Source of the DNA: Thermoanaerobaculia bacterium
GTDB lineage: Bacteria > Acidobacteriota > Thermoanaerobaculia > UBA5066 > Gp7-AA6
Assembly: GCA_035457525.1 (NCBI GenBank)
Contig: DATIBN010000268.1
Location: 1 to 61,271 of the forward strand
Direction of reading: 5' to 3'
DNA length: 61,271 bases
Program-made: the position numbers and the translations under genes
Notes under the pieces: model-generated
What the model was told of the DNA's origin: nothing
The model's database searches: none
The model's input: only the letters and a program-made list of their open reading frames with translations
In this document: piece after piece, positions 1-61,271 of the stretch
How positions within the stretch are numbered: position 1 is the stretch's first letter
How the letters are laid out: each line of letters starts with the position of its first letter

Positions 1-1
1 T

Positions 2-199
2 CACGAGATCCACTACCGCGTCGAGGCGTCTCATTACCTCTGGAAGATGGTTCGGAGGCTCGTCGGCACGCTGGTCGAGGTCGGAAGGGGAAAGATCGGC
101 GTCCCGGACGTCGAGCGGCTCCTGCGAGAGAAATCGGCCGGGCCGGCGGCGTGGACGGCGCCGCCGTCCGGCCTGTTTCTGGAGAAGGTGAAGTACTGA
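2..199 (+). CDS. truA: tRNA pseudouridine(38-40) synthase TruA, C-terminal fragment (5' end outside window)
   Basis: Frame 2 reads HEIHYRVEASHYLWKMVRRLVGTLVEVGRGKIGVPDVERLL...PPSGLFLEKVKY, then TGA at 197-199. The MVRrLvGtLveVGrG and PpsGLfLekVkY blocks are typical of the TruA C-terminus. It is absent from the ORF track because it is truncated. Confidence 0.7.
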   Translation, partial: HEIHYRVEASHYLWKMVRRLVGTLVEVGRGKIGVPDVERLLREKSAGPAAWTAPPSGLFLEKVKY

Positions 200-206
200 G
201 CGGCGG

Positions 207-2435
207 CTAGAGGACCTCGGCCGCCTCCTCGATCGCGCGCGCGAACGAGCTCGTCCAGATTCTGTGGAGTTCGGCCACCGGCTCATCGAGAAGGGGCGGG
301 CCACCGCCGGCGCGGACCTCCAGGCGCTCTCCCCCGACGCGGCCGATCACGTCCATCGGAACGCCTGCGGCTTGCGCCGCCGATTCCACGGAGCCCCGCT
401 CACCCGGCGAGAAGGTCACGAGAACGCGTCCCGTGCTCTCGCCGAAGAGGTGCGCCGAAGGCCGCGGTTCCGGCGCGAGGACGACGCTCGCGCCGAGGTT
501 CGCTTCCATCGCGCACTCGGCAAGCGCGACCGCGAGCCCGCCGTCGGACACGTCGTGCGCCGACGCCAGCCGACCTTCCCGAGCGAGCCCGACGAGGAGA
601 TCGACGAGGCGCCGTTCGGCCGCGAGGTCCACCTCGGGACAGGGCCCCTCGTCCCGGCCGTGGATCGTCCGCAGGAACTCGGACGCGCCGAGCTCGTCGC
701 GGGTCTTTCCGAAGAGCGCGACGAAGTCTCCCCGCCGCCGGAAGGGCATCGTCACCCGCCGTTCCACGTCGTCGAGCAGGCCGACCATGCCGACGGTCGG
801 CGTCGGGAGGATCGGCCGGCCGTCGGTCTCGTTGTAGAAGGAGACGTTTCCCGAAACCACCGGCGTCGAAAGTGCGCGGCACGCGTCCGCGAGTCCTCGC
901 ACCGCGGCCTCGAACTGCCCCATGATCTCGGGCCGCTCCGGGTTGCCGAAGTTCAGGCAGTCGGTGACGGCGAGCGGCCGCGCCCCGGTGGCCGCGATCG
1001 ACCGCGCCGCCTCGGCGACGGCGATCGCCGCGCCGCGATAGGGATCGCACGAGCAGAAGAAGGGGTTGACGTCGCTCTTGATCGCGATCGCCTTCGAGGT
1101 GCCCTTGATGCGCAGGACGGCGGCGTCGCCCCCGGGGCGTTCGACCGTGTTCGTCCCGACCATATGGTCGTACTGAGTCCAGATCCAGGATTTCCGCGCG
1201 ACGTTCGGCGAGGCAAGGATCCTCCGAAGGCACGCGCCGTAGCTCCCGGGCTCCGGCAGAGCCTCCCACCCGCGGGAGCCCACGGCCGCCGGCGCGACGC
1301 ATGGCCGGTCGTAGAGGGGCGCTCGGTCGGAAAGCGGCGCGGCCGGCAGGTCCGCGACGATCGCGCCGTCGAAGAAGAGCACGACCCGGCCGCTGTCGGT
1401 GACCCGGCCGATCTCGACCGCCTCGAGCTCCCATTTGCGGAAGACGTCCAGCGCCGTCTCGAGCCGGTCCCGGCGCGCGACGAGCAGCATCCGCTCCTGC
1501 GACTCCGAGAGGAGGATCTCGTAGGGCGTCATTCCGGTCTCCCGGACCGGCACCTTCGACAGGTCGATCTCGAGCCCCGACCCGGCGCGCCCCGCCATCT
1601 CGAAAGAAGACGACGTCAGGCCCGCCGCCCCCATGTCCTGGATCCCGACGACCGCGTCCGTCCGGAAGAGCTCCAGGCACGCCTCCATGAGGAGCTTCTC
1701 GGTGAACGGGTCGCCAACCTGCACCGTCGGTCGCTTCTGCCGCGTCTCGTCGCCCGCGAACTCCTCGGAAGCCATCGTGGCGCCGTGAATTCCGTCGCGG
1801 CCGGTCTTCGACCCCACGTAGATCACGGGGTTGCCGGCGCCCTCGGCGCGGCCGCGGAAGATGCGGTCCTTCTCGACGATGCCCACGTTCATCACGTTCA
1901 CCAGGATGTTGCGGTCGTACGCCGGGTGAAAGGTCGTCTCGCCGCCGACCGTGGGGATGCCGATGCAGTTGCCGTAGCCGGCGATGCCCCGCACGACTCC
2001 GTCCACGAGGTGGCGCATGCGCGGCGCGTCGAGGTGGCCGAAGCGCAGCGAGTCGAGCGACGCGATCGGCCGCGCTCCCATCGTGAAGATGTCGCGGAGG
2101 ATGCCGCCGACGCCGGTCGCGGCGCCCTGGTACGGCTCGATGAACGAGGGGTGGTTGTGCGACTCCATCTTGAAGGCGACGGCGAGACCGTCGCCGATGT
2201 CCACGATCCCGGCGTTCTCACCGGGTCCCTGGATGACGCGCGGTCCGGTGGTCGGCAGCTTCTTCAGGTGCACGCGGGAGGACTTGTAGGAACAGTGCTC
2301 GCTCCACATCGCCGAGAAGATCCCGAGCTCGACCAAGTTGGGCTCGCGTCCGAGGATCTCGACGATGCGGTCGTACTCGTCGGCCGAGAGGTTGTGCTCC
2401 TCGATCAGCTCGCGGGGGTGCGCGGCGGAGGTCAT
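207..2435 (-). CDS. purL: Phosphoribosylformylglycinamidine synthase subunit PurL (FGAM synthase II)
   Basis: The internal ATG at 2435 of ORF 207..2873 gives [53 protein letters not shown]..., the canonical PurL N-terminus. The upstream 146 codons are Arg/Pro-rich and not credible as coding. ATGA overlap with the purQ stop. Confidence 0.95.
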
Positions 2436-3142
2436 GCCGTGGCGAGCGTCGCGACCGCCGACTCGAACATCTTGCGGCCGACGTCGTTGCCGAGTATGCC
2501 CTCGGCGCAGCGGTCGGGGTGCGGCATGAGGCCGACGATGTTGCCCTCCCGGTTCGCGATGCCCGCGATCCCGGCCGTCGCGCCGTTGGGGTTCGCCTCG
2601 TCGGTGACGCGGCCCTCCGCGTCGCAGTAGCGGAACACCACTCCGGCTTCGAACTCGAGCCCGGTCAGCGTCTCGGGCGGCGCCGTGTAGTTGCCCTCGC
2701 CGTGGCCGATCGGCATCTTCACGATCTGTCCCGGCTCGTAGAGCCGGGTGAACGCGGTGGACGCGTTCTCCACACGCATGTGGACGTCCTTGCAGACGTA
2801 TCGAAGGCCGCGGTTGACCCGCACCGCGCCGGGCAGGAGCCCGGCCTCGAGCAGAACCTGGAACCCGTTGCAAATTCCCAGCACCGGCCCGCCGTCCATC
2901 GCGAAGCGGGTGACGGCCTCCATCACCGGCGAGAAGCGCGCGAGCGCGCCGGCCCTCAGGTAGTCGCCGTAGGCGAAGCCGCCGGGAAGGATGACGACGT
3001 CGGCGCCCTTCAGGTCGGTGTCGCGATGCCAGACGTACTCGGCGTCGCAGCCCAGGAGCTCGGTTGCGACGTGATGGCAGTCCTGGTCGCAGTTCGACCC
3101 GGGAAAGACGACGATTGCGAACTTCGGCTTGCCGCCCCTCAC
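2432..3142 (-). CDS. purQ: Phosphoribosylformylglycinamidine synthase glutaminase subunit PurQ
   Basis: GTG at 3142 overlaps the purS stop (GTGA). Reads [13 protein letters not shown]...[14 protein letters not shown]...GICNGFQVL...MPHPDR, the class I amidotransferase motifs of PurQ. Sits between purS and purL. Confidence 0.9.
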
Positions 3143-3387
3143 GGCTCGGAGGGGATGCGCACGTCGAAGCCTTCGATCACGGTGTTCGCCAGAAGCTCCT
3201 CCGCCATGCGGCGCGCCTCCGCCTCGACGGCGGCCGGATCCGTGCCGTCGACTTCCAGGAAGAAGATCTTCCCGGCCCGGACGTCCTCCACCGAAGCGTG
3301 ACCCAGCCGCCCGAGGGCGGAGGCGATCGCGCGGCCCTGCGGGTCGAGCACGCCCTCCTTCGGGTAGACGCGGACCTCGACCTTCAT
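3139..3387 (-). CDS. purS: Phosphoribosylformylglycinamidine synthase subunit PurS
   Basis: 82-aa product [29 protein letters not shown]..., of typical PurS size and sequence. ATGA overlap with the upstream MBL gene stop. Confidence 0.85.
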
Positions 3388-4154
3388 GCGTCGAACGTCT
3401 CGTAGCCGTCGAACTGGTCGGCGGCGCCATAGGTCGCGCCGCACTCGGCGAGCTCGAGCGCGGCCCCGAGCGACGCCAGGGCGAGCGCCGGGGTGTTGTT
3501 GGACCGGGAGAGATGCGTCGCGATCACCCGCTTCAGGCGCTCCCCGGCGGTCGCCCGCACGGCCTCGGCGGACTGGCGGTTCGAGAGGTGGCCGAAGCCC
3601 CCGGCGATTCGCTGCTTGAGCGGCCACACGTAGGGACCGTCGCGGAGCATGTCCTCGTCGTGGTTGAACTCCAGGAGAAGCGTGGTCGCGCCCCGGAGGA
3701 AGTCGAGGAACTGACCTTGGACGTGGCCGAGGTCGGATGCCACGACCATCCGCGCATCGTCGGCCTCGAAGGCATAGGCGACCGACTCGTTGGAGTCGTG
3801 GGGCGTGTCGAGCGGTCGGAAGCCGATGTCTCCGACCCTCCCCTCGCGGCAGGACTCCATGCGCACGAAGGGCGAGAAGAGGTTGCCCTCGAGACCGAGC
3901 GCCGCTGCGGTCCCCCGGGTCGCGAAGATCGAGCACTCGAACCGAGCGGCGAAAGTCAGCGCCCCGATCGAGTGGTCGCCGTGCTCGTGCGTCAGGAAGA
4001 TGGCCGCGACCGTCTCGGGCTCGATGCCGCGCGCGAAGAGACGCTTCTCGATTTCCTTCGCCGAGAGCCCCGCGTCGACCAGCACCCGGGTCCGACCCGA
4101 CTCGACGACGCAGGCGTTTCCACCCGAGCCGGAGGCGAGCACGGAGACGCGCAC
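3384..4154 (-). CDS. MBL-fold metallo-hydrolase
   Basis: 256-aa ORF with a GTG start. Carries the HxHxDH motif (THEHGDH) and later H/D ligands (TPHD, GHLS). First gene of the pur operon. Confidence 0.8.
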   Translation of the reverse strand: MRVSVLASGSGGNACVVESGRTRVLVDAGLSAKEIEKRLFARGIEPETVAAIFLTHEHGDHSIGALTFAARFECSIFATRGTAAALGLEGNLFSPFVRMESCREGRVGDIGFRPLDTPHDSNESVAYAFEADDARMVVASDLGHVQGQFLDFLRGATTLLLEFNHDEDMLRDGPYVWPLKQRIAGGFGHLSNRQSAEAVRATAGERLKRVIATHLSRSNNTPALALASLGAALELAECGATYGAADQFDGYETFDA

Positions 4155-4232
4155 GCGAAGAAGGTTAACAGACGCCGAGACAAATGATGTCTTAGCCCCG
4201 ATGGCACGGAAGAGACAGTGCCGAAAAGACGC

Positions 4233-4256
4233 GGGGTCAGGCTTTAGCCTGACCCC
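4233..4256. repeat. Minimal palindromic element GGGGTCAGGC-TTTA-GCCTGACCCC, with a second solo CTGACCCCTCTTC arm at 4280-4292
   Basis: Perfect 10-bp inverted repeat read directly. On the - strand it is followed by GCGTCTTTT, so it could act as the dut terminator. Same arms as the elements at 43701 and 50165. Confidence 0.8.
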
Positions 4257-4359
4257 TCTTCATTGGAATCGCCGATTCGCTGACCCCTCTTCGTTGACTT
4301 GGCCGAACCGTTGATCCCCAAAAAATAAATCCGTCCCCCTTTTCTACGCCTTCCGTCGT

Positions 4360-4809
4360 CTAGCTCTTCCCCGTCGAGCCGAATCCGCCGCCTCCCCGCC
4401 CGCTCGGCGGAAGCTCGGCAACGCGCTCGAACCGTCCCTGCGCGACCGGGGCGAAGACGAGCTGAGCGATGCGATCGCCGCGGTGGATGGTCGCGGGCTC
4501 GTTTCCCAGGTTCGCGACGATGACCCGGATCTCTCCCCTATAGTCCGAGTCGACGGTGCCGGGCGCGTTCAAGAGGGCGAGGCCCTTGTCGTGTGCGAGC
4601 CCGCTCCGCATCCGCACCTGTCCCTCGTAGCCCTCGGGTATCGCAACCGCGATCCCGGTCGGCACGAGCGCGCGTCCGCCCGGCGTGATCGTCAAGTCGG
4701 CCTCGATCGCGGCGCGCAGATCGCAGCCCGCGGAGCCTTCCGTCCCGTAACGCGGCAGCGCGAGGCCTTCCCCGTGGGGAAATACCTTCAGCGGCACGGT
4801 GATCGGCAT
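4360..4809 (-). CDS. dut: dUTP diphosphatase
   Basis: ATG at 4809 gives MPITVPLKV...GSAGCDLRA...RSGLA...GTVDSDYRGE...RGGGGFGSTG, the five dUTPase motifs. Confidence 0.9.
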   Translation of the reverse strand: MPITVPLKVFPHGEGLALPRYGTEGSAGCDLRAAIEADLTITPGGRALVPTGIAVAIPEGYEGQVRMRSGLAHDKGLALLNAPGTVDSDYRGEIRVIVANLGNEPATIHRGDRIAQLVFAPVAQGRFERVAELPPSGRGGGGFGSTGKS

Positions 4810-4849
4810 GGTCTTGGAAGCTGTATTCTTTCGCACGAGCGGGCACGCA

Positions 4850-7282
4850 ATGATTACGGGCGAAACCACGTTGGAGCGGGGCCGCGACGCGTTCCGGCGG
4901 CGACAGTGGCCGGACGCGTATGCCGGGCTGGATGAGGCGGACCGCGAGAGCTCCCTCGAGCCCGACGATCTCGACCGGCTCGCGACCTGCGCCTATCTGA
5001 CTGGACGCGACGACGAGAGCATCGACCTCTGGGCGCGCGCCCACCAGCTCTTCCTGGCGCGCGAGAACCCGCAGCGGGCGGCCCGCAGCGCGCTGTGGCT
5101 CGCCTTCGGGCTGCTGGCCCGCGGGAAGCTGGCTCCGGCCGCAGGCTGGCTCGCGCGTGCCGGCCGGATCCTGGAACACGAGGGGGACTGCGTCGAGCAG
5201 GGTCTCGCTCTCGCTCTGAACGCGATCCCGGTCATGTTCTCGGGAAAACCCTCCGAGGCGCTGCCGATGTTCGAGAGAGCCGCCCGGATCGGCGAGCGCT
5301 ACGGTGATCCGGACGTCCTCACGCTCGGGCTCCTCGGTCAGGGAGACTGCCTGATCCGCCTGGGAAATGCGGCCGCCGGAACGAAGCTCCTGGACGAGGT
5401 GATGGTCGGCGTCACGGCCGGAGAAACGTCTCCGGTTCTGACCGGGCTCGTCTACTGCGCGGTGATCAGCGCCTGCCACTCGACGTTCGATCTCCGCCGC
5501 GCGCACGAATGGACGGAGGCGCTCACGCGGTGGTGTGAGTCTCAAGCGGGTCTCGTCGCGTATCGCGGCGTCTGCCTGGTCCACCGCGCGGAGATCCTGC
5601 AGCTGAAAGGCGCCTGGCCGACCGCGGTGGAAGAGGTGCGGCTGGCTTGCGAAAAGCTGTCGGAACCGCCGGGTCATTCGTCGGTCGGCAGCGCCTACTA
5701 CATGCGAGGAGAGCTTCATCGACTCCGCGGAGAGTTCGCGGAGGCGGAAGAGGCCTATCGCCAGGCGAGTCTCGCCGGACGCAAGCCCGACCCGGGCCTC
5801 GCGGAGCTGCGCCTGGCCCAGGGACAGGTCGAGGCCGCGGCGGCCGCTATCCGGCGGATGTGCGAAGAGACGACCGATCGGCGGATGCGCTCCAGGATCC
5901 TCCCGGCGTTCGTGGACATCATGCTCGCCACCGGAGACGTCGAGGCGGCGCACAAAGGGAGCGAGCAGCTCTCCGAGATCGCCGGGACGCTCGACGCGCC
6001 GTACATCCGGGGCGTCGCGGCGCGCGCGAAAGGAGCCGTGCTTCTCGCCGAAGGCGACCCGCGCGCGGCTCTCGCCGCATTCCGGGAAGCGATGAAAGAT
6101 TTCCTCGAGGTCGCGGTACCGCACGACCTCGCGAGGGTTCGCGTTCTCGTCGCGCTCGCGTGCCGGCAGCTCGGCGACGAAGAAACGGCGAGGCTCGAGC
6201 TGGACGCGGCGCGTACGACGTTCGGAGAGCTCGGCGCGGCTCCGGAGCTGACTCGCCTCGACCAGCTCGCGGCGGGTCCCGTCTCATCTCTCTCCTCCGC
6301 GGGCACTCCGCGTCCGGCAACCAGGCTCCGACCGGGAGCGAGGCTCGGCCCTTACGAGATCGTCTCCTCGGTGGGCGCCGGCGGGATGGGTGAAGTCTTT
6401 CGCGCGCGAGACACCCGCCTCGGTCGCGATGTCGCCGTCAAGATCATCACCGGGACACAGGCCGGGGATTCGGACAGCATTCGACGCTTCGAGAAGGAAG
6501 CGCGTGCGGTCGCCTCGCTCTCCCACCCCAACATCGTGCCGCTCTTCGACATCGGGGAACAGAACGGGATTCGCTATGCCGTCTGCGAGTTCGTCGAGGG
6601 CGAGACCTTGCGCGCGCGCCTGAATCGCGGGCCGATCACGTTCGCGGAGGCCGTGGACATCGCGGCGCAGATCGCCGACGGGCTCTCGGCGGCGCACGAG
6701 AAGGGGTTCGTGCACCGCGACATCAAGCCGGACAACGTGGTGCTCGCGCGGCCCGACTACCCGAGAATCCTCGACTTCGGCCTCGCAAAGCGCTCGGCGG
6801 GAATCGCGGGCTCTCTGGCGCCGGAAGACGAGGCGACGCAGAGCGCCATCCTCACCGAGCCCGGGATCATCACCGGGACCGTGGGTTACATGAGCCCGGA
6901 GCAGGTGCGGGGCGAGCCGGTCGACGGCCGGTCCGACATCTTCTCGCTCGGGGTCGTCCTGTGGGAAATGCTCACGGGCCACCGCCCGTTCCACGGCGAC
7001 TCTCCCGTCGAAACCCTCTCCGCGATCCTCAGGGAGGAGCCGCCTCCCGACCCGGCCCTCGCGGGCCTTCCATCCGAGTTCGAACGCGTCCTCCGCCGCT
7101 GCCTCCAGAAGAAGCCAGAAGAGCGTTACGGGTCGGCCGCGGACCTCGCGCTCGATCTGCACCGGCTGGCGACGGAGATGGCGCCAACCAGCCGACGGGT
7201 CGTGACGCGGCGGCGGCAGGGCCTGGGGAGCGCGATCCGCACGTGGCTCCGGCCGTCGGGCGGCTCGCGGCGATCGTCCTGA
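4850..7282 (+). CDS. Ser/Thr protein kinase with a long N-terminal TPR-like (MalT/LuxR-type helical repeat) domain; kinase domain at the C-terminus
   Basis: C-terminal part carries GAGGMGEV, VAVK, HRDIKPDN, DFGLAK and GTVGYMSPE. The N-terminal ~490 aa are helical repeats. Start chosen at ATG 4850, because the earlier starts at 4799/4808 would overlap the divergent dut start. Confidence 0.8.
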   Translation: MITGETTLERGRDAFRRRQWPDAYAGLDEADRESSLEPDDLDRLATCAYLTGRDDESIDLWARAHQLFLARENPQRAARSALWLAFGLLARGKLAPAAGWLARAGRILEHEGDCVEQGLALALNAIPVMFSGKPSEALPMFERAARIGERYGDPDVLTLGLLGQGDCLIRLGNAAAGTKLLDEVMVGVTAGETSPVLTGLVYCAVISACHSTFDLRRAHEWTEALTRWCESQAGLVAYRGVCLVHRAEILQLKGAWPTAVEEVRLACEKLSEPPGHSSVGSAYYMRGELHRLRGEFAEAEEAYRQASLAGRKPDPGLAELRLAQGQVEAAAAAIRRMCEETTDRRMRSRILPAFVDIMLATGDVEAAHKGSEQLSEIAGTLDAPYIRGVAARAKGAVLLAEGDPRAALAAFREAMKDFLEVAVPHDLARVRVLVALACRQLGDEETARLELDAARTTFGELGAAPELTRLDQLAAGPVSSLSSAGTPRPATRLRPGARLGPYEIVSSVGAGGMGEVFRARDTRLGRDVAVKIITGTQAGDSDSIRRFEKEARAVASLSHPNIVPLFDIGEQNGIRYAVCEFVEGETLRARLNRGPITFAEAVDIAAQIADGLSAAHEKGFVHRDIKPDNVVLARPDYPRILDFGLAKRSAGIAGSLAPEDEATQSAILTEPGIITGTVGYMSPEQVRGEPVDGRSDIFSLGVVLWEMLTGHRPFHGDSPVETLSAILREEPPPDPALAGLPSEFERVLRRCLQKKPEERYGSAADLALDLHRLATEMAPTSRRVVTRRRQGLGSAIRTWLRPSGGSRRSS

Positions 7283-7325
7283 CCCGGGTACGGGATTCGT
7301 ACACGGCGATATCTTTCCTGGGAAC

Positions 7326-9764
7326 GTGACTCTTTCTCCGGGAACCCGCCTCGGGCCGTACGAGATCCAGAGCCCTCTCGGCCGGGGCGGCATGGGCGAG
7401 GTCTACCGCGCGCGCGATACCCGCCTCCAGCGCGACGTGGCGATCAAGATACTGCCGTCCATACTGGCGGCCGACCCGGAGAGCGTCCGGCGCTTCGAGA
7501 ACGAGGCCCGGGCGGTCGCCTCCCTGTCTCACCCCCACGTCGTGCCGCTCTTCGACGTCGGCGAGCACGAGGGAATACGGTACGCGGTCACGGAGCTCGT
7601 CTCCGGCGAGACGCTTCGAAGCCGCATGGCGCGGGGCGCTCTGCCCGCCGGAGAAGCCGCCGAGATCGCCGCGCAGGTCGCGGAGGGGCTGGGCGCCGCC
7701 CACGACCGGGGCCTCGTCCACCGTGACGTCAAACCGGAGAACGTCGTCTTGACGCCGTCGGGATTCGCGCGGGTTCTCGACTTCGGGCTCGCGAAGAGGG
7801 GCGGGCCGGTCATCGGGGCGGAAGCGGGCGAGGACGAACCGACCCGCAGCGAGCTCCTGACCGAACCGGGAGTGGTCGCCGGAACCGTTGGATACATGAG
7901 TCCGGAGCAGGTTCGCGGTGAGGTCGTGGACGCTCGGTCCGACGTTTTCTCGCTCGGGGTCGTGCTCTGGGAGATGCTGACCGGCCGGCGGCCTTTCCGG
8001 GGAGACTCGCACGTCGAGACCCTGAACGCGATCCTCAAGGAGGAGCCGCAGCCGGAGGATCTGGAAAGCCTCCCCCCGGATCTCGCCCGGATCGTCCGGC
8101 GTTGCCTGGAGAAACGGAAGGACTCCCGCTATCACTCCGCCGCCGACCTGGCGCACGACCTGCGCACCGCCGTCGAGCAGCCGCGGAGAACGGCAGCCGT
8201 TCCGCCGCCGGTCCGGCCGGCCCCCGGCCGGCGGAGATTGCGGATCGCCGGAGTCGCCGCCCTGTTCGTCGCAATCCTCGCCGGGGTGTACCTCATCGCA
8301 CGGCGAACCGCTCCGGCTCCTTCATCGGCCCTCCCCCGGACCCTTGCCGTGCTTCCTTTCCGCGCCATCTCGGCGGAAGGAATGCCGGAGCATTTCGGCC
8401 TGGGCCTTGCCGACTCGCTGATCGGCCGTCTCGCATCTCTTCGCGAGCTCACGGTCCGGCCGACGAGCGCGATCGCCCGTTACGAGACCGCGACCTCCGA
8501 CGCCAGCGAGATCGGCCGCCGCCTCGGGGTCGATGCCGTTCTCGAGGGCACCTATCAGAAGCTCGAAGGCATGACACGCGTGTCGGTTCAGATGACCGAC
8601 GTCTCCCGCGGCGGAATCCTCTGGAGCGATCGCATCGACCTGCCCGCAGGCAAGCTCTTCGAGCTGCAGGACACGATCTCCCGGCAGGTGGCCGAGAGGC
8701 TGCAGCTCGAGCTCGCGCCTTCGCTGAAACGCACGATCGGCCCCGCCCAGACGGTCCCGGACCGCGTTCTCGAACAGTACCTGGCCTCCCGCGCGAAGTT
8801 GAGCCGGATACCGAGCTCGGACGCATCCGTGCGCGAAGAGGTGGTCCGGTCCTTCGATTCGATCCTCGCGGAACAGCCGGACTTCGCGGCGGCGGTGGGA
8901 GCCCGCGCCTACGCCCGCGCGTGGCTGTCGTTCCTGCGGCCGGAGGTCGACCGATATCAGGCGGTGCTTTCGGACTGCGACCGGGCGCTCGCGCTCGATC
9001 CGGAGCTGGTGGAGCCACGGGTGGCGAGAGCTTCCGTCGCGTGGTCTGCTCTCGGAGGCTGGGACGTCGTCACCGCGGTCCGGGAGCTGAAGACGGCACT
9101 CTCGAAGTCTCCCGGTCTCGACATCGCATACTTCGATCTCGCCCGGATCTATGCGCACAACGGCTGGGCCGACGAATTCAACGCAGCGATCCGGGCCGGC
9201 GAAGCCATCAATCCCTCGGGGGAGGGGGACCGGCAGCGCGCGACATACTCCGTGTGGATCGAGGGCGATCCGAAGAAGGCGCGGAACACTTACCGGCAGC
9301 TGCCCCGAGAAATGCAGGGGCTCTGGGCCGTTCGGTGGCCGGAGGACTGGCTGGGAGGTCTGCTGGACGAGCCGGCCTCCATCGAAGCGCATATCCGCTC
9401 CGAACAGTCCCGGGCTCCCGAGGACTTGAAGCCCGCGTACTCCGCCATCCTCGCGATCCTCCTCGCACGCCAGGGAAAGAGCTTCGACGACGTCGAGCAG
9501 GAGATCCTGGCCTCCGATACGCGGATGGGACACTTTCACCACGTCTTCCACAATCTCGCCCAGGCTCACGCTTTCCGAGGCGAGGGCCCGGCGGCCGTCC
9601 GAATGCTCGAGCGAGCCGGCGAAACGGGGTTCCCGTGCGGACGGTGCTTCGACGTCGACACCGTGCTCGCGCCGATCCGCGGCGGGGACGGCTACGCCTC
9701 GGTTCGACGCGAAATGAATCGCCGCACGGGGGGCTATCGCGCGGCGCTGAAGGACGTTCTCTAG
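7326..9764 (+). CDS. Ser/Thr protein kinase: N-terminal kinase, one TM helix, extracytoplasmic/TPR-like C-terminal region
   Basis: GRGGMGEV, VAIK, HRDVKPEN, DFGLAK, GTVGYMSPE, then the hydrophobic IAGVAALFVAILAGVYLIA, then about 480 aa. GTG start. The kinase domain is clearly paralogous to the previous gene. Confidence 0.85.
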   Translation: MTLSPGTRLGPYEIQSPLGRGGMGEVYRARDTRLQRDVAIKILPSILAADPESVRRFENEARAVASLSHPHVVPLFDVGEHEGIRYAVTELVSGETLRSRMARGALPAGEAAEIAAQVAEGLGAAHDRGLVHRDVKPENVVLTPSGFARVLDFGLAKRGGPVIGAEAGEDEPTRSELLTEPGVVAGTVGYMSPEQVRGEVVDARSDVFSLGVVLWEMLTGRRPFRGDSHVETLNAILKEEPQPEDLESLPPDLARIVRRCLEKRKDSRYHSAADLAHDLRTAVEQPRRTAAVPPPVRPAPGRRRLRIAGVAALFVAILAGVYLIARRTAPAPSSALPRTLAVLPFRAISAEGMPEHFGLGLADSLIGRLASLRELTVRPTSAIARYETATSDASEIGRRLGVDAVLEGTYQKLEGMTRVSVQMTDVSRGGILWSDRIDLPAGKLFELQDTISRQVAERLQLELAPSLKRTIGPAQTVPDRVLEQYLASRAKLSRIPSSDASVREEVVRSFDSILAEQPDFAAAVGARAYARAWLSFLRPEVDRYQAVLSDCDRALALDPELVEPRVARASVAWSALGGWDVVTAVRELKTALSKSPGLDIAYFDLARIYAHNGWADEFNAAIRAGEAINPSGEGDRQRATYSVWIEGDPKKARNTYRQLPREMQGLWAVRWPEDWLGGLLDEPASIEAHIRSEQSRAPEDLKPAYSAILAILLARQGKSFDDVEQEILASDTRMGHFHHVFHNLAQAHAFRGEGPAAVRMLERAGETGFPCGRCFDVDTVLAPIRGGDGYASVRREMNRRTGGYRAALKDVL

Positions 9765-9770
9765 AAATGT

Positions 9771-9853
9771 CGCGGGGACAGGTCCAGCGGACCTGCACCC
9801 GCCGCAGTTCAAGCGCGGGGACAGGTCCAGCGGACCTGCACCCGCCGCAGTTC
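9771..9853. repeat. Two tandem 40-bp copies of a palindrome-containing repeat (CGCGGGGACAGGTCC-AGC-GGACCTGCACCCGCCGCAGTTC)
   Basis: Identical copies at 9771-9810 and 9814-9853. Each holds the CAGGTCC/GGACCTG hairpin. They fill the convergent gap between the kinase stop (9764) and the M16 peptidase stop (9857). Confidence 0.9.
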
Positions 9854-9856
9854 CGC

Positions 9857-11140
9857 CTACAGCGCCGCGGCGAGGTCGGGCGCGGTCAGGGGCAGCTTCC
9901 CGACGTTGCCCACGACCGAGAGAGACAGGACCTTTCCGTCGAGGAGGCGCTCGGCCTCCTCCGCGACGTCGTCGGAGGTGACGGCGTCCGCCCGGGCGAC
10001 CCACTCTTCCATCGGGGCCACCCGGCCCAGGTAGAACTCCTGCCGGGCCTGCGACGACATGCGGGAGATCGTGGACTCCAGCGCCAGGATCAGGTTTCCC
10101 TTCAGGTTCTGCTTGGCCCAGGCGAGCTCCCGGGGCCGCACGCCTTCACGCTTGAGCTTGCGGAGCTCCCGGAACGTGACTTCGAGCACCCGCGACAGGT
10201 TCTTGGGGGCGCACGCCGCGTAAATCGTCTCGTATCCCCCGAGCCGATAGGAGTTCAGGCTCGAAGCGATCGAGTACACCAGCCCCCGCTTCTCCCGGAC
10301 CTCCTGGAAGAGACGCGAGGACATCCCCCCGCCGAGCACGATGTCGAGCAGGTGGGCCGCGAACCTCCGGCCGCTCCCCTGCGGCGGGCCCTCGACGCCC
10401 AGGCAGACGTGCGCCTGCTCGAGGCCCCGGCGCGATTTGACCTGGAGGTGCTGGTGCGAGTGCGGCTTCGCGCCCTGCCGACCCGCCGGACGGCGGCTTC
10501 CGTTGCCGCGGGCGGCCCGGCGCCGGAAGAGCTTCTCGAGTGAATCGAGCACTTCGAGCTCCCGGACGTGGCCGGCGACCGAGACGATCAGGTTGCCCGG
10601 GGTGTACTGCTCGCGGTAGTAACGATAGAGGTCACCGAGCCCGATCGCCTTGACCGTCTCGGCGGTGCCGAGGATCGGCTCCCCCAGAGGGTGGGTGCGC
10701 CAGAACGACCGGATGAACATCTCGTGGACGAGGTCGTCCGGGTTGTCGTTCGTCTCGCCGATCTCCTCGAGGATGACGCCCCGCTCGACCTCGATGTCGC
10801 CGGAGTCGAAGGCCGGGGCGAGCACGATATCTCCCAGCAGGTCCAGAGCTTCCGCGAACCGGGAGTCGAGGGTGTGGGCGTAGAAACCCGTGTACTCCTT
10901 GGTCGTGAAGGCATCCACGTCCCCGCCGAGCCGGTCGATCGCCCGCGCGATCGCGACCGTGGTCCGGCGGCGCGTCCGCTTGAAGAGGACGTGCTCCAGG
11001 AAGTGCGAGAGGCCCCGCTTGCCGGGCGGCTCCTCCCCGGAACCGGACCCGACGAAGAACCCGAGCGAGAACGAGCGGACGTCCTGCATCTCGTCGATCA
11101 GGACGGTCGTTCCGTTCTCCAACAGGTGTTTGCGGACCAT
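9857..11140 (-). CDS. M16 family zinc metallopeptidase (insulinase-like)
   Basis: 427-aa ORF with the inverted zinc motif HFLEH near the N-terminus (GLSHFLEHVLFKRT) and two M16 halves. Confidence 0.85.
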   Translation of the reverse strand: MVRKHLLENGTTVLIDEMQDVRSFSLGFFVGSGSGEEPPGKRGLSHFLEHVLFKRTRRRTTVAIARAIDRLGGDVDAFTTKEYTGFYAHTLDSRFAEALDLLGDIVLAPAFDSGDIEVERGVILEEIGETNDNPDDLVHEMFIRSFWRTHPLGEPILGTAETVKAIGLGDLYRYYREQYTPGNLIVSVAGHVRELEVLDSLEKLFRRRAARGNGSRRPAGRQGAKPHSHQHLQVKSRRGLEQAHVCLGVEGPPQGSGRRFAAHLLDIVLGGGMSSRLFQEVREKRGLVYSIASSLNSYRLGGYETIYAACAPKNLSRVLEVTFRELRKLKREGVRPRELAWAKQNLKGNLILALESTISRMSSQARQEFYLGRVAPMEEWVARADAVTSDDVAEEAERLLDGKVLSLSVVGNVGKLPLTAPDLAAAL

Positions 11141-11255
11141 TCGGGTCTCCCGGCAGGCCTGCCAATTCTACGTCCGGGGCCGCGGAAGGGGTCCCATGCC
11201 ATTAAACGTTGAAAAATAAGAGTTTATCTGCGAAAACGGGGGGCCGACGAACCGG

Positions 11256-11864
11256 CTAGGGCCTTCGCACGGGGGTCAATCGGAGGCTGCCCGGGTTGAA
11301 AGGAGCGAGGTTCACGTCGCTGTCGGCGTCCCCGACGATGAAGCGCCACTCGTCGTAGTAGCGCCGGCCACGCCATTCCCGGAGCGCCTCTCGGTGCACC
11401 TTGGACCGGACCCCGACGATCGGACCCACGTTTTTCTCCTCCCCCTCCTTGCCGAAGGCGCCGGGCGTCGGGGTCGGCTTCAGGAGGTTGGAGTAAGTCG
11501 CGGGAGGTCGGTTGCTCGGGTCGACGTTCTGATCGAGAAACGGCACAGAGTCCGCCTGCCCCTGGATCAGCAGCTTCCAGTCGTCGCAGTCGCACATCGG
11601 GTCCTTCCAGAGCTTCCGCACCGTGCGGGGGTTGTGCTCCCACATCTCCTTCAAGGACGTGGGATAGCGGCCGTAACGTCTCTGGAAGAGGGCGATCGAG
11701 CGCGCGTACTGCTTGCCCCGGAAGAGGAGCTCCTCCTCCCGCTCGCGGCGCATGATCGTCCCGATCGAGGGTCCGACCGCCGCGATCAGGATCGACAGGA
11801 TCGCGATAAAGATCACGATGGCGACCATCGTGAAGCCCTGCTGGGAGCGGAAGGGTCTTCTCAC
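11256..11864 (-). CDS. Prepilin-type N-terminal domain protein (minor pseudopilin-like, lacks Glu+5)
   Basis: GTG at 11864 (GTGA overlap with the upstream stop) gives VRRPFRSQQG|FTMVAIVIFIAILSILIAAV. It has a prepilin cleavage motif and a hydrophobic helix, but Ala replaces the usual Glu at +5. Confidence 0.7.
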   Translation of the reverse strand: MRRPFRSQQGFTMVAIVIFIAILSILIAAVGPSIGTIMRREREEELLFRGKQYARSIALFQRRYGRYPTSLKEMWEHNPRTVRKLWKDPMCDCDDWKLLIQGQADSVPFLDQNVDPSNRPPATYSNLLKPTPTPGAFGKEGEEKNVGPIVGVRSKVHREALREWRGRRYYDEWRFIVGDADSDVNLAPFNPGSLRLTPVRRP

Positions 11865-12286
11865 CAGTCCTTGTAAGCCGTTCCGTCCAGGGCCTTGCCG
11901 GTCGAGCCGCTGTGAACGTCCGTGACTCCGGGCGTCGCGATCTCCTCGGTCGAGCTCTCCGCTTCCGAGGCCGGGTCGAGCTCCTCGTAGCTGACGACCC
12001 ACGTGTCCCGGGACTTGGTCATCGGATCCACGGGGATCTGCCGGAGATACCCCTCGGAAACGAGGGTCGCCAGCTCCGGCGGGTAGTAGCCCTTGTCGCC
12101 ATGGAACTGGTCGATCGTGCTCCGCATCGTGAAGAGGTTCTCTTTGAGTGCGGCTTCGCGGGCGCGCTGCGGCGAATCGCGCAGGGCCGGGATCGCGACG
12201 GCGGCGAGGATGCCGATGATCGTCATGACGACGAGCAGCTCGAGGAGGGTGAAGCCCGCGGAATCGTTGTGTGTCCTGTCTGCCAT
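11861..12286 (-). CDS. GspG-like (T2SS major pseudopilin type) prepilin
   Basis: MADRTHNDSAG|FTLLELLVVMTIIGILAAVAIP..., a classic N-methylation motif with Glu+5. 141 aa. Ends in ...YKDW like its neighbour. Confidence 0.8.
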   Translation of the reverse strand: MADRTHNDSAGFTLLELLVVMTIIGILAAVAIPALRDSPQRAREAALKENLFTMRSTIDQFHGDKGYYPPELATLVSEGYLRQIPVDPMTKSRDTWVVSYEELDPASEAESSTEEIATPGVTDVHSGSTGKALDGTAYKDW

Positions 12287-12780
12287 CACCAGTCCTTGTA
12301 GTACGTGCCGTCGATGCCCCGTCCGGTCGCGAGGGAGTACACGTCGTAGACGTTTTGTCCCCCCCAGGCGAACGAGTCCTTCTCGTCCTGGAACGAGCGC
12401 AGACCCCATTCCGGCTCCTTGGTCATGGGATCGACCGGTATCCGTCGCAGGAACTTCATCTTCTTGTTGACCTGGCCGACGAGGTCCACCCCCTCGACCA
12501 GGCTTTCCAGGTCCGGCGGGTAGCCCTCCGAATCGACTCCGGCCAAGGGGATCAGACCGGCGTCGGAGTACTGCTTGTACTTGTCGATCGCGTTGCGCAT
12601 CAGCCGCAGCTGGTACCGCAGCTCGATCTCGTTCTGGCGCTTCAGGGTGTAGCGCGCGACCGGGATCGCCATCGCGGCCAGGATGGTGATCATCGCGGCC
12701 ACGACGGCCATCTCGACCATCGTGAAGCCCCCGTCCCGGCGTGAGACGTGAGACGTGAGACGTGAGACGTGCTTCGTCAA
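12286..12780 (-). CDS. GspG-like prepilin with an unusually long leader
   Basis: TTG start at 12780 (TTGA overlap with the secretin stop; GAGGTG 8 nt upstream). Leader MTKHVSRLTSHVSRRDGG|FTMVEMAVVAAMITILAAMAIP. No other in-frame ATG/GTG start exists, so the start call is uncertain. Confidence 0.7.
   Translation of the reverse strand: MTKHVSRLTSHVSRRDGGFTMVEMAVVAAMITILAAMAIPVARYTLKRQNEIELRYQLRLMRNAIDKYKQYSDAGLIPLAGVDSEGYPPDLESLVEGVDLVGQVNKKMKFLRRIPVDPMTKEPEWGLRSFQDEKDSFAWGGQNVYDVYSLATGRGIDGTYYKDW
12741..12771 (-). repeat. Heptanucleotide tandem repeat (GTGAGAC)x4 plus a partial unit; (GTCTCAC)x4 on the coding strand
   Basis: Read directly: gtgagac gtgagac gtgagac gtgagac gtg. It lies between the TTG start and the G|F cleavage site of the first pseudopilin. 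Confidence 0.95.
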
Positions 12781-15092
12781 GGAGAGCGCACCTCGATGGC
12801 CGCGTCGGTCGCCGCGACGATCCCTGCGTTCGCCGATTTCTCGAAGGCCAGGCTCGTGCGCCCGGCCCCCATCCCGCGAAGCGTGATCTCGGCGACGGGT
12901 CGGGTGCCGCCGAGCGCGATCCCCCCGGGAAGCTCGAGCACGAGCCGCCCCCCGCCCGTGTTCGTGGCGCCCAGGCCGCCTTCCGCCAGGACCGGGCGGA
13001 CCCCGGCGACGGCCACGACGGCGGGATCGAACTGGATTCCGAGGGTGGCGGCCGGCGTCGAGTCGCCCCCGGTCGCGCGGACGAGAATCGTCTTTTCTTC
13101 GCCGGGAGCGAGCGAGACGGCCGGCGGGTCGAAGTCGAAGGCGACACCGTCCGACGACTGCGAGACCGCGCCGCTCGGAGGCGTGGGCTGCGGGGGAATG
13201 GCGTCCCGCGGGTTGGGCGTCGGGCGGAACGGATCGTTCGGCAGGCCCCCGGGGACGAGGATCTGAGGCGCCGGCGTCACCACCGGCTGTGGCACCGGCG
13301 CGCCCCTCGGCACCGAAGCTGCGGGCTCCCGCCGGCTGAAGTCGAAGGGCCCCTGCGTGGCCGGCGACTCCACCCGGGGGCTCCCCTGGAAGGAGATGTT
13401 CGAGTCGGTGCCGACGTACACGGGCTCCAGGTCTTCGGCCGTGACGTCCGGGATCCGGATGATGTGCGGCGTCAGAGTCAGGACGAGGTCCGTTCCCGTG
13501 TCCGTGGTCGCTTTCTTGGAGAAAAGACGGCCCAGGATCGGGATGTCCCCCAGGAAGGGAACCGAGTTGGTGGTGTTGCTCTTGTCGGAGCGGAAGAGGC
13601 CGGCGAGGAAGTTCGTCTCGCCGTCCTTCAGCCGGATGCTCGAAGCGATCGAGCGGGTGCCGATGATCGGCTGCCTCTGACCGGCCTGGACCTCCACGAA
13701 CCCGTTCAGGTTCGAGACTTCGATCGTGAGCTTCAGGGTCACTTCCTTGTTGTGATGGACGCGGGGCTCGACTTCGATCTTGATTCCGACGTCCTGGTAC
13801 TGGAACGAGGTGACCGGAACGATGTTGCCGCCGATCGTCTGTCCGGTGTTGAACGTCGTCGTCGGAATCGGCACACGGTCGCCGATCACGAGCTGCGCTT
13901 TCTGTCCCTCGGAGATGCGGAGCTGCGGCTTGGCGAGAAGCTCGGCGTCCGTGTTGTTCTTGATGAACGAGTAAGTGATCGAGGGCAGCGTGAACCCGAA
14001 GGAGCGGATCGAGATGTCCTTCAACTGATCCCAGGTGAACGTCCCCTCCGGGGCGTTCGCGCCGAAGTTGGTCTTGCCGCCGCCGGGAGCCTCCAGGATC
14101 GCCTTGGTCTCGTACGCCGTGAGGAGGACGCCCAGGTCCTGCGACTTGGTCGTGTTGATCTGGAGGAGCTCGACGTCGACGACCACCTCGGCCAGCTGCT
14201 TGTCGTTCTGCTCCACGATGCGTTCGGCGATCGACACCTTGTCGGCCGTGTCCCGGAGCGTGATCGAGTTCTCCGCCTTGTTGACGGAGATGCGGGTCGT
14301 CTGGAGGAGAGACCGCAGCGCGTTCGCGACTTCGGTCACGTCGGCGTTCGACAGGAAGAACGTCCGGATCACCAGGTCTTCGTAGGTCTTGCGGTTGGCC
14401 GGGGTGTCGGCGGCGATCAGGATCGTCCGGTCGTCGATCACCTTGTAGAAGTGGTTCTCCTGCCGCATCAGCGTCTCGAGAGCGCGCTGGAATTCCATGT
14501 TGGTGAGGACGATCGCGACGTTGTCGTCCTTCAACTGGGGATCGAAGATCACGTTGATTCCGGCGGCATCGGCGAGCGCCTTGTAGATCTGCTTGATGGG
14601 CTTGGGCTGCGGGAAGGTCAGGCTGATCGGGCGGTCGCTCGCCGGCTCCAGGATCGGCGGCTTCGCGCGGGCGCCGCGGACCTGTCGCTTCAATGTCTCG
14701 AGGCGGGTCTCCCCCGTCCGCTCCGCGATCACCTTGGCGGCCTCTTCGCGCGCCTTGCGCAGCTCCACCTCGGCGTACTGGTTCGTCGGGTCGAGCAGGA
14801 CGGCCTGATCGAGCTCCACCACAGCGAGCTCCGGGCGCCCGGAGGCGCGGTACATCTTGCCCTTCTCGAAGTGGAACTGCGACGCCTTGATCTTCGCCCG
14901 GGCGAGCGCGATCTTGTAGGCGTTGTTGCGCGGCTCGAGCTCGAGGGCGCGCGAATACTTGAGCACGGCGATGTCCCAGTGCTCGACCGCCTCCTCCTGG
15001 CGCGCTTCCCGGAAGGCGCGCGAGCTGGCACAGCCCACGAGGAGCGTCAGCGTTGCGACGATCGCAACACTCAGGTGAATTCGTTTTCTCAT
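12777..15092 (-). CDS. Secretin (PilQ/GspD family) lipoprotein with N-terminal TPR region and a C-terminal Pro-rich linker plus cohesin-like domain
   Basis: ATG at 15092 gives MRKRIHLSVAIVATLTLLVGC (lipobox). TPR-like helices follow, then secretin N domains (FFLSNADVTEVANALRSLL...) and the secretin core (...GDIPILGRLF...LVLTLTPHIIR). About 220 extra C-terminal residues remain. Confidence 0.85.
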   Translation of the reverse strand: MRKRIHLSVAIVATLTLLVGCASSRAFREARQEEAVEHWDIAVLKYSRALELEPRNNAYKIALARAKIKASQFHFEKGKMYRASGRPELAVVELDQAVLLDPTNQYAEVELRKAREEAAKVIAERTGETRLETLKRQVRGARAKPPILEPASDRPISLTFPQPKPIKQIYKALADAAGINVIFDPQLKDDNVAIVLTNMEFQRALETLMRQENHFYKVIDDRTILIAADTPANRKTYEDLVIRTFFLSNADVTEVANALRSLLQTTRISVNKAENSITLRDTADKVSIAERIVEQNDKQLAEVVVDVELLQINTTKSQDLGVLLTAYETKAILEAPGGGKTNFGANAPEGTFTWDQLKDISIRSFGFTLPSITYSFIKNNTDAELLAKPQLRISEGQKAQLVIGDRVPIPTTTFNTGQTIGGNIVPVTSFQYQDVGIKIEVEPRVHHNKEVTLKLTIEVSNLNGFVEVQAGQRQPIIGTRSIASSIRLKDGETNFLAGLFRSDKSNTTNSVPFLGDIPILGRLFSKKATTDTGTDLVLTLTPHIIRIPDVTAEDLEPVYVGTDSNISFQGSPRVESPATQGPFDFSRREPAASVPRGAPVPQPVVTPAPQILVPGGLPNDPFRPTPNPRDAIPPQPTPPSGAVSQSSDGVAFDFDPPAVSLAPGEEKTILVRATGGDSTPAATLGIQFDPAVVAVAGVRPVLAEGGLGATNTGGGRLVLELPGGIALGGTRPVAEITLRGMGAGRTSLAFEKSANAGIVAATDAAIEVRSP

Positions 15093-15116
15093 CGCGATAC
15101 GGACCTTTCTTCTTTT

Positions 15117-15234
15117 GGGGTCAGGTCTCCACTTGCCACATTGGGGGTCCGGTCTCCACTTGCCACTTGCTTCGCAAGATGGCAAGACCACTGCCCCCGA
15201 TCGGGCGATCTGCGACTCGTGAAGACCTGACCCC
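15117..15234. repeat. 118-bp element bounded by GGGGTCAGGTCT...AGACCTGACCCC (subfamily B)
   Basis: Terminal inverted repeats read directly. There is an internal direct duplication of GGTCTCCACTTGCCAC. The element ends at the base before the stop codon (15235-15237) of the PilP-like gene. Confidence 0.85.
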
Positions 15235-15855
15235 TCATTGGGTGATCGGCAGCCTTCTCGTCTCCGTCGGCGGGAAGCCGACGAAACCGACGTCGATCGA
15301 CTCGTAACCGACTTTCCGGATGATCCAGCGCGCGAAGAGGACGTCCCCGGCGCGCGCGTTGATGATTTCGTCACCGTTGGTGAGAACCGCGATCGGACGA
15401 TCCCTCGGACCGAAGATCCCGATCAGCTTGAACGGCGGGTCGGGCGGCGTCGGCGTCGGCGTCGGGGCCGGCGGCGGCAGCGGACCGATGTACGCCGGAT
15501 GGCCGGGCCCCGGGGGCGGCGGGGGCGCGGGCGTGGGGGGAGGAGGCGGAGGCTTCGTCGGCTCCCGCGGGTCGAAGAGGTCGCGCGTCGTGCCCTGGCT
15601 CGACGCCCTCCCGCGCGGGTCGAGATCGCGCGCCGTCAGGAGCGGGATTTCGTCGGCGCCCGGAGTCGGCGCCACGCGTCGTCCGCCCCGGGACGGCCGG
15701 CCTTCGCTCACCTCGACCACAGGGGGCGCGGCCGGGGACGCCGGTTCCGGAGCCTTCGCTTTCGAGCTCCACTTGACGACGAAAAAAAGGAGGAGCACGG
15801 CGAGAACCCCGAAGAGAATCGCCTGCCGGCGCGTGCCGATCGCGATGGCCTTCAT
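15235..15855 (-). CDS. PilP/GspC-like inner-membrane-anchored periplasmic protein (Pro-rich linker)
   Basis: One N-terminal TM helix, a long P/T-rich linker, and a C-terminal beta domain FKLIGIFGPRDRPIAVLTNGDEIINARAGDVL.. resembling the PilP/GspC HR domain. Position after the PilO-like gene. ATGA overlap. Confidence 0.5.
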   Translation of the reverse strand: MKAIAIGTRRQAILFGVLAVLLLFFVVKWSSKAKAPEPASPAAPPVVEVSEGRPSRGGRRVAPTPGADEIPLLTARDLDPRGRASSQGTTRDLFDPREPTKPPPPPPTPAPPPPPGPGHPAYIGPLPPPAPTPTPTPPDPPFKLIGIFGPRDRPIAVLTNGDEIINARAGDVLFARWIIRKVGYESIDVGFVGFPPTETRRLPITQ

Positions 15856-16505
15856 CGCTGGACGGTCCTCTCGACGCTGCGGACGGACTTCCGGGAGGCG
15901 GGGCCGGCGGGCACCGCCGGCGGGCCGGGAACGACGGGCTGCCGGTCCTCGTTGGAGAAATATGTCGCCAGAGCGAGGCGGACCTGGACCTCGCCCACCG
16001 TTTCGGAATCCCGCGAGAGACCCACGTCGCGGACCACGATCCAGCGCGGGTTGACCTCGAAAGCCGCGAGCAGCCGCTTGAACCGCGCGTAGTCGCTGCG
16101 GAAGGAGAAGCTGATCAACATCTGCGTCAGCGGCAGAGTCCGGAGGGGAGTGTTCGCGTAGCTGATGGAGCTCGGCGCGACCTCCGCCTTTCGCAGGACG
16201 GCGTGGACTTCCTGGACCAGGGGCGCGAGGGTCTGTCGACGGGATCCCACCCGGCGTCCGTAGAAGTCCTCGATCGCGGAGGAGACTTGCGCGAGCCGGT
16301 CGCGCTGTTCGGAGAGCTTCTTCGCTTCCGTCTCCCGGGCGGAGACCTGCCTCGTCAGGCTCGCGCGGCGGTCCTCGAGAGCCTGCTTCCGGGCGGCCCG
16401 GATCGACCGGGAGCCCAGCAGAAAGCCGAGGTTCGCGAGAAGGAAGAGACCCGCCACCGTGAGGAGCCCCGCCCGCTGACGCCAGACGTTCTCGCGCCCC
16501 TTCAC
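15852..16505 (-). CDS. PilO/GspM-like bitopic membrane protein
   Basis: Short cytoplasmic N-terminus, one TM, a coiled-coil segment, then a ferredoxin-like C-terminal part. Gene order is M-N-O-P-Q. GTGA overlap. Confidence 0.5.
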   Translation of the reverse strand: MKGRENVWRQRAGLLTVAGLFLLANLGFLLGSRSIRAARKQALEDRRASLTRQVSARETEAKKLSEQRDRLAQVSSAIEDFYGRRVGSRRQTLAPLVQEVHAVLRKAEVAPSSISYANTPLRTLPLTQMLISFSFRSDYARFKRLLAAFEVNPRWIVVRDVGLSRDSETVGEVQVRLALATYFSNEDRQPVVPGPPAVPAGPASRKSVRSVERTVQR

Positions 16506-17086
16506 GGGCCGACCTCCGGCGTGTAAAGGGTCGTGATCACGAAGGCGTGCCCCTCCGGGACCCCCGCCTTCGCTTCGGGGCGCAATTCGGACTGGAGCTC
16601 GACGGCCGCGAAGTACGGCGAGCTCGACAGAGCCGCAACGGTCCGCACGACGCTCTCGGGGCCGCGGCCGAGGAGCCCGATGTTGATGACAACTTCGCCG
16701 GACTCCTGGAATGCGGGCTGGAGGCGGGAGAGCCGCACCTCCGCGGGGAGAACCCGCTCGAGACGGCCGAGGAGCGTGATCCAGGAAAACCGCCGCTCTT
16801 CGACGAGGCGCAGGAGCCCGCGGCTCTCGCCGGCCAGAGCGGAGAGCTGGTACGACCGGAGAGCCTCGCCCGCCTGATCGGCCGCCGCGGCCGCGCGTTC
16901 GTCGCGCTTCTCGAGCCAGGCGATCTCGTCCCGCGTGTCCGCCACCTCGCGCCGGAACTCGCCGTAGAGGGTCGCGTTCACCGCGAAGAGGACGAGTCCG
17001 ACGAGCAGGGCGCCTCCGGCGACGAGATAGACGGGGCGGTAGTCGCGGAACGGCCGGCGTGCGAAGTTGTAATGGAACCCGGCCAC
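16502..17086 (-). CDS. PilN-like (fimbrial assembly family) protein
   Basis: GTG at 17086 gives VAGFHYNFARRPFRDYRPVYLVAGGALLVGLVLFAV..., the conserved N-terminal NLa..P motif followed by a TM, as in PilN. GGAGG lies 5 nt upstream. Confidence 0.6.
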   Translation of the reverse strand: MAGFHYNFARRPFRDYRPVYLVAGGALLVGLVLFAVNATLYGEFRREVADTRDEIAWLEKRDERAAAAADQAGEALRSYQLSALAGESRGLLRLVEERRFSWITLLGRLERVLPAEVRLSRLQPAFQESGEVVINIGLLGRGPESVVRTVAALSSSPYFAAVELQSELRPEAKAGVPEGHAFVITTLYTPEVGP

Positions 17087-18011
17087 TACGTCCTCCCGAA
17101 GACCGCGGCGAACGCGGGAAGGAGCTCGGGCCGGGCGGTGACGCGCTCGTCGAAGCCCCGGTCGGCCGAGAAGAGCTTGCCGGAGATGGGCGTCGGCTTC
17201 ACGGGAAGCGCCGAGGTGCTGGCGAGCTCGCGAGCCGGCGTCGCGTCGTGGACGAAGACGGCAGAAAGTCCAGTGCCGTGCAGCTTCTCGAGGTAGTAGG
17301 AGAGGGACAGGCGGACCTCCTGGTCCTGGTCCTCTTCCCCCTCCTCGTCGGGGCGCTGCCGGAAGAAGACGGGGCTGCCGTTTCGCGCGATGACGAACAC
17401 GAGCGACCCCGGCGAGCGATGCAGGAGCCCATAGTCGCCGCCGGCGAGGGGTGCGAGCACCGACGACAGCCCCTCGAAGAGGGCAAGGCTGGCGGGGGTC
17501 AATGCGCCGACGCGGACGCCCACGCTCTCGAACGACTGCTCGATCGAGCGGAGCAACTCCGTCGGCGCCGCCGCGACGAGCAGGCGGATCTCGCCGCCTT
17601 CGCCGACTCGCGGCATTTCCTCGAACACGACGGAGAGATCCTCGCTGATCCCGGGGAGGAGTTTCTTCAGCTTCCAGAGCACCATGTCGCGGACGGCATC
17701 CTCCGACTCGGGCAGCGTGTCGAAGTCGATGGGGAGGATGCGCGCCCAGGAGTCGGGGAAGACGACGGACGCTTTGGCGAGCCGGCCGCCGGAGAGGTTG
17801 CGCGCCGCGTCCACGGCGCCGGCCACGGCTTCGCGGGAGAAGAGCGGCGTCCCGGTCGGCCCGGCCCCGACGGTGTTCGGCGGGTACGCGAAGTGGCGAG
17901 TCTCGACGAAACCCGGCGCGGGGTCGCGGCGGACGTGCGCCCACGTCACCCCGTCGACGAGCAGGGAGAAGACGTGGGGCGGGACCACCGGCGGCAGAAG
18001 CGGAACTCTCA

Positions 18012-18012
<1 letters not shown>
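17086..18012 (-). CDS. PilM/GspL-like cytoplasmic actin-fold assembly protein
   Basis: 308-aa soluble protein immediately upstream of the PilN-like gene, with weak actin-like/PilM-type sequence character. ATG at 18012 overlaps the GspE stop by 1 nt. Confidence 0.55.
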
Positions 18013-19643
<1,631 letters not shown>

Positions 19644-19697
19644 GTCAGTCCTCAGCTCCGGTTCCGCGTTCGAGCTCCGCGATCGCCATGACCGCGC

Positions 19698-20915
19698 TCA
19701 TCCCTTGATCTGCGACATGATCTTGAAGATGGGCAGATACACCGACAGCAGGATCGTGACGATGATGCCCCCCATCATCACGAGGATCGCCGGCTCGACG
19801 AGCGTGATCACCCGCGCGAGCAGGACGTCGATCTCCTCGTCGTAGAAGTCCGACACCGCCGTCAACATTTCCTCGAGTGCCCCCGAAGTCTCGCCGACCT
19901 TGATCATCTCGATCGTCAGGTTGGTGAAGATGCCGGTCGATTCGAGCGCCTGCCACAGCTCGCCCCCCTCGCGCACCTTCGGGATGACCTCGCGGACGCG
20001 CTTGGCGATGTGACGGTTGCTGATCGCTTCGCCCGCGTTCTCGAGACTCGGGACGAGAGGAGTCCCGCCCCCGAGGAGCGTCGCGAGGCTGCGCGTGAAC
20101 TGCGTGATCGCGAACCGTCGAAAGAGCCCCCCCAGGAACGGGAGCCTCAAGAGAGTCCGGTCCGACCACTCCCGGCCCGCCGGCGTGCGGAGCCACCGCC
20201 ACGCGAGCCACGCCCCGGCCGCGATGGCCGGGAAGAGCCAAAGGGCGTTGTCGCGGAGGAAAGCGGCAATACCGACGACGATCACCGTCAGGAGCGGCAG
20301 GTCGGCCTGGAAGTCCGCGAAGAAGTCCTGGAACTTCGGGATCACCACGGTCATGAGGATCGTGATGAGCACGGCCGAGAGGAGCATGAGGATCGCGGGA
20401 TACACGAGCGTCGAAATGACCTTGCGCGAGATCGCCATGACCGTCTTCTGGTACTTCAGGTAACGGCGCAGGACGCTCTCGATCTCGCCCGATTTCTCGC
20501 CGGCCTTGAGCGACGTCCAGTAGAGACGCGGGAAGAGATCCCCCTGCTCGGCGAACGCTTCCGAGATCGACGCGCCGGAGTTCACGCGGTCCTTCACGTC
20601 CGCGAGGACCGCCCGGAGAGCCGGGCTCTCCTGACGTTCGAGGAGGATCTCGAACGAGCGCACGACCGGCAGGCCGGCCTTCAAGAGCGCGATGATTTCC
20701 TGGTTGAAGACCAGGAAGTCCGCCATCTTGATGCGCCCTTTCTTTCCGGAACGGCGGCCGCCCGGAAGGACGAGCCCGTGCCGGCGGACCTCGAACACGT
20801 GGCCGCCGCGCCGCTCGATCTCGGCCTGCGCGGCTTTCGAGTCGGGGGCGAGGATCGACTCTTCGGCGACGGAACCGTCGGGCCAGCCCGCCTTGATCGA
20901 GAACTGCGGGCTCAC
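19698..20915 (-). CDS. GspF/PilC-family polytopic platform protein
   Basis: 405 aa with two GspF repeats (..ALLKAGLPVVRSFEIL.. and ..TLLGGGTPLVPSLENA..) and three TM segments. GTG start with GTGA overlap. Confidence 0.9.
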   Translation of the reverse strand: MSPQFSIKAGWPDGSVAEESILAPDSKAAQAEIERRGGHVFEVRRHGLVLPGGRRSGKKGRIKMADFLVFNQEIIALLKAGLPVVRSFEILLERQESPALRAVLADVKDRVNSGASISEAFAEQGDLFPRLYWTSLKAGEKSGEIESVLRRYLKYQKTVMAISRKVISTLVYPAILMLLSAVLITILMTVVIPKFQDFFADFQADLPLLTVIVVGIAAFLRDNALWLFPAIAAGAWLAWRWLRTPAGREWSDRTLLRLPFLGGLFRRFAITQFTRSLATLLGGGTPLVPSLENAGEAISNRHIAKRVREVIPKVREGGELWQALESTGIFTNLTIEMIKVGETSGALEEMLTAVSDFYDEEIDVLLARVITLVEPAILVMMGGIIVTILLSVYLPIFKIMSQIKG

Positions 20916-21658
20916 GGCTTCTTCTCCACGCGCTTCTGGCCGTCCGTTCCCTTTTCCGCGCCGGCGCGCGGCGTCTCCTGCGCGAGCAGGATCAGGATGA
21001 GCGCGTTCTTCGAGCCTTCCTCCTTCGACGCGCCCACCACGAGCGTCTGGTTCAGGGTGAGCGGCATCGGCGCGCGGTAGAGCGCGACCGGGACGATACG
21101 GCCCTGCGCGTTCCGGCGCAGGCGCGAGAGCGAGAACGGCGAGAGCAGGAGCTGGTCGCCGGATCCGGAGGGCTCGATCCAGAAGTTGAGCATGTAGGAG
21201 TCGGCCTCTTCGCCGAGTTGGGCCGCGACGGGTCCGCCCTCGATGCCCCGCATCACGGTCGAGTCGATCAGGCTGTAGTCGTTGAACTGGAAGAGGGACT
21301 TGAGCTTCGCGCCCATGCCGCCGATCTCGCGGTCGATCGAGCCCGCCGCCACTTCCGCCCGGGCGCGAACGAGCTTGATCGCGAACGTGAAGCCGCGCGG
21401 CGGCGCGTCGAACTGCGCGATCACCCGGGAGATCATGCGCAGGTTCTCTTCCCGATCGGTGACCGTGATCGCCTTCAGGCGCGGGGTCAGCGTGACCGTT
21501 CCCGCGTCGGAGAGGTGCGGCCGGATCAGGAGAGCGGCCTCCTCGACCTGGCGGTACTTCAGGATGAAGACCTTGACCGCAGCTTCCTCCGCCGCGAAGA
21601 TCGCGGGCGCGAAGAGCGAAAAGGCCCCGAGGGCCGCGGCGAAAATCTTCTTTCTCAC
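20912..21658 (-). CDS. Secreted protein with a secretin N-terminal (NolW-like) domain but no full secretin pore domain
   Basis: Signal peptide MRKKIFAAALGAFSLFAPAIFA. VKVFILKYRQVEEAALLIRPHLSDAGTVTLTPRLKAITVTDREENLRMISRVIAQFD matches the secretin N-domain pattern. Only 248 aa in total. GTG start. Confidence 0.55.
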   Translation of the reverse strand: MRKKIFAAALGAFSLFAPAIFAAEEAAVKVFILKYRQVEEAALLIRPHLSDAGTVTLTPRLKAITVTDREENLRMISRVIAQFDAPPRGFTFAIKLVRARAEVAAGSIDREIGGMGAKLKSLFQFNDYSLIDSTVMRGIEGGPVAAQLGEEADSYMLNFWIEPSGSGDQLLLSPFSLSRLRRNAQGRIVPVALYRAPMPLTLNQTLVVGASKEEGSKNALILILLAQETPRAGAEKGTDGQKRVEKKP

Positions 21659-21701
21659 GCGAATAAAAACCCCGCCCCCTGACGGGAGCTTTTCGACCTG
21701 T

Positions 21702-21741
21702 GAACTGCTTCGGGTTCAGGCCCGCAGGACCTGTCCCCGCG
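21702..21741. repeat. Inverted-orientation copy of the 9771 repeat family
   Basis: GAACTGCTTCGGGTTCAGGCCCGCAGGACCTGTCCCCGCG compared with the reverse complement of the 9771 unit, GAACTGCGGCGGGTGCAGGTCCGCTGGACCTGTCCCCGCG. Lies between the anti-sigma stop and the operon start. Confidence 0.75.
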
Positions 21742-21746
21742 GCGTC

Positions 21747-22280
21747 TTAAATATCGAGCGAGCGATCCACGATCCAGACGACCCTCGGCTCCTCGCTCGC
21801 CGCTCCCGGGTTCCAGTCGTAGATGGTCGCTTCCGCCGGGAACGTCCCGGAGGGCGCGGTCTGCGCCGCCGGTGCGAAGCCCGCCGGCGCCGACGGCGCG
21901 GCTGCGACCGGGCTGGCCGGACGGCGAGCCGCGGGCCGGCTTCCCGGCAGCACGAGAGTCATCGCCGCGAGCGCCGCGGCCGACGCCGCCGCCGCGACGC
22001 GGTGGCGCCCCCGATTGCGGGCGCGGCCGGCGCGGCGTTCCGCCTCGGCGAGCGCGATCCCTGCGCGCACGCCGGTGAGCACCCGCGCGACGTCGTCGGA
22101 GGAAACGTCCTCCGCGCGGACGCGCGCGAAGACGAGCGACGGTTCGATCTCGAGGACGGTTTCGCGGCACGCCTCGCAGGAGCCGATGTGCTCCCGGTAC
22201 GTCCGGCGGTCTTCCGTCGAGAGACCGTCCTCGAGGTACTCGGGGAGCCGGCCGCGAACGGTCTCGCAGAGAGCGTTCAC
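21747..22280 (-). CDS. Anti-sigma factor (zf-HC2 type), single TM
   Basis: GTG at 22280 (GTGA overlap with the sigma stop). C..VR..L..YLDG.L......HI..C..C pattern (CETVRGRLPEYLEDGL...HIGSCEACR), then a TM AAAASAAALAAMTLVL. It is only the last 177 codons of the 966-aa ORF in the track. Confidence 0.7.
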   Translation of the reverse strand: MNALCETVRGRLPEYLEDGLSTEDRRTYREHIGSCEACRETVLEIEPSLVFARVRAEDVSSDDVARVLTGVRAGIALAEAERRAGRARNRGRHRVAAAASAAALAAMTLVLPGSRPAARRPASPVAAAPSAPAGFAPAAQTAPSGTFPAEATIYDWNPGAASEEPRVVWIVDRSLDI

Positions 22281-22903
22281 GAACGCCTCCGCTCGAGCAG
22301 GCCCGGGCAGATCTTGGCGATCTCGCGGCGCAGGATGCGTCGCGCGTTGAACAGGTGGTTCCGCACCGTGGATTCGCCGCACTCGAGGATGCGGGCGATC
22401 TCCTTGGTGTCCCGGTCTTCCATCTCCTTGAGCACGAAGACGGCCTTCTGCTTCCCGGTCAGCCGGGACGAGACCGTCTGGAAGAGCCGCGTGAGCTCCG
22501 CGTCCTCGACCGCGTTCGTCGTCTGAGACCCGGTCATTTCCTCCCGCAGGCGGACGAGGTGGAGCGTGGCCCCGTGCGCCCGCTCCCGGCTCCGGGTGCT
22601 CCGGAGGAAGTCGATCGAGAGGTTCGTCGCAATCCGGTAGAGCCACGTGTTGAACGAGAACTTCTCGTCGTACCGGGAGATCTGCTCCCAGACGCGCAGG
22701 AAGACGAGCTGGGCGACGTCGCGGGCGTCCTCGCCGTCGCCGACGATGCGGCGCGCCACCGAGACGACGGCAGGGGTCTTCCGGACAACGAGGGCCTCGA
22801 AGGAGACCATGTCTCCCCCGCGGGCCCGGAGGGCGAGCTCGCTGTCGGTCGCCTCGACGGCCTCCCGACGCTCCCGGTTTTCGCTGTAAACGAGCTCCAT
22901 CAT
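22277..22903 (-). CDS. ECF (sigma-70 family) RNA polymerase sigma factor
   Basis: Region 2 (DVAQLVFLRVWEQISRYD...FNTWLYRIATNLSIDFLR) and region 4 (KQKAVFVLKEMEDRDTKEIARILECGESTVRNHLFNARR). An alternative start at ATG 23056 has a better AAGAGG Shine-Dalgarno sequence. Confidence 0.8.
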   Translation of the reverse strand: MMELVYSENRERREAVEATDSELALRARGGDMVSFEALVVRKTPAVVSVARRIVGDGEDARDVAQLVFLRVWEQISRYDEKFSFNTWLYRIATNLSIDFLRSTRSRERAHGATLHLVRLREEMTGSQTTNAVEDAELTRLFQTVSSRLTGKQKAVFVLKEMEDRDTKEIARILECGESTVRNHLFNARRILRREIAKICPGLLERRRS

Positions 22904-22909
22904 GCTCTG

Positions 22910-22945
22910 GACTGCGGCGGGTGCAGGTTGAAACCTGTCCCCGCG
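22910..22945. repeat. Shortened copy of the 9771 repeat family, 6 nt upstream of the sigma factor ATG
   Basis: GACTGCGGCGGGTGCAGGTTGAAACCTGTCCCCGCG, read directly. 36 nt long. Confidence 0.75.
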
Positions 22946-23138
22946 ACCTTCCTGGGTCCTCCCGGCCGTTATACGGAGCGGCAACGCTTCCCGTCGCCCG
23001 GTTTCTTCCGGGGGGGTCCCCGCCTCGCCCGATTCCGGGCCGTCGTCGTCCTTCATGCGATAACCTCTTGAATGGTAAAACGTTGTGGCGACGCGGGCAA
23101 GGGGAGGTTCCGCTTCTCTGCAGCATAATCGCGGCGGA

Positions 23139-24404
23139 ATGCTCTGGTACCGGATCCTCGCGGGGGGTGCGCTCATCGCCTACTCCCCGGTCGCGCTGCT
23201 GCGGGCCCTGACCGGACGGCGCCGGCCGGGCGACATCCGCGGCCGCCTGGGCCTGCGCCCCTGGCCGGATCTCGCCGGCGGGGTCTGGATCCACGCCGTG
23301 TCGGTCGGGGAAGTCGGCGTGGCCTCGAGCCTCCTTCCGGCGCTCGTGCGGCGGGCCCCCGGGCGGCGATTCGGGCTCTCGACGACGACGGAAGCCGGCT
23401 CGGAGCTCGCCCGCCGCCTCGCCCCCGACGGGGTAGCGGTCTTCCCTTTCCCCTTCGATCTCGCGGCCCCGGTCGAGAGGGCCCTGTCCGAGATCCGACC
23501 CGGTCTCGTCCTCCTGACCGAGACGGAGCTCTGGCCGCTCTTTCTCGCGCGCGCCGCGGAGCGCGGGATCCCCGTGGCCCTCGTCAACGGGCGGATCTCC
23601 GAGCGGTCCTTCCCCCGATACCGGCTCTTCCGGCGATGGTTCTCGCGGGCGCTCGGCAACGTGGCGCTCTTCGTGATGCAGAGCGACGACGACGCGCGGC
23701 GGATCGAAGCGCTCGGCGCGCCGCCGTCGAAGATCCGCGTCCACGGCAACGTCAAGTACGACCTGCCTCCGGCGCCCGCGTTCGCCGACGCGGACCGGCT
23801 CCACGCCGCCGCCGCGGGGCGCCCCGTCGTCGTTGCCGCCTCCACCGACGAAGCCGAAGAGGAGTCGGTCGTCGCCGCGGCGAAGGCGATCGCGGCGGAC
23901 GCGCTCGTGGCGATCGTCCCGAGGCGGCCGGAGCGGTTCGACGAGGTCGCCCGCCGGGCCGAGGCCGCGGGACTCCGGGTCCTCCGGCGGACCGGGAAGG
24001 ACCGCGGCCGCGCGGACGTCTACCTTCTCGACACGATCGGAGAGCTGCGCGGCCTGTACGCGCAGGCGAAGCTCGCGTTCGTCGGCGGAAGCCTCGTCGC
24101 CCGGGGCGGGCACAACCCGATCGAGGCCTGGGCTTCCGGCGTCCCGGTGATCACGGGTCCGCACACGGAGAACTTCCGCGAGGTCTTCGCGAAAGGGGAA
24201 GAGCTCGGCATCGCGACGCGCGTGGCGGACGGCCGCGGGCTGGCGAACCGCATGGCCCGCGAGCTCTCCGCGCCGGACCTCGCCGCGCGCGGCGAGGCGG
24301 CCCGGGCGTTCGTCGAGGCGAGCCGGGGAGCGGCGGACGCCACGGCGGCCGACGTCGTGGCGCTCCTCGACGCGGCGACCGCAGAGGGAGGAGCAACCGG
24401 GTGA
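23139..24404 (+). CDS. waaA: 3-deoxy-D-manno-octulosonic acid (Kdo) transferase
   Basis: MLWYRILAGGALIAYSP...WIHAVSVGEV...TETELWP...GGSLVARGGHNPIEAWASG, the conserved WaaA/KdtA blocks. Confidence 0.9.
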   Translation: MLWYRILAGGALIAYSPVALLRALTGRRRPGDIRGRLGLRPWPDLAGGVWIHAVSVGEVGVASSLLPALVRRAPGRRFGLSTTTEAGSELARRLAPDGVAVFPFPFDLAAPVERALSEIRPGLVLLTETELWPLFLARAAERGIPVALVNGRISERSFPRYRLFRRWFSRALGNVALFVMQSDDDARRIEALGAPPSKIRVHGNVKYDLPPAPAFADADRLHAAAAGRPVVVAASTDEAEEESVVAAAKAIAADALVAIVPRRPERFDEVARRAEAAGLRVLRRTGKDRGRADVYLLDTIGELRGLYAQAKLAFVGGSLVARGGHNPIEAWASGVPVITGPHTENFREVFAKGEELGIATRVADGRGLANRMARELSAPDLAARGEAARAFVEASRGAADATAADVVALLDAATAEGGATG

Positions 24405-25483
24405 GACCGACGCGGCTCCCGGGACCGTTTCTGCGCGCGGCGCTCCGGCCGCTCTCCTCGCTCTACGGCCGGGCGCTCGAGACCCGCGCGCGCCTCTACC
24501 GCTCCGGAGCGCTCCCGTCGGAGCGCGTCCCCTGTCCCGTCGTCTCCGTCGGAAACCTGACGTTCGGCGGCACCGGGAAGACGCCGTTCGTCGAGTTTCT
24601 CGCGCGCCGGCTTCGTTTCGAGGGAAGGCGGCCCGCCGTCGTCTCACGCGGATACGGCCGCGAGTCGAAGGGCGTCGTGGTGGTTTCGGAGGGGAGCGGA
24701 CCGCTCGTCGGCGCCGACGCCGGGGGCGACGAGCCGGTCGCCATCGCCCGCCGCGTGCCGGGGACGATCGTCGTCGTCGGCGCGCGGCGCACGGAAGCCG
24801 CGAAGACGGCGATCGACCGCGGAGCCGACCTCATCCTCCTGGACGACGGTTTCCAGCACCTCGCGATCGAGCGCGACGCGGACCTCCTGCTCGTGGACGC
24901 GACCGACCCGTTCGGCGGTGGCAGGCTCCCGCCCGCCGGGAGGCTTCGCGAACCGATGTCGGCGCTCGCGCGCGCGGACGCCTTCGTCCTGACGCGGGTC
25001 GATCGCGCGGAGCCGTCCCGGGAGACGCTCTCCGCGCTCACGCGCTGGAACCCGGACGCGCCCGTCTTCCGCGCCCGCATCCGCCCGGCGGGCCTCTGGG
25101 ACGAGCGCGGGTCGGCGCTCGCCGATCCGCGATCTCTCGCCCGCCGCTTCGTCGCCGTCTGCGGGATCGCAAACCCCGCCGGGTTCTCGAGGTCGATGAC
25201 GGAGCTCGACCTGGCTCCCGAGGAGCTCCTCGCCTTTCCCGACCACCACCGATACGCGACGAGCGACCTGGAGCGTATCCGTCGCGCCGCGGATCGGACG
25301 GGAAGCGCGTGGATCCTGACGACCGAAAAGGACGCCGTGAAGCTCGAGGGAAAGACGACGCTCCCCGTGATCGCGCTGAGGCTCGAAGTGGAGGTCGAGG
25401 AGGCGGGCTTCTTTCCCTTCCTCCAGTCGCGGATTTCGGACCCGTCCCCGGCGGCTCGCGCGGCCTCGGCGCCGCGCTCATGA
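24401..25483 (+). CDS. lpxK: Tetraacyldisaccharide 4'-kinase
   Basis: GTG at 24401 (GTGA overlap). P-loop VGNLTFGGTGKTP, VSRGYG, LDDGFQH. Confidence 0.9.
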   Translation: MRPTRLPGPFLRAALRPLSSLYGRALETRARLYRSGALPSERVPCPVVSVGNLTFGGTGKTPFVEFLARRLRFEGRRPAVVSRGYGRESKGVVVVSEGSGPLVGADAGGDEPVAIARRVPGTIVVVGARRTEAAKTAIDRGADLILLDDGFQHLAIERDADLLLVDATDPFGGGRLPPAGRLREPMSALARADAFVLTRVDRAEPSRETLSALTRWNPDAPVFRARIRPAGLWDERGSALADPRSLARRFVAVCGIANPAGFSRSMTELDLAPEELLAFPDHHRYATSDLERIRRAADRTGSAWILTTEKDAVKLEGKTTLPVIALRLEVEVEEAGFFPFLQSRISDPSPAARAASAPRS

Positions 25484-26475
25484 GCGCGCCGGGGGAAACC
25501 GCCGCGGCGGCTGACGGAGGCGCCCCGCCGTCCGTGCGCGGACGCGGCAAGCGCCGGCGGCGGTCCCTTCTGCGGCAGCGCGCCGAGCTCCTGCTCTTCC
25601 GTCTCGCGACGGGAGGTCTCGCGACGCTGCCACGCGCCGCGGCTCGCCGCGTGCTCCGCGCCGCCGCGAAGGCGGTCTTCTTCCTCATCCCGTCGCGCCG
25701 CCGGATCCTCGTGGCGAATCTCACGGCGGCGTTCCCCGACGAGGCACCGGCGGAGGTCGCGGCGATCGGCGAGCGATCGCTCGAGGTCTTCGCGAGCTCG
25801 CTCGTCGACTTCCTGGAGACGGCACGGCTCTCGCGGGAGGAGCTCCTCGCTCGTGTCCGGGTCGTGGGCGAGGAGCACCTGCGCGCCGCCCGCGCCCGCG
25901 GAAAGGGGGTCTTTCTGCTCTCGGCTCACCTCGGGAACTGGGAGGTCGGGGCTCTCGTCGCCGGACTCCTCGGGGAGCCCATCTCTCCGGTCGCCCGGCC
26001 GCTCGACAACCCGCTTCTCGAGCAGGAGCTCGATTCGCTGCGCCGCCGTTTCGGCAACCGGCCGATCGCGAAGAGAGAGGCGGCGAAGGAGCTCCTGCGG
26101 GCCATGAGCCGCAACGAGACCGTCGCGATCCTGGTGGATCAGAACGTCCTGCCGCGCGAGGCCGTCTTCGTTCCGTTCTTCGGACGCCCCGCCGCGACCA
26201 CGCCGGCGCTCGCGCGCATCCACCTGAAGACGGGCGCGGCCGTCGTCCCCGTGTTCACGTGGCCGGAAGGCGACGGCCGTTATCGCCTCGAATTCGAGAC
26301 CCCGATCCTGGCCGGGGAGTTCGGCGGCCCGGAGGTCGAGCGCGACGAGCGCGTACGCCGGGCGACCGCGCGCTACATGGAGGTCACGGAGGCGGCGATC
26401 CGGAAGGACCCCGCGGCGTGGCTCTGGATACACGACCGCTGGAAGACGAAGCCGCCCGAACAAGGTCATCCGTGA
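25480..26475 (+). CDS. Lipid A biosynthesis (Kdo2-lipid IVA) late acyltransferase, LpxL/HtrB family
   Basis: ATGA overlap with lpxK. SAHLGNWEV catalytic block, ...ILVDQN..., and WLWIHDRWK at the C-terminus, typical of the family. Confidence 0.8.
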   Translation: MSAPGETAAAADGGAPPSVRGRGKRRRRSLLRQRAELLLFRLATGGLATLPRAAARRVLRAAAKAVFFLIPSRRRILVANLTAAFPDEAPAEVAAIGERSLEVFASSLVDFLETARLSREELLARVRVVGEEHLRAARARGKGVFLLSAHLGNWEVGALVAGLLGEPISPVARPLDNPLLEQELDSLRRRFGNRPIAKREAAKELLRAMSRNETVAILVDQNVLPREAVFVPFFGRPAATTPALARIHLKTGAAVVPVFTWPEGDGRYRLEFETPILAGEFGGPEVERDERVRRATARYMEVTEAAIRKDPAAWLWIHDRWKTKPPEQGHP

Positions 26476-27473
26476 GATCGCGTCGGGGCAGGCTCGTCAT
26501 CGCTCCGAACTGGATCGGGGACGCGGTCATGTCGCTGCCTGTGCTTCGTTCTCTACGAGCGGCGGCGCCCGACGACCCGCTCGTCGTGCTCGCGCCGCGC
26601 GGCCCGGCTGCGATCTACCGGGCCGACGGAGCCGCGGGACACGTGCGCACGGTCGCGGGACTCGTGGCGGATTCGCTCGCAGTCGCGCGGGAGCGTTTCG
26701 CCGAGGCGTGGCTCCTGCCGAACTCGTTCCGCTCCGCGCTCGTTCCCTTTCTCGCCGGGATTCCCGAGCGCATCGGATACGCGACCGACGGCCGCGCGCC
26801 GCTCCTGACCCGCGCCCTCGCCCGGCCTCCCGCCGACGATCATCAGCTCCGTGACTACGACCCGCTCCTGCGCTCGCGCGGCATCGAACCGGACCCGGGG
26901 CCGCCGCGGCTCGCGATTCCTCCCGAGGCTGCCCGCCGGGCGGACGCCGCGCTCCTCCGATCCGCGGGCGCCGCGGGCGCGCCGCCCGTCGTGCTCGCTC
27001 CGGGGGCCGCGTTCTCGTGGACGAAGAGGTGGCCGCCGGACCGGTTCGGACGCCTCGCGAAAGAGCTTCGCGATCGCGGGATCGCGCCCGCCGTCGCGAT
27101 CGGCCCGGGCGAAGAGGATCTCGCCCGCGCCGTGTCGGGCGCCGCCGGATTCCCGATCCCGGTCCTGGGCGCGGACCTCGATCCCGTCGAGCTCGCCGGA
27201 GCCCTGGCGCGGGCGCGCGTCGTCGTCACGAACGACTCGGGGCCCATGCACCTGGCGGCCGCGGTGGGAACTCCCGTCGTCGCGCTCTTCGGGCCGACGG
27301 ATCCGGGGCGGACCGGCCCAACCGGCTCGCCTTCCGTCGTGCTGGACCGCTACGTGTTCTGTTCGCCGTGCTACTTGAAGGTGTGCCCGTACGCGCACGA
27401 GTGCATGACGGGGATCGAGGTGCGTGAGGTCCTGGCGGCCGTGGAGCGGCTGTTGACCCGGTCTAGCCCTTGA
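26472..27473 (+). CDS. waaF: ADP-heptose:LPS heptosyltransferase II (GT9)
   Basis: GTGA overlap. APNWIGDAVMSLP, LPNSFRSALVPFLAGIPERIGY (close to E. coli WaaF LPNSFKSALVPFFAGIPHRTGW), TNDSGPMHLAAAVGTP. Confidence 0.85.
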   Translation: MRSRRGRLVIAPNWIGDAVMSLPVLRSLRAAAPDDPLVVLAPRGPAAIYRADGAAGHVRTVAGLVADSLAVARERFAEAWLLPNSFRSALVPFLAGIPERIGYATDGRAPLLTRALARPPADDHQLRDYDPLLRSRGIEPDPGPPRLAIPPEAARRADAALLRSAGAAGAPPVVLAPGAAFSWTKRWPPDRFGRLAKELRDRGIAPAVAIGPGEEDLARAVSGAAGFPIPVLGADLDPVELAGALARARVVVTNDSGPMHLAAAVGTPVVALFGPTDPGRTGPTGSPSVVLDRYVFCSPCYLKVCPYAHECMTGIEVREVLAAVERLLTRSSP

Positions 27474-28047
27474 GCTCCGTGTTCCAGTAGGCCACGTCGA
27501 GGAAGTTGCGCCACGCGGGGTGCAGCTTGTTCGAGCCGAAGTGGCCGACCGGGTGCCATCGCGGCTTTCGCGGGGGACCGATCAACCGCATCGAGGCCTC
27601 GGACGGCGTGCGGTTGCCCTTCTTCACGTTGCAGGAAAGGCATGCGCAGACGACGTTGTCCCAGGAGGAATGCCCTCCCCGCGAAAGCGGAATGACGTGG
27701 TCGAGCGAGAGCTCCGACGACGTGAACTTGTGCCCGCAGTACTGGCACCGGTTTCCGTCCCGGAGGTAGATGTTGTGGCGCGAGAACTTCACTTCCTGCC
27801 TCGGGAGGCGGTCGAAGCTCTTGAGCGCCACGACCCGCGGCACGCGGATCGCCATCGACGGAGTCAGGACGACTTCGTCCTGCGGCTGAACGGGGATGTC
27901 GCACCAGTTCTCGAACTCGTAGGTCGAGTAATCCGGCAGGACGGCGCGGACATGCCCCTTGTAGAAGAGCGTGAACGCCTTCCGCACGGACGTAACGTGG
28001 ACCGCCTGGAAGACGCGGTTTAGGACGAGAACCTGAGAGTCGAGCAT
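27463..28047 (-). CDS. HNH endonuclease family protein
   Basis: 194 aa. CQYCGHKF...LSLDHVIPLSRGGHSSWDNVVCACLSCNVKKG is a complete HNH/zinc-finger motif. Its 3' end overlaps the waaF 3' end by 11 nt (convergent). Confidence 0.85.
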   Translation of the reverse strand: MLDSQVLVLNRVFQAVHVTSVRKAFTLFYKGHVRAVLPDYSTYEFENWCDIPVQPQDEVVLTPSMAIRVPRVVALKSFDRLPRQEVKFSRHNIYLRDGNRCQYCGHKFTSSELSLDHVIPLSRGGHSSWDNVVCACLSCNVKKGNRTPSEASMRLIGPPRKPRWHPVGHFGSNKLHPAWRNFLDVAYWNTELKG

Positions 28048-28050
28048 TCG

Positions 28051-28076
28051 TTGACCGAAAACGGCGTCATTATATA
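28051..28076 (+). promoter_or_regulatory. Possible sigma-70-type promoter for hldA (TTGACC ... TATATA/TATAGC), nearly leaderless
   Basis: TTGACC at 28051-28056 and the AT-rich TATATAGC at 28071-28078, in the only AT-rich patch of the 35-nt divergent gap before ATG 28083. Spacer is 14-16 nt depending on the hexamer chosen, so the match is weak. Confidence 0.25.
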
Positions 28077-28082
28077 GCGCCG

Positions 28083-29105
28083 ATGAGCCTTGCGGTCTCG
28101 AAGGAGCGCCTGCTCGACCTCGTCTCTTCCTTCGCGGGCCGTCGGTTGCTCGTCGCCGGCGACTACGTCCTCGACCGGTTCGTTTTCGGTCACCCCAAGC
28201 GCATCAGCCGCGAGGCGCCGGTCCTGATCCTCCGCTTCTGGAAGGAGGAGAACCTGCCCGGCGCGGCCGGAAACACGGCTGCAAACGTCCGATCCCTCGG
28301 GGGGGTGCCCCTGCCCGTCGGAGCCGTCGGCGACGACGAGGCCGGCGCAACCTTGAGGACGATCTTCCACGAGCGCGGTATCTCGACCGAGGGCCTCGTG
28401 GACGTCCCGGGGTACGCGACTCCGACGAAGACTCGCGTGCTCGCCGGGGGCGCTCACTCGATCAAGCAGCAGGTCGTGCGGTACGACCTCGAAGAGCGGC
28501 TGCCCGGCGACGCACGCCTTCGCGAGAGGATCGCGGAGCGGCTCTCGGTCGCCGCCGCGGGCGCGGCGGCCGCGGTGCTCTCGGACTACGGATACGGATC
28601 GATCTCTCCCGCCGCCGTCGCTCCGCTGCGCGCGAAGCTCCCGCCGGGCGCTCCCCTTCTCGTGGACTCGCGACACTCGCTCGGTCTCTACGCGGGAGTC
28701 GACGCCGCGACTCCCAACGAGGAGGAGCTCGAAGAGTCGGCCGGCGGACCGATCGGTGATGCTCCCGAGTCGCTGGCCGCGGCCGGCGACCGGCTTCGCG
28801 CGCGGATCGGGTGCCCGACGCTCCTCGTCACCCGCGGCTCGCGCGGGATGGCCCTCTTCGACGGCGGTCCGCGTCCCACGCTCATTCCGGTGCACGGCAC
28901 GGATCAGGTCGCCGACGTCACGGGCGCCGGAGACACGGTCCTCGCGACCTTCTCACTTGCGCTCGCGTCGGGAGCCTCACCGCTCGAAGCGGCGCTGCTC
29001 GCGAACTTCGCGGGGGGAGTCGTCGTCATGAAGATGGGGACGGCGACGGCCTCGGCCGACGAGCTCGCGCAGGCGATCGCGTCCGATCGGACGCTCACCG
29101 CGTGA
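28083..29105 (+). CDS. hldA: D-glycero-beta-D-manno-heptose-7-phosphate kinase (RfaE domain I, PfkB family)
   Basis: PfkB sugar kinase motifs ([18 protein letters not shown]). Context with the heptose adenylyltransferase and heptosyltransferases. Confidence 0.8.
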
Positions 29106-29620
29106 GCGGCGCGCCCCGCTCCTCCGCCGCGAAGATCGTGACCCGCGCCGAAGCCGTGCGCCGGGCGGCCGCAGAACGGAGGGCCGGACGCCGCGTCGTC
29201 TTCGCCAACGGCGCGTTCGATCTCCTCCACGCCGGCCACGTGCGTTACCTCGAGGCCGCCCGCGCCGAGGGGGACTGGCTCGTCGTCGCCGTCAACTCCG
29301 ACGCGTCGGTCGCGCGGGCGAAGGGGGACGGACGTCCGATCGTGCCCGCCGACGAGCGCGCGGAGATCGTGGCGGCGCTCGAGTGTGTCGACGCCGTCGT
29401 CGTCTTCGAGGAGGACTCCCCCGCCGGTCTCCTCTCGGAGCTCCAGCCCGACGTGCACGCGAAGGGAACGGACTACACGCCCGAGTCAGTGCCGGAGCGG
29501 GAGGTAGTCGCTCGATACGGAGGGCAGACGGTGGTCGTCGGGGATCCGAAGCGGCACGCCACGACGGAGCTGATCGAAAGGATCCGGGAAACGGGAAACG
29601 GGAAACGGGAAACGAAATGA
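29102..29620 (+). CDS. hldC: D-glycero-beta-D-manno-heptose-1-phosphate adenylyltransferase (RfaE domain II)
   Basis: GTG at 29102 (GTGA overlap). Cytidylyltransferase signature [18 protein letters not shown]. 172 aa. The C-terminal [10 protein letters not shown] is encoded by the heptad repeat. Confidence 0.8.
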
Positions 29621-29669
29621 GGCGGCTCCGGTGCTCCTCGTTTTCCGTTTTCCGTTTTCCGTTTTACGG
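29584..29669 (+). repeat. Long hairpin made of (GGGAAAC)x4 and its imperfect complement (GTTTTCC)x3 plus GTTTTAC
   Basis: Left arm 29586-29613, right arm 29640-29667, loop about 24 nt containing the hldC stop codon. Every heptad pairs with one G-T (G.U in RNA) position on the + strand. The stem ends 4 nt before the waaC ATG. Confidence 0.9.
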
Positions 29670-29672
29670 CCC

Positions 29673-30632
29673 ATGCGTCTCCTGATCGTCCGCCTCTCCT
29701 CTCTCGGCGACGTCATTCACACGCTTCCGGTGGCGGCGAACGCACACCGGGCGGGGGCCCACGTGTTCTGGGTGGTGGAGGCCGCCTACCGGGACCTGCT
29801 GGCTGCGGACCCCGACGTCGAGCGCGTGATCGTCGCGGACACGAAGGGATGGCGGCGCCGTCCGATCTCGCCGCGCACGGTCTCGGAGATCGCCGCGCTC
29901 CGCCGCGAGCTCCGGGAGCTCGCGCCCGACGTGACCATCGACGCGCAGGGCCTCTGGAAGTCCGCCCTGATCTCGCGATTCGCGGGCGCTTCCGTCGTGG
30001 GTTTTTCCGCGTTGAGCCGGAGGGAGCCGACGTCGGCGGTTCTCGGGAATCGACCGGTTCAGCCGCTCGCCGGCTGTCACGTCGTGGACCGGAACCTCTC
30101 TCTCGCAGAGGCGGCGGGAATCCCGATCACGGATCGCTTTCCGGACGCCCGCTTCCTGCTCGCCCGACCCGCGCCCGAGGCCGACGCGTTCCTGGCCGGC
30201 CAGCCGCGGCCGTTCGCGCTCTACCACCCCGGCGCGGGCCGGCCCGAGAAGACCTGGGGCGAGGAGCGGTTCGCGGTGCTCGCCCGGCTTCTCGCGAAGA
30301 GTCCCGGACTCTCTCCCGTCCTGTCGTGGGGACCGGGAGACGAGAGCCGCGTCCGCCGCCTCCAAGCGCTCGCGCCGGAGATGCGCGTTCTCCCGGCGCT
30401 GACGCTGACCGCGCTGGCGCACGTCATCGCGCGCGCGTCGCTTCTCGTCGCGGGCGACACCGGCCCCCTGCACCTGGCCGACGCGCTCGGAACCTCGACG
30501 CTCGCCCTTTTCGGCCCCACCGACCCGGCGCGAAACGGCCCGTACCGCAGCCCCGGATCGGCCGTGCGCTACGATTCGAAGACGGGCCCCGAAGAGGTTG
30601 CCCGCCGGGCGCTCGAGGTGCTTGCGGCCTGA
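29673..30632 (+). CDS. waaC: ADP-heptose:LPS heptosyltransferase I (GT9)
   Basis: MRLLIVRLSSLGDVIHTLP... (E. coli WaaC begins MRVLIVKTSSMGDVLHTLP), IDAQGLWKSA, GDTGPLHLADALGT. Confidence 0.85.
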   Translation: MRLLIVRLSSLGDVIHTLPVAANAHRAGAHVFWVVEAAYRDLLAADPDVERVIVADTKGWRRRPISPRTVSEIAALRRELRELAPDVTIDAQGLWKSALISRFAGASVVGFSALSRREPTSAVLGNRPVQPLAGCHVVDRNLSLAEAAGIPITDRFPDARFLLARPAPEADAFLAGQPRPFALYHPGAGRPEKTWGEERFAVLARLLAKSPGLSPVLSWGPGDESRVRRLQALAPEMRVLPALTLTALAHVIARASLLVAGDTGPLHLADALGTSTLALFGPTDPARNGPYRSPGSAVRYDSKTGPEEVARRALEVLAA

Positions 30633-30633
30633 A

Positions 30634-30725
30634 GGGGTCAGGTCTTCACTGATCGCCGAACCGCGGAACAGGGACAAAAGGCCTTGCCACATTGCGAAGC
30701 GATGTGGCAAGTGGAGACCTGACCC
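30634..30725. repeat. 92-bp subfamily B element (GGGGTCAGGTCTTCAC...GTGGCAAGTGGAGACCTGACCCC), inverted relative to the 15117 copy
   Basis: Begins 1 nt after the waaC stop. Its right end is the reverse complement of the left end of the 15117 element, and vice versa. Confidence 0.85.
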
Positions 30726-30769
30726 CATCATGGGAACGAATTGCTGACATCTCTCGTTCTGCTGCGCGC

Positions 30770-31504
30770 TTGAACCCGGCCCGCTTTCTCCTCGGCGCGC
30801 TCCTCCTCGCGCTCTCGCTCGCTCCGGCCGCCTCCGCGCAGCCGGTGCCGGATTCGCGCCCCCTCTTCCTCGGGGAGAAGCTTCGGTTCGCGATGTCGAT
30901 CCTCGGCGCGGCGGGCGGCGAGCTCACGCTGTCGGCGACGGAGACCCAGATCGACGGCCGGGCCGCCTGGAAGTTCGAGCTCTCCGCGATCTCCGGCGAA
31001 TTCCTTTCGAAGATCTTCATCGTGCGCGACTATCTGGCGTCCTGGGTCGATCCGAAGACCTTTCGATCACTGCGCTTCGAAAAGCACACCGTCGAAGGCA
31101 AGCGCGTTCGGGACGACCTGATCGAGTTCGACTACGAAAAGAAGATCGCGTACCGCGACGGGAAGCCGATCCAAATCGAGGCGAACACGTTCGACACGCT
31201 TTCCTCGATCTATTACATCCGCCTCCTCGACTTGAACCGCAGCGAGCCGATTTCTCTGACGGTCGTGTCGCGCCGACTCTTTCCGCTTTCGGTCGTCGTC
31301 AAGGGGCGCGAGACCGTGACCACTCCCGCCGGGACCTTCAAGACGATCCGCGTCGAGCCGCAGGGCCCCGAGGGGCTGATCGGCAAGGGCAAGACTCTGA
31401 CGCTGTGGCTCACCGACGATGAACGAAAGATGCCCGTCCAGATCAAGTCGAAGCTCAAGGTCGGAACCTTGACCGGCAAGCTCAAGGCCATTGAGAAGCC
31501 GTAG
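30770..31504 (+). CDS. DUF3108 domain-containing secreted protein
   Basis: Signal peptide LNPARFLLGALLLALSLAPAASAQ, then a beta-rich sequence typical of DUF3108 (..FIVRDYLASWVDPKTF..). The start is uncertain: TTG 30770 is preferred, and TTG 30692 or GTG 30704 would lie inside the repeat element. Confidence 0.6.
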   Translation: MNPARFLLGALLLALSLAPAASAQPVPDSRPLFLGEKLRFAMSILGAAGGELTLSATETQIDGRAAWKFELSAISGEFLSKIFIVRDYLASWVDPKTFRSLRFEKHTVEGKRVRDDLIEFDYEKKIAYRDGKPIQIEANTFDTLSSIYYIRLLDLNRSEPISLTVVSRRLFPLSVVVKGRETVTTPAGTFKTIRVEPQGPEGLIGKGKTLTLWLTDDERKMPVQIKSKLKVGTLTGKLKAIEKP

Positions 31505-31575
31505 CGGGAAGCTCCGATGTGTCTGTCCTCACTTTTGACAGAACGGCCTCGAAGCCTTACCCTGTGTCGCTCTCC

Positions 31576-33408
31576 ATGGTCGTAAAACTGGGCGAACTCC
31601 TCTTGAGCGCGAAGCTCGTCACCCCCGAGCAGGTCGAGGCCGCGCTGAAGTCCCAGCGGGAGGAGGGGGGCAAGTTCGGCGAGGCCCTGATCCGCCTGGG
31701 AGCCGTCTCCGAGACCGACATCACCGAGACTCTTTCTCAGCAGTTCGGCGTGCCGTCGATCGACCTCGCGCATTTCGAGATCGATCCCACCGTGATCAAA
31801 GTCGTCCCGGGAGAGGTGGCGCGCAAGTACGGCGTCCTTCCCGTGAACAAGACCGGAGCGACGCTGACCATCGCGATGTCCGACCCGACGAACGTCTTCG
31901 CCATGGACGACATCAAGTTCATGACGGGCTACAACGTCGAGCCGGTCGTTGCCTCGGAAGCGTCGCTGCGGCGCGCGATCGACAAGCACTACGGCACGCC
32001 GCGATCGGTCGTTCTGAAGGAGCGGCCGAAGGGAGCCACGACCGGCAGCGCGCCGTCGGAGGGCGGAATCGACGACCTCATGAGCTCCGCGCTGACCATC
32101 GACGACATGGCGAGCGTCGGTCTCTCCGAAATGAACATGGACGAGATCACCGGCTTCGACACCGGTGAGGTCGACGTCGTCCGCGGGGAGGAAGGTCAGG
32201 AAATCGACCTGACCGATCTCGCCAAGTCCTCGGAGTCCGCGCCGATCATCAAGGTCTCGAACCTGATCCTGATCGAGGCGCTCAAGGCGGGCGCGTCCGA
32301 CGTCCACGTCGAGCCTTACGAGAAGGAGTTCCGCGTCCGGTTCCGCGTGGACGGGATCCTCCACAACATCATGTCGCTGCCGATGCGCACGCGCGATCCC
32401 CTGATCTCGCGCCTGAAGATCATGGCCAAGCTCGACATCTCCGAGAAGCGGCTCCCCCAGGACGGCCGGATCAAGATCCGCCTGAGAGTCGAGGAGCGCA
32501 CGCGGGACCTCGACCTTCGCGTTTCGGTCGTTCCGACGCACTTCGGCGAGAAAGTCGTCATGCGGCTTCTCGACAAATCGCGCCTGCAGCTCGACATGAC
32601 CCAGCTCGGCTTCGACCAGGAGCCGCTGCGCCGGTTCAAAGAGGCCATCGACAAGCCGTACGGCATCGTCCTCGTCACGGGCCCCACCGGCTCCGGCAAG
32701 ACGAACACCCTCTATTCGGCCATCGCGCAGTTGAACGACCCGGCCGTGAACATCCTCACCGCCGAGGACCCGATCGAGTTCAACCTCGCCGGTATCAACC
32801 AGGTGCAGATGAAGGAGCAGATCGGACTCACGTTCGCATCCGCGATGCGCTCGTTCCTGCGTCAGGACCCCGACATCATCCTCGTCGGAGAGATCCGCGA
32901 CTTCGAGACGGCGGAGATCGCCGTCAAGGCGGCGCTGACCGGACACCTCGTGCTCTCCACGCTGCACACGAACGACGCGCCCTCGACGGTGAACCGTCTC
33001 ATGAACATGGGGATCGAGCCCTTCCTCGTGGCGACGTCGATCAACTGCATCGCGGCTCAGCGCCTCGTGCGCAAGGTCTGCACGAACTGCGCGGAGGACG
33101 TGGACACCTCGCCGCAGATCCTGATCCAGGTCGGCTTCGCGCCCGACGAGGTCAAGTCCTTGAAGATCAAGCGCGGCCGCGGGTGCGACAAGTGCAAGAA
33201 CACCGGATACAAGGGGAGGATCGGGCTCTTCGAGGTCCTCCTCTTCTCCGACGAGATCCGGGACATGATCCTGTCGGGCGCCTCCTCGATCGAGTTGAAA
33301 CGGAGGGGAATCGAGGAGGGGATGGTCACCCTTCGCAACGGCGGTCTGCAGAAGGTGCGGGACGGAATCACGACCCTCGAAGAGGTGCTGAGAGAAACGG
33401 TTGTCTGA
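31576..33408 (+). CDS. pilB: Type IV pilus assembly ATPase PilB
   Basis: MVVKLGELLLSAKLVTPEQVEAAL (T2SSE N domain), Walker A GPTGSGKTNT, ILVGEIRD, GHLVLSTLHTND, CTNC...CDKC. Gene order is pilB-pilT-pilC. Confidence 0.9.
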   Translation: MVVKLGELLLSAKLVTPEQVEAALKSQREEGGKFGEALIRLGAVSETDITETLSQQFGVPSIDLAHFEIDPTVIKVVPGEVARKYGVLPVNKTGATLTIAMSDPTNVFAMDDIKFMTGYNVEPVVASEASLRRAIDKHYGTPRSVVLKERPKGATTGSAPSEGGIDDLMSSALTIDDMASVGLSEMNMDEITGFDTGEVDVVRGEEGQEIDLTDLAKSSESAPIIKVSNLILIEALKAGASDVHVEPYEKEFRVRFRVDGILHNIMSLPMRTRDPLISRLKIMAKLDISEKRLPQDGRIKIRLRVEERTRDLDLRVSVVPTHFGEKVVMRLLDKSRLQLDMTQLGFDQEPLRRFKEAIDKPYGIVLVTGPTGSGKTNTLYSAIAQLNDPAVNILTAEDPIEFNLAGINQVQMKEQIGLTFASAMRSFLRQDPDIILVGEIRDFETAEIAVKAALTGHLVLSTLHTNDAPSTVNRLMNMGIEPFLVATSINCIAAQRLVRKVCTNCAEDVDTSPQILIQVGFAPDEVKSLKIKRGRGCDKCKNTGYKGRIGLFEVLLFSDEIRDMILSGASSIELKRRGIEEGMVTLRNGGLQKVRDGITTLEEVLRETVV

Positions 33409-33564
33409 GGGTCCCCTGCCGCCGGCAGGGCCCGGGCCCCTCCGGAGGGCCGGCCGGCCGCTCCCGGCCGGGGCCGGACACCCGAAACACCCCTCCCGGG
33501 GGGCGCGACCCCTGCTAAACTAGACTTTAGTTCAAGACAACTTACTCGCGAGGGCCGTCAAAAA

Positions 33565-34686
33565 ATGGCAGGGGAAGCGACTCTTCACCAGCTCTTGAAG
33601 CAGATGGTGGAAATGGGGGCGTCCGACCTCCACCTGACCACTAATTCTCCACCGATGGTGCGACTGGACGGCCGGCTGCTGCCGCTGCCCTATCCGCCGC
33701 TGACCGTGGCCGAGACCAAGCAGATCGCTTACTCGGTCCTGACCGACAACCAGAAGCATCGGTTCGAGGAGAACCTCGAGCTCGACTTCTCATTCGGCGT
33801 GAAAGGGCTGGCCCGGTTCCGGGCGAACAACTTCATGCAGCGTGGCGCCGTCGGAGGCGTCTACCGGCAGATCCCGTACCAGATCCTGGGCTTCCGCGAG
33901 CTCGGCCTGCCGCCGGTCGTCGAGCTCCTCTGCGAGAAGCCTCGCGGCTTGATCCTCGTCACCGGACCGACCGGTTCGGGGAAGACGACGACCCTCGCCG
34001 CGATGATGGACAAGATCAACCGGGAGAAGCAGCTCCACATCGTGACGATCGAGGACCCGATCGAGTTCCTCCACACCCACAAGAAGTGCATCGTCAACCA
34101 GCGCGAGCTTCACGCGGACACGCACTCGTTCCCGAACGCGCTGCGATCGGTCCTCCGCGAAGATCCGGACGTCGTCCTCGTCGGTGAAATGCGCGACCTC
34201 GAGACCATCGAGGCCGCCCTGCGAATCGCCGAGACGGGCCACCTGACGCTCGCGACCCTGCACACGAACAGCGCCGCGTCGTCGATCAACCGCATCATCG
34301 ACGTCTTCCCGGCGCACCAGCAGACCCAGATCCGCACGCAGCTGTCGTTCGTGCTGGAGGGGATCCTGTGCCAGGCGCTGCTCGAGCGGGCGAGCGGCAA
34401 GGGCCGCGTAATGGCGATGGAGATCCTCGTACCCAACGCGGCCATCCGCAACCTGATCCGGGAAGACAAGATTCACCAGATCTACTCGATGATGCAGGCC
34501 GGACAGTCGAAGTTCGGAATGCAGACCTTCAACCAGTCGCTCGCGACGCTCTACCACCGCAAGCTGATCACCCTCGAGAGCGCTCTCCTGCGCTCCTCCA
34601 GCCCCGACGAGTTGCAGGAGCTCATCAATCGCGGAGCCGGCGTGAACGTCCCGACGGCCGCCGCCGCCGCCGGAAAGAGGAGCTGA
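33565..34686 (+). CDS. pilT: Type IV pilus retraction ATPase PilT
   Basis: ASDLHL, GPTGSGKTTT, VLVGEMRD, GHLTLATLHTNSA, and the PilT-specific FPAHQQTQIRTQL block. Confidence 0.92.
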   Translation: MAGEATLHQLLKQMVEMGASDLHLTTNSPPMVRLDGRLLPLPYPPLTVAETKQIAYSVLTDNQKHRFEENLELDFSFGVKGLARFRANNFMQRGAVGGVYRQIPYQILGFRELGLPPVVELLCEKPRGLILVTGPTGSGKTTTLAAMMDKINREKQLHIVTIEDPIEFLHTHKKCIVNQRELHADTHSFPNALRSVLREDPDVVLVGEMRDLETIEAALRIAETGHLTLATLHTNSAASSINRIIDVFPAHQQTQIRTQLSFVLEGILCQALLERASGKGRVMAMEILVPNAAIRNLIREDKIHQIYSMMQAGQSKFGMQTFNQSLATLYHRKLITLESALLRSSSPDELQELINRGAGVNVPTAAAAAGKRS

Positions 34687-34688
34687 CC

Positions 34689-35891
34689 GTGCCGAGCTAC
34701 GCCTGGAAGGGACGCAACCGGGCCGGGATGGTGCAGGAAGGCGCGCTCGTCGCGGAATCGAAGGAGCTCGCCCTCGCGCAACTGCGCCGCCAGAACATCG
34801 TCGTCACCGGAATCCGCGAGCGCGGCAAGGAAATCTCTCTCACGAAAGTCGGGAGGAAGGTCCCCCCGAAGCTCCTGGCGGTCTTCACCCGGCAGTTCTC
34901 GGTCATGATCGATGCGGGTCTTCCGCTCGTCCAGTGCCTCGAGATCCTGGCGCTCCAGCAGGAGCACAAGAACTTCCAGAAGATCCTGCTGCAGGTGCGG
35001 CAGGACGTCGAGGCCGGCTCGACGCTCGCCGACGCGATGCGACGTCACCCCAAGGCGTTCGACACGCTGTACGTGAACATGATCGCGGCGGGCGAGGCGG
35101 GCGGTATCCTCGACACGATCCTCCAGCGCCTGTCGGTCTACATCGAGAAAGCCGTCAAGCTGCGCTCGCAGGTGCGGTCCGCCCTCATCTACCCGGTGGC
35201 GGTCATCGTGATCGCCGCGGTCGTCGTGGCGGTCATCCTCCTGAAGGTCATTCCGACGTTCGCCGCCCTCTTCACGAGCCTCGGGGCCGAGCTCCCCTTC
35301 CCGACGCGGGTCGTGATCGCGGCGTCCAATTTCCTCGCGCGCTACTTCATCTTCTTCGTCATCGGCATCGCCGTGGCGGCGTACGCGGTCCGGCGCTACT
35401 ACCGGACGTACCGGGGCCGTCGCGTGATCGATGGGCTCCTGTTGAAGCTCCCGATCCTGGGAATGATCCTTCGCAAGATCGCGGTCGCGCGCTTCTGCCG
35501 CACTCTCGCGACGCTCACGTCGTCGGGCGTTCCCATTCTCGAGAGCCTCGAGATCACGGCGCGGACGGCCGGCAACGCCATCGTCGAGGACGCCGTGCTG
35601 GAAACGCGGAAGAGCGTCGAAGGCGGTAAGACGATCGTCGAGCCGCTCAAGGACTCCAACGTCTTTCCGAACATGGTCGTGCAGATGATCGGCGTGGGCG
35701 AGCAGACCGGTGCGCTCGACGCGATGTTGAACAAGATCGCAGACTTTTACGAGGACGAAGTGGACGCGGCGGTCCAGGGCCTCGTCAAGCTGATGGAGCC
35801 CGTCATGATCTTCATACTCGGCGTCATCATCGGCGGCATCGTCATCGCCATGTACCTGCCGATGTTCACGCTGATCAACAAGATCGGATAG
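34689..35891 (+). CDS. pilC: Type IV pilus platform protein PilC
   Basis: GTG 2 nt after the pilT stop. Two GspF repeats (MIDAGLPLVQCLEIL; LTSSGVPILESLEI). 400 aa. Confidence 0.9.
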   Translation: MPSYAWKGRNRAGMVQEGALVAESKELALAQLRRQNIVVTGIRERGKEISLTKVGRKVPPKLLAVFTRQFSVMIDAGLPLVQCLEILALQQEHKNFQKILLQVRQDVEAGSTLADAMRRHPKAFDTLYVNMIAAGEAGGILDTILQRLSVYIEKAVKLRSQVRSALIYPVAVIVIAAVVVAVILLKVIPTFAALFTSLGAELPFPTRVVIAASNFLARYFIFFVIGIAVAAYAVRRYYRTYRGRRVIDGLLLKLPILGMILRKIAVARFCRTLATLTSSGVPILESLEITARTAGNAIVEDAVLETRKSVEGGKTIVEPLKDSNVFPNMVVQMIGVGEQTGALDAMLNKIADFYEDEVDAAVQGLVKLMEPVMIFILGVIIGGIVIAMYLPMFTLINKIG

Positions 35892-35994
35892 CGCGGGCCA
35901 AAGAGGAAGTACGGACACCGGCCGCGCGCGTCTTTCCGTCACCGCACCTCCGAACGCGGCCGATTCGCTCCGGCGGTCGCTCGGGCTGCTGTCG

Positions 35995-37626
35995 ATGGCG
36001 AGGATCATCGTCCTCGCCTTCATCCTGCTGTCGGCCGTGCTCATGCAGGCGGGCATCGGCGCGGCTGCGGAGATCTCCTTCCTCTACCGGCTTCTCGGGG
36101 GCGCGTTCCTTCTCTCCGTCTTCCACTGGACCATGGGCCGCTTTCTGCGGCCGGCTCTGGACGCCTGGATCCAGGTCATCGGGGACCTCGGGCTCGTCAC
36201 CCTCCTCGTGTACTCGACCGGCGGCCCCGACTCGGTCTTCACCTTCCTGTACATCGTCGTCATCGGCACGGCCGGTTTCCTTCTCCACCGCATCGGCGCC
36301 GTGGTCACCGCCTCGACCGCCGCGGTCCTGTACGGCTCGATGGTGGAGCTCGTCGCCTTCGGCGTCCTGCCCGTCCCGCCGTTCGCTTCCCTCTCGGAGT
36401 GGAGCGGTCCGCAGGTGCGCTACAACCTGGCGATCAACGTCCTCGCCTTCCTGGGCGTCGCCTTCATGGTCGCGTACCTCTCCGAGAAGCTGCACTCCGC
36501 GCGCGAGGAGCTCACCCGGCGCCAGAGGGCGCTCGCCCGCCTTCAGCACCTGTATGCGAACGTCATCGCCTCGATGTCGTCGGGGCTGCTGACGACCGAC
36601 TCGCGGCAGCGGGTCACGTTCCTGAACCCTCCGGGGGGCGAGATGCTCGGGCTCGACCCCGCCGCGATCACCGGCCGTTTCCTCGCGGAGCTCGAGCTCC
36701 CCTTCCCGTGCAACTGGGAGAGCATCCGCACCCGCGCGCGCGGCCGGGAACCCTATCGGGCGGAAACCGAGTTCGAGCGGGTACCCGGAAACCGCCGCGT
36801 GCTCGGCTACTCCCTGCGCGTGCTCGAGGGCGCCGAAGGTGACGAGGGGACTCTGATCCTCTTCCAGGACCTGACCGAAGTGAAGAAGCTGGAGCGGAGG
36901 GCGCGTTTCAACGAGCAGCTCGCCGCAGTGGGCGAGCTCGCCGCGGGAATCGCCCACGAGATCCGCAATCCGCTCGCGTCGATCTCCGGCTCCGTGCAGG
37001 TGCTCTCGAACGAGCTCTCGGTTGGATCGACGGAGCGCCGGTTGATGGAGATCATCGTTTCGGAGTCGAACCGGCTCTCCGGCATCCTGGAGGAGTTCCT
37101 GCGGTTCGTGCGGCCGCAGGAGCGACGCGTCGCGTCGTTCGACGTGGCGACCACGATCTCGGAGGTCATGGAGATCTTCCGGCTGTCCGACGAGGTTTCC
37201 GACGCTCACGTGATCGAGCTCGACGTTTCCCCCGGCTCGTCCACGCTTTCGGGAGATCGCGATCAGATCCGCCAGATCATCTACAACATGGCCAAGAACG
37301 CGGTCCGCGCGATGGACGCGGGCGGAAAACTGACGATCTCGGGGCGCGAAGAGGGAGGCTGGTACGTCATCCGGTTCTCCGACACCGGCCGCGGGATGAG
37401 CTCCGATGAAATCGCGCGGATTTTCACTCCCTTCTCCACCGCTTTCGACGGTGGCACCGGACTTGGAATGGCCATCGTGCGAAGAATCGTCGAGGACCAC
37501 GGCGGCGTCATCGATGTGGAGTCCCGACCGGGCGAGGGGACGACCGTCACGATTCAACTTCCGCGCGTTGCCCACGCGCCAGAGGCCGTGGAGAGAACGG
37601 CCATTCCGATGGGAGTAGCCGGATGA
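35995..37626 (+). CDS. pilS: Sensor histidine kinase PilS-like (polytopic N-terminus, PAS, HisKA, HATPase)
   Basis: About 5-6 TM helices, H-box AHEIRNPL, N/G boxes (NMAKNAVRA, DTGRGM, GTGLGMAIV). Immediately precedes the sigma-54 activator. Confidence 0.8.
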   Translation: MARIIVLAFILLSAVLMQAGIGAAAEISFLYRLLGGAFLLSVFHWTMGRFLRPALDAWIQVIGDLGLVTLLVYSTGGPDSVFTFLYIVVIGTAGFLLHRIGAVVTASTAAVLYGSMVELVAFGVLPVPPFASLSEWSGPQVRYNLAINVLAFLGVAFMVAYLSEKLHSAREELTRRQRALARLQHLYANVIASMSSGLLTTDSRQRVTFLNPPGGEMLGLDPAAITGRFLAELELPFPCNWESIRTRARGREPYRAETEFERVPGNRRVLGYSLRVLEGAEGDEGTLILFQDLTEVKKLERRARFNEQLAAVGELAAGIAHEIRNPLASISGSVQVLSNELSVGSTERRLMEIIVSESNRLSGILEEFLRFVRPQERRVASFDVATTISEVMEIFRLSDEVSDAHVIELDVSPGSSTLSGDRDQIRQIIYNMAKNAVRAMDAGGKLTISGREEGGWYVIRFSDTGRGMSSDEIARIFTPFSTAFDGGTGLGMAIVRRIVEDHGGVIDVESRPGEGTTVTIQLPRVAHAPEAVERTAIPMGVAG

Positions 37627-39068
37627 GCGGACAGCGCATTCTGATCGTGGACGACGAAGCTTCGATCCGCGACATGCTCGGGTTCTTCTTCCACAAGAGG
37701 GGATTCGAGGTCCTGACGGCTTCGAACTTCACCGAGGGGCAGGCCTCGGCGCTGCGCTCGACCCCCGACCTCATCCTGTCCGACATCAAGATGCCGGACG
37801 GCAACGGGCTGGACCTCCTCCGGAGGGTCAAGGCGGAGTCCCCGAAGACGCCGGTCATCATGATCACCGCCCATACGTCGACTCCCGACGCCATCGAGGC
37901 GATGAAGGCCGGCGCGGTGGACTACATCGCGAAACCCTTCAACATCGAAGAGCTCGGCCTGATCGTCGACCGCGCGCTCGGTGAAAAGCAGCTGCGCGAC
38001 GAGAACATCTACCTCAAGCAGGAGCTCGCGGCCAAGTACACCTTCGCGAACATCATCGGCAAGGGCTCGCGGATGCAGGAGATCTTCCGCACGATCGAGC
38101 GCATCGCGAAGGTCTCCTCGACGGTGCTCCTGACCGGCGAGAGCGGAACGGGCAAGGAGCTCATCGCCCGCGCCATCCACTACACCTCCATCCGCAAGGA
38201 TCGCAAGTTCGTCTCGATCAATTGCGGCGCGCTGCCCGAGCCGCTGCTGGAGTCCGAGCTCTTCGGCCACGAGCGCGGGGCGTTCACCGGCGCCATCAAG
38301 GACAAGCGGGGCCTTTTCACGGAGGCGGACAACGGGACTCTTTTCTTAGACGAGATCTCCGAGACGACGGTCACGATGCAGGTCAAGCTCCTGCGCGCCA
38401 TCCAGGAGAAAGTGATCCGGAAAGTCGGTGGCAACGAGGAGGTCAGCGTCGACGTCCGGATCATCGCCGCCACGAACAAGGACCTGTCCGACCTCGTCGC
38501 GGCCGGCAAGTTCCGGGAGGACCTGTTCTACCGCATCAACGTCATCCCGATTCCGCTCCCTCCGCTGCGCGCGCGGCTCGAGGACATCGCCCCGCTGACG
38601 CAGCATTTCATCGGCAAGATCTGCAAGGAGCAGAAAATCCCGGAGAAGAAGATCTCGACCGAGGCGATGCGCCTCCTGGAGGCGTACCCATGGCCGGGCA
38701 ACGTCCGCGAGCTCGAGAACACGCTCGAACGGACCGTAGCGCTCGAGGCGGGTCCGGTCATCAACGTGTCGAGCCTGCCGGAGTCGATCGCGCTCGGCGT
38801 CAAGACCCGGGTCCCCGACTTCGAGAGCCTCCCCCAGGAGGGGATCAACCTCGAGAGCTACCTCGAGGCGGTCGGCAAGCGGCTGATGCGCGAAGCTCTC
38901 GACCGCTCCGACGGCGTTCAGACGAAAGCGGCGGAGCTCCTCCACATGTCGTTCCGGTCCTTCCGTTACTACGCCAAGAAGTACTCCCTCGTGCGGCGGG
39001 ACGACCTCTACGAGGCGGAAGGGACGAACGGCGAGGAGCCGCCGGTCGCGGAAGTCGAGGGCGCCTAA
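37623..39068 (+). CDS. pilR: Sigma-54-dependent response regulator PilR-like (NtrC family)
   Basis: Receiver (ILIVDDE..., LILSDIKMPDGNG, KP), AAA+ (GESGTGKE, GAFTGA, ESELFGHE) and a C-terminal Fis-type HTH. ATGA overlap with pilS. Confidence 0.85.
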   Translation: MSGQRILIVDDEASIRDMLGFFFHKRGFEVLTASNFTEGQASALRSTPDLILSDIKMPDGNGLDLLRRVKAESPKTPVIMITAHTSTPDAIEAMKAGAVDYIAKPFNIEELGLIVDRALGEKQLRDENIYLKQELAAKYTFANIIGKGSRMQEIFRTIERIAKVSSTVLLTGESGTGKELIARAIHYTSIRKDRKFVSINCGALPEPLLESELFGHERGAFTGAIKDKRGLFTEADNGTLFLDEISETTVTMQVKLLRAIQEKVIRKVGGNEEVSVDVRIIAATNKDLSDLVAAGKFREDLFYRINVIPIPLPPLRARLEDIAPLTQHFIGKICKEQKIPEKKISTEAMRLLEAYPWPGNVRELENTLERTVALEAGPVINVSSLPESIALGVKTRVPDFESLPQEGINLESYLEAVGKRLMREALDRSDGVQTKAAELLHMSFRSFRYYAKKYSLVRRDDLYEAEGTNGEEPPVAEVEGA

Positions 39069-39072
39069 ACAG

Positions 39073-39564
39073 GTGTCGGGTGTCCGGGGTCGGGGGTCGG
39101 ACTGGGCCGCCCTGATCCCGTTCCTGCTGGTCTCCGCCTGTGGAGGCGCGGCCAAGAGCTCACCCTCGCCGACCCCGGCGGCAGCGATCACGGGACCGAG
39201 AGTCGTCCTGCCTTCCGGCGCCGTCTACAAGGTCGAGATCGCTCGAACGCCCGAGGAGCAGACGCAGGGCCTCATGTTCCGCGAGAGCCTGCCGGACCGC
39301 ACCGGGATGCTCTTTCTCTTCACGGACGCGGCCCCGCACCGTTTCTGGATGAAGAACACGATGATCCCGCTCGACATGATCTGGATGGACGGCGACGGAC
39401 GCGTGCTCTTCGTTTCGGCGAACACGCCCCCCTGCAAGGCCGATCCCTGTCCCAACTACGGGCCCGACGTCCCTGCGGCGAGCGTGCTCGAGATCGCGGG
39501 AGGCCTGGCGGCGAAGGAGAAGGTGACCGTCGGATCCACGATCCGGTTCGAAGAGGTGAAGTGA
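39073..39564 (+). CDS. DUF192 domain-containing lipoprotein
   Basis: Lipobox LLVSAC. GLMFRESLPDRTGMLFLF...RFWMKNTMIPLDMIWMD is the DUF192 core. GTG start 4 nt after the pilR stop. Confidence 0.7.
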   Translation: MSGVRGRGSDWAALIPFLLVSACGGAAKSSPSPTPAAAITGPRVVLPSGAVYKVEIARTPEEQTQGLMFRESLPDRTGMLFLFTDAAPHRFWMKNTMIPLDMIWMDGDGRVLFVSANTPPCKADPCPNYGPDVPAASVLEIAGGLAAKEKVTVGSTIRFEEVK

Positions 39565-40094
39565 TGCAGATGCTGACATTCGAGGGTGATCGGCGCGAGT
39601 TCCGTTCTCCGCCGATCTGTTGCTGCTGCTCGACGACCGTGGATCTGGCGAGCCCCCGGGAGAGCCACACGATCGAGGTCGGTACGCCCCTCGGCGAGGC
39701 GGACGCTCGCGAGCCGATCGTCGTCGCAGCCTGCGAGCCATGTCAGCACCACTGGACCGAAACCTCGAAGGGAACGAAGGTCGGTGCCGCGCTCGTCGGA
39801 TTGAGTGTGCTGATCGTCGCGATTGCGTTCTGGAAGGGCAGACTCACTTTGCTCGTCGGATGTCTGACGCTCATAGTCATGGTCGTCGTCACCGGGCTTC
39901 TCACGCAGTTCGTCTTCCGAACGAAGCTCGATCCCGCCTGCCACAGCGGGCCGAACGGGCCCATCGAGGCGAAGCAGACAGGCGAGGGAAAGCTCGAGCT
40001 CCGCTTCTGGAATCCCCGGTTCGCCGGCGAATTCGGAAGGCTGAACGGAGCGTCCGAAGACGACCTGAAGAAAATTACCGAAGTCGAGAGCTGA
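39561..40094 (+). CDS. Hypothetical Cys-rich membrane protein
   Basis: 177-aa ORF (GTG 39561 or ATG 39564, overlapping the DUF192 stop). N-terminal PPICCCCS...ACEPCQHHW, two TM helices, and a charged C-terminus. I recognise no family. Confidence 0.5.
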   Translation: MMQMLTFEGDRREFRSPPICCCCSTTVDLASPRESHTIEVGTPLGEADAREPIVVAACEPCQHHWTETSKGTKVGAALVGLSVLIVAIAFWKGRLTLLVGCLTLIVMVVVTGLLTQFVFRTKLDPACHSGPNGPIEAKQTGEGKLELRFWNPRFAGEFGRLNGASEDDLKKITEVES

Positions 40095-40101
40095 CGAGTT
40101 C

Positions 40102-41874
40102 TTACGGTTCGAACAGAAACAGCCCGTCGCCCGCGGTGCCCACGTAGAGCCGCCCTTCGGGGGTGGCGAACGTCGAGGCGATCGAGAGACCGGGCCGGGG
40201 ACTCTTGACGGCGCGGCGGCGGCCGGAGACTTCCTCCCACACGAGGTTGCCGTCGACCTCCCGCACGGGCGTGCGCACCGGTGCGGGCTGGACGTCGCCG
40301 CGGTAGTTGTCGAGAAAGCGCCCTCCGGCGAGGAGCGTCCGGCGGCGCGTGTCCCACGCGGTGCCGTCCCACCGGAACGAGCCGCCGGCCGTGCGCACCT
40401 CGAGGATGGGGGCTCCGCCTCCGTCGGCGAGCAGTTCGGCGGCGGACGGCGCCTCGGGGCTGCCGGCGATCGGGACGAAGCTCCGTCCGTCCGGCGTCCG
40501 GAAGACCCCGGCCGTGGTCACGAGTATGGGCGAGCCGAATTCCTTCCCGTAGAGGGCGAGCGGCGTCCCGGGAGGCGGGTTGCCCGGGATCGACCAGCGC
40601 TGCCCCCCGTCGAGCGAGACGCGCAGGCCGTTGAAGCTCGAGAGCAGGAGGACCGTCGCACCCTCCGGGTCCAGGAAGGCGACGAGCGACGCCGAGGGTG
40701 GCAGCGGGTCGAGCGACAGCCGCCGCACGCGCATGCCCCTCGCCTCCCACACACCGCTCTCTCCTCCGGCGTAGGCGCGGAAGAAGAAGAGGCGCTCCGG
40801 GTCCTTCGGGTCGGCGACGAGGTCCGAAACCCTTCCCTCGGCGAGACCCACCGAGCCGGCCGCGAGTGAGGCGCCCCCGTCGTCCGAGTAGAAGACGCCT
40901 TCCCCCTCCGTTCCGACGTAGAGGCGGCCGGTGCGCCCGTCGACGTCGAGAGCGGTCACGACGAGCGTCTCGCGGGAGATCCGCGACCACGATTCGCCGC
41001 CGTCGGTCGAGCGGTGCAGGCCTCCGACCGTCCCGGCGTAGATCACGCCCGGACGCTTCGGATCGCGCCGCACGTTGTGCGAGCGGCGGTTCGTGAACCC
41101 GGTCTTGACGCGGGTCCACCGGTTGCCGCCATCCTTCGTCCGGTAGACCCAGCCGCACGTGGATACCCAGATGTCTTTCGGATCCGCCGGCGCGAAGTCC
41201 CACGAATACACGGATGCGTCCAGGACCATGCCTTCGGCGATGCGGTTCCACGTGCGGCCGCCGTCCGTCGTCCGGAAGGCCTGCCGCCACGTTCCCGCGT
41301 AGAGCGTGCCCGGATCGTCCGGAGCGAACGCGAGCGACTCGACCTGGTAGAGGCCGGGAACCATGTCGCCCGTCAGAGTCCACGTGTCGCCGCCGTCCTT
41401 CGAGAGCCGCACGCCGTCGTCGCCGCCGACGGCGAGAAGAGGCGGCCTTCCCGGTTCGCCCGGCGCGAGGGCGAGCGCGCGCGTCGCAACCGATGTCCTC
41501 CATCGCGCGAGCACGGTCCAGGTCGCGCCGGTGTCTTCGCTCATGACGACGAGGCCCCCCTGGTACTGCCCGGCGAGCGAAGCCCAGAGCCGGCCGGGGC
41601 GGCTCGGGTCGGCGATCAGCCCCGTCGCGATGTAGCCGGGGAACGCGGCTCCCTGGCGCAGCGGGTTCCACGTCGCCCCGCCGTCGGTCGAGCCGTAGAA
41701 GTTCCCGCGCGACGTGCCGCAGTAGAGGCGGTTGGCCTCGAACGGGTCGACCGCGAAGACCTTCACCTCCGCGCCCCACAGCGGCAGCCGCCACCAGTTC
41801 GCGGCCTGTCCGCGCCCGGCGCAGAGCGCCAGGGCGAGGACGGTGAGTGCAATCCGAGCGGTCGGCCGGTTCAT
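40102..41874 (-). CDS. Secreted BNR/Asp-box repeat beta-propeller protein
   Basis: Signal peptide, then repeated S-x-D-x-G-x-T-W boxes: STDGGATW, SEDTGATW, SKDGGDTW, TTDGGRTW, TKDGGNRW, STDGGESW, SLDGGQRW. Confidence 0.8.
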   Translation of the reverse strand: MNRPTARIALTVLALALCAGRGQAANWWRLPLWGAEVKVFAVDPFEANRLYCGTSRGNFYGSTDGGATWNPLRQGAAFPGYIATGLIADPSRPGRLWASLAGQYQGGLVVMSEDTGATWTVLARWRTSVATRALALAPGEPGRPPLLAVGGDDGVRLSKDGGDTWTLTGDMVPGLYQVESLAFAPDDPGTLYAGTWRQAFRTTDGGRTWNRIAEGMVLDASVYSWDFAPADPKDIWVSTCGWVYRTKDGGNRWTRVKTGFTNRRSHNVRRDPKRPGVIYAGTVGGLHRSTDGGESWSRISRETLVVTALDVDGRTGRLYVGTEGEGVFYSDDGGASLAAGSVGLAEGRVSDLVADPKDPERLFFFRAYAGGESGVWEARGMRVRRLSLDPLPPSASLVAFLDPEGATVLLLSSFNGLRVSLDGGQRWSIPGNPPPGTPLALYGKEFGSPILVTTAGVFRTPDGRSFVPIAGSPEAPSAAELLADGGGAPILEVRTAGGSFRWDGTAWDTRRRTLLAGGRFLDNYRGDVQPAPVRTPVREVDGNLVWEEVSGRRRAVKSPRPGLSIASTFATPEGRLYVGTAGDGLFLFEP

Positions 41875-41899
41875 GATTTCGTGTCTGTCGAAAAAACGG

Positions 41900-42781
41900 T
41901 CAGGTCTTCGAGACTCGAGCTCCTGTCCTGTGGTCCGCCCTCCAAGGATAACCGGGATCGGCGGCGCCGCGACGGACGGCGGTCACCTCCGCGAGGATCG
42001 AGACGGCGATCTCTTCCGGGGTCACGGCGCCGATCGCGAGCCCGATGGGCGCCCGGACCTGCCGGAGCCTGTCCTCCGAAACCCCTTCCTCCGCGAGACG
42101 GGTCAGAACGCCCCGGACCTTCCGGGCGGAGCCGATCAAGCCGAGATAGCGCGACGGCGGCCCGTCGGCCGCGACCCAGGGGCGCAGGGCCGCGAGATCG
42201 GTCTCCCAGCAGCGCGAGACGATCGCCACGTACCGGTCGCGCCCGCGCGGGAGCGCTTCCGAGGGGAGGTCGTAGTTCCGGGTCGTCCGCACGGCTCTCA
42301 CCCCCGCCGCGAACCGCTCGGGCCGGGAGTACTCTTCGCGGTCGTCGCCGACGGTGACGTCATAGCCCAGGTCGCGGCCAAGCCGAGCAAGGGCTCTGCC
42401 AACGTGACCGCCGCCGAGGATCACGAGCGAAGGCGAGGCCTTCAGGAGCTCGATCGACACGCGCGCCGAGCCGCCGCAGATCATGTTCGTCGGCTCGCGC
42501 TCCTGCCCCGACTCGATCTCCCGCTCGAAGAAGTCGTACCACTTGAGGATCCGCGCGGGGCCCCCGTCCCGGAAGAGCGCGCCGGCGTCGGCGACGACGA
42601 GCGCCTCGAAGGGGCCGCCGCCGATCGTGCCCTCGAAGCCGCCGTCCTCGAAGATCAGGAACCGCCGCCCGATGCGCGACGGGCCGGAGCCCCGGGTCTC
42701 GACCACGCTCGCGAGTACCACCCGGCCACGCTCCTCGAGCTTCGCCGTCAGGTCCCGATAGAAGGTCTCGTCGCCGCTCAC
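41900..42781 (-). CDS. XdhC/CoxI family accessory protein
   Basis: N-terminal XdhC_CoxI region (VLASVVETRGSGPSRIGRRFLI) and a Rossmann-like LVILGGGHVGRALARLG. The last about 9 codons and the stop lie in a solo repeat arm. Confidence 0.75.
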   Translation of the reverse strand: MSGDETFYRDLTAKLEERGRVVLASVVETRGSGPSRIGRRFLIFEDGGFEGTIGGGPFEALVVADAGALFRDGGPARILKWYDFFEREIESGQEREPTNMICGGSARVSIELLKASPSLVILGGGHVGRALARLGRDLGYDVTVGDDREEYSRPERFAAGVRAVRTTRNYDLPSEALPRGRDRYVAIVSRCWETDLAALRPWVAADGPPSRYLGLIGSARKVRGVLTRLAEEGVSEDRLRQVRAPIGLAIGAVTPEEIAVSILAEVTAVRRGAADPGYPWRADHRTGARVSKT

Positions 42782-42815
42782 GGATCAATTTTAGCGGGCT
42801 GGTAGCATCCGCGCG

Positions 42816-43685
42816 ATGCCGAGCGTCAAGGTAGCGGTCTTCCCGGCGGCCGGGCTGGGGACCCGATTCCTCCCCGCCACCAAGGCGCAGCCCAAGGAGA
42901 TGCTTCCTTTAGTCGACCGCCCCCTCGTTCAGTACGTCGTCGAGGAAGCGAAAGCTGCCGGGATCGAGCGCATCGTGATCGTGACGGGGCGCGGGAAAAA
43001 CGCGATCGAGGACCACTTCGACACGTCGTTCGAGCTCGAGAAGCTGCTCGAGGACCGCGGCAAGGAGGACCTGCTCGCCATCGTGCGCGAGATCTCCGAC
43101 ATGATCCCGCTCGCCTATGTCCGCCAGAAACAGGCGCTCGGCCTCGGGCACGCGATCCTCCAGGCGAAGGACCTCGTGGGTAACCAGCCGTTCGCCGTCA
43201 TGCTCGGCGACGACATCGTGGACTCCGTCGAGCCCTGCATCGGGCAGATGATGCGGCTCTTCGAGGAGCGCGGAAACCCCGTGATCGCCGTACAGGAGGT
43301 CCCGCGCGAGGAGACCCGCCAGTACGGCATCGTCGCGGGGGTCAAGGAAAACGAGCGCGTCGTCCGGATTTCCGGAATGGTCGAAAAGCCGTCGCCCGAA
43401 AAGGCGCCCTCGAACCTCGCCATCATCGGGCGGTACATCCTTCCCCCCGAGATCTTCGAGATCCTGGAGGAGACGCGATCCGACGCCGGCGGCGAGATCC
43501 AGCTCACCTCGGGGCTGGCGACGCTCCTCGACCGCCGTCCCATCGACGGCTACCTCTTCGAGGGCACGCGCTACGACGCCGGCGACAAGCTCGGGTTCCT
43601 GAAGGCGACGGTCGAGTTCGCGTTGAAGAGGAAGGACCTGGGTGAGCCGTTCCGGGAGTACCTGAAGACCTTGAAGCTCGACTAG
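42816..43685 (+). CDS. galU: UTP--glucose-1-phosphate uridylyltransferase
   Basis: VFPAAGLGTRFLPATKAQPKEMLPLVDRPLVQYVVEE..., the canonical GalU N-terminus. 289 aa. Confidence 0.92.
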   Translation: MPSVKVAVFPAAGLGTRFLPATKAQPKEMLPLVDRPLVQYVVEEAKAAGIERIVIVTGRGKNAIEDHFDTSFELEKLLEDRGKEDLLAIVREISDMIPLAYVRQKQALGLGHAILQAKDLVGNQPFAVMLGDDIVDSVEPCIGQMMRLFEERGNPVIAVQEVPREETRQYGIVAGVKENERVVRISGMVEKPSPEKAPSNLAIIGRYILPPEIFEILEETRSDAGGEIQLTSGLATLLDRRPIDGYLFEGTRYDAGDKLGFLKATVEFALKRKDLGEPFREYLKTLKLD

Positions 43686-43700
43686 ATCCTGGGGGATCCT

Positions 43701-43771
43701 GGGGTCAGGCAGGCATTTTGGTGTTTCGGTCGCGGATGGGGCATCTAAAGCCAAACCCCACGCCTGACCCC
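43701..43771. repeat. 71-bp subfamily A element GGGGTCAGGC...GCCTGACCCC
   Basis: 10-bp perfect terminal inverted repeats. The interior GCATTTTGGTGTT resembles the 50165 copy. It is preceded by a tandem GATCCTGGGG GATCCTGGGG. Confidence 0.85.
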
Positions 43772-43775
43772 AGTC

Positions 43776-43817
43776 AGCCGTATCCGGGAGTACCTGAAGA
43801 CCTTGAAGCTCGACTAG
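43776..43817 (+). repeat. Relic duplicate of the last ~41 nt of galU, including its stop codon
   Basis: 43783-43817 is identical to 43651-43685 (35/35). The match extends to AGCCGT with one extra base. Its CTAG also supplies the stop of the convergent zinc-ribbon gene. Confidence 0.9.
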
Positions 43818-44128
43818 TCTCTGGACTTCGGCTTTTTCGGTTTCTCCGGCTTCTCTTTCTTCTCGCTCTTGTCAGCGCTCGAGTCCTTCGACTCTCCCGA
43901 TCCTTCCTTCGTGTCGGCGGCCGCTTCCTTCTTCTTCTGCTCCCCTTTCGACCCGGCGTAGTCGGTCACGTACCAGCCCGAGCCCTTGAACTGGATCGCG
44001 GGCACCGAGAACGCCTTCTTCAGCTTGCCGCCGCAATGCGGACAGATCTTCAGCGGCTTCTCGCCGACCCGTTGGATCGCTTCGGTCCGGCGGCCGCACG
44101 CCTCGCAGTCGTATTCGTAAATCGGCAT
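43814..44128 (-). CDS. FmdB-family zinc-ribbon protein with a Lys/Glu-rich tail
   Basis: MPIYEYDCEACG...CPHCGG, followed by a low-complexity K/E/S tail. 104 aa. Confidence 0.8.
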   Translation of the reverse strand: MPIYEYDCEACGRRTEAIQRVGEKPLKICPHCGGKLKKAFSVPAIQFKGSGWYVTDYAGSKGEQKKKEAAADTKEGSGESKDSSADKSEKKEKPEKPKKPKSRD

Positions 44129-44167
44129 CGGGAATTCTCGGCGTTCGGAGTCTCGAACCGCGCCCGC

Positions 44168-44932
44168 TCAGCCGCCGAGGGATCCGCCCTCCGTCTTCCA
44201 TTGTATTTTCCGCCCGCCGGGAGCCTCTTTCACCCGCACGAGGTCGAGACAGAAGAAGGCGTAGAGAAGTCGCGCGTTCTCCGCGACGCTTCCGGGCCCG
44301 CGCTGACAGAGGATCTGGACGGGCGTGCGCCCGTCCACGAGGCCGCGCAGGGAGATCTCCTCGGGCGTGAAGACGCCCGGCGCGAGCGCCGCCTCCGCCT
44401 GCTCGAGTACGGCATGGCCGGAGCCCAGCCGGTCGACGAACCGCCGCACGTTCGCGGCTCGCCGTATGCCCTCCACGATGACCCGGGTGATCGAGAGGTC
44501 GATGCGCACGGTCTCGCCCTCACGCGCGCCGCCCACCTCGAACACCACCTCCCCGTCGTCCCAGTCGAACGCGCCCCAGAGGATCTCGCGCACCTGGTCC
44601 GCGACGGCGGCCTCGAGCGTGGCCGAATCGAGGAGCTCGAGCCGCAGGAGGACCTGGCCCAGACGGATCCCGTCCCCGGCGAGCCGGGATTCGGCGCTGT
44701 GGACGGCGTCCTCGGGCAGAGTGCCGTGCCGGATGAGGTAATTGCCGAGACGGACCTCGCGCTCGTTGGAGGTCGCGAAGATCACGAGGCCGTTGTCCAG
44801 GTAGATCCGCCGATGCGCGTCGCCGCGCTTCACCGAGAGCGCTCCGGGAACGCGGTAGCGCTCGATCGTGGCGAGGATCTCGGGCAGTGGAGTGACCGCG
44901 AGATCTCCGCGGTACTCGAACTTCTTTTCCAT
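44168..44932 (-). CDS. DUF4388 domain-containing protein
   Basis: N-terminal GDLAVTPLPEILATIERYRVPGALSVKRG fits the DUF4388 (PatA-N-like) pattern. 254 aa. Confidence 0.6.
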   Translation of the reverse strand: MEKKFEYRGDLAVTPLPEILATIERYRVPGALSVKRGDAHRRIYLDNGLVIFATSNEREVRLGNYLIRHGTLPEDAVHSAESRLAGDGIRLGQVLLRLELLDSATLEAAVADQVREILWGAFDWDDGEVVFEVGGAREGETVRIDLSITRVIVEGIRRAANVRRFVDRLGSGHAVLEQAEAALAPGVFTPEEISLRGLVDGRTPVQILCQRGPGSVAENARLLYAFFCLDLVRVKEAPGGRKIQWKTEGGSLGG

Positions 44933-45000
44933 GAGCGGGATTCGTCATCCATGGTACCCGAACTCGACGTTTTCCGCCGCCATCTAGAATCGGCGCCGAC

Positions 45001-46197
45001 ATGATCACGGTGGACGAGGCGTACGCGATCCTGGACCTCGCCGTTGCGCCGCTGCCCCCGGAGGACGTACCGCTGCGGCAGGCGCGGGATCGCGTCGTCG
45101 CCGCCGACGTGGCGTCGGACGTGGACTGGCCGCCGTTCGATACCTCCGCGATGGACGGGTACGCGGTCCGGGCGGACGAGGTCCGCGGGGAAGGCGCCCT
45201 CCGGGAACGTCCCGGGCTCGTCGCCGCCGGCGACCCGCCGCCGACGCCGCTCTCTCCCGGGGAGGCGGTTCGGCTCATGACCGGCGCGCCGCTGCCCGCC
45301 GGCGCCGACGCCGTCGTGCCGGTCGAGCTCTCGCGGCGGGAGGGGGGCCGCGTCGTTTTCGAGCGGATCCCGGAGGCCGGCGCTCACCTGCGACGCCGGG
45401 GCGAAAGCGTCGCGCGGGGGACCGTTCTCCTGCGCGCCGGGGACCGGCTCGGGGCGCGGGCCGTCGCGCTCGCCGCTCTCGCCGGGAAGGACCCGGTGGC
45501 CGTGCGCCGCCGCCCGCGGGTCGCGGTCGCGGCGACGGGCAACGAGCTCGTCTCCGCGGACGGCCGGCCGGCTGCGGGAAAGATGCGCGACTCGAACGGC
45601 CCCATGCTCGAGGCGCTGTGCGGAGCACGCGGGTGGCCGGTCGTCCGCCTCGAGAGGGTCGCGGACGAACCCGCCGCCGTCGCGCGGCTCTTCGACGGCT
45701 TCGACGACGCCGACGTCCTCGTGACGAGCGGCGGCGTTTCCGCGGGAGATCTCGACCTTCTGCCCGCCGCCGCGCAGACGATGGGATGGGAGATCCTCTT
45801 CCATCGCGTCGCGGTTCGTCCGGGAAAACCGATCGCGTTCGCGCGGCGCGGCGGCCGGTTCTGGTTCGGCCTTCCGGGCAACCCGGTGTCCGCGTCGGTC
45901 ACCTTCCACCTCTTCGTGCGGCGGGCGCTCGATCGGATGGAAGGCGTCGATCCCCCGGGCGCGCCCGCCGTCGCGGCCCGGCTCGTGAGCGCACTCGGCC
46001 CGCCGGGGCCGCGGGAGACCTACCAGGACGCCGTGCTGTCGGAGAAGGACGGTCTCCGCCGCGTCGAGGCCCTCGAGACGGCCGGGAGCCACGACATCGC
46101 GGCACACGCCCGCGCGAACGCGCTCATCCTTCTGCCGGCCGGCGCCGGCCCGCTCGAAAGAGAATCGGTCGTGACATGCGTGCTGCTCGACCGGTAG
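45001..46197 (+). CDS. moeA: Molybdopterin molybdenumtransferase
   Basis: DWPPFDTSAMDGYAV, MTGAPLP, SGGVSAGDLD, V.VRPGKP, the MoeA signature blocks. Confidence 0.88.
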   Translation: MITVDEAYAILDLAVAPLPPEDVPLRQARDRVVAADVASDVDWPPFDTSAMDGYAVRADEVRGEGALRERPGLVAAGDPPPTPLSPGEAVRLMTGAPLPAGADAVVPVELSRREGGRVVFERIPEAGAHLRRRGESVARGTVLLRAGDRLGARAVALAALAGKDPVAVRRRPRVAVAATGNELVSADGRPAAGKMRDSNGPMLEALCGARGWPVVRLERVADEPAAVARLFDGFDDADVLVTSGGVSAGDLDLLPAAAQTMGWEILFHRVAVRPGKPIAFARRGGRFWFGLPGNPVSASVTFHLFVRRALDRMEGVDPPGAPAVAARLVSALGPPGPRETYQDAVLSEKDGLRRVEALETAGSHDIAAHARANALILLPAGAGPLERESVVTCVLLDR

Positions 46198-47003
46198 GGC
46201 GCGACCGCCGGAGGAGCGCCCGGGCGGCGAGGCGCGCGGCGCGGGCCCCCGAGCCCATCCCTCTGCGTACGCTCACCTCCGACGGCGTCCCGATCGCCTA
46301 CACGCTCTGGAGGCGGCCTTCGCACGAGCTCCTGATCCTCGCTCCCGGCTTCTGGCGCCGGAGGCAGGCTCGCGAGAACCTCTACCTCGCGACCCATTTC
46401 GCACGCCTCGGGTACGACGTCGCCACCCTGGACTTCCGCGGCCACGGCGACAGCGGCGGAAGGTACGCGTTCGGAGCGAAGGAGTCGCTGGACGTCGAAG
46501 CCGTGGTCAACGAGCTCGTCGGGGCGGGCCGGCCGTACTCGAGGTTCGGTCTCATCGGCCTCTCGATGGGGGGATCGATCGCTGCGCAGGCGCTCGCGAA
46601 ATTTCCCGACCTTCCCTGCCGGGCTCTCGTCATGATCTCTTCGCCCGCCGACGTCAAGGCGTTGAAGCCGCGGCCGCTCTCGCGCGACGCGATCCGGCAG
46701 CTCCGGCTGCGACACGCGCTCCGCATGCCACGGATCGCGATCCGCCATTTCCGCGGCCCCAAGCCGCGCGCGGCGGAGGCCGTGGAAAAACTCACGATGC
46801 CGAAGCTGATCGTCACCGCGGAGAGGGACTGGCTCGTCGATCCGTCCCACGGCCGGGAGCTCGCGGAGCGGGCGGCCCCGCCGTGCGACTACGTGCACCT
46901 CGACCTGCCCGGGTCACTCCATGCGGACGCGATGGTCAAGTACGTGCCGCTGCGTCTGTTGCGGATGCTCGATCGCTGGCTCTCGACCAACGCTCCGCCT
47001 TAA
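46176..47003 (+). CDS. Alpha/beta hydrolase
   Basis: ATG 46176 (22-nt overlap with the moeA end). HG-type oxyanion region FRGHGDSGG and nucleophile elbow GLSMGG. Confidence 0.7.
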   Translation: MRAARPVGRDRRRSARAARRAARAPEPIPLRTLTSDGVPIAYTLWRRPSHELLILAPGFWRRRQARENLYLATHFARLGYDVATLDFRGHGDSGGRYAFGAKESLDVEAVVNELVGAGRPYSRFGLIGLSMGGSIAAQALAKFPDLPCRALVMISSPADVKALKPRPLSRDAIRQLRLRHALRMPRIAIRHFRGPKPRAAEAVEKLTMPKLIVTAERDWLVDPSHGRELAERAAPPCDYVHLDLPGSLHADAMVKYVPLRLLRMLDRWLSTNAPP

Positions 47004-47054
47004 GCAAACGCTTAGCAAACGATTTCGCACGGCAGCTGCAACTAGAATCCCGCC

Positions 47055-48314
47055 GTGCCGCAACGCCGCGCCGTCATCACCGGAATCGGGTGCCTGTCCC
47101 CCAACGGGAACGGGCGGGAGGCCTTTGCCGGGGGTCTCAAGGCCGGAGAGTCCGGCATCGACCGCATCTCCCTCTTCGACCCGGAAGGGCTGCCGGTTAC
47201 GATCGCCGGTGAGGTCAAGGGCTTCGACCCGATGCGCTGGATCGGCGCCAAGGACATCCGGCACGTTTCGCGCGCCGTCCCCCTGGCGATCGCGGCCTCG
47301 TCCGAAGCCCTCGAGGACGCCGGCATCGACGCGACGCGGCTGTCGCTCGAGGAGCGGCGGGAGTTCGGCGTCGTGCTCGGAACCGGGGGCGGCGCGATCG
47401 AGTTCACCGAGCGGATGTACCACCTCTATTACACGAACCAGACGAAGAAGGCGTCGATCTACTCCATCCCGTCCGGGACGATCGGCACGCTTTCTTCCGA
47501 GATCTCCATGGAGTTCGGCCTTCGCGGGCTTTCGCACGTGGTGTCGACCGGGTGCGCGTCGTCCACGGACGCTCTCGGCTACGCCTTCCGCGCGATCAAG
47601 CATGGAGCCAACGGCGGCATGTACCTCGCCGGCGGCGTGGACGCGACGGTCGTGCGCGGGATCATGGAGGGGTTCGTGATGATGCGGATCGTCTCCACGG
47701 CGTGGGAGTCGGAGCCTTCGCGCGCCTCGCGCCCCTTTTCGGCGGACCGCGACGGCTTCGTGCTCGGCGAGGGCGCGTGGATGTTCGTCATCGAGGAACG
47801 CGAGCGGGCGCTGGCGCGCGGCGCGAAGATTTACGGGGAGATCCGGGGATACGGCGCCACCTGCGACGCCCACCATCGCGTCCGCCTCGACGAGACCGGC
47901 GAGGAGCCGGCCCGCGCGATGGCGCTCGCGATCGAGGAGGCCGGTCTCCGCCCCGACGCGATCGACTACCTCGCGTACCACGGCACCTCGACCGCGTTGA
48001 ACGACCGCGTCGAGACGAAAGCGGTCCGGCGGGCCTTCGGCGCGGCCGCGGAAAGGCTGCCGGGCTCGTCGATCAAGTCGATGATCGGCCATCCTCAGGG
48101 AGCGTGCGGCGCGGCCGGGGTCGCCGCGACCCTCCTCGGGATGCGCGACTCCTTCCTGCCGCCCACCATCAACCTCGACGCGTCCGATTCCGAGTGCGAT
48201 CTCGACTACGTCGCCAACGCGGCGCGCGAAACGTCTTTCGAGAACGCGCTCTGCAACTGCATCGGGTTCGGGTCGAAGAACAGCGCGCTGGTGATCTCGC
48301 AGTCGAACGCGTGA
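47055..48314 (+). CDS. Beta-ketoacyl-ACP synthase, KAS I/II (FabF-like) family
   Basis: RRAVITGIGCLSPNG, active-site TGCASS, CDAHH and YHGTST His motifs, SIKSMIGHPQGA. GTG start. No ACP gene adjacent. Confidence 0.85.
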   Translation: MPQRRAVITGIGCLSPNGNGREAFAGGLKAGESGIDRISLFDPEGLPVTIAGEVKGFDPMRWIGAKDIRHVSRAVPLAIAASSEALEDAGIDATRLSLEERREFGVVLGTGGGAIEFTERMYHLYYTNQTKKASIYSIPSGTIGTLSSEISMEFGLRGLSHVVSTGCASSTDALGYAFRAIKHGANGGMYLAGGVDATVVRGIMEGFVMMRIVSTAWESEPSRASRPFSADRDGFVLGEGAWMFVIEERERALARGAKIYGEIRGYGATCDAHHRVRLDETGEEPARAMALAIEEAGLRPDAIDYLAYHGTSTALNDRVETKAVRRAFGAAAERLPGSSIKSMIGHPQGACGAAGVAATLLGMRDSFLPPTINLDASDSECDLDYVANAARETSFENALCNCIGFGSKNSALVISQSNA

Positions 48315-49012
48315 ACCTGCTCGTCCCCCCTCGCCGGCCCTCCGACGAGATCCTGGACGACCCCGCGATTGCCCCGGAAGAGATGTACCGCTCGCTCCAG
48401 GACCTCGCCCTCGTCAACCGCTGGTGGGGCAGCGCGCGGGCCCTCCGGCAGTTTCTCGTCCGGGAGATCCGGCGTTCTCACGCGGTGCGGCCGGTGGTGC
48501 TCGACCTGGGCGCGGGGTCCGCGGACGTCTCGCGCCGCCTCGCCCGGTCGCTCTCGCGGGCGGGTCACCCGGCGACGGTCGTCGCGTGCGACGTCCAGTG
48601 GCGGCACCTCATTGCCGGCCGCCGCATGGCGGACAACGACCTCCCCTCCCTCGCGGGCGACGCCTTCGACCTGCCTCTCCCCGAGAAGTCCGTGGACTGG
48701 ATCGTCTCGACGCTCTTCTTCCATCACTTCTCGCCGGCCGAGAACGCCCGCCTGCTCGAGTCCTTCGCGCGGATCGCGCGCCGGGGGTTCGCGCTCCTCG
48801 ACCTGACACGCCACGTCCTGCCCCTCGCCTTCATCGCGGTCGCCGGACGCATCCTGTTCAAGACGCCCGTCTCGGTCGCGGATGGCATCGCCTCCGTCCG
48901 GCAGGCCTACACGCCCGAGGAGGCGATCGAGATCGCGCGCCGGTCGGTGCCCGGGGCCCGCGTCGACCGCGTGTTTCCCTTCCGGTATCTGCTGTCGGCC
49001 ACGACCCCTTGA
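48311..49012 (+). CDS. Class I SAM-dependent methyltransferase
   Basis: GTGA overlap with the KAS stop. SAM motif I VLDLGAGSADV. 233 aa. Confidence 0.75.
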   Translation: MNLLVPPRRPSDEILDDPAIAPEEMYRSLQDLALVNRWWGSARALRQFLVREIRRSHAVRPVVLDLGAGSADVSRRLARSLSRAGHPATVVACDVQWRHLIAGRRMADNDLPSLAGDAFDLPLPEKSVDWIVSTLFFHHFSPAENARLLESFARIARRGFALLDLTRHVLPLAFIAVAGRILFKTPVSVADGIASVRQAYTPEEAIEIARRSVPGARVDRVFPFRYLLSATTP

Positions 49013-50142
49013 GCGAGGCCTTCGACGCCGTCGTCGTGGGCGCCGGGCCGGCCGGCTCCGCGGCCGCGGCGGTGCTCGCAGAGCGCGGACGCTCCGTCCT
49101 CCTCCTCGAGAAAGACGTCTTCCCGCGCCACAAGGTCTGCGGCGAGTTCCTCTCCGCCGACGCGCTCCCGAGCCTGGATCGGATCGGCGCGCGCCGGGAG
49201 ATCGAAGACGCCACCCCGGAGAGGATGACGCGCGGCGCGTTCCACCTCGCGGGAGGAAGAGTGGTGTCGTTTCCGCTGCCGGCCCCGGCTCTCGGGCTGT
49301 CGCGTCATCGGTTCGACGACCTGCTCGCGCGCCGCGCAAGCGGCGCCGGCGCCGACGTGCGGTTCGCGGCGCGCGTTCTGTCGGTGGAGCCCGCGCCGGA
49401 GAGCGGCTTCCGCGTTCGCTTCCTCCACCGGCAGCGGGAGAGCGAAGCGGTGGCCACGGCCGCGATTGGGGCCTGGGGACGCTGGGACTCGCTCGACCGC
49501 GCACTCGATCGCGGCTTTCTGGGTCGCCGCACCCGCTTCTTCGGCTGGAGCCGGGACTTCCGCGCCGACGGCGGATTCCTCGAGGGAGAGGTACGGCTAT
49601 ACCTCTTTGCCGGCGGCTACTGCGGCCTGTCGCGCGTGGAAGGGGGTGCCGTCAACCTCGCCGGGGTCGTCGCCGAGAAAGTCTGGAAGCGCGCGGGGGC
49701 GGGATGGGATTCCGTCGTGGATGGCGCGAGGCGCGGGAACCCCGCTCTCGACCGCGATCTCGCCCGGTTGACTCCGGGGCCCATCGGCTTTCTCGGGACG
49801 GGCCCGGTTTTCTTCACGAGGAAGCCGCCGGTGGAAAACGGCCTCCTCATGGCCGGCGACGCGGCGGGAGTCATCGATCCCTTCTCGGGCGAAGGCCAGG
49901 CCGCGGCGCTCGCGAGCGGAATCCTCGCGGCAGACACGGCCGAGCGTCTCCTCGCGGGAGAGCTCTCGCGTGCGGGTGCCGCGCAGACCTATGCCACGGA
50001 GTGGCGGAGGAGATTCGCGCGACGTTTCGCGTGGAGCGCCGTCTTCCGGCGCCTCGTGCTGAACGAGACGATCGGTGCGCTGGCCGGCCGGCTGGCGGGA
50101 GAGAGGCTGGTCCGGTTCGGCATCTCCGCCACGCGACGCTAG
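49009..50142 (+). CDS. FAD-dependent oxidoreductase (geranylgeranyl reductase / flavin monooxygenase-halogenase superfamily)
   Basis: TTG at 49009 (TTGA overlap). Dinucleotide fold DAVVVGAGPAGSAAAAVLAERG and a later GDAAG motif. Confidence 0.75.
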   Translation: MSEAFDAVVVGAGPAGSAAAAVLAERGRSVLLLEKDVFPRHKVCGEFLSADALPSLDRIGARREIEDATPERMTRGAFHLAGGRVVSFPLPAPALGLSRHRFDDLLARRASGAGADVRFAARVLSVEPAPESGFRVRFLHRQRESEAVATAAIGAWGRWDSLDRALDRGFLGRRTRFFGWSRDFRADGGFLEGEVRLYLFAGGYCGLSRVEGGAVNLAGVVAEKVWKRAGAGWDSVVDGARRGNPALDRDLARLTPGPIGFLGTGPVFFTRKPPVENGLLMAGDAAGVIDPFSGEGQAAALASGILAADTAERLLAGELSRAGAAQTYATEWRRRFARRFAWSAVFRRLVLNETIGALAGRLAGERLVRFGISATRR

Positions 50143-50164
50143 TCGTGGCTGAGGACGGGTAGCC

Positions 50165-50224
50165 GGGGTCAGGCGTGCAGTTTGGTGTTATTCGGCGACA
50201 ACGCCAAAATACATGCCTGACCCC
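50165..50224. repeat. 60-bp subfamily A element GGGGTCAGGC...GCCTGACCCC
   Basis: Perfect 10-bp arms. The interior TTTGGTGTT...AACGCCAAA pairs with one G-T position, so the whole element is an extended hairpin. Confidence 0.9.
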
Positions 50225-50315
50225 TCGTGCTGAACGAGAGGATCGGGGCGCTGGCCGGCCGGCTGGCGGGAGAGAGGCTGGTCCGGTTCGGCATCTCCGC
50301 CACGCGACGCTAGTC
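50225..50315 (+). repeat. Relic duplicate of the last 91 nt of the oxidoreductase gene, including its stop
   Basis: 50225-50315 against 50054-50144: 89/91 identical by direct reading. Mismatches are at 50240 and 50247. Confidence 0.92.
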
Positions 50316-50320
50316 CTCGC

Positions 50321-51055
50321 CTAAAGCCCCCGGGCCCCCTCCGGCGTGAAGATCCTCGGGTCGATCCGAGCGGTCCGATACTTCCGGTACTCGAGCCGCG
50401 TCACAGCGTTCGACGCCGGGCCGAGGAGGTCTCTCACCTCCATCTCGGCCACGACCGTCCGGCCGTTCAAAGTCTGGAACTTCGTGAAGGTGACGGCACG
50501 TACCTCCTTGCCCGACGCGAGGAAGAACCGCACCCGGCAGGGGACCCTTTCGCGCTCGTCCACCGACAGCAGGATGCGCGGGTAGGAAGATCGCGCGGAC
50601 TTCGCCGTGAGCTCGAGAACGCGGCAGCTGCGATCCGCAACGCTCTCCTTCTCGTCCGCGTCCTTCGCGACGTAGTCCTCCGAGAAGCGAAGGCGGGAGA
50701 CGTCGCCGAACGACGCACCGCCCAGGAGCCGCTGGTTGGCCGTGATCGGCACCGGGTTGGTCGAGCCGGGAACGAGCAGCCACATCTTGTCGCCGTTCGT
50801 GAGCACCTTGCGGCCGCTGTTCTTCCCGCCGCGAAACACGATGAGTCCCCTGTCGCGACCCTTCACGTAGACGTCGAAGTCCGCGGTCCCGGTCTCCTTT
50901 CCGCCGACGATCTGGGTCGCACGCGCGGTGATGACCGCCTCGTCGAACGCGTTGCGCGTCGCGTCCACTGCGGCCAGGAGTCCCTGCAGGTCCTCCGCGG
51001 CGACCGAAGTCGCGAGCGAAAGGAGGATGGCGAGCGCCAAATGCGTTCTTCTCAC
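50321..51055 (-). CDS. LolA-like outer membrane lipoprotein-sorting protein
   Basis: GTG at 51055. Signal peptide VRRTHLALAILLSLATSVAA, then about 220 aa of beta-rich sequence of the LolA-like/DUF4367 type. Adjacent to the FtsX permease and ABC ATPase. Confidence 0.65.
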   Translation of the reverse strand: MRRTHLALAILLSLATSVAAEDLQGLLAAVDATRNAFDEAVITARATQIVGGKETGTADFDVYVKGRDRGLIVFRGGKNSGRKVLTNGDKMWLLVPGSTNPVPITANQRLLGGASFGDVSRLRFSEDYVAKDADEKESVADRSCRVLELTAKSARSSYPRILLSVDERERVPCRVRFFLASGKEVRAVTFTKFQTLNGRTVVAEMEVRDLLGPASNAVTRLEYRKYRTARIDPRIFTPEGARGL

Positions 51056-51090
51056 GGTGAGTTCAACACCGCACCGAGCCTGCGTGTTCC

Positions 51091-52383
51091 TCAGACGTGG
51101 GCGAGCGCGTCCACGATCGGCATCCTCGCCGCCCGGCGCGCCGGGAACCACGAGGCCACGATCATCGTCACGACCATCGTCACGACTCCGGCGGCGTACG
51201 CGAGCGGGTAGAGCCGGACGTTGATGGGCATCCCGTGAGTGGCGCCGGGAGGCGGCGGCAGGATGAGCCCGGAGGCGTTCAGGACGGCCCGGACGAGCAG
51301 AGCGAGCAGACCACCGACGACGCAGCCCGCGAGCGCCAGCACCGCGCCTTCGGCGAGGAACATCTTCTGAACGACGGCCGGCCGGGTTCCGATCGCGCGC
51401 AGGGTTCCGATCTCGCGCGTGCGTTCGGTGGCCGCCATGGTCATCACGATCGCCGCCGAGAGGATGACGATGACGACGAGCACCGCACCCACGAACCCGA
51501 AAATGCCGATGTAGAGCAGCTTGACCTGCCCGTAGAAGACGGCGAGGTCTTCCCACTTGCGGACGGCGACCGGAAATCCGGCGGAGACGAGCGCGCGCTC
51601 GACCTCCCGCGCCGCGCGATCCTCGTCGACCCGTTTCTTCAGGAAGATCACGAGCTTGGAAACCGTGTTCGAGGTCTCCAGAAGTCGCGACACGTGCGCG
51701 ATTCCGGCCGCGAGATAGCGATCGTTCAGCTCCTTGATGCGGACGTCCACGAGACCCGTGACCACGGCGTCGACGGCGTTCAACGATCCCTCCGGGGTCG
51801 TCGCGAGAAGCGTCACGCGATCCCCGGTCTTCGCCCCGAGCGAAGCGGCGAGGCCGGTCCCCAGAACGGCCTCCGGTCCGTCGGCGCTCGTGAGATAGCT
51901 TCCCGCCACCACGAGTTCTCCCGCGAGGCTGGACGACTGTTCGGGTTTCGGATCGACGCCCAATCCCAGGAAGGGCACGGACTTCGCGCCGTTCGTGGCG
52001 AGGCCCACGAACTCGATGCGCGGCAGGACGGCGTCCACGCCGGCGACGCGCGCCGCGATCGCCCGCGCGCGTTCCGCGTCCTGCAGCCCGAACTCGAGCG
52101 TCGCGTCTTCGTTCCGGGCGACCGCCCGCCGGTCCACGACCTGTAGGTGGCCGACCGTACGGATCGTGCCTTCCTTCAATCCCTCGAAAGACTGCGCGAT
52201 GAACCCCCCCGCGAGGGCGAATGCCGCGAACCCGAACGCGACGACCGAGCCCATGAGGAGCGTCCGGCGCTTCTGGCGAACGAGGTTCCTCCACGCGAGC
52301 GCCCAGGAATTCAAGCCCGATCCTTTGTCGCGGCGGCTCGACGCCGCCGGTAGAGAGCAGACGGCCGCGGAGCAACATCCCAT
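51091..52383 (-). CDS. ABC transporter permease, FtsX/LolC/E-MacB type
   Basis: N-terminal TM, a large periplasmic domain, and C-terminal FtsX TMs (REIGTLRAIGTRP). An alternative TTG start at 52314 gives the more typical N-terminus LNSWALAWRNLVRQKRRT. Confidence 0.8.
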   Translation of the reverse strand: MGCCSAAVCSLPAASSRRDKGSGLNSWALAWRNLVRQKRRTLLMGSVVAFGFAAFALAGGFIAQSFEGLKEGTIRTVGHLQVVDRRAVARNEDATLEFGLQDAERARAIAARVAGVDAVLPRIEFVGLATNGAKSVPFLGLGVDPKPEQSSSLAGELVVAGSYLTSADGPEAVLGTGLAASLGAKTGDRVTLLATTPEGSLNAVDAVVTGLVDVRIKELNDRYLAAGIAHVSRLLETSNTVSKLVIFLKKRVDEDRAAREVERALVSAGFPVAVRKWEDLAVFYGQVKLLYIGIFGFVGAVLVVIVILSAAIVMTMAATERTREIGTLRAIGTRPAVVQKMFLAEGAVLALAGCVVGGLLALLVRAVLNASGLILPPPPGATHGMPINVRLYPLAYAAGVVTMVVTMIVASWFPARRAARMPIVDALAHV

Positions 52384-52411
52384 GGCCGTAGCGCAACACC
52401 GACCCGACTCG

Positions 52412-53113
52412 TCACTGGCGATCCTCCGTGATTCGACCGTCGGTCAGGGAGATGACGCGCTTCGCCCGTTCCACGACCCGCGGGTCGTGCGTGGCGAAAA
52501 GGAACGCGACCTCGCGCTCCTCGTTGCTCCGCCGCATGAGGTCGAGGATCTCGTCGGCCGTCTTCGAGTCCAGGTTCGCGGTCGGTTCGTCGGCGAACAC
52601 GACCGCGGGCCCGTTGGCGAGCGCGCGGGCGATCGCGACCCGCTGCCGCTGCCCTCCGGAGAGGAGGTCCGGCCTCACGCCGATCTTGTCGGCGCAGCCG
52701 ACGGCCGCGAGGAGTTCGCGCGCGCGGGAGCGGCGCTCCGCCGCCGGAACTCCGGCGAGGGCCAGCGGGTACGCGACGTTCTCCTCCGCCGTGAGGACCG
52801 GAATGAGGTTGAACGTCTGGAACACGAAACCGAACCGACCGCGGCGGACGTCGGACTTCGTGTTCTCGGAGAGGTCCACGGCGTTCGTGCCGTCGAGGAG
52901 GACGGCGCCGCGATCCGGGACGTCGAGCAGGCCGAGCACGTTCAGGAGCGTCGTCTTCCCGGAGCCGCTCGGCCCCCGGATGGCGATGAACTCACCGGGC
53001 CGGACGTCGAGCGACACGTCGTGCAGGGCGGGAACCGGCGCGGAGCCGAGCCGGTAGGACTTGGAGATCGACTGCGCGGACAGGAGCGGGGTGGATTTCG
53101 AAACGGGCGGCAT
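52412..53113 (-). CDS. ABC transporter ATP-binding protein (LolD/MacB-like)
   Basis: Walker A GPSGSGKTT, Q-loop, signature LSGGQRQR, Walker B VVFADEPT. Confidence 0.9.
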   Translation of the reverse strand: MPPVSKSTPLLSAQSISKSYRLGSAPVPALHDVSLDVRPGEFIAIRGPSGSGKTTLLNVLGLLDVPDRGAVLLDGTNAVDLSENTKSDVRRGRFGFVFQTFNLIPVLTAEENVAYPLALAGVPAAERRSRARELLAAVGCADKIGVRPDLLSGGQRQRVAIARALANGPAVVFADEPTANLDSKTADEILDLMRRSNEEREVAFLFATHDPRVVERAKRVISLTDGRITEDRQ

Positions 53114-53123
53114 CCCCGGCCCG

Positions 53124-53837
53124 TCAGTCCTCCAGGAAATACTGCACCGTGGTCACCACGCGGACCTTCTTGACCTCGGGGGAGAACGCGTCCCGGTCCT
53201 GGATGTCGAAGTAGCCCTGCTGCGCGGTGCGGATCGCGCCGACCCGGCTCCCGGAGTCCCGCGCGAACTGCTCGGCGGCCTTCCGTGCGTCCTTCGTCGC
53301 CTCGGCGATCATCGCCGGCTTGATCGTGTCGAGCGCCGTGTACAGGAACGTCGTGTTGTACTCGTAACTCCGGACGAGAGCGACGCCCTCCCGGATGAGC
53401 TCTCCCGACTGCTGCATCGCCACTTTCACCGGAGTGATCTTCCCGGACCGCAGCGTCACGGTCTGCTCGGCGACGTACCGGTCCCCGGCGTCTCCGCGCA
53501 TCCGGCCCCCCTGCGCTTCGCGGTCCGTCACCCGCGGCGAGGACAGGGTGTACTCGGCCGGCGTGAAGCCGCGCGCCTCGAGAAAGGCGAAGACCTTCTT
53601 CGCGCTCGCGTCGAGGGTCGCCTGGACCGTGACGAGGTCGTTGCCGGTCGTAGAAAAGACGATCGGCCACATCGCCAGGTTCGCCGGGACCTCGCGCTCG
53701 GCCAGGCCCTTCACGGTGACGACGCGTTCCGAAGCGCGCGCGGCAAAGAGGCCTCGGCCGATCAGGGCTCCCCCGCCGATCATTCCGATCGCGAGCGTGC
53801 CCCCGAAAACCAGGGTGGCGAGGCTCTCGTTCTTCAC
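53124..53837 (-). CDS. SIMPL (DUF541) domain-containing protein
   Basis: One N-terminal TM, then sequence of the SIMPL/BP26 type (..VTVKGLAEREVPANLA...; C-terminal ..VRVVTTVQYFL). 237 aa. Confidence 0.65.
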   Translation of the reverse strand: MKNESLATLVFGGTLAIGMIGGGALIGRGLFAARASERVVTVKGLAEREVPANLAMWPIVFSTTGNDLVTVQATLDASAKKVFAFLEARGFTPAEYTLSSPRVTDREAQGGRMRGDAGDRYVAEQTVTLRSGKITPVKVAMQQSGELIREGVALVRSYEYNTTFLYTALDTIKPAMIAEATKDARKAAEQFARDSGSRVGAIRTAQQGYFDIQDRDAFSPEVKKVRVVTTVQYFLED

Positions 53838-53871
53838 AGCGCGCCTTCCGGCGCGATCATAACCGGAGCCG

Positions 53872-54249
53872 CTACCTCTCGCCGCGGCGCGCGAGATTCC
53901 GTCCGGCCGCCGCGCCGGCCGCGAGGACCAGGCCGCCGCCGAGAAGAAAGAGAGACAGCGTCAGCGGAAGCACGAGGCCGCTCGCCGACCCCTCCAGCCA
54001 CCGGAGCAGTGACACGCCGTTCGAGCCCGCCAGCGCCGCGAGGACTCCGGCCGCGAGCGCGAGCGAGATCCAGTGCGCCGTTTGGACGGGACGGCTCGCG
54101 CCGCGGCGCGCTTCGAGCGCCTCGAGCAGCCGGGCTTTGCGCCAGAGGACAGCGGGATCGGGAAGCTCGGACGACGGAGGCGGCACGTCGCGAAGCGCGC
54201 GCACCACGCCTCGGATTCGGGACTCTTCGTTCGATTCGAGAGTCTTCAA
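53872..54249 (-). CDS. Putative anti-sigma factor / small membrane protein
   Basis: TTG at 54249 (TTGA overlap with the sigma stop). 125 aa with two hydrophobic helices. Assigned by position only. Confidence 0.4.
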   Translation of the reverse strand: MKTLESNEESRIRGVVRALRDVPPPSSELPDPAVLWRKARLLEALEARRGASRPVQTAHWISLALAAGVLAALAGSNGVSLLRWLEGSASGLVLPLTLSLFLLGGGLVLAAGAAAGRNLARRGER

Positions 54250-54812
54250 GAGAGCACCTCCGGCCCGATTCCCATGCGGTCGAGGACGCCTGCGAGCCGC
54301 CGCCTCGCCCGGAAGAGCAGCACCTTGATGCTTCCGCGCGAGAGCCCGAGCGCGCGACTGATTTCGCGGTGGTCCATTCCTTCGGCGTAGGCCAGCCACA
54401 GGAGCGCGCGCTCGCGCGGTTTCAACGCGGCAAACGCCCGGTCGAGCTCCCGCCGGCGGATCAGGTCGGATTCGCCGCCGCGCCCTTCGGATGTCGCGAC
54501 GTCCGCCTCGAGGGTCTCCACGGCGCGGCGCGCGGAGTGGCGCCACCAGTCGGCCGCGAGGTTCGTCCCGATCCGGTACACGTACGCTCTCCACTCGCTT
54601 CGCGATGCCGGTATCCGCGCGCGGCAGAACCGCAGGTACGTCTCCTGGAGGAGGTCGTCCGCGAGAGTGCGGTTGCCGCAGATCCTCGCGAGGTAACCCC
54701 AGAGCGGCCGCGCCGTCTCGCGATAGAAAGTCTCGAACTCGGTCTGAGTCACCGGGACCGGCTCCGCGCCAGAAAGAGCCAGAGAGCCTCCGAGCGCGAC
54801 ATCGACGATCAT
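54246..54812 (-). CDS. ECF (sigma-70 family) RNA polymerase sigma factor
   Basis: Region 2 (LADDLLQETYLRF...YVYRIGTNLAADWWR) and region 4 (RERALLWLAYAEGMDHREISRALGLSRGSIKVLLFRARRRL). Confidence 0.85.
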   Translation of the reverse strand: MIVDVALGGSLALSGAEPVPVTQTEFETFYRETARPLWGYLARICGNRTLADDLLQETYLRFCRARIPASRSEWRAYVYRIGTNLAADWWRHSARRAVETLEADVATSEGRGGESDLIRRRELDRAFAALKPRERALLWLAYAEGMDHREISRALGLSRGSIKVLLFRARRRLAGVLDRMGIGPEVLS

Positions 54813-54831
54813 CGAGCCCCCGCGCCCCGAC

Positions 54832-55323
54832 TCAAGCGCTCATCTCCGGGCCCGTCACCTTGCCGGACGGAGACAGAAGGCCCATCGATCGGGCCAGGCG
54901 GTACGACAGCGCGCTCGAAGCGAGATACCCGATGCCGAGCGCGAGGCAGACCGTCCCGACGATGCGGATGAACTCCTCGACGGCCGTGGCGTAGATCGCC
55001 AGCGAAAGGAGGAGGAGTCCCACGCCGAGCACCGTGAGGACGATCCCACGCTGCACGGCCGATAGAATCTTCTCGCCGACGCCGTTCGGCTCGGATCCGA
55101 GCGCTTCGAGGAGGCGCCGGCCGCCCGGCGACTCGGAGACCTCGATGAAGTCGCGGCTCGACCCGAACTTGTCGAGCACCCGGTTCAAGAGGTCGGCGTG
55201 CGACCGGATCGCCTGCGTTCGGCGGCGCGACTCGAGGACCGCCGTGATGACCGCCGCGATCGTGTAAAAAAACGCCAGCCCGACGATCATCGGCGGCAGG
55301 AAGTCGAGGATTTTTTCGCCCAT
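54832..55323 (-). CDS. Hypothetical membrane protein
   Basis: ATG 55323 with GAGGGGGG upstream. Three to four TM helices. No recognised family. Confidence 0.5.
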   Translation of the reverse strand: MGEKILDFLPPMIVGLAFFYTIAAVITAVLESRRRTQAIRSHADLLNRVLDKFGSSRDFIEVSESPGGRRLLEALGSEPNGVGEKILSAVQRGIVLTVLGVGLLLLSLAIYATAVEEFIRIVGTVCLALGIGYLASSALSYRLARSMGLLSPSGKVTGPEMSA

Positions 55324-55380
55324 GGTGTCCCCCCTCACCACTCACAACGGATGAGAGCGGCGAAAGGTTAACGGCGAGTT

Positions 55381-55478
55381 TGGCGGAAGCGCATGGGAAT
55401 CGAACCCACCCATCCCGGCGAAGCCGGGATGCCAACGGATTTGAAGTCCGCGAGAGCCACCAGGCCCCGGGCGCTTCC
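55381..55478 (-). tRNA. selC: tRNA-Sec (anticodon UCA)
   Basis: The reverse complement reads GGAAGCGC CC GGGGCC TGGT GGCTCT C GCGGA CTTCAAA TCCGT T GGCATCCCGGCTTCGCCGGGATG GGTGGGTTCGATTCCCAT GCGCTTCC G CCA. It has an 8-bp acceptor stem, a 6-bp D stem, a UCA anticodon and a long variable arm, the same layout as E. coli selC. Confidence 0.9.
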
Positions 55479-55504
55479 GCGGGCGGATTATGTCGGAACC
55501 GGGA

Positions 55505-56275
55505 TCATCCCGGCAGATTCCGAAGGAGAACGCCGACCGCGTACGCCGCCGCGGCGGCGGCCGACCCCACGCCGAGCGTCTCCAGCCCGGAACGCCACCA
55601 CGACTGCGGCGACCAGCGGCTCTTGAGCGAGCCGATCGCGAAGAAGACCAGGGCCGACGCCACCATGGCCGGGCCGAAGGCGTCGGCGGCTCCGAAGAGG
55701 TAGGGAACGATCGGCACGAGGCCGCACACCACGAACGCAACGAAGGTACTGGCGGCCGCGCGAAGGGGCGACCGCACTTCTTCCGGCATTCCGTACTCCT
55801 CCCGGAGCATCGTTTGAACCCATCGCGTGCGGTCCGAGGTGATGGCCTCCACGACGCGCTCCAGCGGCTCGCCGTCGAGCCCCTTGCCGCGGAAGATCTG
55901 TCGGATCTCTTCCCGCTCGCCTTCGGGGACCTCGTCGATGTGACGATGCTCGATCGCCTCCAGCCGCTCCAGTTGATCGCGCTCCGCGCGCGTCCCGAGG
56001 AAGTTGGCGGCGGCCATGGAGAAGCCGTCCGCGAGAAGGTTGGCGAACCCCAGGATCAGGACGATTTTCGAAGAGAGGCGCGCGCCGGCGACCCCCGAAA
56101 CGATCGCGAAGGTCGTGACCACGCCGTCGATACCACCGTAGATCCAGTCCCGGAGGAAGCTCGGGCGGAACGTCCTCGAGAGTCGTTCGCGGATCGCCTC
56201 GGGCGAATGCCCGTGCTCGAGCATCGCAGAGCGGCGGGCGGAGGGAACCGACGAGGAGGTGTCTCTCCGCCGCAT
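55505..56275 (-). CDS. VIT1/CCC1 family iron/manganese transporter
   Basis: LRDWIYGGIDGVVTTFAIVSGVAGA, a central coiled/metal-binding region, and C-terminal TMs. The start could instead be M18 (56224). Confidence 0.75.
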   Translation of the reverse strand: MRRRDTSSSVPSARRSAMLEHGHSPEAIRERLSRTFRPSFLRDWIYGGIDGVVTTFAIVSGVAGARLSSKIVLILGFANLLADGFSMAAANFLGTRAERDQLERLEAIEHRHIDEVPEGEREEIRQIFRGKGLDGEPLERVVEAITSDRTRWVQTMLREEYGMPEEVRSPLRAAASTFVAFVVCGLVPIVPYLFGAADAFGPAMVASALVFFAIGSLKSRWSPQSWWRSGLETLGVGSAAAAAAYAVGVLLRNLPG

Positions 56276-56298
56276 CCCTGCTCTGTGACGACCGTCGG

Positions 56299-56718
56299 CT
56301 ACGAGACCGTCGTGCCGACGCCGGGAGCCGCAGGAACTTTCTTCTCGAGCCTCTCGGCGGCCATCGCGTCGGCCTTCGTCGGATGAACCGTTCCCTCCGC
56401 GTACTCGGGAGGCGCATACACCGTGACGATCTTCAGGTCTTCGTCGTCGTCCGAGTTCACGAGGTTGTGCTCCGTTCCGGCGGGCACGAAGACGACGTCG
56501 TTTTCCTCGACGTCGCGCTCGCGGCCGGCGACGACCGCCCGACCCTCCCCATCCAGCACGAACAGGATCTGATCGGTCTCGGGGTGGACTTCGCTGCCGA
56601 TCTCTTCCCCCGGGGCGAGGGTCATGAGCACCAGCTGGCTGCGTGCGCCGGTCGCGATGACCCGACGAAAATCGGAGCTGCGTTTCGCGATCTTCCTGAC
56701 GTCAATCAGAGAATCCAT
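56299..56718 (-). CDS. Cupin domain-containing protein
   Basis: ATG 56718 with AGGAG 7 nt upstream. G.E...HPETDQILFVLDGEG ... VFVPAGTEHN cupin motifs. Confidence 0.75.
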   Translation of the reverse strand: MDSLIDVRKIAKRSSDFRRVIATGARSQLVLMTLAPGEEIGSEVHPETDQILFVLDGEGRAVVAGRERDVEENDVVFVPAGTEHNLVNSDDDEDLKIVTVYAPPEYAEGTVHPTKADAMAAERLEKKVPAAPGVGTTVS

Positions 56719-56822
56719 CTCGAACTCCTTTCGCCGACTCAACGAGGAGACCACGGGACCGCCCCGCCGGCATGATCCGTTCGGATCACTTTTCGAGAAG
56801 CGAAGTCCGGTAGTAGAGTCCG

Positions 56823-57311
56823 GTGAATCCCGGAGAGAGCACCATTTCGAAGCCAGAAAACGCTCCCAGTGGTCGGATCGACTCGACCCGGATGCCGGGA
56901 GAGACGGCCCGCGGCGTCCCGGCGGCCTTCCCGGCCGAACGCGCGCTCATCCTCGTCGTCGAGCGGCACCCGGCGGTCCAGAAGCTCGAGAGCTTTCTCC
57001 TGACGGAAGCCGGCTTCCGGGTGGAGTTCGCGAGCAACGGTCAGGAGGCGCTCGACCGGGCCCGGACGGACCGGCCGTACCTCCTGGTCACGGAAATCCT
57101 CGTCCCGCGGGTCGACGGCCTGACGCTCTGCCGCCGGCTGCGGGAGGACCCGGCGACCCGGGAGATCCTCGTGGTCGTCTTCAGCCATCTCGACGCGGAA
57201 GACCGTGCGGTCGAGGCGGGCGCCGACGCTTTTCTTCGCAAGCCTCTGGACCCGGATCGGTTGATCGAGACCGTTCGTCGTCTCCTCGGCGGCCGGAAGA
57301 AGGCGGAATGA
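56823..57311 (+). CDS. Receiver-domain protein lacking the phospho-acceptor Asp (pseudo-receiver)
   Basis: CheY-like fold ILVVERHPAV...LLVTEILVPRVDG...VVVFSH...LRKPL. The acidic pair DD is replaced by ER and the phospho-acceptor Asp by Glu. The start is uncertain (GTG 56823 or ATG 56892). Confidence 0.7.
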   Translation: MNPGESTISKPENAPSGRIDSTRMPGETARGVPAAFPAERALILVVERHPAVQKLESFLLTEAGFRVEFASNGQEALDRARTDRPYLLVTEILVPRVDGLTLCRRLREDPATREILVVVFSHLDAEDRAVEAGADAFLRKPLDPDRLIETVRRLLGGRKKAE

Positions 57312-58723
57312 GGGAAACGACAGTTCTTCTCGAACGGATCCGCACCGGTATTCCGGAGCTCGACGACGTGCTGACCGGCGGCCTGCCCGCGAACTCGATC
57401 AACGTCTTGATGGGACTTCCGGGAACGGGAAAGACAATCCTGGCCGAGCAGATCGCTTTCGCGAACGCGACGTCCGCGCGACCGGCGCTCTTTCTGAGCA
57501 CTCTGTCGGAGCCCCTCGAGAAATTCATCGCTCACGGCCAGACCTTCGACTTCTTCGACGCATCGAAAGTGGGCCGGGAGGTCTACTACGAAGACCTCGG
57601 TCTCGCGATCCGCGAGCGCGGGCTTTCCGCTCTTCCCGACGTCGTCGCGGCGCTCGTGGCGGAGCGGCGGCCCCGGATCATCGTCATCGACTCCTTCAAG
57701 GCATTGGGCTCGGTCAATGGCGGAGGGCCCGACCGCCGCCAGGTCCTCTTCGACCTCGCCAGCATGCTCGCGACGTTCGAGTGCACGACGTTTCTCGTCG
57801 GCGAGTATTCGCAGGAGTCGATCGCCGATCTGCCGGAGTTCGCCATCGCCGACGCCGTTCTCCAGCTTCTCAAGCATCAATCCGGAATGCGCGAGGAGCG
57901 TTTCCTGCGGATCGAGAAGCTTCGCGGCTCCGATTCGGTTCCCGGGCTGCACGCTTTCCGGATCGGCGCGGCGGGAATCAGCGTCTTTCCGCGCCTGCTC
58001 ACTCCGAAACTGACCCCCTCCTACAACGACCGGGCCGAACGGATGAGCACCGGAATCCCCGGCCTGGACGCGATGGTCGAACAGGGCTTCTGGCGCGGGA
58101 GCACAACGCTCGTCGCAGGACCGAGCGGGGCGGGCAAGACGGCGCTCTCCCTTCATTTCATCCATGCCGGGGTGGAGACGGAAGAGCGCGGGCTCTACGT
58201 CGGGTTCCAGGAGAACCCGGTGCAGCTCGCGCGCGCTCTGGCGAACTTCGGGTGGGACCCCAAGCCGCTGTTGAGTGGCGGCAATTTCGAGCACATGTAT
58301 CACTCTCCCGTGGAGATGCAGCTCGACCAGGTCGTGATCGATCTCTTTCGGAGGGTCCGCCAGCGCAAGATCCGGCGGGTCGTCATCGACGCCCTGGGCG
58401 ACCTCCGGCGATCGAGCTTCGACCGGCAACGGTTCACCGAGTACATGTACTCCCTCACCCAGTGGTTCGCGGTCGAGGGCGTCACGGCCATCCTGACGCT
58501 GGAGACGTCCGACCTCTTCGAAACGCACCGGCTGAGCGACGAGGAGATCTCCAACATGAGCGACAACATCCTTCTCCTGCGCCTGACCCGGGCTCAACCG
58601 ATGGAGCGGACCATGAGCATCATCAAGACCCGGAACAGCGCGCACGACCACGCGGAACGAGTTCTTCGGATCACGTCGCGGGGAGTCGCCGTGGAAGAAG
58701 CCACCCGGCAGACGGCGAACTAG
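57308..58723 (+). CDS. KaiC-like double-domain (RecA-superfamily) ATPase
   Basis: ATGA overlap with the upstream gene. Two homologous halves, each starting with TGIPxLD and a Walker A (GLPGTGKT; GPSGAGKT). 471 aa. Confidence 0.85.
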   Translation: MRETTVLLERIRTGIPELDDVLTGGLPANSINVLMGLPGTGKTILAEQIAFANATSARPALFLSTLSEPLEKFIAHGQTFDFFDASKVGREVYYEDLGLAIRERGLSALPDVVAALVAERRPRIIVIDSFKALGSVNGGGPDRRQVLFDLASMLATFECTTFLVGEYSQESIADLPEFAIADAVLQLLKHQSGMREERFLRIEKLRGSDSVPGLHAFRIGAAGISVFPRLLTPKLTPSYNDRAERMSTGIPGLDAMVEQGFWRGSTTLVAGPSGAGKTALSLHFIHAGVETEERGLYVGFQENPVQLARALANFGWDPKPLLSGGNFEHMYHSPVEMQLDQVVIDLFRRVRQRKIRRVVIDALGDLRRSSFDRQRFTEYMYSLTQWFAVEGVTAILTLETSDLFETHRLSDEEISNMSDNILLLRLTRAQPMERTMSIIKTRNSAHDHAERVLRITSRGVAVEEATRQTAN

Positions 58724-58733
58724 CGAGATCTCG

Positions 58734-60926
58734 TTGGTCACGGAGAACGAAAGCGGCTCGAAGCTCTTCGTCCGGTTCGCGGCGGTCAACCGGGCGATCA
58801 CGACTTCCCTCGACTTCGAGGAGCTCCTGAACCTGATCGTCCGGAACGCCCGGGAGCTCGTGGAGGCGGACGCGGCGCTGCTTCTCCTCGCGGACGCCGA
58901 TGAGGTGTTGCGCGTTCGGGCCGCGGACGGAGTCGACGCCGAGCGATTCCAGGGCTTCTCGGATGGCATGCACGAATCGACGGTCGAGCGGCTCCGGACG
59001 GCCCTCCGGCCCACGGCAGCCGGAGGGTTCATGGCGCTGCCGGTCATGGTCGACCGGTCCGTCTCGGGTCTGCTCGCCGTCGCGCGTGACGAACCATTCG
59101 AAGTCGAGGAGCAGTGGGTGCTCTCGGCCCTGGCGGATCAGGCGGCGATCGCTCTTCGAAACGCGAAGCTCCACGAGATGGAGATCGAGCGCGGCCGGGC
59201 GGAGGCCCTCGAGCGCCTCGCCGAGGAGAGCGTCCGCCTTCTGACCTCCGAGCCCCAGGATCATACGTACGACGACCTGATCGAGACGATCTGCCGCATC
59301 AGCGACGCCCCCCGGGGAGTGTTCTGGCTGCTGGACGCGACCACGCCGGGAGAGGCCTTCCTCTACGCCGCCTCCACGTGCGGCCTCCGAAAAGAGCCGC
59401 GCGGCGACTCCGACCGGGAAGTCCTCGAACAGCTGCGGCGCCTGCCGCTCTCCGCGGACGCGCCCAGCGCCCTCGCGGCGCGCAGCCTCGAGGTCGTGTC
59501 GGATCGCGACCTCGCGCGAGGATCCTTCACCCAGGCCCGGTCCTTCAGCGAGCTGAACATCCGGTCGGTTCTCGCCGTTCCGGTCCGGGCGCGCGACCGG
59601 CTCTTCGGCGTCGTCACCCTCCTCTGGCCGGAGGTCGGCGCAAGCGAAAAGCCCGGCCGTCGGCACAACGCCGAAGTCATCGTGAGCCAGGTCGCGGCCG
59701 CGCTGGACGTCAGTCGCCTCGTGGCCGAGCTCACGCAGGCGAACCGGTTGAAAGACGAGTTCCTCGCCACGCTTTCCCACGAGCTCCGCAACCCGCTGAA
59801 CGTCATCACCGGGTACTCCGAGCTGCTCCTCCGTCTCCCCGAGGCGCGATCTTCGGCGAAGATCCAGACGGCGGCGGCGGCGATCGCCCGGAGCGCGTCC
59901 GCGCAGAACCGGCTCGTTTCGGATCTCCTGGATCTTTCCCGGCTCCAGATGGGAAAGCTCTCCCTCGAACTGCAGCCGCTGTCGCTCTCGGCCGCGATCG
60001 CCGACGCGGCCGAGGCGGTCCGCGCCGACGCGGCGGCCAAGTCGATCCAGCTTCAGATCTCGCTCCCCGACGAACCGCTCCTCGGCCGGGCCGATCCGAC
60101 GCGGGTCCAGCAGATCGCGTGGAACCTGCTCTCGAACGCCGTCAAGTTCACGCCGGCGGGCGGTCACGTGCGGCTCCTCCTCTCCCGCGCCGGATCCGAG
60201 GCGCGACTCGTCGTCGAAGACACGGGAGAAGGAATCGATCCCTCCTTTCTGCCGCGCGTGTTCGAAGTCTTTCGCCAGGCGGAGGGCGGGACCGTTCGCC
60301 GCCACGGCGGGATGGGCATCGGGCTCGCTCTCGTCCGGCAGCTCACCGAGTTGCACGGCGGGAAGGTGGAGGCTTCTTCCGCGGGCGTCGGCCGCGGCGC
60401 GAAGTTCACGGTCACTTTCCCCCTGCGCGAGACGGCCGGCTCGGAGGAGGGCGAGGGGGATCGCGTCGAATCGTCACCTTCGATCTCGGAAGTGCGCGTG
60501 CTCGTGGTGGACGACTCGCGCGAGACCGTCGCGGCCCTGCGGGACCTGCTCGAATGCGAAGGCGCGCGCGTGACGACCGCACTGTCGGGGGCGGAAGGGT
60601 TGCGGATCGCGAAGGAAGAAGAGTTCGACGTCTTGATCTCCGACGTTTCCATGCCGGAGATGGACGGGTATCAGTTCCTGCAGAAGCTGCGCTCGGAAGC
60701 GAAGAGACCCCCCGTGACCGCCGTCGCGCTGACCGGCTTCGGACGGGAAGAAGACGTTCTCGAGGCCCGCCGCGCCGGATTCGACAAGCACCTGACGAAG
60801 CCGGTGCATTTCGAGGATCTGATCCAGGTCATCCGAACCGCGATGGACGCCCGCCGGAGCCCGACCCCCGAGCGTTTGCCGAAGTCCGACGGGCAGCGGC
60901 TCGCGGTGCCGACCCCCCGAACGTAA
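58734..60926 (+). CDS. Hybrid sensor histidine kinase (two GAF-like domains, HisKA, HATPase, C-terminal receiver)
   Basis: TTG start 10 nt after the KaiC stop. H-box SHELRNPL, DTGEGI, GGMGIGLALV, and a receiver VLVVDDS...DVLISDVSMPEMDG...TKP. Confidence 0.85.
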   Translation: MVTENESGSKLFVRFAAVNRAITTSLDFEELLNLIVRNARELVEADAALLLLADADEVLRVRAADGVDAERFQGFSDGMHESTVERLRTALRPTAAGGFMALPVMVDRSVSGLLAVARDEPFEVEEQWVLSALADQAAIALRNAKLHEMEIERGRAEALERLAEESVRLLTSEPQDHTYDDLIETICRISDAPRGVFWLLDATTPGEAFLYAASTCGLRKEPRGDSDREVLEQLRRLPLSADAPSALAARSLEVVSDRDLARGSFTQARSFSELNIRSVLAVPVRARDRLFGVVTLLWPEVGASEKPGRRHNAEVIVSQVAAALDVSRLVAELTQANRLKDEFLATLSHELRNPLNVITGYSELLLRLPEARSSAKIQTAAAAIARSASAQNRLVSDLLDLSRLQMGKLSLELQPLSLSAAIADAAEAVRADAAAKSIQLQISLPDEPLLGRADPTRVQQIAWNLLSNAVKFTPAGGHVRLLLSRAGSEARLVVEDTGEGIDPSFLPRVFEVFRQAEGGTVRRHGGMGIGLALVRQLTELHGGKVEASSAGVGRGAKFTVTFPLRETAGSEEGEGDRVESSPSISEVRVLVVDDSRETVAALRDLLECEGARVTTALSGAEGLRIAKEEEFDVLISDVSMPEMDGYQFLQKLRSEAKRPPVTAVALTGFGREEDVLEARRAGFDKHLTKPVHFEDLIQVIRTAMDARRSPTPERLPKSDGQRLAVPTPRT

Positions 60927-60940
60927 GGAGCTGCTCCACC

Positions 60941-60959
60941 GCAGCGGGGCGTCCGCTGC
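60941..60959 (+). terminator. Possible terminator hairpin after the hybrid kinase gene
   Basis: GCAGCGG-GGCGT-CCGCTGC, followed by TTCGTTG. This is a 7-bp GC stem with only a weak T tract. Confidence 0.3.
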
Positions 60960-60963
60960 TTCG

Positions 60964-60993
60964 TTGAAGCGTCCGCGACCCGCGTGCTATCCT
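60964..60993 (+). promoter_or_regulatory. Possible promoter for tRNA-Ala (TTGAAG - 18 nt - TATCCT)
   Basis: Hexamers read directly, with the -10 element about 18 nt upstream of the tRNA 5' end. Motif-level evidence only. Confidence 0.3.
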
Positions 60994-61010
60994 GCGCGCC
61001 CTCCGACCGT

Positions 61011-61086
61011 GGGGCTGTAGCTCAGTTGGGAGAGCGCCTGAATGGCATTCAGGAGGTCGACGGTTCGATCCCGTTCGGCTCCACCA
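61011..61086 (+). tRNA. tRNA-Ala (anticodon GGC), CCA encoded
   Basis: GGGGCTGTAGCTCAGTTGGGAGAGCGCCTGAATGGCATTCAGGAGGTCGACGGTTCGATCCCGTTCGGCTCCACCA. Cloverleaf with a G3:U70 pair and GGC in the anticodon loop. Confidence 0.92.
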
Positions 61087-61178
61087 ACGTTTGCTCCTTC
61101 CGACATTACCCGCTCAGGTCGGCCTTCCGGCAATAGGACACTGGTGCTACACGCGTGCCCCTGGCATCGCGTCTCTTC

Positions 61179-61271
61179 TCATGTTTCGGTCTCGGCGAGG
61201 TCGTCCGGCAGCGCTGTGCCGACGAGGCATAGATAGCTGGCGGTGATCGCCGGAAGAGAGAACGTGAAGTC
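61179..61271 (-). CDS. 3' end of an unidentified CDS (5' part outside window)
   Basis: The - strand frame reads ...DFTFSLPAITASYLCLVGTALPDDLAETET, then TGA (61179-61181). Third-position GC is high. Too short to assign. Confidence 0.3.
   Translation of the reverse strand, partial: DFTFSLPAITASYLCLVGTALPDDLAETET

Follow-up and report, generated by a model that had tools for sequence, protein, structure and literature searches.

How the 3′ end of a gene can come to lie on both sides of a short hairpin is the question raised by the junction between galU and a convergent zinc-ribbon gene in a Thermoanaerobaculia bacterium (Acidobacteriota). The first-pass annotation held that a family of hairpin elements makes such long 3′-end duplications as it inserts. 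The window, i.e. the whole stretch of DNA analysed, is contig DATIBN010000268.1 (61,271 nt); its allele is called W, and L-numbers denote the contigs compared with it. The features of the junction (locus 1) are as follows.

nt 42816 – 43685, + strand: galU, UTP-glucose-1-phosphate uridylyltransferase; ORF intact, with its own TAG, ending CTCGACTAG
nt 43642 – 43692, + strand: left, functional copy of the duplicated target; exact core 43645 – 43685
nt 43685 – 43704, + strand: tandem of two GATCCTGGGG units (10 nt each) at the left junction, the second unit entering the element
nt 43701 – 43771, no strand: hairpin E1, 71 bp, GGGGTCAGGC...GCCTGACCCC; the inverted repeat reaches 43699 – 43773
nt 43772 – 43777, + strand: AGTCAG, the right flank of occupied alleles in relatives; putative illegitimate joint with the tail copy
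nt 43773 – 43824, + strand: right, relic copy of the galU tail; core 43776 – 43817, with one extra A
nt 43814 – 44128, − strand: FmdB-type zinc-ribbon gene (104 aa, PF09723), the same short allele as in empty-site relatives

The identity of galU is supported by PF00483 in homologues 100% identical to the W gene. Its last 35 nt (43651 – 43685) recur exactly at 43783 – 43817, and the repeat reaches back to 43645/43776 (41 nt) if one inserted A is allowed (CCGT-TCC versus CCGTATCC). The exact repeat, its extension to about 41 nt, the 71-bp hairpin and the 10-bp tandem at the left junction had been given in the first-pass annotation and were reproduced here. The extra A breaks the galU frame in the right copy. 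The CTAG of that copy is the source of the zinc-ribbon stop (the complement of CTA, 43814 – 43816); as had been proposed, it reads both as the TAG of the relic galU tail and as the real stop of the opposite gene. Both reading frames have indeed been preserved, the galU and zinc-ribbon ORFs being intact in the window. By BLAST against an empty allele, the duplicated target is 51 nt in length with imperfect ends (43642 – 43692 and 43773 – 43824), and relative to the nearest empty allele W carries 80 nt of new DNA in addition to this duplication, which bears out the earlier description of an insertion with target duplication in that comparison. The final 7 nt of the left copy, ATCCTGG, differ at 3 positions from the TCTCTGG of the empty site, and the two copies differ from each other only within 7 nt of their boundaries, i.e. 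beside the element. E1 itself has arms of 23 nt that are 78% complementary, with a predicted fold of −39.9 kcal/mol.

A second locus with the same layout, also claimed previously, lies 6.5 kb away on the same contig, between genes for an oxidoreductase and a lipoprotein.

nt 50052 – 50149, + strand: left copy, the last 91 nt of a FAD-dependent oxidoreductase gene (stop 50140 – 50142) plus 7 nt
nt 50165 – 50224, no strand: hairpin E2, 60 bp, a member of a multi-copy subfamily; predicted fold −39.3 kcal/mol, z = −4.4
nt 50223 – 50320, + strand: right, relic copy, followed by the CTA stop at 50321 – 50323
nt 50321 – 51055, − strand: convergent TP_0789-like (LolA-like) lipoprotein gene, stop 50321 – 50323

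Here the copies on either side of the 60-bp E2 are 98 nt each and 96% identical, with mismatches at positions 17, 24, 93 and 95. The two stop codons are 7 nt apart and do not overlap. The relic copy and the following stop read TAG TCCTCGC CTA, which is exactly the arrangement of the empty allele in L132, while the occupied allele of L126 lacks the string TCCTCGC-CTA. Local alignment of flank to flank scored 80 at locus 1 and 172 at locus 2, compared to not more than 31 with shuffled flanks, and chance is therefore excluded for both duplications. To that extent the earlier argument against chance stands; the proposal that the element itself causes the duplications is unsupported by the comparisons described below.

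The galU/zinc-ribbon junction is polymorphic in the population, and three states were found: empty, E1 without a long duplication, and E1 with the duplication, the last in this contig only. Four contigs of the nearest relatives (L276 – L279, 97.4 – 98.5% identity) have an empty junction without any element, as do five further contigs (L141 – L145). Empty alleles read ...CTCGACTAG|TCTCTGG, with galU and the 104-aa zinc-ribbon gene overlapping by CTAG, so the two stops did originally overlap, as had been suggested. Relatives at a greater distance (96% and 90% identity) have the locus-specific hairpin of W at the galU junction with no tail duplication, and L122 – L129, L139 – L140, L147 and L211 have orthologous hairpins at both junctions, again without duplicated tails. 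The comparison of orthologous junctions, suggested earlier as a check, thus upheld the empty, overlapping-stop state and showed no tail duplication in hairpin-bearing relatives. The internal sequence of E1 was encountered at the galU/zinc-ribbon junction only (L122 – L129, L139 – L140, L147, L182, L259 and W). The W copy is 93% identical to the E1 of occupied alleles, differing by about 7% from that of L126 and by 7 to about 10% from two sampled occupied lineages, and the hexanucleotides that border the hairpin, GATCYT on the left and AGTCAG on the right, are common to W and the occupied alleles. In the latter, the TCA within AGTCAG is the TGA stop of a 110-aa zinc-ribbon gene; it has no function in W. 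Type IV pilus/T2SS-like genes occur upstream in the orthologous loci, which is not evidence of competence.

The zinc-ribbon protein is 104 aa in W and in empty alleles but 110 aa in the E1-linked alleles elsewhere; W has E1 together with the 104-aa type, and therefore combines features of two allele lineages. No other record carries exactly the W zinc-ribbon sequence, and the closest variants (P0005, P0249) stem from empty alleles. Phasing of SNPs to the left of the junction shows W to be a mosaic of L276-like and L126-like states without a clean block, indicating frequent recombination between lineages. The sole lineage-specific SNP by the left copy, a T at nt 43643, belongs to the empty-allele lineage, which gives no support to a long one-sided donor tract on that side. 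The identity profile of W against L126 shows no long imported block on either side, being flat except for the fast-evolving zinc-ribbon tail. With this flat profile and the mosaic without a clean block, a long imported recombination tract beside the junctions was rejected. A donor allele with the exact left spacer of W, ATCCTGGGG, is absent among the sampled contigs.

E1 and E2 are REP/MITE-like extragenic hairpins of a very widespread family. Five full elements plus hairpin variants occur within the 61 kb of the window, among them the following.

nt 4233 – 4256, no strand: minimal 24-bp GGGGTCAGGC/GCCTGACCCC hairpin; its right end and flank are tandemly duplicated (4249 – 4279 and 4280 – 4310, 77% identical)
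nt 15117 – 15234, no strand: 118-bp member of GGGGTCAGGT type, its left arm duplicated over 27 nt and its flanks free of long repeats
nt 30634 – 30726, no strand: 93-bp member of GGGGTCAGGT type, with no flank repeat

At least 120 copies of the hairpin family were matched in metagenome contigs. The family pattern, GGGGTCAGGY...RCCTGACCCC, occurs across many bacterial phyla, complete chromosomes of Massilia, Duganella and Dokdonella among the carriers, and the stem base GGGGTCAGG is invariant throughout. Elements of the subfamily are 57 – 86 bp in length, with two inverted arms of 23 – 25 nt, a variable loop and stable predicted folds. Members usually lie a few bases from the stop codons of genes, at 3′ ends and convergent junctions, and CTAG motifs are found at several element junctions. 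Between 10 and 12% of element ends, across phyla, show a short 'stutter', of which the GATCCTGGGG tandem is one case. Tandem duplications that contain the hairpin were found in L252 (266-nt unit), in the window at nt 9771 – 9853 (43-nt unit) and in L172. The hairpin was unmatched by Rfam covariance models at gathering score, which returned only a tRNA-Sec and one other tRNA from the window. No intrinsic terminator was found in nt 43300 – 44300, and there is no T run after either arm; with neither an Rfam match nor a U tract, a known RNA or Rho-independent terminator was rejected.

A census of flanking duplications had been proposed at the outset. As a surrogate for the source genome, 100 non-redundant elements of the same subfamily were taken from among the metagenome matches listed. 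None of the 100 is flanked by long direct repeats, nor is any of the 116 metagenome copies with adequate flanks among the matches listed, and a cross-phylum sample of elements showed no long flanking repeats either. The sole high flank score, in L252, came from a tandem duplication that takes in the element itself, and the apparent flanking repeats of L012 and L121 belong to longer repeated elements and do not come from gene tails. Target-site duplications of 3 nt or more were at chance level in the 100 non-redundant elements among the matches listed, and a slight 2-nt excess at element boundaries is the palindromic AT; a family-wide target-site duplication is accordingly rejected. Outside the GGGG of the hairpin, no position carries more than 0.17 bits of information. 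GTA[AG] is enriched beside elements (25/196 vs 5/196), but so are stop codons (94/196 vs 39/196), and the REP-type GTAG signal beside E2-like copies is therefore only apparent. Nothing transposon-like lay between paired matches at L084 and L003, two multi-hit loci in which long ORFs were inspected. The tail duplication is real but rare and strain-specific, and is not the normal insertion mode of the repeat family. The idea that the family makes long 3′-end duplications on insertion is unsupported: occupied relatives lack them, and in this metagenome census they are absent at the other copies, the outcome that had been named beforehand as speaking against the idea. A pattern seen twice in one contig need not be general, and in this census of 100 relatives it was not.

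Several known systems share some of these properties. REP and REPIN sequences are mobilised by RAYT (Y1) transposases. REP sequences are usually lineage-specific, and genomes with them carry a single-copy RAYT gene, usually flanked by REPs. Like REP/REPIN sequences, the hairpins are short, imperfect extragenic palindromes with two inverted arms of about 25 nt and many diverged copies, situated at gene 3′ ends and convergent junctions without target duplication. Unlike them, they have a stem base, GGGGTCAGG, conserved across many phyla and no conserved GTAG-type tetranucleotide outside the hairpin, and no RAYT gene was identified in the 61 kb of genome covered. REPINs are described in PMC3116915 and PMC3337134. 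Terminal inverted repeats, small size, and insertion at or in gene ends where the junction provides the stop codon recall bacterial MITEs (the Correia elements of Neisseria, and IS630-derived elements targeting CTAG/TA, a motif also present here), but the hairpins lack a fixed-length target-site duplication, and no autonomous IS with matching ends was seen at the two multi-hit loci. Insertion sequences of the IS1634 and IS1202 groups are 1.5 – 2 kb in length, encode a transposase and generally produce long, variable direct repeats at their insertions. Repeats of tens to hundreds of bp that vary in length between copies are a point in common, whereas the inserts here are non-coding, 60 – 71 bp, and flanked by repeats at 2 copies versus 0/100 others. 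Integrative elements of att type, in tRNA, tmRNA or protein genes, likewise leave a gene 3′ end on both sides and the gene intact. Such elements need an integrase and an element-borne copy of att, while here a 71-bp hairpin without an integrase is flanked by a duplication of the host's own allele, with lengths that differ between the loci.

The explanation favoured here, tentatively and with the odds slightly against it, is that the W allele arose by illegitimate, microhomology-guided joining of an occupied allele to an empty one. An E1-bearing allele would have been joined to an empty-type allele, the candidate routes being illegitimate recombination (homology-facilitated or double) once DNA had been taken up, and a switch of template immediately beyond the hairpin in the course of repair or replication. 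At locus 1, a strand carrying or copying tail, spacer, E1 and AGTCAG would have been connected at GT(C/G)AG|CCGT to the empty allele, at a point 41 nt before its shared stop. The corresponding joint of locus 2 would be CCTC|GTGCTG, which precedes the + strand gene's stop by 93 nt. The hairpin would then be bracketed by the target segment, the left copy completing the + strand gene and the right copy decaying as a relic. The convergent gene would have its stop supplied by the CTAG of the relic at locus 1 and kept by the intact spacer and CTA after the relic at locus 2.

Microhomologies are present at these joints (GT(C/G)AG and TC(T)CTGG at locus 1, CCTC at locus 2). This reading is favoured by the exact empty target in the nearest relatives, by E1 being confined to a single locus with 6-nt flanks shared with occupied alleles, by the clustering of copy differences beside the element, by the 104-aa zinc-ribbon type of the empty lineage in W, and by the SNP mosaic. 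The TCCTCGC-CTA missing from L126 could not have been regenerated from the occupied allele alone, and the family makes no target-site duplication, with no other element so flanked. Weighing against it are the missing ATCCTGGGG donor, the empty-lineage T at nt 43643 and the lack of a long imported block. In addition, two rare events 6.5 kb apart, with none elsewhere, need a shared cause, and a lone insertion that duplicated 51 nt of target would formally look the same as W when set against the nearest empty allele. Homology-facilitated illegitimate recombination (HFIR) and double illegitimate recombination (SPDIR) are processes of transformable bacteria in which a short heterologous segment is integrated beside homologous DNA; an illegitimate joint upstream of the point where homology ends can leave a duplication. 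Joints at microhomologies of 2 – 5 nt with changes clustered around them are what is seen here, from sequence alone, but two events so close together would be unusual. HFIR is used as defined in PMC3240628.

A rather unlikely alternative is that a transposase-like activity making long, variable staggered cuts put the hairpin into the empty site, the strands being cut 51 nt apart at locus 1 and 98 nt apart at locus 2 and the target duplicated by gap filling. Occupied alleles without a duplication would then have arisen later by deletion of the relic copy. The simple relation of W to its nearest empty allele, 80 nt gained and 51 nt duplicated, fits this, and at locus 2 a single 95-nt deletion would turn a W-like state exactly into the right junction of L126, CCCCTC|AGAGCC, while loss of 9 nt would give the left spacer of L126. 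Divergence between the copies (0 – 4%, at few sites) is not clearly below the neutral divergence of the W and L126 hairpins (7 – 12%), so that an old duplication is conceivable. On the other hand, the occupied alleles of locus 1 keep the ancestral 110-aa zinc-ribbon tail, absent in W, and are therefore not derivable from the W allele; the GTCAG in W, part of a functional stop in occupied alleles only, would have to be a lucky neutral change. There is also no target-site duplication or flank remnant in the 100 elements or the cross-phylum sample, the single-locus E1 has no known source copy for transposition, and no transposase was identified.

Quite improbable is an assembly artefact, in which the end of an occupied-allele contig was concatenated with an empty-allele contig starting inside the gene tail. 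The contig would be a consensus of co-occurring strains, with the same faulty join at both polymorphic junctions. Both duplications do come from a single contig, and neither the approximately 30 orthologous contigs nor the 100 other elements show any; their right parts are perfect empty alleles, and their left parts resemble occupied ones. Contigs L001, L130, L131 and L146 break exactly at the galU stop, and the site is therefore a branch point in the graph. A consensus of mixed strains could explain the SNP mosaic left of the junction, and the copy differences are close to the putative joins. However, De Bruijn assemblers require reads across the junction of hairpin and tail, and in the graph a simple insertion/deletion bubble has no edge returning from the element to the tail. 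The extra A of the relic would frameshift a genuine galU, fitting a decaying relic better than the tail of a second strain, and the E1 of W is a distinct third hairpin lineage rather than a copy of a sampled allele. Microhomology at both junctions is also what is expected of joints made in vivo.

The least probable origin is intrachromosomal, by backward slippage of replication from just beyond the hairpin to give a tandem of tail, spacer and hairpin, followed by hairpin-stimulated deletion of the second hairpin, for although hairpin-containing tandems exist (L252, the window at nt 9771 – 9853, L172), end stutters at 10 – 12% of ends show local slippage, and GT(G/C)AG and TC(T)CTGG microhomologies occur at the required points of locus 1, two steps would be required at each of two loci, the TCCTCGC-CTA after the locus 2 relic is ancestral, empty-type DNA absent from the occupied allele, and the zinc-ribbon allele of W is of the empty lineage.

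How the family spreads is a separate matter. One proposal, which we regard as quite improbable, is that GGGGTCAGG hairpins spread between alleles and sites by a hairpin-triggered, microhomology-primed copy-in and not by a classical cut-and-paste transposase. Synthesis or strand transfer would stop just past the hairpin and rejoin wherever a few bases match. Roomy intergenic sites would be left with no duplication, while at tight or overlapping convergent stops the only products to survive would be those duplicating tens of target bases, because in these both genes keep their ends. The end stutters would then be traces of this process on a small scale.

Provided that the duplications are real, a junction with no spare bases, such as one with overlapping stops, would be able to accept a mobile hairpin with neither gene damaged. 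The empty, occupied, and occupied-and-duplicated states would also form a natural allele set for the gain and loss of REP-like hairpins, which would serve the study of uncultured Acidobacteriota. Of possibly greater importance is the general result, a multi-phylum GGGGTCAGG family that hugs stop codons, makes no target duplication, shows end stutters and is absent from Rfam. The protein or process by which these hairpins are recognised would be broadly distributed.

Two convergent junctions in the window, galU/zinc-ribbon (locus 1) and oxidoreductase/TP_0789-like (locus 2), each carry a hairpin element (E1 and E2, respectively) flanked by two copies of the tail of the + strand gene, as described in the first-pass annotation. 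Flank-to-flank alignment scores of 80 at locus 1 and 172 at locus 2, versus 31 or less in shuffled flanks, confirm the duplication at both. The features are:

42816-43685, + strand: galU, terminating ...GAGCCGTTCCGGGAGTACCTGAAGACCTTGAAGCTCGACTAG
directly 3' of the galU stop: spacer ATCCTGGGGGATCCT, which with the G of TAG makes the tandem GATCCTGGGG GATCCTGGGG
43701-43771: E1, a 71-bp element, GGGGTCAGGC...GCCTGACCCC
immediately right of E1, before the second tail copy: AGTCAG
right of AGTCAG: second galU tail copy, CCGTATCCGGGAGTACCTGAAGACCTTGAAGCTCGACTAG, with one additional A
43814-44128, - strand: convergent zinc-ribbon gene, 104 aa, its stop being the CTA of the second tail copy
50052-50149: left tail copy at locus 2, the last 91 nt of the FAD-dependent oxidoreductase gene plus 7 nt
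50165-50224: E2, a 60-bp element between the two tail copies
50223-50320: right copy of the oxidoreductase tail, 96% identical to the left copy
50321: stop of the convergent TP_0789-like gene, directly after the right copy

The order following the galU stop is ATCCTGGGGGATCCT, E1, AGTCAG, CCGTATCCGGGAGTACCTGAAGACCTTGAAGCTCGACTAG, and locus 2 has the same layout. Both elements fold as hairpins (about -39 to -40 kcal/mol) with no U tract beside either, and an Rfam search of the window gave no match for E1, E2 or the other family copies.

Orthologous junctions were collected from contigs encoding near-identical GalU or zinc-ribbon proteins (about 40 assemblies), and fall into four states. State (a), empty with overlapping stops (...GGTGAGCCGTTCC...CTCGACTAG|TCTCTGGACTT) and a 104-aa zinc-ribbon protein, is carried by the nearest relatives (contigs L276-L279, 97.4-98.5% identity to the window), by L141-L145 (95-97%) and, in a different sequence form, by L148-L155 (about 80%). 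State (b), empty with a 6-nt spacer, occurs in L132 (92%). State (c) is occupied by an orthologous E1 without tail duplication, CTAG-TTCAAGGTTCGAGTGATCTT-E1-AGTCAG-TCTTTC..., in which a 110-aa zinc-ribbon gene ends on the TCA within AGTCAG (L122-L129, L139-L140, L182 and L259, 96%; L147, 90%). State (d), occupied and duplicated, was seen in the window only. The empty junctions of state (a) show that the galU and zinc-ribbon stops overlapped at CTAG before the event, as had been proposed, and both reading frames are indeed preserved. Relative to the nearest empty allele the window has gained 80 nt of new sequence, and 51 nt are imperfectly duplicated (exact core 6+35 nt). This comparison supports the annotated duplication at this allele. 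The claim that the element family itself makes such duplications fails, the duplication being missing from every sampled orthologous occupied allele. At locus 2, L132 is empty (TAG-TCCTCGC-CTA), and L126 and L211 have the orthologous E2 without tail duplication. In the window the relic copy runs directly into TCCTCGC-CTA, matching the empty allele; since this string is missing from the occupied allele, an occupied chromosome alone cannot regenerate it.

The galU junction is best regarded as a hot spot with turnover, since two hairpins differing in loop and spacer (L133/L137 versus L134-L136 and L138) lie beside one identical GalU (P0024), a difference indicative of rapid replacement or repeated insertion. 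The 104-aa and 110-aa zinc-ribbon alleles differ by an 18-nt in-frame deletion between GTCTTT repeats (window 43818-43840 versus L126 10964-11000), and no stretch of the region evolves faster than the Lys-rich zinc-ribbon tail (88.8% identity versus about 97% around it). GalU proteins P0005-P0022 are 96-99% identical in the body and vary in the C-terminal ~13 residues (window 43645-43685; ...EYLKTLKLD, ...EYLKGLRLD, ...RYLKELKLDE, ...DYLRGLKI, ...QYLKGLKLGEI), which suggests recombination breakpoints or tail replacement at the junction. Four short metagenome contigs (L001, L130, L131, L146) stop exactly at or inside the galU stop codon, which fits an assembly-graph branch point at a polymorphic junction. 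Elsewhere in the window, a 548-nt segment (39555-40102) with a 176-aa ORF lacking a Pfam match is shared with L126 and L132; in its place L141 has about 113 nt and L276/L277 have about 50 nt. By its galU homologues the contig falls in Thermoanaerobaculia; it carries genes for tRNA-Sec (55385-55478, - strand; 73.9 bits) and for one ordinary tRNA (61011-61083, + strand), and the source organism probably uses selenocysteine.

Searching a single genome of each species for GGGGTCAGGY-N40-70-RCCTGACCCC found at least 120 loci, the matches listed including Gemmatimonadota, Oxalobacteraceae, Planctomycetota, Desulfobacterota, Acidobacteriota, Actinomycetota, Nitrospirota, Chlamydiota, Bacillota and others. 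The stem base GGGGTCAGGY/RCCTGACCCC is invariant and the interior variable (L002-L121; window 4233, 15117, 30634, 43701, 50165). Chance is not a credible source of these matches, as complementarity reaches well past the searched bases, with 9 or more of the following 12 arm positions complementary in 99 of the 126 listed. A second, stricter scan, of metagenome contigs (L156-L275) for members of the window's subfamily, gave at least 100 non-redundant copies of 57-86 bp; among the matches listed, the contigs bearing 100 such copies have a median G+C of 66%. In these 100 copies the arms are conserved over about 25 nt, conservation breaks off at the outer GGGG itself (no more than 0.17 bits beyond it), the palindrome sometimes runs outward past the boundary, and no boundary direct repeats of 3 nt or more were found above chance. 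The hairpins of this census abut gene ends, a stop-codon triplet lying within 12 nt outside 48% of element ends versus 20% for control positions placed another 40 nt outward. The conservation limit, the lack of boundary repeats and the stop-codon proximity mark the element as a REP/MITE-like extragenic hairpin placed against gene ends, normally without target duplication.

Tail duplication was found in none of the 116 same-subfamily copies with adequate flanks among the matches listed in the metagenome census and in none of the cross-phylum sample, and three more copies in the window, at 4233, 15117 and 30634, lack long flanking repeats. The sole high-scoring long flanking repeat among the 116 (L252, 3771-4265) reflects a tandem duplication of 266 nt with copies about 87% identical, its unit taking in a complete hairpin element and 158 nt of flank. 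A 40-nt unit, CGCGGGGACAGGTCCAGCGGACCTGCACCCGCCGCAGTTC, is present in two perfect copies 43 nt apart at window 9771-9853, between two other convergent genes (stops 9764 and 9857), and includes a degenerate GGGGaCAGG...CCTGcaCCC hairpin.

The window's allele appears to combine a hairpin of the state (c) lineage with right-hand DNA of the state (a) lineage, because the E1 internal sequence was seen at the galU/zinc-ribbon junction only, the hexamers bordering the hairpin, GATCYT on the left and AGTCAG on the right, are common to the window and state (c), and the zinc-ribbon is of the 104-aa type of empty alleles. Positions outside GGGG are unconserved in the family, yet these flanks match; AGTCAG, which supplies a functional TGA stop in state (c), is without function in the window. 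Together with TCCTCGC-CTA at locus 2, microhomologies at the joints (GT(C/G)AG|CCGT and TC(T)CTGG at locus 1, CCTC|GTGCTG at locus 2) and the bunching of differences between tail copies next to the element, this mixed ancestry leads us to suggest, tentatively, that an occupied and an empty allele underwent illegitimate, microhomology-guided joining. This could have proceeded through homology-facilitated or double illegitimate recombination, or through a template switch just beyond the hairpin. Against this, two such events would be needed within 6.5 kb, with none found elsewhere, and a single insertion step with long target duplication would give a formally equivalent structure. Neither an exact donor allele among the sampled junctions nor a long donor tract beside them (identity profile, SNP phasing) was found.

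A long staggered-cut target duplication agrees with the comparison to the nearest relatives, and the L126 locus 2 junctions could be obtained from a window-like state by deletions of 95 nt and 9 nt. The census runs counter to it, however, state (c) alleles retain the ancestral zinc-ribbon tail and E1 is confined to a single locus, so that we consider it rather unlikely. An assembly chimera of co-occurring strains would account for the confinement of both oddities to this contig and for the breaks precisely at the galU stop in contigs from other samples; it is nevertheless improbable, since graph assemblers require reads across a novel junction, the additional A would frameshift a genuine galU allele, and the window's E1 belongs to a lineage of its own, differing by about 7% from the L126 copy (by 7 to about 10% from the two occupied lineages sampled). 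Tandem duplication of tail and hairpin with subsequent loss of the second hairpin is very improbable, as empty-type DNA follows the relic copy at locus 2.

Illegitimate-recombination products are known from transformable bacteria. The window's duplication resembles these, homology-facilitated illegitimate recombination (HFIR) being taken as defined in PMC3240628. The hairpin element itself most resembles REP/REPIN in anatomy, location and absence of target duplication, but was not filed as a member because a REP-type GTAG signal was not found beside the 100 non-redundant copies. It differs from MITEs, for which a fixed target duplication is a criterion, in having none in those copies, and from IS elements with long direct repeats in having no transposase and no such repeats at other copies.

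In both censuses about 10-12% of element ends show a short tandem stutter, [x][GGGGTCA][x][GGGGTCAGG...], with a period of 13-20 nt, and the six bases preceding each unit are often identical. Examples are L005 6697, L022 206, L025 2928, L038 3162, L093 2405, L102 2930, L219 1436 (three units) and L211 2045, and in the window 4249-4310, 15105-15158 and 43685-43704, the last being the GATCCTGGGG tandem. Slippage at the hairpin base and a nicking footprint are candidate causes. The first-pass observation is confirmed and its interpretation upheld in part: the feature is a structural variant specific to one strain, located at a polymorphic REP-like hairpin site, and is not evidence for a duplication-making transposition mechanism, and the broader hairpin family with its end stutters is a more promising lead than the tail duplication.

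Follow-up and report, generated by a model that had tools for sequence, protein, structure and literature searches.

A gene-end duplication beside a REP-like hairpin sets an occupied and an element-free junction in tandem in a Thermoanaerobaculia bacterium

At a convergent gene junction in a Thermoanaerobaculia contig, the 3' end of a FAD-dependent oxidoreductase gene is present twice, once on either side of a 60-nt hairpin. The arrangement can be read as an occupied site with an empty one behind it, because the second junction matches exactly the empty site of a relative, L250. The hairpin is best seen as a new member of the already described class of REP-like repeats associated with TIRYT transposases, and the duplication as a neutral rearrangement that microhomology mediated at the hairpin's edge. 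The duplicated gene end is very probably real, local in nature and specific to the genome of the window (the whole 61,271-nt stretch of DNA that was analysed), and it is probably harmless. Within one species-level population the site is found without the element, with it, and with it plus a tandem empty copy.

Results and Discussion

The convergent gene junction at 50.2 kb

A repeat search of the window returned a direct repeat of 98 nt with 96% identity (50052-50149 and 50223-50320). Its core consists of two 93-nt copies that are identical at 91/93 positions and differ by two substitutions, C/G and T/G (Table 1). The first copy is the functional end of the oxidoreductase gene, the product of which is identical to protein P0126 and has homologues, named FAD-dependent monooxygenase, from Thermoanaerobaculia. 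At both positions where the copies disagree, copy 1 matches the orthologue in L126/L249. The second copy is non-coding and ends 5 nt short of where the convergent LolA-like gene has its stop codon (50321-50323). Neither flanking gene is disrupted, and the change is therefore probably neutral. Between the 93-nt copies lie 78 nt of DNA without coding capacity. The sequences spanning the novel joints of the window, with a slash at the joint, are GCCTGACCCC/TCGTGCTG, CTAGTCCTCGCCTA and AGTCAG/CCGTATCC.

A preliminary description, made from the letters of the window, had reported a 91-nt recurrence of the gene end with two mismatches, a 20-nt spacer followed by a 60-bp palindrome with perfect arms (50165-50224), a second copy ending 5 nt before the convergent stop, and an insert lacking coding capacity. 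All of this holds, the repeat coordinates agreeing within 2 nt (the core is 93 nt) and the perfect pairing applying to the outer arms, GGGGTCAGGC and GCCTGACCCC. Over 25 nt the arms of the hairpin are 84% complementary. The plus strand folds at -44 kcal/mol (z = -4.6, with 0/200 shuffles as stable) and the minus strand at -41.3 kcal/mol (z = -5.2). A scan for intrinsic terminators called neither this hairpin nor the one at 43.7 kb, both strands lacking a T run. With Rfam, the whole window gave only tRNA-Sec and one other tRNA at gathering score, with no hairpin family; the local region searched at E <= 10 gave best matches of E = 3-5 and no family for the hairpin.

Table 1. Positions of the genes, repeat copies and family hairpins in the window
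Feature	Positions	Strand	Remarks
Minimal 24-nt family hairpin with following duplication	4233..4310		31-nt tandem duplication follows and includes the last 8 nt of the hairpin
Family hairpin, 118 nt	15117..15234		left arm duplicated over 27 nt
Family hairpin, 93 nt	30634..30726		between stop TGA (30630-30632) and next start codon
NTP-transferase gene	42816..43685	+	Pfam PF00483; 43647-43685, its final 39 nt, form the first copy in the second case
Perfect 10-nt tandem, GATCCTGGGG twice	43685..43704		spans the hairpin's left boundary; L249 has it once (GATCTTGGGG)
Family hairpin, 71 nt	43701..43771		opposite internal orientation; orthologous in L126/L249 and L124
Copy 2 of NTP-transferase gene end, 40 nt	43778..43817	+	one extra A at 43782
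Zn-ribbon gene	43814..44128	-	PF09723-like; from ORF list; synteny with L126/L249
FAD-dependent oxidoreductase gene	49009..50142	+	377 aa, intact; Pfam PF01494; stop TAG 50140-50142
Repeat copy 1	50052..50144	+	in-frame functional end of FAD gene plus TAGTC
Spacer, 20 nt	50145..50164		GTGGCTGAGGAC + GGGTAGCC; final 8 nt form the hairpin's locus-specific left flank (alignment)
Hairpin element, 60 nt	50165..50224		ends GGGGTCAGGC...GCCTGACCCC; GGGGWSAS-type REP-like repeat
Repeat copy 2	50223..50315	+	non-coding, 2 substitutions; left joint shares CCT(C) with the hairpin end
Element-free junction, CGCTAGTCCTCGCCTA	50308..50323		FAD stop, 7-nt gap, LolA stop; same string in hairpin-free L250
LolA-like lipoprotein-sorting gene	50321..51055	-	244 aa; Pfam PF17131; C-terminus ...ARGL unchanged (translation compared with L122)

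Three states of the site among relatives

To compare the site, we used contigs syntenic with the window on which a close homologue of the FAD protein is encoded. Relatives at 94-96% DNA identity are regarded as the same species. L126/L249, at 95.6-95.7% DNA identity to the window, read TAGTCCTCG-GGTAGGC-hairpin-TCA, the last triplet being the LolA stop; they have no duplication, and the same is true of their NTP-transferase site. The window is colinear with L249 from 40989 to 58244. L181 (about 82-90% to the window) has the hairpin at the FAD/LolA junction and no long duplication. L124 (about 72-79%) has hairpins at both the FAD/LolA and the NTP-transferase sites, with no long duplication at the former and none at the latter. 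Among the relatives compared, the extra gene-end copy occurs in the window only.

Other relatives are free of the hairpin. L250/L251 (about 91% to the window) lack it at both sites (TAG-tcctcgc-CTA, 7 nt; TAG-gaccgg-CTA, 6 nt), and GGGGTCA is absent from them throughout 10.8 kb. L247/L248 (94.5%) are hairpin-free with a 15-nt gap at the FAD/LolA junction. The second junction of the window, CGCTAGTCCTCGCCTA, is identical to the empty junction of L250. An ancestral-type arrangement of convergent genes about 5-10 nt apart had been proposed in the preliminary description, and such an element-free state does exist in L250, with a 7-nt gap and the sequence of the window's second junction. Both of the things for which that description had suggested a search came to light, namely further copies of the family and, in L250/L251 and L247/L248, hairpin-free alleles.

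Relative to L250, the window has a 78-nt insertion plus a 93-nt duplication at 50.2 kb, and 92 nt plus a 39-nt duplication at 43.7 kb. Alignment of L249 with L250 gives TAGTCCTCG, a 67-nt element and CCT(C)AGAG in the former against TAGTCCTCGCCTAGAG in the latter. It fixes the bounds of the element to the nucleotide (GGTAGGC...GACC) and reveals no duplicated target bases at this one site.

The polymorphisms of copy 2 are of the window/L249 type and not of the L250 or L247 type. Copies 1 and 2 differ at 2/93 positions, less than the divergence of about 4.4% between the window and L249; both observations speak for a later origin of the duplication. To look for a recombinant donor segment, identity to L249, L250 and L247 was followed in sliding steps along the window. 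It falls only weakly downstream of 50.2 kb, from about 96.3% to 94.9%; the drop is not decisive and the candidate was set aside.

Relatives without the duplication have the same hairpin and the same left flank, GGGTAGCC, so the duplication postdates the insertion and constitutes neither a target-site duplication (TSD) nor an att pair. The flank GGGTAG(C/G)C is common to the window, L126/L249 and L181 and is not general in the family, which indicates a single insertion made before the window and L249 diverged. From these alignments, the hairpin appears to have been at the junction before the window lineage split from its closest relatives, and the duplication would have arisen later, in that lineage specifically. 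A simpler view, in which the hairpin is just ancestral and the copy a product of slippage, was revised given the hairpin-free alleles and the exact empty-site junction.

A second case at 43.7 kb

The end of the NTP-transferase gene is likewise duplicated, as a 39/40-nt copy around the hairpin at 43701-43771, with the same architecture as at 50.2 kb. Directly after this hairpin stands AGTCAG (43772-43777), which contains the stop TCA used by relatives. In the window the stop of the Zn-ribbon gene is now CTA, within the duplicated CTAG, and comparison of the reading frames places it at the codon position of the relatives' TCA. Both proteins flanking the hairpin are therefore unchanged, since CTAG provides an in-frame stop at the same codon position. 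This twin duplication had been missed in the preliminary description, as had the four inverted end pairs outside the 50.2-kb junction.

The hairpin family

Hairpins of the form GGGGTCAGG...CCTGACCCC number five in the 61-kb contig, all of them intergenic. Besides that of the FAD/LolA junction, inverted end pairs lie at 4233-4256, 15117-15234, 30634-30726 and 43701-43771. The terminal motif, GGGGTCAG / CTGACCCC, is present at 5/5 of the window hairpins and fits, in inverted arrangement, GGGGWSAS, which is shared by the TIR repeats associated with TIRtrons and TIRYTs (Di Nocera et al. 2013, PMC3733652). A separate TIRYT group is reported for the Acidobacteria (PMC3733652, PMC6006769). Exact-pattern scans matched at least 120 stretches of DNA in each of a genome and a metagenome collection, and the family matches listed span many phyla, with interiors that are variable yet palindromic. 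Among the matches listed, a stop codon lies within 12 nt of the hairpin in 108/228 on one side and 105/228 on the other, against 61 and 59 in the reverse-strand control. GTAG within 12 nt upstream occurs in 10/228 of the matches listed and CTAC downstream in 9/228; the ends are GGGG.

Genes for Y1_Tnp (IS200-like) proteins adjoin family hairpins in 4 of the roughly 240 loci listed, as found by ORF clustering (L009, L038, L115 and L183). They encode PF01797 with or without PF08299, a Bac_DnaA_C tail being present in some, and the gene in L009 has family hairpins on both sides. TnpA_REP-like Y1 proteins with an HTH/Bac_DnaA_C tail have been described as subclass 2.1 (Quentin et al. 2018, PMC6006769). 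In the 61-kb contig itself, tblastn found no TIRYT or Y1 transposase gene. The largest clusters of proteins near the hairpins are generic (kinases, ABC, SDR), only the Y1_Tnp cluster being informative. The hairpin fits the described class of GGGGWSAS repeats associated with TIRYT (RAYT-like Y1) transposases. Hairpin-end 9-mers, when sought in full-text literature, matched only unrelated eukaryotic papers.

Partial copies of a hairpin's own end, in direct orientation and at most 50 nt away, accompany 60/232 of the hairpins among the matches listed, compared with 22 in inverted orientation. Element edges are for this reason taken to be rearrangement hot spots. The window has edge duplications of 10 nt (43685-43704), 27 nt (15105-15158) and 31 nt (4249-4310). 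The partial edge copies were also inspected for a common break point following GGGGTCA; their lengths are broad (5-25 nt, mode 7) and yield no clear site-specific cut. Whole tandem duplications containing a family hairpin are present in L221 (266-nt period) and L051 (131-nt period). A direct repeat across the hairpin is confined to the window's two cases among 208 listed non-redundant hairpins with full flanks. A 28-nt flanking repeat in L014 was rejected as a target duplication, since what repeats there is a longer planctomycete MITE-like unit, present in two copies that abut.

Origin of the duplication

The best explanation, to which we would give about an even chance, is that of a resident REP-like hairpin and a later microhomology-mediated duplication from an element-free copy of the locus. 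In this view, 2-4 nt of microhomology would have allowed a DNA 3' end, located where the element finishes on its far (right) side, to be re-primed or joined 93 or 39 nt farther upstream, on a version of this locus that had no element. The template could have been the sister strand after precise removal of the element, or an element-free allele of the same population. Copying would then have continued through the gene end and straight over the empty junction, leaving the occupied and the empty site in tandem. Equivalently, gene end and element could have been duplicated together in tandem, the second element then being excised precisely. The comparisons show directly that the hairpin belongs to the family, that the site has three allelic states and that the second junction is identical to an empty site; the step of template switching or recombination is what we infer from the joints and alleles, as would be any role of a transposase.

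The left joint at 50.2 kb, GCGCCTCGTG against GACCCCT(C), has the microhomology CCT(C). At 43.8 kb the left joint is TGAG/CCGT against TCAG/CCGT (AG), and the return joint is CTAG/TC against TCAG/TC. The new template was most likely element-free, because copy 2 lacks the element to the nucleotide; a jump at the base of the stem would leave GGTAGCC. The second instance, which has the same geometry and leaves both genes intact, supports the best explanation. Counting against it, two such tandems lie 6.4 kb apart here and none is found among more than 200 other listed family hairpins, and at the 43.7-kb site no matching empty allele was present among the relatives' loci. The lack of a TIRYT gene in the 61-kb contig also counts against it, as does the absence of the junction 24-mer from the metagenome contigs searched. 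The joints lie 0 ± 2 nt from the hairpin foot at one site and +4 to +6 nt from it at the other, and a single site-specific cut does not fit because of this difference. The spacers of the first copies also differ from L249 (12 nt against 3 nt, and a 10-nt tandem at the other site), which points to more than one event at each site.

Replication slippage in two steps would need no element-free template: gene end, spacer and hairpin would be duplicated in tandem, and the second spacer and hairpin would then be lost. Palindromes are prone to deletion by slipped misalignment. Whole tandem duplications that contain a family hairpin, as in L221 and L051, and the common partial edge duplications, including those of the window at 43685-43704, 15105-15158 and 4249-4310, also speak for such a course. 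The loss would, however, have to restore the pre-insertion sequence exactly (TAGTCCTCG/CCTA) with no direct repeat at the element boundaries, and slippage at the stem base would leave GGTAGCC. We consider two-step slippage rather unlikely. Should the second element have left by transposase-type precise excision, this rival and the best explanation become one.

The model of the preliminary description, insertion of the element into an empty site with a long variable TSD (93 and 39 nt) in the manner of IS1549/IS1634, takes up the fact that both sites, when set against L250, have precisely the geometry of an insertion with direct duplication of its target, and that the second copy retains the empty junction. 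Long variable duplications of 8-514 bp are known for IS1549/IS1634 (PMC2266710). A duplication made on arrival of the hairpin is nevertheless contradicted by the relatives, both the closest ones and outgroups, in which the same element and flank GGGTAG(C/G)C stand without duplication (L126/L249, L181, L124), and by the element of L249, which shows no target duplication against L250. Moreover, none of the other 206 of the 208 listed family members has a comparable flanking repeat, and the enzymes associated with the family are Y1/HUH transposases and not DDE. To our knowledge, IS200/IS605-type transposition makes no TSD. This model is accordingly judged improbable.

More improbable still is an assembly artefact, for example the mis-joining of hairpin-bearing and hairpin-free strains. 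The contig is apparently from a metagenome-assembled genome (MAG), all close homologues come from metagenomes or MAGs, and both kinds of allele co-exist in the species. In addition, the junction 24-mer is absent from the metagenome contig collection searched, and an exact-protein look-up found the NTP-transferase, Zn-ribbon, LolA-like and FAD proteins on no other long contig. Yet the novel joints share only 2-4 nt, which is too short for mis-joins by k-mer or overlap, and the copies differ from each other (two substitutions at 50.2 kb, a 1-nt indel at 43.7 kb). Artefacts at palindromes are usually inverted and not direct duplications, and here the same clean, gene-preserving structure is seen at two sites.

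Non-native DNA between direct repeats that include a gene 3' end could also recall attL/attR sites, as the preliminary description had suggested, in this case of an integrative element that restored the gene end and then decayed, or the VR/TR pair of a diversity-generating retroelement (DGR), in the targets of which a hairpin follows the first repeat. This reading is hardly credible. Over 40989-58244, where the window is colinear with L249, the called genes of L249 include no integrase, recombinase or reverse-transcriptase domain, and the likeness to att sites falls with this result. The insert is only 78 nt and equals the orthologous resident hairpin, the repeat length differs between the 50.2-kb and 43.7-kb sites, and the mismatches (C/G and T/G) are not adenine-specific as a DGR would have them. 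For annotation, the lesson is that where copies of a gene end stand as a long direct repeat on both sides of a small palindrome, an integrative element is not necessarily involved.

In a bolder version of the best explanation, both tandems would be footprints of Y1 (TIRYT) action at the replication fork, the element being cut from one template strand while the nascent strand switches to the element-free sister. We hold this to be fairly unlikely. If true, it would provide the first sequence-level trace of excision of a REP/REPIN-type hairpin, and direct repeats of 39-93 nt would represent a route to scarless loss of an element. If slippage or artefact is the correct explanation, the arrangement is an ordinary neutral rearrangement. 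With boundaries defined to the nucleotide and no target duplication, the site offers a concrete case for testing precise excision and fork-associated template switching, and its occupied-plus-empty arrangement could be informative on the excision of TIRYT-associated REP-like hairpins.

Comparison with known systems

The hairpins resemble TIRYT repeats in having GGGGTCAG ends, in being non-coding and multi-copy, in forming inverted dimers, and in the Y1_Tnp + Bac_DnaA_C gene flanked by hairpins in L009. They differ in the long flanking gene-end duplication and the occupied/empty tandem, which we did not find described for the class, and in that the contig holds no TIRYT gene. Insertion of the Y1 type, without target-site duplication, is what the hairpin at the FAD/LolA junction displays when L249 is compared with L250 at that one site.

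REP/REPIN sequences, the cognate enzyme of which is a single-copy Y1 transposase (RAYT), are similar in being extragenic palindromes at gene ends without target duplication. A preprint describes them as vertically inherited and kept at orthologous sites (bioRxiv 10.1101/2021.07.10.451892). Classical REP/REPIN carry a GTAG (or CGTC) tag at one end of a palindrome of 20-40 nt; the present family has no GTAG tag, and its hairpins measure 24-118 nt. Variable direct repeats of tens to hundreds of bp around an inserted element are a likeness to IS1549/IS1634 (IS1634 family). Those, however, are DDE insertion sequences of 1.5-2 kb whose repeats are made at insertion, whereas in the window the element was there before the repeat.

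Microhomology-mediated template switching and homology-facilitated illegitimate recombination, reportedly treated by Lovett 2004 and de Vries & Wackernagel 2002, share with the window the joints of 2-4 nt microhomology, the copying in of nearby sequence, and a palindrome as a possible site of stalling or breakage. The difference is that copy 2 reproduces a true element-free allele, which points to an element-free template and not to mere misalignment on the same strand.

Duplications at hairpin edges

A duplicated gene end also flanks a second member of the family of REP-like palindromic hairpins, between the convergent NTP-transferase and Zn-ribbon genes. Here a 39/40-nt copy of the NTP-transferase gene end brackets the hairpin (43647-43817), and the Zn-ribbon gene takes its stop codon from the palindromic CTAG of this copy; the stop falls at the codon position that it also has in relatives. 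Smaller duplications lie at the edges of this and other family hairpins in the window, and are listed in the table together with two tRNA genes. The 10-nt tandem at the 43.7-kb hairpin is perfect in the window, whereas the close relative L249 has only one GATCTTGGGG at this position. The 31-nt tandem repeat takes in the last 8 nt of the minimal hairpin that it follows.

Small duplications and tRNA genes in the window
Feature	Position	Strand	Remark
Minimal 24-nt family hairpin, then 31-nt tandem repeat	4233-4310		
27-nt duplication	15105-15158		Left arm of 118-nt family member
Perfect 10-nt tandem duplication, GATCCTGGGG x2	43685-43704		Across left edge of 43.7-kb hairpin
tRNA-Sec	55385-55478	-	
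Another tRNA	61011-61083	+	

At 30630-30732, another family hairpin is squeezed in between two co-directional genes, after the TGA stop of the first and before the apparent ATG (about 30729-30731) of the second; its palindrome reaches the neighbourhoods of both codons.

Conserved core and related elements

The bases that border the hairpins are biased: in 228 family members from genome and metagenome loci, GGGG is immediately preceded by T in 91 and by G in only 18, and CCCC is immediately followed by A in 85 and by C in only 18. The conserved family core is therefore TGGGGTCAGG...CCTGACCCCA. In locus L183, a 12-13-nt unit (AGGCATGGGGTC) occurs five times in tandem (995-1070) immediately upstream of a Y1_Tnp gene. 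This iteron-like array repeats the core motif and could serve as a binding array for the Y1 transposase. Many of nine Planctomycetota loci (L012, L013, L014, L053, L072, L083, L091, L118 and L120) contain a longer MITE-like unit that has the GGGGTCAGG hairpin at its centre and CTAGTGCTTTGTCACAG as its outer inverted repeats; in these loci, elements adjoin one another at CTAG.

Comparison with relatives

Across window positions 49100-51020, identity to L181 is 89.9% for the LolA-like gene but only 82.1% for the adjacent FAD gene. This difference suggests that a recombination boundary lies at the hairpin junction between them or close to it. The tRNA-Sec and the other tRNA lie next to each other in L124 (17567-17816), a more distant relative, but 5.5 kb separates them in the window; sequence has been inserted or rearranged between the two.

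The same FAD/LolA junction in L181 (2030-2160; a relative of about 83%) carries further small duplications: a 21-nt copy of the left hairpin arm, and CTAGggccaCTAG between the LolA stop and the hairpin.
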